In this document: positions 1-32,000 of the stretch, in pieces
Layout of the letters: every line of letters begins with the position of its first letter
How positions within the stretch are numbered: the first letter of the stretch is position 1
DNA from: Pyrobaculum calidifontis JCM 11548
Lineage (GTDB): Archaea > Thermoproteota > Thermoprotei > Thermoproteales > Thermoproteaceae
Assembly (NCBI RefSeq): GCF_000015805.1
Contig: NC_009073.1
Span: 1,890,001-1,922,000, forward strand
Length of the DNA stretch: 32,000 nucleotides
Reading direction: 5' to 3'
Notes under the pieces: generated by a model
The model's database searches: none
Told to the model about the DNA's origin: nothing
What the model saw: only the letters and a program-made list of their open reading frames with translations
Position numbers and translations under genes: made by a program

Positions 1-1023
1 TACCTCTCTGTTCACAGACAGCGCCTGGCGGCGGCGCTTGGGGCGGCGTCTCAGCTTGTGAAAATTGGGGGCGCCCTGGCCGTTAGACAGCACCCAACTG
101 TGGAGGCGGTGCTCACAGTCAACGTGCTCATGTCTCTGCCCCAAGCTCTCGCCATTAGAGTCAAGCCGGCGTTTAGGGGTGCTCTCCTCACCTTATTCCG
201 CCTCGTGAGGGGGGCGCCTTTTCAGACTCTGTCTCTGGCTACCACGGCGCTGGGCGGGCTTATGCAGTACGTGGTAGCGGCGGCGGGGGGCGCCGTCATG
301 TTGTACTATGGGTTTGTGCTTTTCCAACTGTCAAAGATGGTATACCCCGCTCTCACCATTGTCCCCTTGATGTACGGCTCGCTCCTCACCGCGGCGGACA
401 AGGAGAGGCGGGCGCTGGTGGACGGCGCCATTATTCTGTTCCTCTATGCGGTCCCCGCCGCGGTTATGCTCAAGGCACCTGAGGCCCTCTTGGCCGTGCT
501 TAGGCCGCAGGAGCTGGGAAACGGTGAGCTCTTGGCCGCGATGCGGCTAAACGCAGTAGCGCTACTCCTCTCGGGGGTTCAGCTTCACGCGTGGAACGTC
601 TTGTTGGGCGTTGAACCGAGGGAGATCCTCACGCTTAGGGATAGGCCGGCCAAGGCCCTCCTCCTCGACATCGCCTTCTTCCCCGCAAATGTGTTGCTGA
701 CCTACGTGGCCGTGTCTAGGCTGGGGGCGGTGGGTCTCGTGGCGGCGAACGCCGCCGCCCTCGCCTACTCCGCCGTGGTTAGGCTCTACTATCTCCCAAT
801 GTGGAAGCCACTCCTCGCGCTGTACCTCTCCCACTTCGCCGCGCTGGGCGCCGCCGTGCTGGTCCCCCCGCTCCCCCTCCAACCCTCTACTAATGTAGCC
901 GTTGCGCTGGCTGTCGCCGCCGCCTATGCGCTGTACCTCGCCGCGCCCGTTGCAACCGTGCTCCTCGCCGCCTCGCCCGTCTACCGCCAGCTGGCCCTAC
1001 GCCTGTTAAATCGCCGACACTAA
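1..1023 (+). CDS. C-terminal part of a polytopic membrane protein, probably a polysaccharide/oligosaccharide flippase (MOP/Wzx-like); the 5' end lies outside the window
   Basis: Frame 1 is open from base 1 (no stop before the ORF-track start at 58) to TAA 1021-1023. The translation is almost entirely Ala/Leu/Val-rich hydrophobic helices. The gene neighbours glycosyltransferase genes. Confidence 0.45.
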   Translation, partial: YLSVHRQRLAAALGAASQLVKIGGALAVRQHPTVEAVLTVNVLMSLPQALAIRVKPAFRGALLTLFRLVRGAPFQTLSLATTALGGLMQYVVAAAGGAVMLYYGFVLFQLSKMVYPALTIVPLMYGSLLTAADKERRALVDGAIILFLYAVPAAVMLKAPEALLAVLRPQELGNGELLAAMRLNAVALLLSGVQLHAWNVLLGVEPREILTLRDRPAKALLLDIAFFPANVLLTYVAVSRLGAVGLVAANAAALAYSAVVRLYYLPMWKPLLALYLSHFAALGAAVLVPPLPLQPSTNVAVALAVAAAYALYLAAPVATVLLAASPVYRQLALRLLNRRH

Positions 1024-2196
1024 GTCGGCCAGCTTTTTGGCAAAGACGTCTAGTGTTAGACCCTTTGCCTTGGCGACGGAGGCGGCGGACGCGGCTTTCC
1101 AGGCCTTGGGGTCTGTGAGGAACTTGGCCAACTGCTCCACTGCCTCCTCAGCGCTTGCGTAGCCCAGCCCGGCCCCCTGGGCCAAGTCGCTCCACGTGCC
1201 TCCGCTTTTGTGGACCACGGGGGGTAGCCCCCTGGCCATGGCCTCGGCCACGGCTATCCCCCAGTGCTCGTTTATCGTGGCGTGGAAGAAGGCCCTGGCC
1301 CTGTCCATGGTGGCGTTTATCTCCCGCCTCGGGGCATTGGGGATTAGGCGGACGGCGTGTGCCACGCCGCTTTTCTCAGCCAGCCTCTTCACCTCCTCCA
1401 TGTAGGCCCTCAGCGTGGGCGTGGCGGCGCCGCCGAAGATGTACAGCATTGCGCCCGGCACCTCTTTCACGAGGCGCGGCGCCACCTCTGTGACGGCCCA
1501 GTGGTAGCGCTTCTCCTGCGAGAAGCGGCCCAGCATAACCACGGCGGGCTCCCTCTCCTCGAAGGGCCTAGGCGACTCCACCACCTCTACGTTGGGCGCA
1601 ATTGGGGGGTTGAGGACGGTTGGCCTCTCCCCATATACCTCCTTGGCCACGTCGGCGGTCCAGCTTGAGTTGGCGAGGACTAGGCTGGCGTAGTGGAAGG
1701 GGTTCTCCCTGGCGTACCTTGGCAACAGCTTGACGTAGATGCGCCAGTAGAGGCTCAGCGGGAAGCGGGAGTAGCGCTCTGTTATGTAGGGATCCTCCCC
1801 ATAGGCCAGGCCGGTGCCCCTGAAGCGGGGGTCTATGAACACCTCGAAGGGGAAGTGTATGTACTCCACCAGGGGCGCCGCGCCGGCGATGGGCTTATAC
1901 GCCACCTCGTCTGTGAAAATGAGCCGCGGCCTGTACTTCTCAACGGCCCTCTTGGCCGGCAACCACACCAGGAGCCTGGCCCAAAGGCCGAAGGCCTTGG
2001 CGCCCACTGGCAGAGTTACGCGGGGGTACTTGGAGATGTCTATGCCGTACCACTCCACGTACTTCCCCGGGTCAAACTTAAACGTGCCGCTGAGCACGGG
2101 CGCCAACCCCGCCTTGTCCAGAGCGTAGGCCGCCGCGGCGCAGACCAACTGGCCCCCGCCGGGGGAGCCCCAGTAGTGGTGTGCCACAAGAGACAT
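1006..2196 (-). CDS. Glycosyltransferase, GT-B fold, family 4 (group 1)
   Basis: 396 aa. The C-terminal signature ...FFHATINEHWGIAVAEAMARGLPPVVHKSGG... is typical of the E-x7-E region of group-1 glycosyltransferases. Its 3' end overlaps the convergent flippase-like gene by 18 nt. Confidence 0.8.
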   Translation of the reverse strand: MSLVAHHYWGSPGGGQLVCAAAAYALDKAGLAPVLSGTFKFDPGKYVEWYGIDISKYPRVTLPVGAKAFGLWARLLVWLPAKRAVEKYRPRLIFTDEVAYKPIAGAAPLVEYIHFPFEVFIDPRFRGTGLAYGEDPYITERYSRFPLSLYWRIYVKLLPRYARENPFHYASLVLANSSWTADVAKEVYGERPTVLNPPIAPNVEVVESPRPFEEREPAVVMLGRFSQEKRYHWAVTEVAPRLVKEVPGAMLYIFGGAATPTLRAYMEEVKRLAEKSGVAHAVRLIPNAPRREINATMDRARAFFHATINEHWGIAVAEAMARGLPPVVHKSGGTWSDLAQGAGLGYASAEEAVEQLAKFLTDPKAWKAASAASVAKAKGLTLDVFAKKLADLVSAI

Positions 2197-2216
2197 GGAA
2201 GCGTCTGTGCGGGGGG

Positions 2217-2974
2217 TTAAAAGGATAGCCCCCAGATGAGAGCTGTGGCGGCGTAGCGGAGGGCTGGGAGCGCGTAGCCCGTCTTCCAGTAGAGCCTGGC
2301 GAGGGCCATGGCGTAGATCTTCCTGCGTATGGCCTTGTGGTGTCCCAGGCGGGGGTAGCTGGAGTGGCCCAAGTGCTTCGTGGCTACTATGAAAGGCACC
2401 TCGGATATGCCCGACTTGTCGTAGACAATGCCGATCGTAATTTCATCTGCCACCACAGAGAGCACGTAGTCGATGGCCCCGACATTGAGCACGGGCTTTT
2501 TAATCCTTATGCCCTGTTTAGGCCCGGCGAAGACGTGCATTACGCGCCCCCACAAGTTCTTCACACTCCAGTAGTACACCTCTACTCCGCCGCGGTTCTC
2601 CCTCCTCACAACCCTGGGATGCTCCCACGGGACATCCGAGAGGTGGTAGAGGGGCAAATCCAGCTTCTCGTCGAGCAAGGGGAAGTCGTGAGGGAGGAGG
2701 TTGTCCGAATCCACCACCAGCCCATCTCCCCCCTCCTCCACGATGAGCCTGAGGAGGCGGAGGACGCACGAGGAGCGGTTCTGTCAATTCCCCGCCAACA
2801 GCTCCGCCTCCACCCCCAAATCCCTCAGTACCCCTCGACAAGTTGCTTCAACTTATCAGACGTGAAGTAATCCACGCACACCACAGCCCTCTCGGCCTGG
2901 ACCACCTCTACATTCTTCTTAAACAGCTCCAGCTCGTAAACTCGATAAAGAGGGAGGTAAGTGGCAATTATCAC
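2217..2974 (-). pseudogene. Family-2 glycosyltransferase disrupted by one frameshift and one in-frame TGA
   Basis: GTG 2974 opens a GT2-like N-terminus (IIATYLPLY...VVCVDYFTSDKLKQLVEGY) that stops at TGA 2827-2825. The reading continues in another frame (VLRDLGVEAELLAGN) and hits TGA at 2786-2784. It then runs through QNRSSCVLRLLRLIVEEGGDGLVVDSDN (DxD motif) to the stop at 2217. The frame change falls at or near the G4 run at 2831-2834. Confidence 0.65.
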
Positions 2975-2992
2975 GCCACCGAGAAGGACGAG

Positions 2993-3004
2993 CTAAATAA
3001 AAAC
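2993..3004 (-). promoter_or_regulatory. TATA box of the disrupted GT2 gene
   Basis: Minus strand GTTTTTATTTAG lies 18 nt upstream of GTG 2974, the spacing seen for nearly all genes in this window. Confidence 0.5.
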
Positions 3005-3064
3005 ATCGATAAGCCCGTCAGGCCGGCGGCCTTTCAAAGCCACCGGCATTGACAAGACTCTATA

Positions 3065-3104
3065 CTCTAAAGGACTTATACGCTGTTTTTATCTGCCTTT
3101 AGAG
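3065..3104. repeat. 9-bp inverted repeat CTCTAAAGG / CCTTTAGAG separated by 22 nt
   Basis: Read directly at 3065-3073 and 3096-3104, in the AT-rich spacer between the protease stop and the GT2 pseudogene promoter. Function unknown (terminator hairpin or operator). Confidence 0.3.
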
Positions 3105-3151
3105 ATTATAGCAGGCTATATACTGTCAAAGGTCCGGCGCTGTGTTCACTG

Positions 3152-3538
3152 CTACATCAGCAACGCCTCTGTGGGCTTGAGTCTTTTTTCCACGGGGTCT
3201 GGGGCTAGGCCCAGCTCCTCCATGGTCACAGAGCCGAGGAGGTAGATGCCCTCCTCGCCGAAGACTACAGGTGTGGCGCTCGCGTAGCGGCCCTTTACCT
3301 CTATCCCCACCTCGCCCAGTGGCCTTTCCACAGTTCTCCCATCTGCAAGCCGCATTGACCTGATGGGCGATATGCCCAGTCTCTCGAACAGAGAGCGCGG
3401 CAACACGGTGTAGGTAGCCCCCGTGTCTACCACCAGCTCAACCACGGCTTCCCTCCTCTTGTCCGCGGGATTCCAGATCCTCGCCCTCGCAGAAAACGTG
3501 CCAACAGAGACAATGGTGCTCCCCAATAAATGTCTCAA
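3152..3538 (-). CDS. Retropepsin-like (clan AA) aspartic protease
   Basis: 128 aa with the catalytic motif VVDTGATYTVLP; the size fits a homodimeric single-domain aspartic protease. The start is a TTG (3538, or 3526), and no TATA box lies at the usual distance. Confidence 0.7.
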   Translation of the reverse strand: MRHLLGSTIVSVGTFSARARIWNPADKRREAVVELVVDTGATYTVLPRSLFERLGISPIRSMRLADGRTVERPLGEVGIEVKGRYASATPVVFGEEGIYLLGSVTMEELGLAPDPVEKRLKPTEALLM

Positions 3539-3685
3539 GCCGGGACGTGCGTAACGCGTATGGACGTGCCGTACTTCCTCGGGAACGATGTCACTACAAC
3601 ACGTAGCGAAGATGAAGTAAGCCTGCGTGATACGCTTGGGTAGCCAACGGTGTGTAATACTAGTGAGCTGTTTATGAGTAGGGTG

Positions 3686-3796
3686 TGGTGGGGCCGCCGG
3701 GATTTGAATTCCCGGGGTCTCCCTCCCGGGGTCACGCGGACCCGAACCGCGCTTCAGGGGGATGTGCCCTATCCTACCAGGCTAGACTACGGCCCC
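3686..3796 (-). tRNA. tRNA-Pro (anticodon CGG) with two non-canonical introns and a genomically encoded CCA
   Basis: Minus strand: GGGGCCG TA GTCT AGCCTGGTA GGAT A [GGGCACATCCCCCTGAAG] CGCGG TTCGGGT CCGCG TGACC CCGGG [AGGGAGACCCCGGGAA] TTCAAAT CCCGG CGGCCCC A CCA. All four stems pair perfectly or with G-U. Removing the 18-nt and 16-nt inserts gives a canonical 74-nt cloverleaf. Confidence 0.85.
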
Positions 3797-3813
3797 CTTG
3801 CCACCTACTTTCC

Positions 3814-3826
3814 GTTTATTTAAGTT
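3814..3826 (-). promoter_or_regulatory. TATA box for tRNA-Pro
   Basis: Minus strand CTTAAATAAA lies 19 nt upstream of tRNA position 1 (3796). Confidence 0.55.
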
Positions 3827-3900
3827 TTTGCGCCCCGCGGGGCCTGCGCCGACGACCACCGCGTCGTAGGGCCGATTCTGTTTGCCAGACGCGCTGGAGA

Positions 3901-3952
3901 GGTCAGAGCCGCTGTATTCGTCACGTGTCCTTAGCGGAAGGATTCATCACCG
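3901..3952 (-). ncRNA. C/D-box sRNA candidate (2'-O-methylation guide)
   Basis: Minus strand: GTGATGA (C box) - 12 nt ATCCTTCCGCTA - AGGA (degenerate D') - CAC - GTGACGA (C') - 11 nt ATACAGCGGCT - CTGA (D) - CC. The box order and 11-12 nt guide spacers match archaeal C/D sRNA architecture. The A-rich TACAAAAA lies about 18 nt upstream. Confidence 0.6.
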
Positions 3953-3960
3953 TTTTTAAC
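3952..3960 (+). promoter_or_regulatory. TATA box of the FAU-1 gene
   Basis: GTTTTTAAC lies 19 nt upstream of GTG 3980. Confidence 0.5.
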
Positions 3961-3979
3961 CTGTTTTTTGTTTTTGTAC

Positions 3980-5326
3980 GTGAAGGTGCGGATCCGCGGG
4001 ATTTTCGCCACGGCGTTGACGAAGTTGGCGTTGGACTGGGGTTTTTCCATTGTCCAGCCTACGGGGAAGATTGTGGAGAGGTTTGACCTGCCTGTGGACA
4101 ACTCGCCGCCTGACGTCACTGTGATTGACCACGAGTCGAAAAGTGGGGTTGTCGTGCTGGGGAAGTGCGGCGCCGTGGAGGCCTTTGTGGAAAGGCTTAG
4201 AGAGGCGGTGGATCCCGTAGTAGTTAAGGCGGATCTGGGCGTACACGACGTGTTTGTGGGCAAAGTTGTGGGCGAGGGGCGCGTGGAAGGGCCGGGGGGC
4301 ATTGTGCTGAGGGTACCACCTCGGTTTGCGCCGACGGTGGGGTCCGTGGGAGTTTTCACCGTGGTGAGGCCGCCTCTCGGCCCAGTGGAGGGCGTGGCCG
4401 TCCCCGACATCATAGTCGAAGGCGACTACGTGGAGCTCAGCACTTCGCCAGGGGTTAGGTTTAGCCGCCACATTCCGGAGGGGGAGCGGGTGAGGCTTAG
4501 GCTCCTCGCCGAGACCAGGCTGGGCTGGCTGGGGGGCCTGGGGGTGAGGTTTAAATCGTCGGCGCGGTTCGCGGAGGATGAGGCCGTTGTTAGAGAGGCG
4601 GAGGCCCTCTACAGAGAGCTGGTGGAGCTGGCTAAGGGGGGAGAGGCGGGTGCTGTGCTTAGGCGTGGGCGGTGTCTGGCGCTGGCGCTGTTCGACAAAG
4701 CGGCGAAGGAGAGGCTGGACGAGGTTAGGAGGTCGGTGGTCCCCACGGCGCGTGGCCACCACGCGCTTAGGGCACAGGGGCTCGGCAAATGCCTCGACCT
4801 ACTCGACTATTTGGGCGTGGAGGCCTATGAGCGGGCGGCCGAGTTTTTGGCTAGGGGGGCTGTGGAGATTTGGCACATAAAGCCCTGGGGAGAGATGGTG
4901 AAGATGCGGGGAGAGGCGGTGGGCGTCTTCGGCGACTGGCTAGTGGTCAAGAGGCCTCTCAGGCCGGGCGGCGTCTTAGACGGGATTGGGGTTAAGATTG
5001 AGAGGGGGTTCTACGCCCTTACCTGTGTGCCTAGGCGGGGGAACTACGTGGTCCACACCTACTACACGCCTGAGGGGAGGGCCGTGGGGACGTACATAAA
5101 CGTCAACTCAGAGCCCGAGTGGGGCAGGCGGATTATATACATCGACCTCCTCGTAGACGTGGCGTACGTCGGCGGCGAGGCCAAGGTGCTGGACCTGGAG
5201 GAGTACAGGAGGTACGAGGACGTCTTCCCGGCGAGGCTTAGGCCTCCCAGCGGGGTCCTGTCCCCGCCAGTGGCCTGCGGAGAAAGGGGGATTATTGAAG
5301 CTCCTCCTCAGTCCGCCTCCTCTTAA
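3980..5326 (+). CDS. fau-1: Probable ribonuclease FAU-1 (RNase E/G-like N-terminus plus C-terminal DUF402-like domain)
   Basis: From GTG 3980 the N-terminus reads (M)KVRIRGIFATALTKLALDWGFSIVQP, the characteristic FAU-1 start. The C-terminal ...YINVNSEPEWGRRIIYIDLLVDV resembles DUF402. The start was moved from the ORF-track 3968 to 3980 on TATA spacing. Confidence 0.7.
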   Translation: MKVRIRGIFATALTKLALDWGFSIVQPTGKIVERFDLPVDNSPPDVTVIDHESKSGVVVLGKCGAVEAFVERLREAVDPVVVKADLGVHDVFVGKVVGEGRVEGPGGIVLRVPPRFAPTVGSVGVFTVVRPPLGPVEGVAVPDIIVEGDYVELSTSPGVRFSRHIPEGERVRLRLLAETRLGWLGGLGVRFKSSARFAEDEAVVREAEALYRELVELAKGGEAGAVLRRGRCLALALFDKAAKERLDEVRRSVVPTARGHHALRAQGLGKCLDLLDYLGVEAYERAAEFLARGAVEIWHIKPWGEMVKMRGEAVGVFGDWLVVKRPLRPGGVLDGIGVKIERGFYALTCVPRRGNYVVHTYYTPEGRAVGTYINVNSEPEWGRRIIYIDLLVDVAYVGGEAKVLDLEEYRRYEDVFPARLRPPSGVLSPPVACGERGIIEAPPQSASS

Positions 5327-5567
5327 CCGCCTGGTCGAAGACTATCCAGTTCCGATACCACTGCTCGTTCACCTTCTTCAGCTCAGTGAGTATGAGCATT
5401 GTCAGCTCCTTTGCCGTGACAGACTCCCGGTCCATGACGGCGCACTCCACCTTCTTCGCTATCTTCCTCGCCACGTCCACGGGGGCGCCCGCCTTCAATA
5501 TGCTCACGACAATTTTCTCAACCACAAACTCCTCCTCTCTCCCATCCCTCTTAATTACCTTGACCAT
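5292..5567 (-). CDS. Stand-alone ATP-cone domain protein
   Basis: 91 aa. MVKVIKRDGREEEFVVEKIVVSILKAG...VTAKELTMLILTELKK is the ATP-cone pattern (as in NrdR/RNR N-termini), with no other domain. Confidence 0.7.
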   Translation of the reverse strand: MVKVIKRDGREEEFVVEKIVVSILKAGAPVDVARKIAKKVECAVMDRESVTAKELTMLILTELKKVNEQWYRNWIVFDQAVKRRRTEEELQ

Positions 5568-5584
5568 ATATCCCCCTGCGCCTG

Positions 5585-5592
5585 TATATAAA
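5585..5592 (-). promoter_or_regulatory. TATA box of the ATP-cone gene
   Basis: Minus strand TTTATATA lies 17 nt upstream of ATG 5567. Confidence 0.5.
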
Positions 5593-5593
5593 T

Positions 5594-6226
5594 CTATACT
5601 TGCGCCAGAGCCCTCACTGGCGCGCCGCTGCCGCCCTTTATCTTCAACGGCAGGCCTATGAAGAGACCAGTCCTCCCAACCACGGCCCCTAGGTTCGTCA
5701 AATTTTCGTATATCAACACCTCGCGGCTCAGCAGAATTTTGTGCACTTCGAAGGGGGCGTGGTCTGGGCTTGGGGCGTCTACTCCAACGGCGTTTACCCC
5801 GAGCTTGGCCAAGTGCTCCGCCAGCTCTGGACTTATGTCGGGGTGCTCAAGCCACTTCTCGCTTCCCGCATACGCGTCGTAGCCCGTCCTTATTAGCACA
5901 GCCCAGCCGGGCCCCAGCTCCACGCCCCGCGGCAGAGACGCCTCGAAGTCCCTAAGCGTCACGGCCCCTCTCGGCGGGAGGTGGGAGAAGTCCAGGGCCA
6001 CGAATCTGGAGATGAACTTGGCCGGGTCTATCTGGTCCACCGTCTTGGCGCCTGGGACAAAGTGCGCGGGGGAGTCCACGTGCGTGGCCACGTGCTCTGG
6101 GGCAAAGAGGACGTTGGAGTAGTAGCCGTGCACGTCGTATTTACTCCACTGCAGGAGAGCCGGCCTTGGATAGCCCGGGAACACCGGCGTGTCTGGACCC
6201 AGGTACTGTGTCAAATCTATGTACAT
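5594..6226 (-). CDS. Cyclase-family protein / kynurenine-formamidase-like metal hydrolase
   Basis: 210 aa with the H-x-x-T-H-x-D-x-P-x-H type motif (EHVATHVDSPAHF) typical of the putative cyclase family. Confidence 0.65.
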   Translation of the reverse strand: MYIDLTQYLGPDTPVFPGYPRPALLQWSKYDVHGYYSNVLFAPEHVATHVDSPAHFVPGAKTVDQIDPAKFISRFVALDFSHLPPRGAVTLRDFEASLPRGVELGPGWAVLIRTGYDAYAGSEKWLEHPDISPELAEHLAKLGVNAVGVDAPSPDHAPFEVHKILLSREVLIYENLTNLGAVVGRTGLFIGLPLKIKGGSGAPVRALAQV

Positions 6227-6245
6227 GGGAAGTAGAACTTTTCCA

Positions 6246-6254
6246 TATTTAAAT
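6246..6254 (-). promoter_or_regulatory. TATA box of the cyclase-family gene
   Basis: Minus strand ATTTAAATA lies 19 nt upstream of ATG 6226. Confidence 0.5.
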
Positions 6255-6306
6255 TATAAGTGTATTACCACGTCACTGTTATAACTATGTACCATTGTAG
6301 AGACAA

Positions 6307-6443
6307 CCCACGGCCTTCAGCCGCCCCCGGGCCCACTCCCCGGGCCTCCCCCGGGGGGCGCGGGGATAAGCCGGCGGCGCTGGACGGGTTCGCCCCGCCT
6401 GGCGCTGTCGGCGAAATCGGCGCCGACGGCTGAGGGCCGTGGG
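6307..6443 (+). ncRNA. Unidentified, highly GC-rich structured element (candidate novel ncRNA; MITE not excluded); strand tentative
   Basis: A 137-nt G/C-dominated island sits between AT-rich flanks. Its ends form a 17-bp helix (CCCACGGCCTTCAGCCG / CGGCTGAGGGCCGTGGG). Internal hairpins include GGG-TTCG-CCC (6386-6395) and TCGGCG-AAATCGG-CGCCGA (6408-6426). The one non-Watson-Crick pair in the closing helix is G-U on the + strand and C-A on the - strand. A TATA-like TTATAACT lies 20 nt upstream and a T-rich tract lies downstream on +. Confidence 0.4.
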
Positions 6444-6460
6444 TCTTCTCTCTTCACTGT

Positions 6461-6467
6461 TTTAAAG
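6461..6467 (+). promoter_or_regulatory. TATA box of the GT2 gene at 6486
   Basis: TTTAAAG lies 18 nt upstream of GTG 6486. Confidence 0.5.
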
Positions 6468-6485
6468 TGGCACAAGTGGATAGGC

Positions 6486-7511
6486 GTGATTGAGCTGGCA
6501 TACGTAGTGTCTAACGTATTGGGCGGGCTGTACCTCGCCATTCTGCTAATCGGCCTCGGCCAGCGGGCTAGGCCGGGCGGGGGACCCGAGGTTGAGAACT
6601 ACCTCGTGGTGGTGGTTACGGTTGGAGACTGGCGCGTGTTGCCCGCCTTGCGGGAGACGGTAGGGCGTCTAGAGGAGCTGGGGCTGAGGTACGTGGTCGT
6701 CTCGTCTAGGCCTCTGCCCTTCTCCAACGTGCTCGTCGTCCCGAGGGAGGAGGACGGCTCTAAGTACCGGGCTATTAGGTGGTTTGTTAAAAACTACGCC
6801 CGCGGCGACGTTTGGTACATATTCCTCGACGACGACAGCTACCCGCTCGACAGGCAGTTTCTGCGGGACATCGCCTACTACGGCGCTAGGGGGTACGTGG
6901 CGGGCAACGGGGTGCTCGTGCCTAGGCCGGGGAAGTCTAGACTCGCCTACGCCCTAGACTGGGTGAGGCATTTCGACGACTTGACTAGGCAGAGGCTGGC
7001 CCTCCGCCTCCTGAAGAGACCCATCTTCGGCCTCCACGGCGAGCTGCTAATCGTGAGGGGAGACGTGCTCAGAGAGATCTGGCCCTCCATGGGCGACACA
7101 GTCACAGAGGACTTCAGATTCGCCATGGAGCTACTCCGCCGCGGCTACAAAGTCTTCCAAACCTCCACCAGGGTGTCTGTGAAGAGCCCGAACTCCCTCC
7201 GCGACTTCCTCCGCCAGAGGGCCAGGTGGGCCAACTCCCTCCACGAGGCGCTCCGCTACGGCAACGCGGCCGCCGTCGCGGCCGTGGCCCTCTCAGCCGC
7301 CCTCTGGGCCACCGCCCCCCTGTGGGTCCTCTACGGGCCCAACCTAGCGGCAGTGGTGACTGGCATATACGCCGGCGTCTACGTGTACGGCAGCCTCAAG
7401 GCGAGGAGGTACATAGTTGACGTGTGGCTGGCCTCGCTCCTAGAACTCATAGGCCTACTAGCCGGCGCCGTAAGGAGGACACGCCACTTCTATGTAATAG
7501 ACAAGACCTAA
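6486..7511 (+). CDS. Family-2 glycosyltransferase with membrane-spanning N- and C-termini (processive, cellulose-synthase-like type)
   Basis: 341 aa. DxD motif in YIFLDDDSYP, Q-R-x-R-W motif (LRQRARWAN), and hydrophobic helices at both ends. Confidence 0.7.
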   Translation: MIELAYVVSNVLGGLYLAILLIGLGQRARPGGGPEVENYLVVVVTVGDWRVLPALRETVGRLEELGLRYVVVSSRPLPFSNVLVVPREEDGSKYRAIRWFVKNYARGDVWYIFLDDDSYPLDRQFLRDIAYYGARGYVAGNGVLVPRPGKSRLAYALDWVRHFDDLTRQRLALRLLKRPIFGLHGELLIVRGDVLREIWPSMGDTVTEDFRFAMELLRRGYKVFQTSTRVSVKSPNSLRDFLRQRARWANSLHEALRYGNAAAVAAVALSAALWATAPLWVLYGPNLAAVVTGIYAGVYVYGSLKARRYIVDVWLASLLELIGLLAGAVRRTRHFYVIDKT

Positions 7512-7726
7512 AGCCGCTATAGTACCATTTAAGACGGCACCATGCGTAGAAGGCCGTGGCATGGGATAGCAAGGGCGTAGGCTAATTTCAGCTATCCACA
7601 CATTTCTCTCTTGCAGACGACGAGTCTCTTGCAACGGGGAAGGTTTCTCTACGCCTACACTCTCATCGTACGTAATATTGCGTACTTCTTGCACCGATGC
7701 CTGAGGAGGACGTTGATAAATATGGA

Positions 7727-7834
7727 GGCCGCCGCCGGGACTCCCAGGGGTTTCCCCTTTTGAACCCGGGTCAACGGGACCACAACCCGCCCTTAGGCGC
7801 ATGGGCGTATCCTAGCCGCTAGACTACGGCGGCC
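7727..7834 (-). tRNA. tRNA-His (anticodon GUG) with two non-canonical introns, encoded G-1 and C73
   Basis: Minus strand: G(-1) GCCGCCG TA GTCT AGCGGCTA GGAT A [CGCCCATGCGCCTAAGG] GCGGG TTGTGGT CCCGT TGAC CCGGG TTCAAA[AGGGGAAACCCCTGGGAG]T CCCGG CGGCGGC C. The G-1:C73 pair is the histidine identity element. No CCA is encoded. Confidence 0.85.
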
Positions 7835-7853
7835 GGGGGTTTCTGAGCTAAAG

Positions 7854-7866
7854 TTTAAAAATTTTT
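7854..7866 (-). promoter_or_regulatory. TATA box for tRNA-His
   Basis: Minus strand AAAAATTTTTAAA; the TTTTTAAA core lies 19 nt upstream of G-1 (7834). Confidence 0.55.
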
Positions 7867-7994
7867 AGGGGGCCCCTGTGTGCAGAAGAGCGCGTGTATT
7901 TGCTTGTGTGCGTAATCTCTGCCTCTCTGAGTCATTGGCTGCTGGCGGCGTTCTTCAGCTGACAGTGTTGTAGACAAGTCGCTTAGGTGGCGCC

Positions 7995-8297
7995 TTAGGC
8001 CGTTTGGCGCTCTTGTTGCGTTGTCGTGGGCCCTCGGTATCCGTGGATTGGGTAGCGTCGGTAGTACAGTATCTGTTTTGTCTGATTGAGGTAGGCGATT
8101 AGCTGGTCTACTGTGGCCGCTGGCACGTAGTATATGTGCCGCTCGTCTGGCGATACGCCGAACATGGCGGTCTCGTTTGGCTTTAGGATGCCTAGCTCTT
8201 TCAGCTTGTCTATTATCTTAGTGGGGTGCGCCTGGCCATCTATGTCTATTTCCACGGCGTTTTTTGTGTCTATGTCTACTAACTTTAGCCGGGTCAT
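7995..8297 (-). CDS. Hypothetical 100-aa soluble protein, translationally coupled to nuoD
   Basis: ATG 8297-8295 overlaps the nuoD TGA 8296-8294 (ATGA). The protein is MTRLKLVDIDTKNAVEIDIDGQAHPTKIIDKLKELG..., with no Cys and no motif I recognise. The longer ORF-track version (to 8669) is the same frame read through nuoD. Confidence 0.55.
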   Translation of the reverse strand: MTRLKLVDIDTKNAVEIDIDGQAHPTKIIDKLKELGILKPNETAMFGVSPDERHIYYVPAATVDQLIAYLNQTKQILYYRRYPIHGYRGPTTTQQERQTA

Positions 8298-9514
8298 CTG
8301 TCCGCCTCCGGCGGGAAGTAGCCGAATGACATGTATATGGCCGGCATGTCGGCTAGCCTCTGGTCCTTCATGGCCTCTATCATTGCCCGCAGATTGCGCC
8401 AGCTGGGGGTCACGAATCGCATTCTGTAGAGCCGCTGAGTCCCCGTGGCAAATATGTGGACGTAGGCGAGGCCCCTGGAGGCCTCCGCCATGCCCATGTG
8501 CTCCCCTGGCTCGGGGTAGAGATAGGTGTAGACTCCGAGTATTCCGGACATGCCCTCTCGCCTGTGTTCTGGGTTTTTGACGAGGAGGGCTTGGTCGACT
8601 ACGTCTCCCTCTGGGAGGCTTCTCAGGGCTTGTCTGACGAGGTCTATGGAGGCGTAGACCTCGCGCCACCTGGCCATGACTCTTGCAAGGGCGTCGCCGG
8701 CCTTCTCCACCACTGGCTCAAAATCTATTTCTCGGTAGGCGTCGTAGGGGTAGGCGGACCGCACGTCGAAGTCTATGCCGGACCCTCTGGCGAATGGCCC
8801 CACTGCCCCGACCTCGGCCGCCGCCTTGGCGTCTAAGACTCCGACGCCCTCCAGCCTGGCCTTGGTCACTGGGTTGTCTAAGAACAGCGTCTTGAAGTCG
8901 CCGAGCTTCTTCTCCACCTTGGCCAAGAGCCTCTCCACCAGCGCGATGTGCTCTGGCTTGAAGTCCCGCCTCACGCCGCCCGGCGCCGGGTACGATATAG
9001 TGGTGCGGGCCCCTGTTATCTTGGCGAATACCTCGGCGAATAGGTCCTGTAGGGCGAAGCCCCACATGAAGGCCGTGGAGTGGCCGAGGAATATGCCCAG
9101 GAGGGCTAGGTCGTAGAGGTGTGTCCTTATCCGGGAGAGCTCCGCCATGATTAAGCGGAGGTACTGCGCCCTGGGAGGCGGCTCTAGGCCTAGGGCCTTC
9201 TCGAGCGCCAATACCGCCGGGTACGTTATATTCATGCTGTCCATTATTGAGGCCTTCTCCACGAGAGGTATCAACGTCCAGTAGGGCCTGTTCTCGGCCA
9301 GCTTCTCCACGCCGCGGTGGACAAAGCCCGGGTCTGGGACTACGTCCACTATTATGTCCCCGTCCAACACTAGGAACAGCCTCATGTGGCCAGAGCCTGG
9401 GTGCTGTGGGCCTACCACTAGCACAAGGCCGCGGCGGCCCCTCAAGAGCTCCTCCTCCCTCTCTACGAAGAAGGTGTCCCCGAACTTGGCCGTGAACGGC
9501 CACTCACTCTGCAT
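8294..9514 (-). CDS. nuoD: Complex-I subunit D (49-kDa / NuoD)
   Basis: 406 aa. GPQHPGSGHMRLFLVLDGDIIVDVVPDPGFVHRGVEKLAE and the downstream RIRTHL / TGAR regions match NuoD. There is no fused NuoC domain. Confidence 0.9.
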   Translation of the reverse strand: MQSEWPFTAKFGDTFFVEREEELLRGRRGLVLVVGPQHPGSGHMRLFLVLDGDIIVDVVPDPGFVHRGVEKLAENRPYWTLIPLVEKASIMDSMNITYPAVLALEKALGLEPPPRAQYLRLIMAELSRIRTHLYDLALLGIFLGHSTAFMWGFALQDLFAEVFAKITGARTTISYPAPGGVRRDFKPEHIALVERLLAKVEKKLGDFKTLFLDNPVTKARLEGVGVLDAKAAAEVGAVGPFARGSGIDFDVRSAYPYDAYREIDFEPVVEKAGDALARVMARWREVYASIDLVRQALRSLPEGDVVDQALLVKNPEHRREGMSGILGVYTYLYPEPGEHMGMAEASRGLAYVHIFATGTQRLYRMRFVTPSWRNLRAMIEAMKDQRLADMPAIYMSFGYFPPEADR

Positions 9515-9941
9515 ATATCTTGTCCTGGAGGTTTTTCACCGCTTTTAGGAGGGCCTCGGGGGTCGGGGGGCAGCCGGAGACGTATTGGTGGACTGGCACC
9601 ACCTTGGAGGCGGGGACCATGTGGTAGCTCCCGTAGAAGACCCCGCCCTTAATGGCGCAGGCGCCCATGGCTATTACGTACTTGGGCTCGGGCATCTGCT
9701 CGTATACATATTTTACAAACTTCGCCATCTTCATGGTGATCGTGCCCTCAATCACAATTATGTTGCTCTGCCTAAGGGAGCCCATGGGAAGCATTCCAAA
9801 CCTCTCGGCGTCGTAGGCGGAGCCGAAGGCGTGGCCGAACTCCACGCCGCAACAGGCGGTGACGAGGTGGGGCGGCCATAGAGACCACTTAGTGCCCCAC
9901 TTGGCCACCTTGTCCACGGTCTTTTTCAAAAGAGTTCTCAT
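9504..9941 (-). CDS. nuoB: Complex-I subunit B (20-kDa / PSST / NuoB)
   Basis: 145 aa with the N2-cluster ligands: tandem CC (TACCGVEF), GACA and GCPP. It overlaps the nuoD start by 11 nt. Confidence 0.9.
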   Translation of the reverse strand: MRTLLKKTVDKVAKWGTKWSLWPPHLVTACCGVEFGHAFGSAYDAERFGMLPMGSLRQSNIIVIEGTITMKMAKFVKYVYEQMPEPKYVIAMGACAIKGGVFYGSYHMVPASKVVPVHQYVSGCPPTPEALLKAVKNLQDKIYAE

Positions 9942-9958
9942 GGGTTTAACGCCGCTTC

Positions 9959-9968
9959 CCTTTAAAAA
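9959..9968 (-). promoter_or_regulatory. TATA box of the nuoB-nuoD-orf100 unit
   Basis: Minus strand CTTTTTAAAG lies 18-19 nt upstream of ATG 9941, within a 90-nt very AT-rich spacer. Confidence 0.55.
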
Positions 9969-10031
9969 GATTTTTAAAAATTTTATATAATTAAAATTTC
10001 TTCTCCAGGTACTTTAAATTTCGACCATTGT

Positions 10032-10382
10032 CTAACTCCACCTCTTTATGTCTCCTAGCACCCTTAGATAGGCGGCTACGAACGCTGCCACAACTGCCAA
10101 GGAGAGGGCCAAGGCGGCGAAGAGGCCGGGGGATGCGCCGCCGCTCAGAAGTGCGTAGACGATCAAGAGCCCCGCCACCGCCTCCGCCGCTGTGACGAGG
10201 TATATGTAGCCGACGTACTGGGCCACCAGCCTCCTCTTAACCTCGCCGTATGGGGGATTGCCTGCCTCAAACCTCCGCTCTTTGACCTCGCTTGGCTTCT
10301 TGGGCGCGAGTCTGTAGCCCACGTAGACGAGGGCGGCCAAGGCGGCGAAGAGGAGGGCTAGGAAGAGGAGAAGGGCGGTCAT
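10032..10382 (-). CDS. nuoA: Complex-I subunit A (NuoA/ND3-like)
   Basis: 116 aa, three hydrophobic helices. The loop motif RFEAGNPPYGE corresponds to the Y/F-E-x-G...P-x-G signature of NuoA. It overlaps the nuoH stop by 4 nt. Confidence 0.7.
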   Translation of the reverse strand: MTALLLFLALLFAALAALVYVGYRLAPKKPSEVKERRFEAGNPPYGEVKRRLVAQYVGYIYLVTAAEAVAGLLIVYALLSGGASPGLFAALALSLAVVAAFVAAYLRVLGDIKRWS

Positions 10383-11353
10383 GCCACGCCGGCGGCCTTA
10401 AGCGCCGCGGAGAGGGCCACGGCGGCCACCGCCAGCGCCAGCAATTTGCTCCAGCCTAGCCTAAGGGCTTGGTCGATCCTGTAGCGGGGGTAGATGGCTC
10501 TTAGGAGTAGCAGCGGGACTGTGAGTAGGGCGGCCTTGACGACCACCGCCAGCGCGCCTAGCAACAAGTCGCCGAAGGGGGACCACCCGCCGAGGAACAG
10601 CACTGCGCCCAGGAGGACGCCTGCGTACATCTTGACGTAGTTGGCCCCAAAGGAGAGGATGAAGAGGGTAGAGCCGTACTCAGTATACGGCCCCAGCACC
10701 ACCTCAGGCTCTGCCTCGGGGATTTCGAAGGGGAACCTTGTGGTGGACATGGCCAACGATATGTAGAAGGCGAGGAAGGCGAGGGGGTTGAGGAGGACGC
10801 CCCAGAGGCTCTGCCTCTCCACGACGGCGTAGGGGTCGGCCGTGCCGTACAAGATGAACATGGCCAACACGGAGAGAAGGAGGGGGACCTCGTAGGCAGC
10901 GGTGAGGAGGATCTCTCTCACGGCGCCTATGTAAGTGAACTTGTCCGCCTCCGCCCACGCCATCCCCACTAAAAACACCGGAATGAGCAACCACGTCACC
11001 ACGGCCAGCGCCAGGCCGTAAGAGTGGTGGAATATGACCAGGCCAGGGGCCACCGCGATGAAGACCACTGGCACAGCCTCGGCGACGAAGAGGAGGAGGG
11101 GCGTCAGGGCGAAGAGGTGCCTATTGGTGTGTCTGGGGAGGACGAGCTCGGAGAACACTAGTTTTATGAGGTCTGCTATGGGCTGGAGAAAGCCCCCCAG
11201 CGGCTTAGAGACGTAGAGGGGGCCGTAGCGCCACTGTACCCTCGCCACCAGCTTCCGCTCGGCCCATATGGCCACTACGAGGAAGCCGAGGATTCCCGCT
11301 ATCCCTGGGAATATGAGCGCCGCGAGGATGTCGCTTGGGATGCCCGCGATCAT
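10379..11353 (-). CDS. nuoH: Complex-I subunit H (NuoH/ND1)
   Basis: 324 aa polytopic protein. WAERKLVARVQWRYGP and ...FPFEIPEAEPEVV... match conserved NuoH segments. Confidence 0.85.
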   Translation of the reverse strand: MIAGIPSDILAALIFPGIAGILGFLVVAIWAERKLVARVQWRYGPLYVSKPLGGFLQPIADLIKLVFSELVLPRHTNRHLFALTPLLLFVAEAVPVVFIAVAPGLVIFHHSYGLALAVVTWLLIPVFLVGMAWAEADKFTYIGAVREILLTAAYEVPLLLSVLAMFILYGTADPYAVVERQSLWGVLLNPLAFLAFYISLAMSTTRFPFEIPEAEPEVVLGPYTEYGSTLFILSFGANYVKMYAGVLLGAVLFLGGWSPFGDLLLGALAVVVKAALLTVPLLLLRAIYPRYRIDQALRLGWSKLLALAVAAVALSAALKAAGVA

Positions 11354-11748
11354 ACCAGCGACTTGTCCCCGACATCGGCGGCCACGGAGCCGGGCGTCAT
11401 CTCCTTGGGCTTCTTATACGTGTCGAGGCTGTCCCACGTGATTTCTATGTGGGCCGTGTGCTGAAGGGAGCCGGTGGGACAAGCGTCTACGCAGTAGCCG
11501 CAGAGTATGCACCTCCCCCAGTCTATCCCGGGGTACCTCTTGCCGTCTTCCTCTAGGTGGAATTTTATGGCCTTGGCGGGGCAGACCGCCTCGCACAGCT
11601 GGCAAGAGATGCACTTAGACTTGTCGTTTACTATAAATCCCCGGGGGGCCGGGCCGTAGTCTCTCCTCTCCTCGGGCCATCTAACGGTCCACGGCTTTTC
11701 AAATAGGTTTTTTAGAGCTACTGCGAAGAGCTTTATGTGAGTGATCAT
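11350..11748 (-). CDS. nuoI: Complex-I subunit I (NuoI/TYKY, 2x[4Fe-4S])
   Basis: 132 aa with two ferredoxin-type motifs, CISCQLCEAVCP and CILCGYCVDACP. ATG 11748-11746 overlaps the TGA (11747-11745) of the oxidoreductase beta gene. Confidence 0.85.
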   Translation of the reverse strand: MITHIKLFAVALKNLFEKPWTVRWPEERRDYGPAPRGFIVNDKSKCISCQLCEAVCPAKAIKFHLEEDGKRYPGIDWGRCILCGYCVDACPTGSLQHTAHIEITWDSLDTYKKPKEMTPGSVAADVGDKSLV

Positions 11749-12815
11749 TTAGCGCCCCGCGGCGTCATGCAGGGGAGGCTTGGGTCCACGGGGCCTATCA
11801 CCTCTCTGCCCACCATTCTATTTATCTCGGCCACGTCTCTGTCAATGATGGCCTGTATCATGTCTATCTCCTCTGGCTTCAAGTGCTTGAACCTGCCCTG
11901 TAGCTGTAAGAAGCACTTCACCGGCTTCCTCTTGGGGACGGGTATCGTGACTCTAAACTCGCCGTTTTCAATCTCGTAGTTGACCCAGTACCCCGTCTCT
12001 GTGGCCAGCTCCAAGACCCGTATCGCGTACTTGGGCTCAAACCTCCAGCCTGGGGTACACGACTGGAGTATGTGTATGAAGGAGGGGCCGTCCACCTCCG
12101 CCGCCTTCTTTATCTTCATGACCATGTCGTGGACGTAGGCCGGGTTGGCCGTGGCCACGTAGGGAATTCCGTGGGCCGCCGCGATGAGGGCCATGGGCTT
12201 CTTATGAGTGACGTTCCCAGGCACCTTCCTCCCGGCGGGGGCCGTCGTTGTAGATGCGCCTAGGGGCGTGGTGCCGCTACGCTGTATGCCCGTGTTCATG
12301 TAGCCCTCGTTGTCGTACATGATGTAGATCACCCGGTGGCCCCTCTCCAGCATGCCGCTCAGTGCCTGGAACCCGATGTCCGCCGTCCCGCCGTCGCCTG
12401 CGAAGACCACGACGTTTATCTTCCTGTTGGGGTCAATTACGCCGCGCCTCTTCAAGGCCTTGATGGCGGCCTCTATGCCAGAGGCCACAGAGCCCCCGTT
12501 ACCAAAGGCCACGTGCATCCAGGGGACGGCCCAGTTGGTGCGCGGATAGACGACGGTGGACACCTCGGCGCATCCGGTGGGATTCACCACGACTGTGTCT
12601 GGCCCCAAGACCTTTAACATGTGTCTAGCGATGACGCCTATGGTGCACGACGCGCATAGGCCGTGGCCTGGGAGAAACAGCTCCTCCTGCGGCAGTTCAA
12701 AGTTGGCGTACTCGTAGAGGCCGGCGTACTCCTCTGCCACTTTTACGCCGGGTATGCCAAGCGAGTGGCGCCTTATGTATATCTTCTCCCGGAATCTACC
12801 CTTGACCTCACTCAT
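11745..12815 (-). CDS. 2-oxoacid:ferredoxin oxidoreductase, beta (TPP-binding) subunit
   Basis: 356 aa. Conserved Cys region GHGLCASCTIG and TPP motif VVFAGDGGTADIGFQALSG...YDNEGYMNTG, typical of PorB/VorB. Confidence 0.9.
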   Translation of the reverse strand: MSEVKGRFREKIYIRRHSLGIPGVKVAEEYAGLYEYANFELPQEELFLPGHGLCASCTIGVIARHMLKVLGPDTVVVNPTGCAEVSTVVYPRTNWAVPWMHVAFGNGGSVASGIEAAIKALKRRGVIDPNRKINVVVFAGDGGTADIGFQALSGMLERGHRVIYIMYDNEGYMNTGIQRSGTTPLGASTTTAPAGRKVPGNVTHKKPMALIAAAHGIPYVATANPAYVHDMVMKIKKAAEVDGPSFIHILQSCTPGWRFEPKYAIRVLELATETGYWVNYEIENGEFRVTIPVPKRKPVKCFLQLQGRFKHLKPEEIDMIQAIIDRDVAEINRMVGREVIGPVDPSLPCMTPRGAK

Positions 12816-14016
12816 AGCCTCCCCTGAGGCCCAGAGTGTATGTCTGCCCAGGTGCCCAATGGCCTTTGTGGATCTTCCAACCGGCTTCGTATATCATGTC
12901 GCTGTCTATTGCCCTCATGCCAATGGTGGCTAAGATGTTGTACACGGGCTTGTGCAACGTGGCGGCCACCTCCACCGCCATGGGGCCCTGGAGCGGGCCG
13001 CCGTGGTTAATTGTCCTGTCTATTACAGCGACTTTGTCGACGTGGCCTAGGAGCTTTCTCAAGAGGTCGTAGGGCCAGGGCCTTATGACCCTCAGCCTCA
13101 GGGCCCCCGCCTTGACGCCCTCTGAGCGCAACCGGTCGACGGCCTTTTTCACAAGCCCAAAGATGGAGCCGTAGGTGACTATCGCCACTTCTGCGTCCTC
13201 TAGCCGGTAGGGGACCGCGAGCCCGTAGCTTCTGCCAAACCACTTGCAGTACTCGGAGTCGACTTCCTCGATTACTTTTATAGACTCTCTAAGAGCCTCT
13301 ACCGCCTGCCACCTAACCTCCCAGTACCACTCAGGCGTGCCCACTGCGCCCAGCTGCGCCGGGTTGTCCACGTCCAGCTTAACCCAGCTCCTGGTAATAG
13401 GCGCAAACCTTATCACCTCCTCCTCGTCCTCTGGCACGTCGAGCGGCTGGAGGACGTGGCTTGTCCAAAAGCCGTCGTAGGCCACGGCCACGGGCAAGTG
13501 GACGCGGGAGTCCTCTGCGACTCTGTACGCCTGTATTATTGTGTCAAAAGCCTCCTGCGCGTTTTGCACAATGTAGATAATCCAGCCGAGCTCCCTCATA
13601 GACATCACATCGCTGTAGTCACCCCAGACGTTTATTGGGGCTGAGGCCGTCCTCGCGGCTATGCCCATCACAATGGGTAGGCGCATGCCCACAGCTATGG
13701 GCAAGTTTTCGTACATGTGGAACAGCCCTTGCGAAGACGTCTCGGTGAAGGTTCTGGCCCCCATGGCTGAGGCGCCTATCACCGCGGACATGGCCGAGTG
13801 CTCCGACTCCACCGGTATATACTCGGCGTCTAGCTCGCCGTTGTTTACATACTCCGCCAGCTTCTCCACTGCCGGGGTCTGGGGCGTTATGGGGTAGGCC
13901 GCAATTACTTCAACTTTGGCCATCTTAACCGCCAGGGCCACTGCGTGGTTCCCCGTGAGCGCTATCCGCCTCTGCGCAACCCTTCTCTCCCTTGGGATAA
14001 CTGCCTGCGCCGTCAT
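12808..14016 (-). CDS. 2-oxoacid:ferredoxin oxidoreductase, alpha subunit
   Basis: 402 aa. LTGNHAVALAVKMAKVEVIAAYPITPQT...ESEHSAMSAVIGASAMGARTFTETSSQG is the PorA/VorA N-terminal signature. It overlaps the beta gene by 8 nt and the gamma/delta gene by 4 nt. Confidence 0.9.
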   Translation of the reverse strand: MTAQAVIPRERRVAQRRIALTGNHAVALAVKMAKVEVIAAYPITPQTPAVEKLAEYVNNGELDAEYIPVESEHSAMSAVIGASAMGARTFTETSSQGLFHMYENLPIAVGMRLPIVMGIAARTASAPINVWGDYSDVMSMRELGWIIYIVQNAQEAFDTIIQAYRVAEDSRVHLPVAVAYDGFWTSHVLQPLDVPEDEEEVIRFAPITRSWVKLDVDNPAQLGAVGTPEWYWEVRWQAVEALRESIKVIEEVDSEYCKWFGRSYGLAVPYRLEDAEVAIVTYGSIFGLVKKAVDRLRSEGVKAGALRLRVIRPWPYDLLRKLLGHVDKVAVIDRTINHGGPLQGPMAVEVAATLHKPVYNILATIGMRAIDSDMIYEAGWKIHKGHWAPGQTYTLGLRGGYE

Positions 14017-14951
14017 ATCTCCCTAACCATCTGTATTGCCCCAGTTGGGCACACCTCAGCGCACACGCCGCAACCCTTGCAGAAGGCGTAGTCAAAGTCT
14101 ATGAACTTCATGCGGAACTTCCTCCCCCTGGGCCCCTCCACCTCTCTCCAGGCCTCTATTATAGCGTCGTCGGGGCAGTACAGCCAGCACTTGCGGCACA
14201 TTATACACTTGGAGTGGTCTATCACCGGCTTGTCAATGCGCCAGCCCCCCGTCGTGTAGAAGAAGCTTGTGCCCGGGAAGACAGCCCCAGCCTTGTTCAC
14301 CTCTTGCCAGCCCACGATGTCGTACGGCCCAGTCAAGAAGGCAGAGGTTGTGGATATGATGCCCTTCGGCTTAGCCGACTTGTCCACTCTCTCTGGGGGT
14401 ATGACCACAGCCGTCTCGTAGGCCTCCTTAGTTGCCGCGAAGTTCTCCTCAACCGCCTTCCCCAGCTGGGTTTCAAACGCTTGTCTTATGGACTCCAGGG
14501 AGGGGAAGCCCATCACCTTGGCAAAGGCGCCAGCCAGCGGCCCGTTGGGAATGTCCAGCTTCAAGTGACGTCTTGCTATGTCTATGGCATCTAACACAAC
14601 TAGGTAGACGTCGTCTCTGCCCACGAGCTTCCTCGCCTCCTCTGGCCTCTTACCTGTGTTGAGAATTATGTAGCCGCCAGGCTTGACTGCGTCTATGGCA
14701 AACCTCATTGGGTCAATTAACTTGTCGTCGAAGATCACGGCCACGTCGGGGGTCTTCACCGGCTCTTGGTCCTCTATGGGGTCTTTGCTAACTGTGAGAA
14801 AGGCCTTGACGGGGGCGCCCCTCCTCTCGGCGCCGAACTCGGGGTTGGCAATGGCGTAGAGCCCGTCTATCACCGCGGCGTTTGCTATAATGTACGTGGC
14901 TGTGACAATGCCCTGCCCGCCGCGGCCTAGCCAGACTGTCTCCACCCGCAT
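14013..14951 (-). CDS. 2-oxoacid:ferredoxin oxidoreductase, fused gamma-delta subunit
   Basis: From ATG 14951: MRVETVWLGRGGQGIVTA... (gamma domain), followed in the same ORF by CIMCRKCWLYCP and CKGCGVCAEVCP (delta, 2x[4Fe-4S]). The start was moved from the ORF-track 14993 on TATA spacing. Confidence 0.85.
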   Translation of the reverse strand: MRVETVWLGRGGQGIVTATYIIANAAVIDGLYAIANPEFGAERRGAPVKAFLTVSKDPIEDQEPVKTPDVAVIFDDKLIDPMRFAIDAVKPGGYIILNTGKRPEEARKLVGRDDVYLVVLDAIDIARRHLKLDIPNGPLAGAFAKVMGFPSLESIRQAFETQLGKAVEENFAATKEAYETAVVIPPERVDKSAKPKGIISTTSAFLTGPYDIVGWQEVNKAGAVFPGTSFFYTTGGWRIDKPVIDHSKCIMCRKCWLYCPDDAIIEAWREVEGPRGRKFRMKFIDFDYAFCKGCGVCAEVCPTGAIQMVREI

Positions 14952-14970
14952 GGGTCTACCCCGTAGCATC

Positions 14971-14982
14971 CATATAAATTTG
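14971..14982 (-). promoter_or_regulatory. TATA box of the oxidoreductase-nuoIHA unit
   Basis: Minus strand CAAATTTATATG; the TTTATATG core lies 19 nt upstream of ATG 14951. Confidence 0.6.
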
Positions 14983-14991
14983 CCTATGTGC

Positions 14992-15030
14992 AAAAGGGAA
15001 TTGAGTTAAGATTTCTTCTACAAATCTCAA
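14992..15030 (-). terminator. Hairpin plus T-tract after nuoN
   Basis: Minus strand: UUGAGAUUU-GUAGAAG-AAAUCUUAA (9 bp) directly after the nuoN TAA, followed by CTCAATTCCCTTTTG. The single G-U pair exists only in the minus-strand RNA (A-C on the plus strand). Confidence 0.5.
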
Positions 15031-15032
15031 AT

Positions 15033-16154
15033 TTAAGATAATGATAGAGTATGTGAAAGCCAGAGGGGCGCAACGGCGCCGGCGGCGGTTAACACCACGG
15101 CAATGGCCGCCGCGACGGGGCCCACGCCGCTTGGGAGATCTCTAGCCACTCTAAAGTAGTAGGGCACTGAGAGGGCTATGTTGGCCAACAGGTATACGCC
15201 GACGTGAGGGCCCAGGGTGTATGCGGCGAGTATGAGGAGGTAGAGCTTTGGCCAAAAGCCGAGGGCCGGCGGCACCCCTATCTGGTTCATGGCCAAGAGG
15301 TAGGCGGCCCATCTGCCCGACCCGGCCTCCAAGTGGTTGAACAAGGCCATTTTGCCCAAGGCGTCGGCCATTATCAACAGGAGGGCCACCTGGGGGGACA
15401 GGGGGTACGCGAATATGGCGAAGCCTGCGTGGGCCACTGTGGAGTAGGCGAGCACCCTCCTCAAGTCTCCGCTGGTCAAGGCGCCGAGGTTTCCCACGAA
15501 CATAGAAAGAGCGCCGAGCCCATACGCGGCCAAGGCCCCCACCTCCGGCCTCACGTAGAGCAACGCGAAGCCGGCCGCCAGTTTGGGCAAACTGGCCAAG
15601 GCGGCTAGCCCCGCCGGCCTAGAGCGGCCGTACACGTCGGGAACCCAGAGGTGGAGAGGCGCGGCCCCCAGCTCGGCGGCCACGGCCATGAATATGAAGA
15701 AGTTGCCGAACGCGGGGTAGTCGGGCCTAGTGGCCAGCCCCACCGCCATAAAGCTGACGGCTATGGAGGAGATTACGAGGTATCTAAACAGCCCCTCTAG
15801 GGACCCCCTGTCGCCCATCGTGGGCAATAAGACCGCTGGGGCCAGCGTGGCCATGGCAAAGCCTAGGAGCTGCAGATGTGCAACCCCCGTGGCTATGAGC
15901 AAAACGCCGGTGTACGACACCGCGGCGGCCATGCCGGCCTCTTTTGCCAACTTGCCCCGAGCCACCATGGCCACGCCGAGGAGATACGGCAGTGTGTAAA
16001 CACCAGCCAAAATAGGCGGCCACCCCTCTGCGGCCTTATAAACAGCTAAGGCGGAGATATATACCACGTCGAGCGGCCATGCGCCACGTAGAAATAGCCT
16101 AAGGACCACATACGCAGTGAAGGCAAGTGGCAAGAGTAGCTTGTCTACCTCCAT
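15033..16154 (-). CDS. nuoN: Complex-I antiporter-like subunit, NuoN/ND2-like (short form)
   Basis: 373 aa polytopic protein. ELGAAPLHLWVPDVYGRS matches the NuoN P-x-H-x-W-x-P-D-x-Y motif. Confidence 0.7.
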   Translation of the reverse strand: MEVDKLLLPLAFTAYVVLRLFLRGAWPLDVVYISALAVYKAAEGWPPILAGVYTLPYLLGVAMVARGKLAKEAGMAAAVSYTGVLLIATGVAHLQLLGFAMATLAPAVLLPTMGDRGSLEGLFRYLVISSIAVSFMAVGLATRPDYPAFGNFFIFMAVAAELGAAPLHLWVPDVYGRSRPAGLAALASLPKLAAGFALLYVRPEVGALAAYGLGALSMFVGNLGALTSGDLRRVLAYSTVAHAGFAIFAYPLSPQVALLLIMADALGKMALFNHLEAGSGRWAAYLLAMNQIGVPPALGFWPKLYLLILAAYTLGPHVGVYLLANIALSVPYYFRVARDLPSGVGPVAAAIAVVLTAAGAVAPLWLSHTLSLS

Positions 16155-17785
16155 AACACTACCAAGGCCAACACAAGCGCCACGCCTATGCCCGTACCCG
16201 CTACGTAGAGCCAGTAGTCGAAGTTCCTCTTGGAGATCTGCCGCGACGCCGCGGCAAGCGCCGTGGGCAACGCGCCGTGTAGAGCTAGGTCAACAACGCG
16301 GTCTGCCGTGGCGGTTAGCTTGACCAAGGCGTTCCACGCGTCGATGGACTTAAAGATTAGGAGGTCGACTGCTCTGTCCCCTATCGCCACCGCCCTCTTT
16401 ACAGCGTCAAACGCCCTCGGGGCCGCTAGGTCGTATAGCAGGGGCAGGCCGAGCCTGGCGTATAACACGCGCGGAGGCGGGACATATGCCAGCGCCAGGC
16501 CCATCAGCGCCAGGGCCCAGAGGGGGTTCGGCAACGCTGGCACTAAAAACGCCGAGGAGGCCACGCCTAGGTAGGGCAACGCCATTGGGCCAAGGCCCGT
16601 GCCCTCTGTGCCAGTTCTAAGGAGGAGCTTCCCCACGTAGCCCGCCGTGAGCGCCGAGAAGGCGAGTACCCAGACGTCGGCGTGTTCTTTGGCCAAGGCG
16701 CCGAGGGGGGTCAGCCCCGCCAGCGTCAGAAGCGCCAGCGCCATGGCGGCCTTGGCGGCTAGGGGATACGCCCCGGGCGTTCTGCTGTGAGTCTCATGGA
16801 TCGCGTGGCCCACCGCCATGAACAATGTGGCCTTGGCCACGCCGTGGGCGTATATGAGCCACAGCGCTTCATGGGGGTTCTTGAGAGAAAACGCCGTTAT
16901 TAAGCCCAGATAGGAGGCGGTGGAGGCGGCGAGCAGGACCTTGGGCTCCCTCTGGGCCAGGGCCACCAGCCCGCCGTAGAGGGCTGTGGTTATGCCGACG
17001 GCGAAGGCCACGTCGGCGGCCCACGTGGGCATCAACGAGCCGAACTTGAGCAGGAGGATGGGCCCAGCCTTGACCATGGTGGAGGAGTGGAGTAACGCGC
17101 TCACCGGCGTCGGCGCCGACATTGCCGTCATAAGCCAGTCTGTGAAGGGGAGCTGGGCGGCTTTGGCAAACGCGGCCACGAGCAAAAGGGCGGCCGCCAA
17201 GTCGCCTAGGGCGACCCACTGCGAGATGTAGCCGCCATACTGCGCCGCGGCCATGCCCAGAGAGGCGAGGAGGGAGGCGGAGCCCACCTCCACGGTCAAA
17301 ATGGCCCTAAGGGCAGAGGCGCTCGGAGTCCACAGCCATGTGAGACCCCAGAACCTCTCCCCAAGCCCCACCCTTCCCGCGTCCTCTTCGTCTCTGTACG
17401 TGAGGATTAGGCCCCAGCTGGCTATGTCGAGGCCTCCCCACCCTACCGCGAGGAGGATCCAGTGGTCTGCCGAGACGAAGACGAGCATAGAGCCGTAGAA
17501 CAAGTTCATCCAGGCCCAGAACCACCCAAGCCGCTGGTTGCCCCTCATATAGAAGATTGAGTAGAGGGATATGGCCGCGTATATGCCCGAGACAAAGACC
17601 AACAGGCCCAGTATGTGTCCATCGAGTCTAAATAGGTGAGTGGTAGGGCTTGAGCCCAGAAGCAGAGCCGCCGCCACAGCCGCCGAGGTGGCCACTGCGA
17701 ATATGCCGCGTCTCGTCAACAGGTCCAGCGCCGCGGCTATGAAAGGTAGCGCCAGGAGTAGCTCTAAAGCGACCATAACAGCCAC
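16145..17785 (-). CDS. nuoL: Complex-I antiporter-like subunit NuoL/ND5-like
   Basis: 546 aa. AAQLPFTDWLMTAMSAPTPVSALLHSSTMVKAG matches the NuoL core. The C-terminal long amphipathic segment plus final TM helix is consistent with the lateral helix. The start may be ATG 17776. Confidence 0.75.
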   Translation of the reverse strand: MAVMVALELLLALPFIAAALDLLTRRGIFAVATSAAVAAALLLGSSPTTHLFRLDGHILGLLVFVSGIYAAISLYSIFYMRGNQRLGWFWAWMNLFYGSMLVFVSADHWILLAVGWGGLDIASWGLILTYRDEEDAGRVGLGERFWGLTWLWTPSASALRAILTVEVGSASLLASLGMAAAQYGGYISQWVALGDLAAALLLVAAFAKAAQLPFTDWLMTAMSAPTPVSALLHSSTMVKAGPILLLKFGSLMPTWAADVAFAVGITTALYGGLVALAQREPKVLLAASTASYLGLITAFSLKNPHEALWLIYAHGVAKATLFMAVGHAIHETHSRTPGAYPLAAKAAMALALLTLAGLTPLGALAKEHADVWVLAFSALTAGYVGKLLLRTGTEGTGLGPMALPYLGVASSAFLVPALPNPLWALALMGLALAYVPPPRVLYARLGLPLLYDLAAPRAFDAVKRAVAIGDRAVDLLIFKSIDAWNALVKLTATADRVVDLALHGALPTALAAASRQISKRNFDYWLYVAGTGIGVALVLALVVLWR

Positions 17786-19074
17786 GGCACTGCTGCGAGG
17801 AGGGCGTAGGGCGCCAGCGCCGTCGCGAGAGTAGGGATGTACATATCTCTAGGCGCGTCCAGTGGGCCGCTCCCCGCCTTGTATACCCTGTTCAGTATAT
17901 AGAAGTTGTAGAGGGCTGTGGAGAACAGAGCGAGTATCAATAGCGCGGCGGCTGAGAGGCTGTGGGGAAGCCCCATGGCCAACAGCGCCTTCCCCACTAA
18001 GACTATTCCAAAGACCCCTGAGAGGGCCACGAAGGTCAAGACCGCCAGGGCGAGGGCCGAGGTGTCCCACACGAGCTTGTCCAACTCGCGGGTGTGCAAC
18101 TTAACAATGTAAATGCCTGAGAGCATAAATCCAGCGGCTTTGGCGAAGGCGTGCCCCACGAACAAGACGGCGGTGGCCAAGTAGTCTAAGGGGGGCAGGT
18201 GTGGTGCAACCTGGTACTTGGGCATGGCGGCCGCCGCCACGAGCAGGCCCATGTTGGCGATGGTGGAGTCAGCGAGAGCCCTCTTGATGTCCATCTCTCT
18301 GAAGACGAGGAGTGAGCCATAGACGGCGGTGGCTAGGCCGTAGAGGTAGAGGGCGTCGAGGGGCCAGTGGGCGCCCTCCTTCAGCCTCCAGATCCAGTAA
18401 GCCATTAGCCCCACGTGGACTGGGCTTAGGAGGGCGGAAAGCGGTGTGGGGGCCTCGGCGTGGGCGTAGGGGAGCCAGAAGTGGACTCCCAAAGTCCCCA
18501 TCTTCACCAACAGGCCCACAAGCACGAGGAGGGAGGCAACCCCCGCGGCTTGAAACACATCTGCGTCAAATTTCCCAGCCAGCGCCACTCCCACTAGGAA
18601 GAGGATGGACCCGACTTGGGCCCAGAGGAAGTAGAGGATGCCCACCACCCTCCTGTTGCCGTAGCCGAAGTACCATATGAGGAGGAAGCTCGTTATTATG
18701 CTGAGCTCTAGGGCGAGGAAGACGAAGATGAGGTTTTCAAAGGCCACGATCCAGACAAAGGACAGCACGTAGAAGGCGTGGACCATGTAGTACCACCTCT
18801 CGGCGCCTAGGTGCTCTAAATAGCGCTGGGCGTAGAGGGCCGTGATCAGGCCGAGCACTATGGAAACTGTTGCGAATGGCCACTTGTCGGCAGTCAGCGA
18901 AAACGCGACCTCGCCCACATATGGCAAAGTGGCCAACACGGTTCGCTCCACGACGCCGAAGTACAACGCCATTGTGGCCACGGAGGCAACAGCAGCCCAT
19001 CTGCCGAAGCGGACAGCCGCTAGTGCAAGTATAGAAGATAGGAGCGTTGCCAGCAGGAAATATAGGCTATACAT
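17764..19074 (-). CDS. nuoM: Complex-I antiporter-like subunit NuoM/ND4-like
   Basis: 436 aa. VHFWLPYAHAEAPTPLSALLSPV matches the NuoM W-L-P-x-A-H-x-E-A-P motif. Confidence 0.7.
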   Translation of the reverse strand: MYSLYFLLATLLSSILALAAVRFGRWAAVASVATMALYFGVVERTVLATLPYVGEVAFSLTADKWPFATVSIVLGLITALYAQRYLEHLGAERWYYMVHAFYVLSFVWIVAFENLIFVFLALELSIITSFLLIWYFGYGNRRVVGILYFLWAQVGSILFLVGVALAGKFDADVFQAAGVASLLVLVGLLVKMGTLGVHFWLPYAHAEAPTPLSALLSPVHVGLMAYWIWRLKEGAHWPLDALYLYGLATAVYGSLLVFREMDIKRALADSTIANMGLLVAAAAMPKYQVAPHLPPLDYLATAVLFVGHAFAKAAGFMLSGIYIVKLHTRELDKLVWDTSALALAVLTFVALSGVFGIVLVGKALLAMGLPHSLSAAALLILALFSTALYNFYILNRVYKAGSGPLDAPRDMYIPTLATALAPYALLAAVPWLLWSL

Positions 19075-19303
19075 GGCCCTCCTTCGCCAATTTGAACAGT
19101 GTAGCGACGAATATCAGCGTCTCGGCGACGCCCACCGCGGCCGCAACGGCGAGCAGGTTTATGTCTCTAGCAACCGCCGCCGCATACAGCGCCGCTAGCG
19201 TCAAAATCTCGGCACCAATTACGACTCTCACAAGAGAGACCGCTGTGGCAATGGCAACAAGGCCCGCCACCAACAAGACGATCAGCGTGACCAACTCGGT
19301 CAT
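19067..19303 (-). CDS. nuoK: Complex-I subunit K (NuoK/ND4L-like), short
   Basis: 78 aa and hydrophobic. GAEILTLAAL... and ...AVGVAETLIFVATLF resemble the two conserved Glu-containing helices of NuoK. It overlaps nuoJ by 4 nt and nuoM by 8 nt. Confidence 0.6.
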   Translation of the reverse strand: MTELVTLIVLLVAGLVAIATAVSLVRVVIGAEILTLAALYAAAVARDINLLAVAAAVGVAETLIFVATLFKLAKEGHV

Positions 19304-19704
19304 GTACTCAACTCTACAGCAATCTTCAGCACATAGACGATGAAGGCGGCCGCCAGAGGTATCAACATGTAGTCCAACGCCTGTTGCACCGCTTGCTGGG
19401 GGCCAGGCCTTAGGAGGAGGGGGGCTGCGAGGGCCACGGCAACTGCGGCGAGGGCAGACTTCCTAAATTCTACGGGCTTTGCCACGTCGCCCATCGAGGC
19501 CGCGGCGATGAGCACGAGGGTCAGCGCGGCCACTATATACACAAGCGTGATGAGTATAAACGCAGCAGCGCCCAAGTGGGGCGTGGAGCCCAGGGCCACG
19601 GCTACCCCTAGGCCTGTCAATAGGAGAGAGGCATATATGTTGTCCCTTGTGTACAGTATTAAGAAGGCGAGGGCCGCCACGCCGACTAAAGTCAAGAGGT
19701 CCAT
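19300..19704 (-). CDS. nuoJ: Complex-I subunit J (NuoJ/ND6-like)
   Basis: From ATG 19704: MDLLTLVGVAALAFLILYTRDNIYASLLL...LVYIVAALTLVLIAAASMG, a NuoJ-like pattern. The start was moved from 19737 on TATA spacing. Confidence 0.6.
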   Translation of the reverse strand: MDLLTLVGVAALAFLILYTRDNIYASLLLTGLGVAVALGSTPHLGAAAFILITLVYIVAALTLVLIAAASMGDVAKPVEFRKSALAAVAVALAAPLLLRPGPQQAVQQALDYMLIPLAAAFIVYVLKIAVELST

Positions 19705-19722
19705 AGGAATGCCCGCCGACCT

Positions 19723-19734
19723 CTTTTTAAATTT
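19723..19734 (-). promoter_or_regulatory. TATA box of the nuoJKMLN unit
   Basis: Minus strand AAATTTAAAAAG lies 18-19 nt upstream of ATG 19704. Confidence 0.55.
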
Positions 19735-19852
19735 CACTAAAGTAACTTGAACATACAGCCATTGAAGCCTTGAGAAATTTAGAATTAAGTATAATTAAGA
19801 AAACTGCGCCGCACATGCATTTCGAAATATTTAAACTTAGTGTTAGGAAATA

Positions 19853-19860
19853 CTTAAATA
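19853..19860 (+). promoter_or_regulatory. TATA box of the aldehyde:ferredoxin oxidoreductase gene
   Basis: CTTAAATA lies 20 nt upstream of ATG 19881. Confidence 0.5.
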
Positions 19861-19880
19861 GGAAGTTCATGCTTAATCCT

Positions 19881-21728
19881 ATGGTAGTATTCAGAGTACT
19901 AAGAGTTGATTTGTCAACAGAGAAAATAAGCGAAGAAGTATATAAGGAGGACGTCGTGAAGAAATTCCTGGGGGGAAGGGGGCTGGGGGCGTACTTGGCG
20001 TTGAAGGAGTTGCCAAGGGGCATAGACCCGCTCTCGCCCTCGAATAAGTTGTACATATTCGCGGGGCCCTTGTCGGGCACCGCCAACTTGGCCACCAGCA
20101 GGATAAACGTGGTCGGCAAGAGCCCCCTGACGGGTTCCTACACTCACTCAAACGCGGGGGGCAACTTCGCCTACTGGCTTAGGAGGAGCGGCTACGACGG
20201 GATAATTGTGGAAGGCGCCGCGGAGGACCCCGTGTACATCCTTGTGAAAGACGGCGAGGTGTCCATTAGGCCTGCCAAACACATATGGGGCAAGTGGACG
20301 GGCTCAGCCACCAAGGCCCTGCTAGAGGACGCCGGGCTTGAGCCCGACGAGAAGAAAGCCGGCGTAATGACCATCGGACCTGCTGGGGAGAACCTCGTGA
20401 GAATTGCGGGCCTCAGGTTCAGCGACTACGAGCGCTTCGCCGGGAGAGGCGGGCTGGGCGCCGTTGCCGGCGCCAAGAAGCTCAAGGGCATAGTGGTCTG
20501 GGGGACCCACGACCCGATGAAGGACTTCGTGGACAAGCAAAAGTTCCTCAAAATCGCCACCGAGTACTCTGTAAAGCTCATGAATAACGCCACTTCCAAG
20601 GCTTTGCACCAGTATGGGACAAACCTCTTGGCCAACATCATAAACTCCATAGGGGGTTACCCCACGAGGAACTTCGAGACGGGGTACTTCGAGACGGCGG
20701 AGAAAATAAGCGGGGAGTATATCAAGCAGAACTATGTGAAGGAGGTGCACGGCTGTATGCTTTGTCCAATCCAGTGTACTCAGATGGCCGTTGTGACCTC
20801 AGGGCCCTACAAGGTGCCTGGTGAGAAGATAAAGTACGAGTACGAGTCCACGTGGGCTCTAGGCGGCAACCTGGGCCTTTCGCAGACCGAGGCTGTGCTT
20901 AAGATGGAGAAGTTGGCCAACGAGCTGGGTATGGACACGATATCGCTGGGCAACACGCTGGGCACCTTCCTCGAGCTTGTGAAGAGGGGCAAGATAAAGT
21001 ATGACATCGACTGGGGCGACGCCGGCGCCTTGATAGACTTGGTGTACAAGACCGCTTATAGAGACGGCATTGGAAACGACTTAGCCGAGGGCGACTGGAG
21101 GCTGGCGAATAAGTACGGCGCGCCCGACGCCTTTGTGGGCTCCAGGGGGCAGGGCTTCCCGGCCTACGACCCCAGAGCGCTTAAGGGCTTCGCCATTTCG
21201 TACGTGACGGCCAACCGCGGCGGCGACCACCTAGAGGCGTACTCGCCTACGTGGGAGGTGTTGGGCGTTCCCGAGAAGGTGGACCCGCTCTGCGAGACTC
21301 CCGAGTGTATTTCTAAGCAGGTAAGGCTGGTAATCTACGCGCAACACTTAATGGCTCTCTCAGACTCAGTCACATATTGCAAGTTCGACACGCTTGACAA
21401 AGACGGCATATTTGAGCAACACCTGGCAGACTTGTTCAACGCCGCCTATGGGTGGAATGTCACGGGGGAGGACATGTTGACCATCGGGGAGAGGATATTC
21501 AACGTGGAGAGGCTATTCCACGTGAAGGAGGGCAAGTGGGTCAAGGACGAGCTTCCGCCCAAGATGAGGGAGCCTATAAAGACTGGGCCAGCCGCCGGCC
21601 ACACGGCGTCAAAGATGTTTGACGAGGGCATTAAGGAGTTTTACAAGTTGCGCGGCTGGGTCGACGGCAAGCCCACATACGAGACTTTGAAGAGGCTAGG
21701 GCTGGAGGAGTTCCAGTACCTCTTATAA
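19881..21728 (+). CDS. aor: Aldehyde:ferredoxin oxidoreductase family (tungstopterin enzyme)
   Basis: From ATG 19881: MVVFRVLRVDLSTEKISEEVYKEDVVKKFLGGRGLGAYLA is the typical AOR N-terminus. Also seen are the GCMLCPIQC [4Fe-4S] region and ...TANRGGDHLEAY. About 615 aa, the normal AOR length. Confidence 0.85.
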   Translation: MVVFRVLRVDLSTEKISEEVYKEDVVKKFLGGRGLGAYLALKELPRGIDPLSPSNKLYIFAGPLSGTANLATSRINVVGKSPLTGSYTHSNAGGNFAYWLRRSGYDGIIVEGAAEDPVYILVKDGEVSIRPAKHIWGKWTGSATKALLEDAGLEPDEKKAGVMTIGPAGENLVRIAGLRFSDYERFAGRGGLGAVAGAKKLKGIVVWGTHDPMKDFVDKQKFLKIATEYSVKLMNNATSKALHQYGTNLLANIINSIGGYPTRNFETGYFETAEKISGEYIKQNYVKEVHGCMLCPIQCTQMAVVTSGPYKVPGEKIKYEYESTWALGGNLGLSQTEAVLKMEKLANELGMDTISLGNTLGTFLELVKRGKIKYDIDWGDAGALIDLVYKTAYRDGIGNDLAEGDWRLANKYGAPDAFVGSRGQGFPAYDPRALKGFAISYVTANRGGDHLEAYSPTWEVLGVPEKVDPLCETPECISKQVRLVIYAQHLMALSDSVTYCKFDTLDKDGIFEQHLADLFNAAYGWNVTGEDMLTIGERIFNVERLFHVKEGKWVKDELPPKMREPIKTGPAAGHTASKMFDEGIKEFYKLRGWVDGKPTYETLKRLGLEEFQYLL

Positions 21729-21732
21729 ACCA

Positions 21733-21741
21733 ATTTTTAAG
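21733..21741 (+). promoter_or_regulatory. TATA box of the nadK-PIN unit
   Basis: ATTTTTAAG lies 21 nt upstream of GTG 21763. Confidence 0.5.
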
Positions 21742-21762
21742 CCGGCCTTTTTTCAAACCTCC

Positions 21763-22494
21763 GTGTCCACATTTGCAGTCTTCTACAGGCCTGACCTGGG
21801 CGAGTTGGCTGAGGCTGTGAAGAGGGAGTTTAACGCCGTGGATCTGAGTTGCGGCGTGGGTTTTTCCCACGTGTTAATCCTCGGGGGGGATGGGACCTTG
21901 CTTGAGGCCATTAGGCGTTTTCCGTGTATTTTTGACTCTGTGGTGGTGCACCTAGGTCTTGGGAGGGTGAATTTTTACAGAAGCGCTGAGGTGCCTATGC
22001 CGCCTAGGGAGGCCATCACGCGCATAATAAGCAACGATTACAAGGTTGTGGACTTGGCCACGCTGGAGGCGGGCGGCTGCACGGCGCTTAACGAGGTTTC
22101 CTTTTTTAGGAGGGAACACGGACGTCTGTTGAGTTTTAAGATTTTGACTGAGGAGGGCGAGATAGCCGGGAGGGCGGATGGGGTTATTGTCTCAACGCCT
22201 CATGGGACAAGCGGCTATGTGGTGTCCACCTATGGCCCCATTGTGGACTACAGAGCCGACGTCGTAGTGGTCTCCTTTGTGGCCCCCTTCACTCTCTTCC
22301 TAAGGCCTCTGGTGCTTAGCTCTAGGCGCGTGGAAGTGGAGGTGGGGGAGGAGGCGGTTATGACTTGCGACGGCAGAGAGGGCGGCGTTGGGAGGCGGTT
22401 TGTCGTAGAACGAGGCAAGAGGCGGCTGAGGCTGGCCGTGTTTGGGGAATTCAACTTCTTGAATAGAGTGATGGAGCGGCTCAGGAGCCTATGA
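21763..22494 (+). CDS. nadK: NAD kinase
   Basis: 243 aa. GGDGT motif (VLILGGDGTLLEA), NE motif (ALNEVSF) and STPHGTSGY (the S-T-P-T-G-S-T-A-Y equivalent). Confidence 0.85.
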   Translation: MSTFAVFYRPDLGELAEAVKREFNAVDLSCGVGFSHVLILGGDGTLLEAIRRFPCIFDSVVVHLGLGRVNFYRSAEVPMPPREAITRIISNDYKVVDLATLEAGGCTALNEVSFFRREHGRLLSFKILTEEGEIAGRADGVIVSTPHGTSGYVVSTYGPIVDYRADVVVVSFVAPFTLFLRPLVLSSRRVEVEVGEEAVMTCDGREGGVGRRFVVERGKRRLRLAVFGEFNFLNRVMERLRSL

Positions 22495-22841
22495 CGTGTT
22501 TTGTGCTCGACGCCTCAGCGTTTATACATGGGAGAGACCTCCGCATCTTCCAAGGCGAGTTGTACACCACTAGGGAGGTGGTTGAAGAGCTGAGGGACCC
22601 GAGGGCGCAGGCGGCGGTGGAGGTGCTGGGCGTGAGAGTAGAGGAGGTTGACGAGAGAAAGGTGAGAGAGCTCGTGAAGAGGTTTACGGGGCTGTCGCCG
22701 GCCGACGCCTCGGCGCTGGCCCTCGCCTTGGAGAGGGGGTGCGTCTTAGTTACAGACGATGGGAGGTTGGCCGCGGCGGCGAGGAGGCTGGGCGTGAGAG
22801 TGGAGGGGGTGTTTTACCGAGGCAGGAGGCCAGATAGGTAG
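22491..22841 (+). CDS. PIN-domain protein (Nob1/VapC-like nuclease fold, no zinc ribbon)
   Basis: 116 aa. N-terminal FVLDASAF, central TTREVVEEL and C-terminal LVTDD give the acidic PIN residues. The ATG overlaps the nadK TGA (ATGA at 22491-22494). Confidence 0.65.
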   Translation: MTCFVLDASAFIHGRDLRIFQGELYTTREVVEELRDPRAQAAVEVLGVRVEEVDERKVRELVKRFTGLSPADASALALALERGCVLVTDDGRLAAAARRLGVRVEGVFYRGRRPDR

Positions 22842-23515
22842 GACCCCGCCGCGGCGGCGACGGGTATTGTGAGGTTGTCCTCTGGGCTTGTCGCATCTGC
22901 CACCACCACCAGCGCGGTGATGGCTAGGGCCGCCAGCGGCGGGTAGCCCGCGGCCATCAGCGCCACTACGTTGGCTAAAGCCCCGGCGAGGGTACCGGCC
23001 ACGGTTATTCTCCCAATTTTTCTGCCCCCAACGGCTGTCCCAACCACGGCGCTTACCGTGTCGTAGACGGCCATGCTCACTATGGAGGCGAGTAGGTGTT
23101 GCCTGCCAAAGAGGGTCAAGGCGGCTAGGAAGCCTACTCCGCCCATTAAAACGCCGAGGTAGCCATGTCTCTTTTCGTAGTCTCTTTCCGCCATGTCTAT
23201 CAACTCCTCCAGTTGCCTAAGGGCTCTCTGGTACTGAAGCCTTAGCTCTGGCCTCTCAATGGGGATGAGTTGTTCAAGCCTGTTGAACAAGTCCTCAAAG
23301 GTCTTAAACACGTTGCGGCGGAATTCAACCCACGCGGCCGGCTGCCTGACTTGTATCGAGTAAATGAAGCCGCTGGCCACCACCAATAGGGAGATGTACA
23401 ATTCGGCAGAGACGTCTACTAGGAAGGGCACTGCGAGCAACGCTACAAAGGCAACGTGGATCGCCTTTCTCGCCGCGAGAGTCTTTAACGACGCCCATTT
23501 TGACACATGCGACAA
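22814..23515 (-). CDS. Polytopic membrane protein, polyprenol(dolichol)-kinase / CTP-transferase-like family
   Basis: 233 aa with several TM helices and a long cytosolic helix. The C-terminal YDTVSAVVGTAVGGRKIG resembles the D-x-x-A-x-x-x-G-x-x-x-G-x-x-K signature of the SEC59/DGK1 family. Confidence 0.4.
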   Translation of the reverse strand: MSHVSKWASLKTLAARKAIHVAFVALLAVPFLVDVSAELYISLLVVASGFIYSIQVRQPAAWVEFRRNVFKTFEDLFNRLEQLIPIERPELRLQYQRALRQLEELIDMAERDYEKRHGYLGVLMGGVGFLAALTLFGRQHLLASIVSMAVYDTVSAVVGTAVGGRKIGRITVAGTLAGALANVVALMAAGYPPLAALAITALVVVADATSPEDNLTIPVAAAAGSYLSGLLPR

Positions 23516-23524
23516 GACCCCCGG

Positions 23525-23962
23525 CTATATATCCTTTGGGCAGACGCCCACTATGACCCTCAGCGGGGCGCCTCTCTTAAGCTCTGCCACCAGCCTCCTA
23601 TCCAGCTCTGCCGCGGACTTGTCACTGGCCACGGCCACCGTGGACTCGTCCACGTACTCCGACTTCCTGACCACGAGCCGCCAGCGGGAGGTGGGCGTCC
23701 ACCTCGGCGTTTTGCCCACGACGTAGTCCACCGCTGTGCCTACGTCGAGTATTATCACCACGGTGCCCTCATGCGCCAAGGCGTGGAGCACTTGTGCGTC
23801 TAGCTCGCCAGCCGCCTTCTCGGCGCAACAAGCCACTATGCAGTCGCCCCGCTTTGTCACATACGGGTCCTTCGTTATTTCAAGCGTCCTCCTGTTTGTG
23901 GCAGTGATGTTGGGGTGGCCGCGTGCGGTAAACACGTCGCGGGGGACGTCGCCCCTCTTCAC
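23525..23962 (-). CDS. DUF371-family protein
   Basis: ARGHPNITATNRRTLEITKDPYVTKRGDCIVA is the DUF371 signature. The start is placed at GTG 23962 (18 nt from the shared TATA) instead of the ORF-track 23995. Confidence 0.6.
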   Translation of the reverse strand: MKRGDVPRDVFTARGHPNITATNRRTLEITKDPYVTKRGDCIVACCAEKAAGELDAQVLHALAHEGTVVIILDVGTAVDYVVGKTPRWTPTSRWRLVVRKSEYVDESTVAVASDKSAAELDRRLVAELKRGAPLRVIVGVCPKDI

Positions 23963-23980
23963 TTTCTCTAGGCACACGAT

Positions 23981-23990
23981 ATTATTTATT
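23981..23990. promoter_or_regulatory. Single shared TATA element for divergent leaderless genes (DUF371 and tyrS)
   Basis: ATTATTTATT lies 20 nt upstream of ATG 24011 (+) and 18 nt upstream of GTG 23962 (-). Confidence 0.5.
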
Positions 23991-24010
23991 GACACTTTTT
24001 CAAAGTTGCC

Positions 24011-25129
24011 ATGGACGTCGAGGAGAGACTTTCGCTAGTGCTTCGGTACCCCACTGAGGAGGTGATCACAGTGGAGGAGCTTAGGGAGCTCTTCCAGGGG
24101 GGCTACAAGCTGAACCACTACATTGGGTTTGAGATAAGTGGGTTTATCCACATAGGCACAGGCGTGGTGAGCATGTCGAAAGTGGTAGATCTGCAACGCG
24201 CCGGGGTGAGGACCACGGTTTTTCTAGCAGATATTCACTCGTGGCTTAATAACAAGCTCGGGGGCGACTTAGACACCATTAGGCGGGTGGCCGTGACGTA
24301 CTACGTCGAAACCTTCAAGAGGATTATAGAGGTCCTTGGGGGAGACCCGGACGCCACGCGGTTTGTCCTCGGCTCAGACCTCTACCACCACAACGACGAG
24401 TACTGGTTTCTCCTAATGGATATAACTCGGCATCTAACTCTGTCGCAGGTTAGGCATAGTTTGACGATACTGGGCAGGAAGATGGGGGAGTCCATCCCCC
24501 TCGCCTACTTGGTCTACCCCCCGCTCCAGGTGGCCGACGTGTTCGCGCTCGGCGCCCATATTCCACACGGGGGAATTGACCAGCGGAGGGCGCACATACT
24601 GGCGAGGCAAGTGGCAGACAAGATTAGGTTCTACCCCCTCACTGTTGACGGCAAGAGAATTAAGCCAGTGGCGCTTCACCACAGGCTACTCCCAGCTCTC
24701 AACATATCCTCCAAGCCCAGTAGCAAAGAGGAGTTGAGCGAGCTTAAGATGTCGAAGAGCATCCCCCAGAGCGCCATTTTTGTCCACGACAGCCCCGAGG
24801 AGATTAGGCAGAAGGTGGCCAAGGCCTACTGCCCGCCGCGTGAGGTAGAGTACAACCCCGTGCTGGAGCTTCTTAGGATAGCGGCCTTCCGCGAGGAGAG
24901 GAAGACGCCGCTGGTTATTAAGAGGCCGGAGAAGTACGGGGGAGACGTGGAGGTGTGGAAGTACGAGGAGCTTGAGGCCATGTATAAGGAGGGGAAGATA
25001 CACCCGGCAGACTTAAAGGCCGTGACGGCCGAGGCCTTGGCCGCGCTGTTGGAGCCGGTGTATAAGTTCTTCCAGGGGCCTGGGGCGAAGCTACTTGAAG
25101 AAATGAGAAACATAGCTATAACCCGCTAG
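24011..25129 (+). CDS. tyrS: Tyrosine--tRNA ligase (archaeal type)
   Basis: 372 aa. It is collinear with archaeal TyrRS as I recall it: [15 protein letters not shown] (HIGH region), [53 protein letters not shown]. Confidence 0.9.
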
Positions 25130-26164
25130 GAGGAGGGCTCTGAGCGCGGCAAGCGACCTGGGGTCTGTAAGCGCCGCCGTTGCGAGAGTTTTCACGTGGT
25201 CGTCGTAGTCCACTGCGAGGTAGTCTCCGCCGCTGAGAGTTTTCAACAGCCGGTCAACGGCCCTCTTCCCGTAGAGAAGCTTGAACAAGAGGTGCGCCGC
25301 CCTCAGCCTCATGCGCAACTGCCGCGTCCCCTCCTCGTAAAGGCTTGGGGTGCCCCTCGCCAAGGCCTCCGCGGCCAGCTTCCCGCTTTTAACCGCGAGC
25401 ACGATCCCCCCGCCGCTGAGGGGCTTGACGAGCCCCGCGGCGTCTCCCACGAGTACCACTCTGCCGTGCACCACCCTCTGCACCGGAGGTCCGGCAAGCA
25501 CGCCGCCGCCAAACGGCCTGTCCACAGGCGACCCCTTTAACAACTTCACCAGCTTGTTCAACTTTTCCACTAGGCAGCACTTGTCGGCTAGGCCTACGCG
25601 GTAGACGCCCTTGTCCACTTCAACAACCCATGCAAAATACGCCTGGGAAATCTTGGGGTTGTATACGACGGTGATGCCGGGGAGCTCAGCCGGGCTTTTT
25701 ACGTCCACTTGGAGGCCCGGCAGTCTGACCACCTCGCCGTACGCCCTAGAGAGGCGCCTCAGCGAGCCCTCGGCCACTACGATGTAGTCATATGGACCGT
25801 ACTTCTCCCCCCTCTCTGTGTACAAGTACGGGCCCTTGATCGCCGTCACCTTTTCGCCAAAGCGGATGTTGGCCACGTGTTCTGCGAGACGCCGCTCCAG
25901 CCCCGGCCTATCCAGTAGGTACACCCCGCCTCTTATGCGGAAGCGGATAAAGTCGCCGTCTAGGTTTGTCACGTAGAGCTCGTCGTACCTCCTAACCACC
26001 ACCTCTCGGGGGATGCCTACCCTCTCCGCCGAGACGGCGCTGACGAGGCTTGTGCAATGTCTGGGAAGCCCCACTACGTTGTGTTCTTCAAAGACTTCTG
26101 CGTCTTTTAAGGCGGCTGCTACGGACAGTCCAGCAGGACCTGCACCTATGACCGCAATACGCAC
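25091..26164 (-). CDS. FAD-dependent geranylgeranyl-reductase-family oxidoreductase
   Basis: From GTG 26164: (M)[18 protein letters not shown] Rossmann motif, and later [19 protein letters not shown]. The start was moved from 26182 on TATA spacing. The 3' end overlaps tyrS by 39 nt. Confidence 0.7.
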
Positions 26165-26180
26165 GACACTATTTGTCAGC

Positions 26181-26191
26181 ATTTATATATT
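26181..26191. promoter_or_regulatory. Single near-palindromic TATA element shared by divergent leaderless genes
   Basis: ATTTATATATT lies 17-19 nt from GTG 26164 (-) and from GTG 26209 (+). Confidence 0.5.
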
Positions 26192-26208
26192 CGGCTTCCA
26201 CGGGGGCT

Positions 26209-27624
26209 GTGTTGTACAAGAAAGCGATTAGAGACCCAATCCACGGCTTCATTAAGCTCACTGAGGAGGAGGTCAAGTTTATAGACGGCGAGCCTCTTGT
26301 CCAGAGGCTGAGGTATGTGAAACAACTGGGCTTCGTCTATCTTGTATATCCAACGGCCACGCATACGAGGTTTGACCACAGCTTAGGCGTGATGTACATC
26401 GCCACGTTGCTTGGGGAGAAGATAATGCAGTTGATGGGCGAGAAAGACGAGGGCTTGCTTCAGCACCTCCGCATAGCCGCCTTGTTGCACGACCTGGGGC
26501 ACCTGCCGTTTTCCCACTCCTTCGAGGCCGTGGTCAGCGAAGTTCTCCACATGGCCAAGAAGGGTGGGTGCGTCGATGTGGACCTTTCCATGTTTGACGT
26601 GGGGAAGCCCCACGAGGTCACGACTAGGCTTCTAGTGGATAAAGTTTCGCCAAGGCTCTCTGAGCTGGGCTACGACCCAGACCTCGTCAAGGCTTTGCTG
26701 TTTGACGGAGAGAAGTATAAGCCGTTTCACAGCATACTCTCGGGGGTATTTGACGCAGACCGGCTGGACTACATAATGCGAGATATGTATTTCACGGGGG
26801 CGGCTGTGGGCACCAGTTTTACACACATAGACCTCGAGCGAGTTGTGGAAAATCTCGAGGAGGCGGGGGACAGATTTCTGTTTAACGAGAAGGCGAGAGT
26901 TAATTTGGAGGGCTACTTAATCACGCGCTATAACTTGTATCGGCACGTCTACCTCCACCACAAGACGGTCCTTTTTACAGAAGTCGCGAGGAGCATAATA
27001 GCTGAGAATGTGGAAAAATGTGCGGAGGGGCGCGGGGGTGAGATTTGTCAATATCTCTGCGACCTCGCGAGATTTATATCAGGCGACGTAGATGAAGAGG
27101 TGGTTTGGAAGGCCACAGACGAGTACTTCGTCTCAGTCTTTGTCAAAGACCCAAAGTTTAGGGAGCTACTTTCACGCAAGCAGCTCGACTACGTGGCTCT
27201 TTGGAAGCGTGAAAAAGACTTCTTGGAGGTGTTTAAGGACCCCGTTAGGCTTAACGAGGCTGTGGATAGGCTTGGCCCGCCGCACTGGGCCTTGATAGAC
27301 AAGTTGAAGAAGAAGCTCGTGGAGCGGCTCAACGTCGAGCTCGGCGATTCCAACTGCAGACTTGAGCCCAGCGACGTGTTGATATCTTACGTGAGCTTTG
27401 ACCCCAGGGCAGAGGACTTGTATATAACGACGGCGCGGGGGCCTGTGCCAATATACGAAATTTCTCCACTGGTGGCCGCAGTCAACGAGGCGTGGAGGAG
27501 GGCCCCCCACCTCTTTGTGCACGTTAGGAGGGGGGTTTTGGACAAGTGCAAAAACGCCCTCGATATTTTAAAAGCGTCGTTAGAGCCGCTTCTCGAGCTG
27601 ACTATTAGGAGAATCTCATCCTAG
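26209..27624 (+). CDS. HD-domain phosphohydrolase (SAMHD1/dGTPase-like)
   Basis: IRDPIHGFIKL..., RFDHSLGV, LLHDLGHLPFSHSFE and DADRLDYIMRD are the HD dNTP-triphosphohydrolase-like motifs. Confidence 0.75.
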   Translation: MLYKKAIRDPIHGFIKLTEEEVKFIDGEPLVQRLRYVKQLGFVYLVYPTATHTRFDHSLGVMYIATLLGEKIMQLMGEKDEGLLQHLRIAALLHDLGHLPFSHSFEAVVSEVLHMAKKGGCVDVDLSMFDVGKPHEVTTRLLVDKVSPRLSELGYDPDLVKALLFDGEKYKPFHSILSGVFDADRLDYIMRDMYFTGAAVGTSFTHIDLERVVENLEEAGDRFLFNEKARVNLEGYLITRYNLYRHVYLHHKTVLFTEVARSIIAENVEKCAEGRGGEICQYLCDLARFISGDVDEEVVWKATDEYFVSVFVKDPKFRELLSRKQLDYVALWKREKDFLEVFKDPVRLNEAVDRLGPPHWALIDKLKKKLVERLNVELGDSNCRLEPSDVLISYVSFDPRAEDLYITTARGPVPIYEISPLVAAVNEAWRRAPHLFVHVRRGVLDKCKNALDILKASLEPLLELTIRRISS

Positions 27625-27912
27625 CGACACGCCGAGCGTCTTTTTCACGTACTCCGCTACCTCATCTCTAGTCTGTTCATACAGCGCCTTGCCCTCCTTT
27701 GTAAGCTCCACCACGCCGCCTCTTATCGCCACCTCGCGCCTCAGAAGCTGAGGCCACACCCGCCAGTTGTACCTCTCGCCGAGCTCCTCAACCGCGCGCC
27801 TGGCCAACTCGTCTATTTCCTCCACCTTGGCGGGGCCCTCGGCGAGCCGGCGCATTATGACTAGCCGGAGGTATTCCCCAATGGGGCTGTAGCGTACATA
27901 TTGGACATACAT
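27616..27912 (-). CDS. Small hypothetical protein, possibly winged-helix
   Basis: 98 aa. The ATG lies 19 nt downstream of TATA ATAAATAA. The protein is helical and charged, with a ...GGVVELTKEGKALYE wing-like segment. No firm motif. Confidence 0.5.
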   Translation of the reverse strand: MYVQYVRYSPIGEYLRLVIMRRLAEGPAKVEEIDELARRAVEELGERYNWRVWPQLLRREVAIRGGVVELTKEGKALYEQTRDEVAEYVKKTLGVSLG

Positions 27913-27931
27913 ACGATATAGTGAAACCTCC

Positions 27932-27939
27932 GTTATTTA
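27932..27939 (-). promoter_or_regulatory. TATA box of the 98-aa gene
   Basis: Minus strand ATAAATAA lies 19 nt upstream of ATG 27912. Confidence 0.5.
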
Positions 27940-27977
27940 TCTCCAGGACTTAAGAAGAGGTGTAGGGAGGGAGGGGG

Positions 27978-27985
27978 TAAATTGA
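27978..27985 (+). promoter_or_regulatory. TATA box of the methyltransferase gene
   Basis: TAAATTGA lies 18 nt upstream of GTG 28004. Confidence 0.45.
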
Positions 27986-28003
27986 AAATTCCTGTGTAGA
28001 GGT

Positions 28004-28840
28004 GTGGGGCCTGTGGAGGTACCAGTGGTGTCTAGGTGGCAGATAGAGGACTTGAAAAATAGGTCTCGGGAAGTGTCCTTCGACTTAGAGCTTACCAAGA
28101 GCCGGGTTGAATATGTGGGCGGGTTTGCCAAGTTTGAGTACCGGGGCGTCTGGTACGAGGTGGCGTTGGACGAGCTTCCAGATGTGGACGAGGAGAGCTG
28201 TGAAGTATATGCATATGTGGAGGGGACGTGGCGCGAGTTGTCGATAGCTGAGAGCCGGTTTTATAAGCTGTGCGTGTTTAAGAGGGGCTGGGCCCCCACC
28301 TTGATGATAGATGGAATCACTATGCACAGCGTCTTGGAGGACCCCATGGTCATAACCGCGCGGAAGATTAGGAGAGTCGGCGGGCGCGTCTTTGAGTGTT
28401 GCACCGGCCTCGGCTACACAGCAATTGAGGCCTTGAGGAGGGGGGCTAGGCAGGTGGTCACCGTGGAGGTGGACCCCAACGTGTTAACTCTGGCCATGTA
28501 CAACCCCTTTAGCAGAGGACTCTGGTCTCCTGCGGTGGATATAGTGGTGGAGGACTGCTTGGTCTTCATCGCCGCTGTTAGAGACTCGTCGTTTGACTAC
28601 GTAATACACGACCCCCCGAGACTTAGCCATGCCACTCAGAAGCTGTACTCTGAGGGTCTTTACAGAGAGTTTTACAGAATTTTGAAAAGGGGCGGAGGGT
28701 TGTTTCACTATGTGAGTCAAACCGGCGTGAAGTACAGGGGGCTTAATCCACTGCGCGGCGTAGTGGAAAGGCTTAGCAAAGTGGGGTTCGTCGTAGAGGG
28801 GGCGGAGAGCGGAATTGGGGTGTATGCGAAAAGGCGCTAG
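28004..28840 (+). CDS. Class-I SAM-dependent methyltransferase
   Basis: 278 aa. SAM-binding motif I VFECCTGLGYTAIEAL, acidic motif II VTVEVD and motif IV VIHDPPR. Confidence 0.65.
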   Translation: MGPVEVPVVSRWQIEDLKNRSREVSFDLELTKSRVEYVGGFAKFEYRGVWYEVALDELPDVDEESCEVYAYVEGTWRELSIAESRFYKLCVFKRGWAPTLMIDGITMHSVLEDPMVITARKIRRVGGRVFECCTGLGYTAIEALRRGARQVVTVEVDPNVLTLAMYNPFSRGLWSPAVDIVVEDCLVFIAAVRDSSFDYVIHDPPRLSHATQKLYSEGLYREFYRILKRGGGLFHYVSQTGVKYRGLNPLRGVVERLSKVGFVVEGAESGIGVYAKRR

Positions 28841-29874
28841 AGGAGGTGGGGCACTCTGTTTAAGACAACGCCGCCTTCTGCAACGTAGACCATGTCCTCT
28901 ATTCTTACGCCGCCTACGCCATCGATGTAGACGCCTGGCTCAATGGTTATAACTTGGCCTCTCTTCAGGACCTCTTTAGACGTGGCATAGAGCCGTGGGG
29001 GCTCGTGTACTTCAACGCCGACGCCGTGCCCCGTGGAGTGGATGAAGTAGTTGGCAAAGCCGTACTCTCCGAGGACGTCTCTCGCCGCCTTGTCCACATC
29101 TGCGGCCGGCGCGCCTTCCCTTACCGCCTTCTCTGCGGCCTTTACTGCCTCATATACGGCGTATACCGCGTCTTTGAGTACGGGCCCCGGGTTGCCCATT
29201 AGGAGAGTCCTAGTCATGTCTGAGCAGTACACGTCCTTCTTAGCCCCTATGTCCACCACCACTAGGTCGCCTTGTGTAATCTTCCTGTCCCCAAAGCGGT
29301 AGTGGGGGAAGGCGCCGTTGGGCCCTGAGGCCACTATTGGGTCAAAGGCAACGCCGTCTGCGCCCTCCTCCATAAACCACTTGTAGACCAGAGCCGCCAC
29401 ATCTCTCTCCCTTAGTCCGACAAGCCTCATTTCGCCAAGCCGTAGAAAGGCCCTCTCAGTTATCTTAAGAGCTTCTCTCATAAGTTCTAGCTCCCACTCC
29501 TCTTTAACGCTACGCAAGTCCAACAGCTCTGTAGACACGTCCACTCCCAACTCCTTGCTGTCGGAGGCTACTCTCCCCTGGAGCCTCTTGGCAACGTCCA
29601 GGAAGCTGGACGCTATCTCTAACTCCTCCCCAGGCCTCCTTGGGGGCAACTCTGTGGAAGCCAACGCTACGATTTTGTCTACGGGGGCGGTGGCCTTTGC
29701 TCTGGCGTAGTCCAGCCTAGATACATACAGGGTGGCGCGTCCCGTGGAGAGCTCTAGGACTAGCCCCAACGCGTCTGGCATACCCACCGCGTAGGCCAAG
29801 TTGGGGCTCTTTGTGAGAACCAAGTAGTCGAAGCGTTCTGAGAACGCCTTTGCCAGCTTTTTCAAGTTCCGCAT
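28837..29874 (-). CDS. M24-family Xaa-Pro peptidase (prolidase/aminopeptidase P-like)
   Basis: 345 aa. DLVVVDIG...YCSDMTRT, HSTGHGVGVEVHEPP, ITIEPGVY and GGVRIEDMV are the pita-bread metal-ligand motifs. Confidence 0.85.
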   Translation of the reverse strand: MRNLKKLAKAFSERFDYLVLTKSPNLAYAVGMPDALGLVLELSTGRATLYVSRLDYARAKATAPVDKIVALASTELPPRRPGEELEIASSFLDVAKRLQGRVASDSKELGVDVSTELLDLRSVKEEWELELMREALKITERAFLRLGEMRLVGLRERDVAALVYKWFMEEGADGVAFDPIVASGPNGAFPHYRFGDRKITQGDLVVVDIGAKKDVYCSDMTRTLLMGNPGPVLKDAVYAVYEAVKAAEKAVREGAPAADVDKAARDVLGEYGFANYFIHSTGHGVGVEVHEPPRLYATSKEVLKRGQVITIEPGVYIDGVGGVRIEDMVYVAEGGVVLNRVPHLL

Positions 29875-29876
29875 GG

Positions 29877-30281
29877 CTAAAAATGGGCCTTATTTAATCT
29901 CTTCAGCGGCACGGGCTTGTCGTATTTTCTCACCACTGTGAAGTAGATCACTGTCACGACGTCCCTGTCACCCACCTCGCCGTATATCTCGCGTAGCTCG
30001 TTTATCAGCTCTTCTCTGCTTGTAAATCCCTCGGCCTCTACTACCTCTTCGCCGAGTTTTCCCAGCTCGGTGTAGTACACCCTTGTGATGAGGGCCTCGG
30101 CGTATATTTTGTCGCAACAGACTATGTATATGAGAGAGAGCCTCGGCTTCACTACGCCGTATCTAACAGTGACCCTCTTCCTCCCGCTTAGTACGCTCTC
30201 CAAATACTTCTCTTTGAATCTAACGAAGGGCCCTATGTCCACCTCTCTGCCCACAGACAGCCGAACCTTTATATTAATCAA
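29877..30281 (-). CDS. ASCH (PUA-like) domain protein; start uncertain
   Basis: FVRFKEKYLESVLSGRKRVTVRYG matches the ASCH N-terminal beta-strand/GxKxxxxR pattern. It lies 2 nt upstream of the peptidase gene on the same strand. The TTG 30281 start lies inside a TATA-like box, so the real start may be a GTG about 30-40 nt downstream. Confidence 0.5.
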   Translation of the reverse strand: MINIKVRLSVGREVDIGPFVRFKEKYLESVLSGRKRVTVRYGVVKPRLSLIYIVCCDKIYAEALITRVYYTELGKLGEEVVEAEGFTSREELINELREIYGEVGDRDVVTVIYFTVVRKYDKPVPLKRLNKAHF

Positions 30282-30285
30282 CCTT

Positions 30286-30786
30286 ATGTACCCCGTGTGC
30301 GAGGTCGCCGCCGTGGAAGACCGCTTGGTCTTCTCAGGCCCCGAGCTTGAGACCGTAATGGCGTATCTAACCGTGAGAAACGTGGCGGAAAGGGTAGAGG
30401 TGAGAGACGGGGCCCTTCACATAACGCCCCAGCTCCCGGAGTTGGCCAGCGCCTTGAAGGCCTTGTGCAACTCCGACGTCTCGTCGCTTCTCCTGGACGT
30501 AAAAGAGTCGTTGTTGCACATGGGGTGGCTCGTGGAGGGGGGGAGGGACATTGTAAAAATTAGGAGAAGCAGGAGGGCTGGCGTTAGCGGCTTTATAACG
30601 TTTGAATACGACAAATTGAACAGAACGGCGTCTGTGGTAACAACCCAGCTCTGCCTCGCCGGGGAGCTACAGAGGCTGGGGTTTGAAGTGTCAGCGTCGA
30701 AGTACCTCCTAGAGGCGCGGAGGCACGTGAACTCCCTGGTGGAGGCCATAGAGCTGGAGGAGGAGCTGAGCAAGCTGACATGTTAG
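30286..30786 (+). CDS. Hypothetical protein (166 aa, no recognisable domain)
   Basis: The upstream part of ORF-track 30085-30786 runs antisense to the ASCH gene. The first plausible starts are ATG 30286 and GTG 30295, just after TATA TTTATATTAA (30269-30278). The stop overlaps the next gene by 7 nt. Confidence 0.45.
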   Translation: MYPVCEVAAVEDRLVFSGPELETVMAYLTVRNVAERVEVRDGALHITPQLPELASALKALCNSDVSSLLLDVKESLLHMGWLVEGGRDIVKIRRSRRAGVSGFITFEYDKLNRTASVVTTQLCLAGELQRLGFEVSASKYLLEARRHVNSLVEAIELEEELSKLTC

Positions 30787-31124
30787 CGCTTATACTCCTA
30801 GTAGCTCAAATCGCGGTAGTGGCCTTCGCCGTGTATACGGGCCGGCGGAGGCTTAAGGCCATGATAAACGACGCACAAAACCACACAGAGGAGCTCGTGA
30901 AAGAGGACTTGCCCGAGGTGGACAAGTCCATCCTAAAGCTACTGGCCGAGAGACAAGGCGTCGTGTACCAGAGCGAGATTATGAAGGTGTTAGGCCTTCC
31001 TAAGAGCACGGTACACAAGGCGTTGAGGAGGCTCAGCGAGGCTGGCTACGTCGAAATACAAAAACGCGGTCGGCTTAACGTCGTTGTGCTTAAACGTCCT
31101 ACTTCAGAGGCTTCAACAACTTAA
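30780..31124 (+). CDS. Membrane-anchored winged-helix (MarR/ArsR-like) DNA-binding protein
   Basis: 114 aa. N-terminal TM helix LALILLVAQIAVVAFAVY, then ILKLLAERQGVVYQSEIMKVLGLPKSTVHKALRRLSEAGYVEIQKRGR (HTH plus wing). Confidence 0.65.
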   Translation: MLALILLVAQIAVVAFAVYTGRRRLKAMINDAQNHTEELVKEDLPEVDKSILKLLAERQGVVYQSEIMKVLGLPKSTVHKALRRLSEAGYVEIQKRGRLNVVVLKRPTSEASTT

Positions 31125-31518
31125 CTTCGCCGTATTTGCGCAGAGTGTCGATTATCAGCGGGAGGGGGGCTTCCTCCAAGCCGCTGTAGCCCGCAAGTCT
31201 TACGTCGTCCTCTGTAACTCTGATAAATCCGCTTCCAACCCTAATAGTGACCTCTTTTGGCCCATAAACAATCTTAAACCTCTGCCTAGCCTCAGCCAGC
31301 AACTTAGCTATCTCGGCGGCTAGGGCCAATTGCTCCTTAGTAGGCTTACCCCGCGGCTTTCTCTTCTTCAGCTCACTCAAGTCCTCTTGAGAAAAGTCGC
31401 CCTTCACTACGCCTTTAACCTTATCCACCACCACTAAGTTCCCCTCGTAGTCTACTACCTCTACGTTCTCGCCTCTCTCCACCCTAGCCACTAGCTCTTG
31501 TAACGTTATCTTCTCCAC
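31099..31518 (-). CDS. Hypothetical protein (about 139 aa)
   Basis: The start is placed at GTG 31518 (19 nt from TATA GTTTTAAA) rather than the ORF-track 31596. The protein is charged with a Lys-rich linker (KKRKPRGKPTKEQ). No motif recognised. Confidence 0.45.
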   Translation of the reverse strand: MEKITLQELVARVERGENVEVVDYEGNLVVVDKVKGVVKGDFSQEDLSELKKRKPRGKPTKEQLALAAEIAKLLAEARQRFKIVYGPKEVTIRVGSGFIRVTEDDVRLAGYSGLEEAPLPLIIDTLRKYGEVKLLKPLK

Positions 31519-31527
31519 GGGGGGCTC

Positions 31528-31545
31528 AAATATTAAATTTAAAAC
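31528..31545. promoter_or_regulatory. Back-to-back TATA boxes for divergent leaderless genes
   Basis: AAATATTAAATTTAAAAC. ATATTAAAT lies 19 nt upstream of GTG 31558 (+), and GTTTTAAA (minus strand) lies 19 nt upstream of GTG 31518 (-). Confidence 0.45.
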
Positions 31546-31557
31546 GTTTAGCCGGAC

Positions 31558-31743
31558 GTGGACTCCGCTTCCCCAGCCTCCGAATATCTTGCACACTTGT
31601 CCAAGTGCCCCTCCTGTGGGAGAGATATGGAGGTGGTCAACCAGTTTCTGAGAATAGACCAGCTGACGGGCAGGAGAGTCTTTGAGAGAAGTCTAACGTG
31701 TAAGTGGTGTGGTATAAAAATTAGGCAGTATGTACAACTATGA
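31558..31743 (+). CDS. Small zinc-ribbon protein
   Basis: 61 aa with two CxxC pairs (CPSCG ... CKWCG). Its TGA overlaps the ATG of the next ORF (ATGA at 31740-31743). Confidence 0.55.
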   Translation: MDSASPASEYLAHLSKCPSCGRDMEVVNQFLRIDQLTGRRVFERSLTCKWCGIKIRQYVQL

Positions 31744-32000
31744 GCAGGGCAGTGCTCTACAAAAGGTCGGAGGAGTTAAAACAGCGCTACTCCCTCTACG
31801 GCTTGTTCACAGCCGTGTTCTACCTAGTCACTCTGCTGGTCGGCGGGGTAGTATACGCCTCGAGTAATCTCCCAGTGTACTTAAGCAGAAACGCCGCGGC
31901 GGCAAGCGGCTACGGCGATGTCATTTTTCTACAGAGCATCTTGGTCCTCATCTCCTTTATACTTCTGGCAACGTCGGCGCTTTTGATCTTCCTCTCCAGG
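31740..32000 (+). CDS. Membrane protein, N-terminal part (continues beyond the window)
   Basis: Absent from the ORF track because no stop is reached. ATG 31740 opens MSRAVLYKRSEELKQRYSLYGLFTAVFYLVTLLVGGVVYA...ILVLISFILLATSALLIFLSR, with at least two TM helices, and stays open to base 32000. Confidence 0.5.
   Translation, partial: MSRAVLYKRSEELKQRYSLYGLFTAVFYLVTLLVGGVVYASSNLPVYLSRNAAAASGYGDVIFLQSILVLISFILLATSALLIFLSR

Follow-up and report, generated by a model that had tools for sequence, protein, structure and literature searches.

Does the GC-rich island between two divergently oriented genes of Pyrobaculum calidifontis encode an RNA and, if so, what might that RNA do? The locus is a 260-nt gap between a cyclase gene and a GT2 glycosyltransferase gene (Table 1), within which G+C content reaches 81% at positions 6307-6443, compared with 32% (6227-6302) and 44% (6445-6485) in the flanks and a mean of 59% over the window, by which we mean the whole 32-kb stretch of DNA analysed. 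The original prediction had singled out this island between AT-richer flanks, a description that our figures bear out, and had labelled it an unidentified ncRNA or a MITE. Here we report that positions 6303-6452 of the + strand are very probably a stand-alone gene for a predicted structured ncRNA of ~145 nt. The first half of the earlier label therefore stands, as the element is orthologous between species, covaries, has its own promoter and matches no Rfam family, whereas the second half falls because the element is single-copy in the ~400 kb of Pyrobaculum DNA searched. Promoter, covariation, strand signature and lack of coding capacity, the generic marks of a stand-alone structured ncRNA gene, are all present. 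Taken together with a mechanism in which the RNA would form the core of a ribonucleoprotein (RNP), this identity makes up a reading that we judge slightly more probable than its negation.

Homologues, copy number and genomic context

A covariance model built from ten homologues finds the element on the + strand at 6302-6445 with 124.4 bits, and the nhmmer match spans 6303-6445. Altogether, 54 nhmmer hits reduce to 41 distinct sequences, always one per locus, which come from Pyrobaculum genomes, MAGs named Pyrobaculum and hot-spring metagenome contigs. BLAST searches of loci fetched via the flanking proteins placed a homologue in P. neutrophilum (L007, 2516-2658), in P. ferrireducens (L008, 3745-3925) and on a P. 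aerophilum-like contig (L009, 199-346); additional look-ups together with two pattern scans brought in homologues on a P. arsenaticum-like contig (L026), in strains WP30 (L024) and KC_015 (L017), in several MAGs and on 39 hot-spring metagenome contigs. Identical copies of the locus also occur on hot-spring metagenome contigs, and the GT2 protein shares 74% identity with its P. neutrophilum counterpart.

True copies score 99-151 bits under the covariance model, compared with at most 13.9 bits (filters off) in 30 kb of related DNA, and the model found no second copy of the element in ~400 kb of Pyrobaculum DNA, including the whole window. Viral contigs scanned with a pattern of the conserved core gave no hits. 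The scan of genome contigs returned two Pyrobaculum genomes and 13 chance matches in high-GC actinobacteria, but it missed P. neutrophilum and P. ferrireducens, both of which fit the pattern, and is thus unusable as a guide to distribution. A synteny-based search of the distant GT2-bearing contigs L069 and L070, and of L010, found no copy; synteny is lost in these contigs.

The position of the element is orthologous in several species, and the gene also occurs in other surroundings. In one MAG (L027) the ncRNA gene is inverted relative to both neighbours and has kept its upstream motif, and in a second clade the surroundings are unrelated, the element following a DUF2192 gene and adjoining a convergent ORF. 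The cyclase gene is absent from P. ferrireducens and L027, and the ncRNA is kept in both. In most genomes the downstream gene is convergent, and it is both different and convergent in the P. neutrophilum, P. aerophilum-like, L028/L029 and clade-b (L036) loci. Across loci there is no conserved gene neighbourhood around the ncRNA.

Fold, strand and flanking signals

Folded in silico, the + strand reaches -112.8 kcal/mol compared with -80.9 ± 4.1 kcal/mol for dinucleotide shuffles (z = -7.8), and none of 200 shuffles folded as well; the - strand folds less well against its background (z = -6.3). Averaged over the 41 homologues, the folding energy rises from -102 kcal/mol at 37 °C to -18 kcal/mol at 95 °C, where the terminal helix P1 is still predicted. 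The consensus structure, first derived with RNAalifold from ten sequences and then carried over to all 41 in a model-guided alignment, is a predicted three-way junction of helices P1, P2 and P3 that is common to every homologue. In this alignment 96.4% of paired cells can form a pair, compared with 38-56% when the partners are slid, and 18 of the 50 pairs show compensatory double changes against a shuffled mean of 8.5; neither the pairing nor the covariation value was reached by any of 500 shuffles. The comparison with relatives thus reveals compensatory changes in the terminal helix and in both arms.

Table 1. Coordinates of the features discussed, numbered from the first position of the window.
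Feature	Position	Strand	Remarks
Cyclase gene	5594-6226	-	PF04199; leaderless; divergent from GT2
GTATTAC, proximal half of operator-like motif	6262-6268	+	conserved in upstream alignments
Promoter ACTGTTATAA	6275-6284	+	TATA box TTATAA at 6279-6284; conserved in aligned homologues
Predicted ncRNA transcript, ~145-150 nt	6303-6452	+	covariance-model and nhmmer matches
P1, 5′ strand	6306-6323	+	18 bp in minimum-energy fold
P2 arm	6324-6365	+	basal helix, internal loop, distal hairpin; present in consensus folds
J2/3 linker AUAA	6366-6369	+	AUAA in most homologues
P3 arm, 18 bp	6370-6412	+	bulged A at 6384; variable apical loop 6389-6393
J3/1 junction strand (G)AAAUCGGCGCCGA	6413-6426	+	contains palindrome 6417-6426
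P1, 3′ strand	6427-6444	+	pairs with 6306-6323
Pyrimidine/T-rich tail CTTCTCTCTTCACTGTTTT	6445-6463	+	probable termination region
GT2 glycosyltransferase gene	6486-7511	+	40 nt downstream of element

The terminal helix noticed at the outset does extend by the pair A6306-T6444, giving 18 contiguous base pairs in which T6316/G6434 is the sole wobble. Within the family 9 of these 18 pairs have undergone double compensatory changes and 96.9% of P1 cells are paired, and the clamp lengthens to ~22 bp when the stacked 4-bp base of P2 is counted. That base is a CCCC/GGGG helix (6324-6327 with 6362-6365), above which lies a conserved asymmetric internal loop, CGGGCCCAC at 6328-6336 with the family consensus GGGCCUAAC. 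The distal hairpin of P2 varies in length, including a ~33-nt insertion at the tip in P. ferrireducens, and six of its seven pairs show double changes. The J2/3 linker reads ACAA in P. ferrireducens and GAU in L027, and is deleted in P. neutrophilum.

P3 is paired in 97.7% of cells and carries fixed wobbles, a U.G at alignment columns 132/152 in all 41 sequences and a G.U at 127/157 in 37 of them, as well as G.U to G-C exchanges at columns 128/156 and 133/151. The GGG-UUCG-CCC hairpin at 6386-6395, correctly recognised in the original prediction, turns out to be the tip of this arm. A second predicted hairpin, TCGGCG/CGCCGA at 6408-6426, can form in P. calidifontis, although it is not conserved (its U-A pair is possible in 4 of 41 homologues and its closing G-C pair in 20 of 41), and its 5′ half belongs to the 3′ strand of P3. 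The junction strand J3/1 contains GGCGCCGACGG, which is invariant in 41 of 41 sequences, and its positions 6417-6426 form a perfect 10-nt palindrome, UCGGCGCCGA. RNAalifold on the 41 sequences also offers a pairing of the P2 loop GGCC with the GGCGCC of J3/1, which is 90% compatible and without covariation.

The case for the + strand rested at first on a single G-U pair and now holds across the family: the 41-homologue alignment contains 233 G.U/U.G cells and 34 A.C/C.A cells, an excess that identifies the + strand as the RNA strand. An ORF on the - strand (6317-6541) had been thought the only one to cross the element; there is in fact a second, at 6260-6433 on the + strand (57 aa). Neither can be coding, since the homologues, 143-153 nt long, differ from one another by 1-nt indels.

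The TATA-like box TTATAACT at 6279-6286 is confirmed, and the conserved unit in orthologues is ACTGTTATAA. In the aligned homologues it appears as ACTGTTA(T/A)(A/T)AA at a fixed distance, ~21 nt before CCCACG, with minor variants in a few, and it accompanies the element both in the clade with the other genomic context and where the gene is inverted. Some 25 nt separate this promoter from the predicted 5′ end of the RNA, in agreement with the 26 nt between TATA box and start site in Thermoproteus (PMC4731332). The GTATTA half-site farther upstream belongs, in many relatives, to a palindrome TAATAY-N4-6-GTATTA; ~20 loci have the full palindrome immediately before the ncRNA promoter and at no other place, and the window keeps the proximal half-site GTATTAC. 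This arrangement suggests that transcription of the ncRNA is regulated.

Judging by these signals, the transcript would begin at ACAAC (6303-6306) and end inside the pyrimidine tract. The pyrimidine-rich tail reported after the element is indeed present, tracts of the type UCUUCUCU(U/C)UU follow P1 in most homologues, and we infer that termination probably occurs in this tail. At its 3′ side the tail runs into the TATA box of the GT2 gene downstream, ACTGTTTTAA at 6456-6465, which is placed for a leaderless start of GT2. Expression of the ncRNA, its exact ends and its abundance are accordingly read from the conservation of promoter and terminator.

Possible functions of the RNA

Constraint is unevenly spread over the molecule. 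Covariation is free in the middle of P1 and at the tip of P2, and sequence hardly changes in the outermost 7 bp of P1, in the internal loop of P2, in nearly the whole of P3 and throughout J3/1; the near-invariant positions number ~90, with the helical P3 and its fixed G.U pairs among them. Between species the core is 73-83% identical, compared with 64-73% (nucleotide) for the adjacent GT2 gene, and so is conserved only moderately more than a neighbouring protein gene. As aligned, this pattern is typical of RNAs that are recognised by sequence and shape. Because the constraint exceeds what a base-pairing seed would need, a stable RNP core is favoured, and the near-invariant P3 and J3/1 palindrome suggest a specific protein-bound particle.

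The mechanism that we prefer would make the ncRNA the trans-acting core of a specific ribonucleoprotein. GC-rich P1 would clamp and protect the ends at ~90-100 °C, against both unfolding and exonucleases, much as a clamp against thermal unfolding has been proposed for helix 1 of the signal recognition particle (SRP) RNA of hyperthermophiles (PMC4731332). Recognition would take place on a surface made of P3, J2/3, J3/1 and the P2 internal loop, two RNA copies may dimerise through the palindrome of J3/1, and the upstream palindromic operator would regulate transcription in many species. As a whole, from trans-acting RNP core through clamp, recognition surface and possible dimer to regulated transcription, we place this mechanism just short of an even chance. 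The dimer deserves separate comment. The self-duplex of the palindrome has a predicted energy of -21.5 kcal/mol at 37 °C and still keeps -5.75 kcal/mol at 95 °C, a temperature at which the intramolecular 3-bp hairpin of J3/1 is predicted to melt; homodimerisation is consequently a concrete possibility, and the ncRNA is possibly self-dimerising. It is equally conceivable that the palindrome folds back on itself as a small hairpin or is bound by a protein or a target.

Two alternatives retain some weight. The RNA might be a trans-acting base-pairing sRNA whose body only stabilises it and whose seed lies in J3/1 (AAAUCGGCGCCGA), in the P2 loop (GGGCCUAAC) or in the pyrimidine tail. Some invariant stretches are formally unpaired, and a stand-alone gene with an operator-like palindrome in many species suggests conditional expression. 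However, ~90 near-invariant nucleotides, the P3 helix among them, go far beyond what a seed requires, and complements of J3/1 and the P2 loop occur in the window at chance level, except for one palindrome core inside a coding region. Furthermore, J3/1 is palindromic, so that any “target” would resemble the RNA itself, and overall we consider this explanation unlikely.

Alternatively, the function could reside in the tertiary or quaternary structure of the RNA alone, either as a homodimer or oligomer held by UCGGCGCCGA or as a ligand-binding or catalytic RNA with a junction pocket. An invariant palindrome in a junction predicted to be open at 95 °C, with a stable self-duplex, would fit the former, for which the large bacterial orphan RNAs discussed below offer a precedent; conserved junction strands and internal loop amid covarying helices, as in riboswitch and ribozyme cores, would fit the latter. 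Yet covariation does not separate a dimer, a mini-hairpin and a protein site, Rfam yields no match to a ribozyme or riboswitch family, and no associated gene set hints at a ligand. This explanation, too, strikes us as improbable, and we return to the RNP core as the preferred reading.

The remaining candidates fare much worse. A cis-regulatory leader or riboswitch is suggested by location, since 40 nt separate the element from GT2, which follows on the same strand, and the element falls inside the divergent cyclase-GT2 intergenic region. GT2, however, has its own TATA box placed for a leaderless start, and transcription towards the cyclase gene is excluded by the G.U asymmetry. The inversion in L027, the varied context, the mostly convergent downstream genes and the retention of the ncRNA after cyclase loss rule out a 5′ leader or riboswitch, to which we leave very little probability. 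One of the known universal RNAs in a highly diverged or fragmented form (type T RNase P, SRP or 5S RNA, or a tRNA that is permuted or contains introns) might be entertained in a genus known for unusual RNA genes, minimal RNase P and tRNAs with several introns among them, and the three-way-junction outline loosely recalls 5S rRNA; with no relevant Rfam hit, no tRNA features, and SRP, RNase P and 5S RNAs annotated already, it is highly improbable. No better placed is an element acting as DNA, that is, a palindromic protein-binding site, hairpin insulator or terminator between divergent genes: palindromes such as GGCGCC and GCCGGC abound in the sequence, which has a promoter on either side, but 233 G.U against 34 A.C cells are what one expects of selection that acts on a single transcribed strand, not on the DNA duplex, and a dedicated upstream promoter motif moves along with the element. 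A MITE or other dispersed repeat is scarcely credible, for although the 18-bp terminal inverted repeat resembles a TIR and two further instances of an arm 11-mer occur in the window, each locus in ~400 kb carries a single element at a position orthologous across species, no flanking direct repeats are visible, no viral contig was hit, and the “TIR” has diverged through compensatory changes and shows G.U asymmetry, a mark of constraint at the RNA level.

The recurrence of that 11-mer, GAAGGCCGTGG, at 7549 had been reported correctly; it occurs three times in all (6308-6318 on the minus strand, 7549 and 9068). It marks neither a repeat family nor a second copy of the element, since repeat, BLAST and covariance-model searches turned up nothing beyond short chance matches. 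The tRNA-His said to lie next to it exists as well, at ~7727-7833 on the minus strand and thus ~170 nt away; ARAGORN and Rfam both missed it because it contains two non-canonical introns.

The ncRNA set of Pyrobaculum is among the most thoroughly catalogued in the Crenarchaeota and has held surprises such as a minimal RNase P, atypical pseudouridine guides and multi-intron tRNAs. That a predicted stable cellular RNA was nevertheless overlooked is probably explained by libraries size-selected below 70 nt and by gene callers that put spurious ORFs over its gene. With our covariance model the annotation of Pyrobaculum genomes and MAGs can be amended at once. Orphan RNAs whose junction core is invariant have often proved to be protein-bound machines, ligand sensors or self-assembling RNAs, and a small, predicted to be extremely thermostable RNA that can be made in vitro is attractive for pull-downs and structure determination. 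It is possible, although we lean against it, that the RNA is the founding member of a new functional class in Pyrobaculum and its relatives, either a housekeeping RNP RNA or an RNA-only homodimer held by UCGGCGCCGA; if so, it would have a biochemical role so far assigned to no archaeal RNA.

Comparison with catalogued RNAs

Searched against Rfam 15, the whole 32-kb window gave no match at the gathering threshold and the element (6200-6520) none at E≤10, so that the covariance models place no known family on it; five orthologous loci at E≤10 gave nothing relevant, the only match being a chance ftsZ-DE hit (E=4.3). No counterpart was found among the described Pyrobaculum RNAs, for which we considered the sRNA-seq data, the P. 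oguniense catalogue, RNase P, the permuted SRP and the 104-motif papers. The 145 RNA genes of P. oguniense comprise rRNAs, SRP RNA, RNase P RNA, tRNAs, and C/D and H/ACA-like sRNAs, with no unexplained entry among those listed (PMC3558965). Small-RNA sequencing of four Pyrobaculum species was size-selected to 16-70 nt (PMC3388794) and for that reason would not have captured a ~145-nt RNA whole. The ncRNA is a new orphan family with respect to Rfam 15 and the literature searched. The original prediction had recognised no tRNA, 5S, SRP, RNase P, C/D or H/ACA signature, a view in which Rfam, ARAGORN and inspection concur.

A close parallel in character is the type T RNase P RNA of Thermoproteaceae, which is likewise lineage-restricted, GC-rich (74-78% G+C) and a stable RNA from a stand-alone gene, and which also occurs in this genus; a helix P1 clamps its ends, and standard models long overlooked it (Chan, Brown & Lowe 2012, PMC3579882). 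Its members score 117-169 bits with what was described as a new Rfam search model (PMC3579882). In contrast, no relevant Rfam model hits the element or the five orthologous loci at E≤10, and inspection of the transcribed strand found no CR-I- or CR-V-like sequence; we reject this identity on the assumption that the type T model is included in Rfam. The idea that the RNA supplies the minimal RNase P with a specificity domain encoded in trans was set aside, as it shows no S-domain sequence similarity and no local Rfam hit. Nor is Pyrobaculum known to encode the S-domain proteins Rpp21 and Rpp29.

SRP RNA and 5S rRNA are rejected because neither covariance model matches and both, like RNase P RNA, are annotated separately in Pyrobaculum. 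Hyperthermophile SRP RNA with its helix 1 clamp, and the circularised form known from Thermoproteus (Plagens et al. 2015, PMC4731332), resemble the present RNA in having a long GC-rich terminal helix that joins the ends and a TATA box ~26 nt upstream of the start, but the present RNA has no SRP motifs and no bulge-helix-bulge site, and is about half the size. A tRNA, including intron-containing and permuted forms, is likewise rejected: ARAGORN finds none in the element, there is neither T-loop nor anticodon arm, the UUCG loop is a variable 4-5 nt tip rather than a 7-nt T-loop, and P1 is continuous, without conserved 3-nt bulges or a bulge-helix-bulge motif. The lack of a RUGAUGA box and a length of ~145 nt, as opposed to ~50-70 nt, dispose of a C/D box sRNA; the CUGA at 6430-6433 sits inside P1, where homologues have CUGG, CCAG or UCGG. 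An H/ACA or H/ACA-like sRNA is rejected because no conserved ACA follows P1, the tail being UCUUCUCU. Inspection of the homologue alignments revealed no K-turn consensus, and none of the Sm-site consensus, loop E, GNRA/receptor, C/D, ACA or bulge-helix-bulge motifs was found by inspection.

Among motifs from the same genus, Pyrobac-1 (RF01722; Weinberg et al. 2010, PMC2864571) is similarly restricted to Pyrobaculum, GC-rich, presumed to act in trans and without consistent gene association. It is, however, a single ~60-nt hairpin, ACUGCCGGGACUACGCCGG..., with several copies to a genome (8 representatives from 4 genomes; PMC2864571), whereas the present RNA is ~145 nt long, folds into a predicted three-way junction and is single-copy; with no Rfam hit and an unrelated sequence, it is not Pyrobac-1. 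The Pyrobac-HINT motif, which is not in Rfam, is a ~65-nt hairpin, UGUGUGAACCCCGCGGCAGGGGG..., immediately upstream of a HINT gene, and is rejected since its published alignment is unrelated in sequence and its gene context differs.

More broadly, the raiA, OLE, ROOL and GOLLD classes share with the present RNA a stand-alone gene, a highly structured and covariation-supported fold and conserved junction nucleotides. They differ in being bacterial or phage-borne, mostly much larger and unrelated in sequence, and although they are in Rfam none of them matches. According to a recent preprint, some large bacterial orphan RNAs form RNA-only homo-oligomers (bioRxiv 10.1101/2024.12.08.627333). The invariant palindrome of the Pyrobaculum ncRNA would allow RNA-only homo-oligomers here as well.

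Possible regulation of the structured RNA and variation among its homologues

Directly upstream of the ncRNA promoter lies a palindromic operator-like motif, TAATAY-N4-6-GTATTA, which is represented in the P. calidifontis window by one half-site only. Because no further occurrence was found elsewhere within the loci that carry the palindrome at this promoter, its distribution suggests, from sequence, that the RNA may be controlled by a dedicated transcription factor. The motif is missing in the ncRNA clade of the other genomic context, in which homologues lie between a DUF2192 gene and a convergent ORF.

In the P. ferrireducens homologue (L008), an insertion of ∼33 nt adds an extra hairpin that lengthens the tip of the P2 arm, despite which the ncRNA core is unaltered. 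The RNA is covered in this genome (CP003098) by two ORFs annotated as hypothetical, one of 48 aa and one of 100 aa, both of them probably false gene predictions on GC-rich RNA sequence. In P. neutrophilum (L007, CP001014), the 3′ end of an amino-acid permease call overlaps the RNA by ∼30 nt. A genome's absence from our pattern scan of genome contigs should not be read as evidence that it lacks the ncRNA: the scan yielded 15 loci, 13 of them fortuitous matches in high-GC actinobacteria, and it missed P. neutrophilum and P. ferrireducens, whose sequences (L007, L008) both fit the pattern exactly.

Coordinates of the features discussed (window positions unless a locus is named)
Feature	Position	Strand	Remark
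Operator-like motif	6262-6268		half-site only
TAATAY-N4-6-GTATTA palindrome	L024 (strain WP30) 3993-4008; L028 4927-4942; L035 675-690		also at ∼17 other loci
11-mer GAAGGCCGTGG	6308-6318	-	
11-mer GAAGGCCGTGG	7549-7559	+	
11-mer GAAGGCCGTGG	9068-9078	+	
Non-coding stretch	7512-7725		GT2 stop codon to tRNA-His
tRNA-His(GUG) gene	7727-7833	-	two non-canonical introns
Intron CGCCCATGCGCCTAAGG			17 nt, D-arm/anticodon stem interval
Intron AGGGGAAACCCCTGGGAG			18 nt, T-loop
Hypothetical ORFs	L008 3534-3963		
P2-tip insertion	L008 ∼3790-3825		
Permease call overlap	L007 2626-2658		
TnpB/Cas12f-like gene	L069 7590-8816		OrfB_IS605

Recurrence of the terminal-arm 11-mer

The original prediction noted that an 11-mer of the terminal arm recurs beside tRNA-His, either by chance or as a trace of a repeat family. 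The recurrence itself holds, with three occurrences in the window against 0.05 expected from shuffles, but neither extra copy is surrounded by extended similarity to the ncRNA element, and the recurrence is therefore probably compositional or codon-driven chance rather than such a trace. One copy falls within the gene for the NADH dehydrogenase 49-kDa subunit.

GT2 and the neighbouring tRNA-His gene

The distant Thermoproteota contig L069 also bears GT2, and has a TnpB/Cas12f-like gene that adjoins Prim-Pol and MazE-like genes, an arrangement that probably marks an integrated mobile element; this region has no relation to the ncRNA. Downstream of GT2 in P. calidifontis are ∼200 nt of non-coding sequence, a stretch lacking in P. 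neutrophilum, where just 57 nt separate GT2 from tRNA-His. Rfam at gathering threshold gave no match to this interval; its minus strand contains cGATGAG ... CTGA, which by motif could be a candidate C/D-box-like sRNA. The adjacent tRNA-His(GUG) gene drew no call from ARAGORN or Rfam on the unedited sequence, and was recognised by ARAGORN as tRNA-His once both intron segments had been cut out manually.

What the first reader, a model, noticed from the sequence alone, without database searches (positions are those of the whole stretch)
10032..14982. A 2-oxoacid:ferredoxin oxidoreductase operon is spliced into the complex-I gene string and start/stop-coupled to nuoI-nuoH-nuoA
Seen in sequence: six consecutive minus-strand genes (OFOR gamma/delta, alpha, beta, nuoI, nuoH, nuoA) each overlap the next by 4-8 nt. 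The overlaps are ATGA at 14013-16, 8 nt at 12808-15, ATGA at 11745-48, 4 nt at 11350-53 and 4 nt at 10379-82. The only TATA box for this chain is upstream of the gamma/delta gene (14971-78, 19 nt before ATG 14951). The ~50 nt upstream of nuoI are GC-rich coding sequence with no TATA-like element. The upstream nuoJKMLN unit ends in a hairpin plus T-tract, and the downstream nuoBD unit has its own TATA. No NADH-oxidising module (nuoE/F/G) is in the window. Established knowledge: archaeal complex-I-like enzymes lack NuoEFG, and their physiological donor is ferredoxin or F420 in the lineages where it is known. OFORs reduce ferredoxin through their delta (2x[4Fe-4S]) domain. Inference: this OFOR may be the dedicated electron-input device of this complex. 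It could act through free ferredoxin, or by direct docking of the fused gamma/delta subunit onto the NuoI/NuoB/NuoD arm, giving a 2-oxoacid-to-quinone respiratory route. I do not know of such a fused operon or supercomplex being described.
Basis: partly seen in the sequence, partly recalled or inferred. Interest (0 to 1): 0.85.

Follow-up and report, generated by a model that had tools for sequence, protein, structure and literature searches.

The report
Oxoacid oxidoreductase genes inside complex-I cluster
In this heat-loving archaeon the genes for a pyruvate-type 2-oxoacid:ferredoxin oxidoreductase really do sit inside, and overlap, the genes of a complex-I-like proton pump, but the same arrangement and the same idea were published for a relative in 2011 and have not been tested since.

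Summary
Six minus-strand genes (OFOR gamma/delta, alpha, beta, nuoI, nuoH, nuoA) overlap by 4-8 nt at the stated coordinates. One leaderless-type promoter box lies 21 nt before the first ATG. The window is Pyrobaculum calidifontis.

The cluster order nuoJKMLN | oorCD-A-B-nuoI-H-A | nuoB-D-small ORF is kept in every Pyrobaculum/Thermoproteus locus recovered. It is absent from 70 other archaeal nuoH loci.

The novelty claim fails. Siebers et al. 2011 (PMC3189178) described this fqo/oor cluster in Thermoproteus tenax. They also asked whether the OOR replaces the substrate-oxidising module and funnels electrons into the quinone pool. I found no later test of that idea.

New here:
- The conserved unit is oorCD-oorA-oorB-nuoI, not the six-gene chain. 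oorB and nuoI overlap in 34 of 34 non-redundant loci.
- The nuoI-nuoH distance runs from -4 nt to 5.4 kb, and several lineages have a separate promoter box before nuoH.
- The linked NuoI is the shortest among archaeal homologues.
- The cluster carries no nuoC.
- The OFOR has a fused gamma/delta subunit and extended beta termini, unlike its nearest free-standing relatives.

A functional link is well supported. Whether electrons pass through free ferredoxin or through a docked OFOR remains open.

The parts
19724..19734 (-). Promoter-like A/T box (AAATTTAAAAA) ending 20 nt before the nuoJ-like start
   Evidence: It has the same geometry as the boxes before oorCD and nuoB. Function is inferred.
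19300..19704 (-). nuoJ-like membrane protein (134 aa), assigned by position only
   Evidence: Called as a gene in identical contigs. No Pfam or NCBIfam hit. Conserved at this position in relatives.
19067..19303 (-). nuoK-like protein (78 aa)
   Evidence: Weak Pfam Oxidored_q2 match, E = 0.048. Overlaps its neighbours.
17764..19074 (-). Antiporter-like subunit, NuoM-type (436 aa)
   Evidence: Pfam Proton_antipo_M. NCBIfam NuoM and hydrogenase-4 subunit models match far below their cut-offs.
16145..17776 (-). Antiporter-like subunit, NuoL-type (543 aa; the ORF listing gives a GTG start at 17785)
15033..16154 (-). Antiporter-like subunit, NuoN-type (373 aa); end of the first unit
   Evidence: An 81-nt spacer follows it.
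14972..14981 (-). Promoter-like A/T box (AAATTTATAT) ending 21 nt before the oorCD ATG
   Evidence: An equivalent box is present in all 8 loci compared, the window included.
14013..14951 (-). OFOR gamma/delta fusion (312 aa): POR gamma domain plus a 2x[4Fe-4S] delta domain
   Evidence: Pfam POR plus Fer4; NCBIfam PorC_KorC and PorD_KorD above their cut-offs. Two CxxCxxCxxxCP motifs.
12808..14016 (-). OFOR alpha subunit (402 aa)
   Evidence: POR_N plus PFOR_II. PorA_Arch scores 395 bits against a cut-off of 550.
11745..12815 (-). OFOR beta subunit (356 aa), TPP-binding, with clade-specific N- and C-terminal extensions
   Evidence: TPP_enzyme_C. PorB scores 395 bits against a cut-off of 405. The GDG...N motif and four Cys are conserved and the extensions are visible.
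11350..11748 (-). nuoI (132 aa), 2x[4Fe-4S], start overlaps the oorB stop (ATGA)
   Evidence: Canonical NuoI N-terminal motif and best matches to NuoI models and to complex-I, MBS and MBH chains. Shortest of about 65 archaeal homologues. The overlap with oorB holds in 34 of 34 loci.
10379..11353 (-). nuoH (324 aa)
   Evidence: Pfam NADHdh, E = 7.5e-75. NCBIfam NuoH scores 330.7 bits against a cut-off of 305.
10032..10382 (-). nuoA (116 aa)
   Evidence: Weak Oxidored_q4 and NuoA matches. Coupled to nuoH in 23 of 23 loci.
9961..9996 (-). nuoA-nuoB spacer elements: conserved TTTTAATTATATAAAAT (9980-9996) and a TATA-like box (9961-9968) ending 20 nt before the nuoB ATG
   Evidence: Function is inferred.
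9504..9941 (-). nuoB (145 aa) with the four cysteines of cluster N2 (CC...C...C)
8294..9514 (-). nuoD (406 aa), Fpo/Fqo-like type
   Evidence: NCBIfam NuoD scores 374.9 bits against a cut-off of 360. PDB matches. Motif comparison.
7995..8297 (-). Small conserved ORF (100 aa), ATGA-coupled to nuoD, predicted beta-grasp fold, function unknown
19770..21728 (+). Aldehyde:ferredoxin oxidoreductase, divergent neighbour of the cluster and another ferredoxin-reducing enzyme
   Evidence: AFOR_N plus AFOR_C. Kept next to the cluster in L001, L003, L004, L087 and L101.

Best explanation
The cluster encodes two machines that work as one respiratory route in Pyrobaculum calidifontis. The first is a catalytically intact, pyruvate/2-ketoisovalerate-type 2-oxoacid:ferredoxin oxidoreductase with subunits gamma-delta, alpha and beta. 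The second is an Fpo/Fqo-type complex-I-like enzyme with NuoA, B, D, H, I, J, K and three antiporter-like subunits. It has no NADH- or F420-oxidising module.

The OFOR oxidises a 2-oxoacid and loads electrons onto low-potential [4Fe-4S] centres. These electrons enter the membrane complex at NuoI, pass through NuoB cluster N2 and reduce menaquinone, with proton pumping.

Most likely mode (a narrow preference): the OFOR stays a separate soluble enzyme and hands electrons to NuoI through a small ferredoxin. The gene arrangement then serves to make OFOR and NuoI together. They share one promoter and an overlapping stop/start.

Shown: gene identities, cofactor motifs, overlaps, promoter-box geometry, conservation. 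Inferred: direction of electron flow, quinone as acceptor, ferredoxin as carrier, co-transcription.
For: - Domain assignments and cofactor motifs are intact in OFOR, NuoI and NuoB.
- No NuoE, NuoF, NuoG or FpoF is encoded in 32 kb.
- The same cluster order occurs in all 10 Pyrobaculum/Thermoproteus genome loci and in no other of the 70 nuoH loci. It recurs in 24 metagenome loci, in P. ferrireducens and in a Thermoproteus MAG.
- oorB and nuoI overlap in 34 of 34 non-redundant loci, while flanking genes and spacers vary.
- The OFOR beta subunit is 62-66% identical to ordinary free-standing crenarchaeal PorB proteins. Two of these were checked and lie in porG-D-A-B operons with no nuo genes. This fits an otherwise normal, soluble OFOR.
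- A second ferredoxin-reducing enzyme (AOR) sits next to the cluster, which fits a shared ferredoxin pool.
- Established knowledge: complex-I-like enzymes without an input module accept ferredoxin at the NuoI homologue. Examples are Pyrococcus MBH and MBS (the best PDB matches), cyanobacterial NDH-1 and Methanothrix Fpo.
- The host is a heterotroph able to grow in air. Orthologues occur in P. arsenaticum, P. aerophilum and P. ferrireducens, which are described as obligate heterotrophs or peptide users. This fits the oxidative direction.
Against: - If free ferredoxin were sufficient, nothing explains why nuoI, rather than nuoH or nuoB, stays glued to oorB even where nuoI is far from nuoH.
- No ferredoxin gene lies in the cluster.
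- From established knowledge, known ferredoxin-dependent complexes do not carry the ferredoxin-reducing enzyme in their operon, whereas complexes with docked input enzymes do.
- The linked NuoI lacks the terminal extensions present in other archaeal homologues. The OFOR has clade-specific additions.
- Transcription was not measured, and Pyrobaculum operons are known to have internal promoters (PMC3388794).
- Quinone reduction is assumed, not shown.
Confidence: 0.42

Rival explanations
1. The OFOR is the bound electron-input module of the complex. It sits, perhaps loosely, on NuoI in the place taken by NuoEFG in complex I or FpoF in Fpo. Electrons then tunnel from the delta-domain clusters straight into NuoI, giving a 2-oxoacid:quinone oxidoreductase. 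This is the second alternative of Siebers et al. 2011 and of the first reader.
For: - oorB and nuoI overlap in 34 of 34 loci, whereas the nuoI-nuoH distance ranges from -4 nt to 5.4 kb.
- In L115 no nuoH lies within 6.5 kb downstream of nuoI.
- In a more divergent lineage seen in two samples (L088, L091) oorB-ATGA-nuoI is followed by a convergent unrelated gene.
- Several lineages have a promoter-like box before nuoH but never before nuoI.
- The linked NuoI is 131-137 aa against mostly 140-249 aa elsewhere and lacks both terminal extensions.
- Compared with its nearest free-standing relatives, the OFOR has a gamma-delta fusion, a beta N-terminal extension of about 30 residues and a C-terminal DPxxxC tail.
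- The cluster contains no ferredoxin gene and no nuoC.
- Established precedents for an input enzyme encoded with, and bound to, a complex-I-like module: formate hydrogenlyase (FdhF on HycB/HycF) and CO dehydrogenase/CooF with Ech-type hydrogenase.
Against: - To my knowledge no OFOR has been shown to bind a membrane complex.
- The catalytic subunits are very close to ordinary soluble PORs.
- Overlapping junctions are mechanically harder to break than spacers, so part of the invariance may be passive.
- Gamma-delta fusion also occurs in soluble oxalate oxidoreductase (NCBIfam match).
- No interface could be modelled with the tools available.
Confidence: 0.36
2. The pair runs in reverse. The complex uses the proton gradient to push electrons from menaquinol up to the OFOR, which then acts as pyruvate synthase (acetyl-CoA + CO2 to pyruvate) for autotrophic growth.
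For: - Established knowledge: OFORs are reversible, and Thermoproteus/Pyrobaculum neutrophilum fix CO2 by the dicarboxylate/4-hydroxybutyrate cycle, which needs pyruvate synthase and low-potential electrons (summarised in PMC12794621).
- T. tenax, where the cluster was first seen, is a facultative autotroph.
Against: - The window is from P. calidifontis, a heterotroph.
- Close OorB orthologues exist in P. arsenaticum and P. aerophilum, reported as obligate heterotrophs, and in peptide-using P. ferrireducens.
- The cluster is therefore not tied to autotrophy.
Confidence: 0.07
3. There is no special functional link. An OFOR operon landed next to nuoI in the ancestor of Thermoproteaceae when the nuo cluster was rearranged, and it has been kept because overlapping genes are hard to separate.
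For: - All overlapping junctions in the cluster are stable, not only oorB-nuoI.
- The arrangement is confined to one family.
- The cluster is already split into three or four promoter-headed units.
Against: - The nuoI-nuoH junction shows that an overlap in this cluster can be lost or gained repeatedly.
- Insertions of 1.5-5.4 kb hit the spacers on both sides of the oorCD-A-B-nuoI block but the block itself is never broken up.
- The physiology makes sense, since an OFOR product must be re-oxidised by exactly this kind of complex.
Confidence: 0.1
4. The 132-aa NuoI-like protein is not a subunit of the membrane complex. It is a dedicated ferredoxin of the OFOR that merely descends from NuoI.
For: - It always travels with the OFOR and sometimes lies without nuoH nearby.
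- It scores below the curated NuoI cut-offs.
Against: - It keeps the NuoI-specific N-terminal motif before the clusters (LKNLFEKPWTVRWPEE...RG) and aligns over its whole core to NuoI chains of solved complexes.
- No other nuoI is present in the cluster, so the complex would lack an essential subunit.
Confidence: 0.05

Closest known systems
fqo/oor cluster of Thermoproteus tenax (TTX_0203-0215; Siebers et al. 2011, PLoS One 6:e24222, PMC3189178)
   Same: It is a complex-I-like (Fqo-like) gene set without an F420 or NADH module, with three OFOR genes (A, B and fused CD) in its middle. It lies in the same family, and Thermoproteus loci L005, L068 and L089 show the same order as the window. The authors posed the same two hypotheses.
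   Different: The species differs (P. calidifontis). The paper did not report the invariant oorB-nuoI coupling, the variable nuoI-nuoH spacing, the trimmed NuoI, the missing nuoC or the small ORF after nuoD. I did not hold the T. tenax sequence itself.
Fpo/Fqo F420H2:methanophenazine or quinone oxidoreductases, and the FpoF-less Fpo of Methanothrix that is thought to take electrons from ferredoxin
   Same: The NuoD motifs are shared: GPQHPxS-GHMRL, and no Tyr at the column of Thermus Nqo4 Tyr87. The subunit set is similar and no NuoEFG is present.
   Different: Those clusters keep the order A-B-C-D-H-I-J-K-L-M-N, include the C subunit and have longer NuoI/FpoI proteins, some with an extra 2x[4Fe-4S] domain. 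None carries OFOR genes.
Pyrococcus furiosus MBH and MBS (PDB 6cfw, 6u8y)
   Same: They are ferredoxin-oxidising complex-I relatives without an input module. POR supplies the reduced ferredoxin. 6u8y chains are the best PDB matches of the window's NuoD and NuoI.
   Different: MBH and MBS reduce protons or polysulfide and carry an Mrp-type module. Their POR is encoded elsewhere and is soluble (established knowledge). The PDB lead over Thermus complex I is marginal (212 against 204 bits).
Formate hydrogenlyase (PDB 7z0s) and CO dehydrogenase/CooF/Ech-type hydrogenase
   Same: They are precedents for a soluble-type substrate dehydrogenase that is encoded with, and attached through ferredoxin-like subunits to, a complex-I-like membrane module.
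   Different: The input enzymes and the acceptor (protons) differ. An extra ferredoxin-like adaptor (HycB, CooF) is present there, whereas here the OFOR delta domain would have to play that part.
Free-standing crenarchaeal pyruvate:ferredoxin oxidoreductases (Ignisphaera and Desulfurococcales porG-D-A-B)
   Same: The beta subunit is 62-66% identical and has the same catalytic motifs.
   Different: Gamma and delta are separate genes, the beta subunit lacks the N- and C-terminal extensions, and no nuo genes are nearby.

Membership tests
2-oxoacid:ferredoxin oxidoreductase (POR/VOR type) | Alpha subunit with POR_N and PFOR domain II | tested here: met
   Pfam E = 1.2e-68 and 2.1e-23.
2-oxoacid:ferredoxin oxidoreductase (POR/VOR type) | Beta subunit with the TPP/Mg site (GDG...N) and four Cys for the proximal [4Fe-4S] | tested here: met
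   TPP_enzyme_C. GDGGTADIG...YDNEGYMNTG and C54, C57, C82, C253 are invariant in the alignment.
2-oxoacid:ferredoxin oxidoreductase (POR/VOR type) | Gamma domain plus a delta domain with two CxxCxxCxxxCP motifs | tested here: met
   PorC_KorC 156.9 bits (cut-off 81) and PorD_KorD 96.5 bits (cut-off 60). Both motifs were read in the translation.
2-oxoacid:ferredoxin oxidoreductase (POR/VOR type) | Pyruvate as the substrate (equivalog-level PorA/PorB assignment) | tested here: inconclusive
   PorB scores 395 against a cut-off of 405, and PorA_Arch 395 against 550. VOR models come next. Substrate needs an assay.
Complex-I-like (Nuo/Fpo/Fqo) 11-subunit core | NuoH, NuoB with N2 cysteines, NuoD, and NuoI with 2x[4Fe-4S] | tested here: met
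Complex-I-like (Nuo/Fpo/Fqo) 11-subunit core | Three antiporter-like subunits plus NuoA, NuoJ and NuoK | tested here: inconclusive
   L, M and N are clear as a family but far below their equivalog cut-offs. NuoA is weak. NuoK scores E = 0.048. NuoJ is assigned by position only.
Complex-I-like (Nuo/Fpo/Fqo) 11-subunit core | NuoC (30-kDa) subunit encoded with the core | tested here: not met
   An HMM built from 36 archaeal NuoC sequences finds none in the window or in L001, L003 and L004. It does find NuoC in L006, L008, L010, L045 and L075. The subunit may be encoded elsewhere in the genome.
Complex-I-like (Nuo/Fpo/Fqo) 11-subunit core | Quinone (or phenazine) reduction coupled to ion pumping | not testable with these tools
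   The NuoD site motifs match the archaeal Fpo/Fqo type. There is no activity data.
NADH:quinone oxidoreductase proper (14 subunits) | NuoE, NuoF and NuoG input module | tested here: not met
   None among the ORFs of the 32-kb window.
Thermoproteaceae fqo/oor cluster (Siebers et al. 2011) | OFOR genes A, B and fused CD embedded between the membrane-arm genes and nuoI-H-A-B-D | tested here: met
   The window and 34 related loci, including Thermoproteus MAGs. No direct alignment to the TTX genes was made.
Substrate dehydrogenase docked on a complex-I-like module (FHL/CODH-Ech kind) | Physical association of the input enzyme with the membrane complex | not testable with these tools
   Only single-chain prediction was available. 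Gene-order evidence is indirect.

The most novel reading that the evidence does not exclude
In Thermoproteaceae a pyruvate-type OFOR has replaced the NADH or F420 module of a complex-I-like enzyme. It binds at a trimmed NuoI of a core whose own cluster lacks nuoC. The result would be a proton-pumping 2-oxoacid:menaquinone oxidoreductase that bypasses soluble ferredoxin, with oorCD-A-B-nuoI as the co-translated assembly unit.
Probability: 0.36. Interest if true: 0.8.

Novelty: already known. Interest (0 to 1): 0.5.

Why it matters
How archaeal complex-I relatives without NuoEFG receive their electrons is known for only a few lineages. A 2-oxoacid dehydrogenase wired directly into a proton pump would be a new kind of input module. 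It would also be a short, high-yield route from central carbon metabolism to the quinone pool, spanning about 0.4 V.

The arrangement and the idea have been in print since 2011, so the value here is not discovery. The value is a sharper test. The comparison points to OFOR-NuoI as the pair to examine. P. calidifontis grows in air to useful cell densities, which makes it a practical organism for complexome profiling, membrane assays and cryo-EM.

Tried and rejected
- NuoC. I looked for it in the cluster with a purpose-built HMM and found none. I then asked whether the small ORF after nuoD is a reduced NuoC. Profile-profile comparison gave 0.3% probability, and the predicted fold is beta-grasp rather than NuoC-like.
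- Quinone site. I tested whether NuoD lacks the quinone-site residues, which would hint at another acceptor, as in MBS. The deviation from Thermus Nqo4 is shared by all archaeal Fpo/Fqo-type loci, including Methanosarcinales. It says nothing specific about this cluster.
- Terminator hairpin after nuoN. It is no better than shuffled sequence.
- RNA genes. The Rfam and tRNA scans of the window found nothing.
The single-sequence model was used instead.
- L088 type. A metagenome scan for longer contigs (OFOR-nuoI without nuoH) returned only the ordinary Pyrobaculum/Thermoproteus type and distant OFORs.
- The 498-aa 'NuoD' of P. ferrireducens looked like a NuoD-small-ORF fusion. It is a frameshift that destroys the conserved NuoD C-terminus, so it is not evidence of interaction.
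- Literature. Cozen et al. 2009 (P. aerophilum transcription map) and Ramos-Vera et al. 2009 were not held. Searches found no follow-up test of the 2011 hypothesis.
- The bacterial promoter/terminator scanner was not used, because archaeal promoters are outside its scope.

Full report
OBSERVATION.
The junctions are as described: ATGA at 14013-16, an 8-nt overlap at 12808-15, and ATGA at 11745-48, 11350-53 and 10379-82 (read, recomputed).

Pfam and NCBIfam identify the six products:
- a POR gamma domain fused to a 2x[4Fe-4S] delta domain;
- an alpha subunit (POR_N plus PFOR_II);
- a TPP-binding beta subunit;
- a NuoI-like 2x[4Fe-4S] protein;
- NuoH, above its curated cut-off;
- a weak NuoA.

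Upstream lie nuoJ/K-like ORFs and three antiporter-like subunits. Downstream lie nuoB, nuoD and a coupled 100-aa ORF. No NuoE, NuoF or NuoG is encoded anywhere in the 32 kb.

The cofactor motifs are intact: two CxxCxxCxxxCP motifs in the delta domain, GDG...N and four Cys in beta, eight Cys in NuoI and the CC...C...C of cluster N2 in NuoB.

PROMOTER GEOMETRY.
On the minus strand there are three A/T boxes whose 3' ends lie 20-21 nt before a start codon, the spacing expected for leaderless archaeal transcripts. They stand before the nuoJ-like gene (19724-34), oorCD (14972-81) and nuoB (9961-68). Inside the six-gene chain there are seven other A/T 7-mers, none at that distance. The nearest to nuoI is ATAAATA at 11819-25, 71 nt upstream and inside codons E-I-N-R of the beta subunit. 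By sequence, then, the chain has one promoter in this genome.

This is not proof. Pyrobaculum operons are reported to have internal promoters (PMC3388794). The hairpin after nuoN is not distinguishable from chance (z = -0.83).

SOURCE.
The exact beta subunit and NuoH are P. calidifontis proteins (WP_226951963.1, ABO09463.1). Identical contigs occur in a mock community and in hot-spring assemblies.

CONSERVATION.
A search of one genome per species with NuoH gave 80 loci. All ten Pyrobaculum/Thermoproteus loci (NuoH 57-83% identical) show nuoJ-K-M-L-N | oorCD-A-B-nuoI-H-A | nuoB-D(-small ORF). The other 70 come from Korarchaeia, Bathyarchaeia, Archaeoglobaceae, Desulfurococcales, Methanosarcinales, Vulcanisaeta and others. 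They show the usual A-B-C-D-H-I-...-M-L-N order or a lone nuoH, and none has OFOR genes.

P. ferrireducens, a Thermoproteus MAG and 24 metagenome loci add further examples. Flanking genes differ between lineages: AOR on one side in some, a convergent second nuoB plus nuoC on the other side in others. The cluster is therefore retained against a changing background.

WHAT IS ACTUALLY INVARIANT.
Junctions were measured across 34 non-redundant loci.
- oorCD-oorA: -4 nt in 25 of 25.
- oorA-oorB: -8 or -4 nt in 28 of 29.
- oorB-nuoI: overlapping in 34 of 34 (-4 in 31).
- nuoI-nuoH: at most 10 nt in only 9 of 27, and 82 nt to 5.4 kb in 18.

In the WP30-like and some Thermoproteus lineages the nuoI-nuoH spacer carries a promoter-like box about 20 nt before nuoH. 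No locus has one before nuoI.

The larger spacers hold foreign genes. L094 has an Eco57I/MmeI-like restriction-modification enzyme between nuoI and nuoH. L092 has an AAA_15/AAA_21 ATPase between nuoN and oorCD. L005 has opposite-strand small ORFs between nuoI and nuoH.

In L115 no nuoH lies within 6.5 kb of nuoI. In a more divergent lineage found in two samples (L088, L091; beta 74% identical) oorB-ATGA-nuoI is followed by a convergent flavoprotein-like gene. The conserved unit is therefore OFOR plus nuoI, not the six-gene chain.

DERIVED FEATURES OF THE LINKED PROTEINS.
The nearest relatives of the beta subunit outside this clade are ordinary crenarchaeal PorB proteins (at most 66% identity). 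Two were examined and lie in free-standing porG-porD-porA-porB operons with separate gamma and delta genes. Relative to them, the linked OFOR has a gamma-delta fusion, an N-terminal beta extension of about 30 residues and a C-terminal DPxxxC tail.

The linked NuoI (131-137 aa) lacks the N- and C-terminal extensions seen in other archaeal NuoI/FpoI proteins, which are mostly 140-249 aa.

The cluster has no nuoC. A NuoC HMM finds the gene in other loci, but not in the window or in its close relatives.

The small ORF after nuoD is conserved, has no family match and is not NuoC-like. It is predicted as a beta-grasp fold from a single sequence, with pLDDT 85 and only weak structural matches.

WHAT IS KNOWN.
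Siebers et al. 2011 (PMC3189178) described the T. tenax fqo/oor region TTX_0203-0215. They called the embedded oor genes an 'unprecedented observation'. Seven literature searches found no experimental follow-up. Two possibly relevant papers were not held.

MECHANISM.
That this OFOR feeds this complex is well supported by conservation and by physiological logic. Low-potential electrons from 2-oxoacid oxidation need exactly such an outlet. NuoI is the entry point of input-module-less relatives (established knowledge; the PDB matches are to MBS, MBH and complex I). I put the functional link at about 0.8.

The mode is open.
- For free ferredoxin: the OFOR is otherwise a normal POR-type enzyme, an AOR gene is adjacent, and several relatives are known ferredoxin users.
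- For docking: nuoI specifically is bound to oorB, the NuoI is trimmed, the OFOR has clade-specific additions, no ferredoxin gene is present, and (from established knowledge) complex-I relatives carry an enzyme in their operon when it is a bound module (FHL, CODH-Ech, FpoF, NuoEFG).

I give 0.42 to the carrier model and 0.36 to docking. Reverse operation as a proton-gradient-driven pyruvate synthase gets 0.07, because the cluster is present in heterotrophs. A frozen accident gets 0.10. NuoI as a mere OFOR ferredoxin gets 0.05.

VERDICT.
It is correctly read as a functional pairing, but it is not new. The comparison adds a sharper target, the OFOR-NuoI unit, for a question that has stood since 2011.

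Noticed in passing
window 7995-8297 (-): A 100-aa ORF overlaps the nuoD stop (ATGA). It is conserved after nuoD in 8 Pyrobaculum loci (46-67% identity) and has no Pfam or NCBIfam match. It has no cysteines; H24, Y57-V58-P59 and I84-H85 are invariant. It is predicted as a beta-grasp (ubiquitin-like) fold and may be an unrecognised subunit of the complex.
   Followed up: partly
window 8294-19704; L006 13765-14379 (-); L008 13387-13995 (-): The cluster has no nuoC. In the WP30-like lineage a nuoC and a second nuoB (61% identical) lie convergent just downstream of the small ORF. In the window and its closest relatives they are not nearby.
   Followed up: partly
window 9980-9996 (-): A 17-nt element, TTTTAATTATATAAAAT, lies about 40 nt before the nuoB start. 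It is almost identical in 9 loci whose neighbouring spacer sequence has diverged, and it sits upstream of the TATA-like box. It may be a regulator site.
   Followed up: no
window 19724-19734, 14972-14981, 9961-9968 (-): Three A/T boxes share the same spacing (3' end 20-21 nt before the ATG). They head the three units nuoJKMLN, oorCDAB-nuoIHA and nuoBD-small ORF.
   Followed up: partly
L094 4499-7774; L092 5591-7134; L005 8940-9914: In relatives the promoter-bearing spacers of the cluster have taken up foreign genes. L094 has an Eco57I/MmeI-like restriction-modification enzyme between nuoI and nuoH. L092 has a split AAA_15/AAA_21 ATPase between nuoN and oorCD. L005 has three opposite-strand small ORFs between nuoI and nuoH.
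   Followed up: partly
L088 719-2365; L091 1-654: A more divergent lineage (beta 74% and NuoI 61-63% identical, GC 53%) was seen in two samples. It has oorB-ATGA-nuoI followed at once by a convergent gene whose C-terminus looks like a succinate dehydrogenase or aspartate oxidase flavoprotein, and a 134-nt gap between oorA and oorB. Its organism is unknown.
   Followed up: partly
L087 13308-14804: In the P. ferrireducens genome record nuoD is called as 498 aa. A frameshift near the 3' end replaces the conserved NuoD C-terminus and runs into the frame of the small ORF. It is either a sequencing error or a damaged gene.
   Followed up: yes
window 11350-11748 (-) and NuoI of about 65 loci: Archaeal NuoI/FpoI length varies from 131 to 249 aa. 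Methanosarcinales, ANME-like and one Archaeoglobaceae locus carry an extra C-terminal 2x[4Fe-4S] domain. The OFOR-linked form is the minimal one.
   Followed up: partly
window 19770-21728 (+): An aldehyde:ferredoxin oxidoreductase gene lies divergent from the nuoJ-like gene. It is kept in that position in five related loci (87-98% identical) but not in the WP30-like lineage.
   Followed up: no
window 7512-7994: A stretch of about 480 nt between the small ORF and a glycosyltransferase gene has no called gene in identical contigs, no Rfam match and no tRNA.
   Followed up: no
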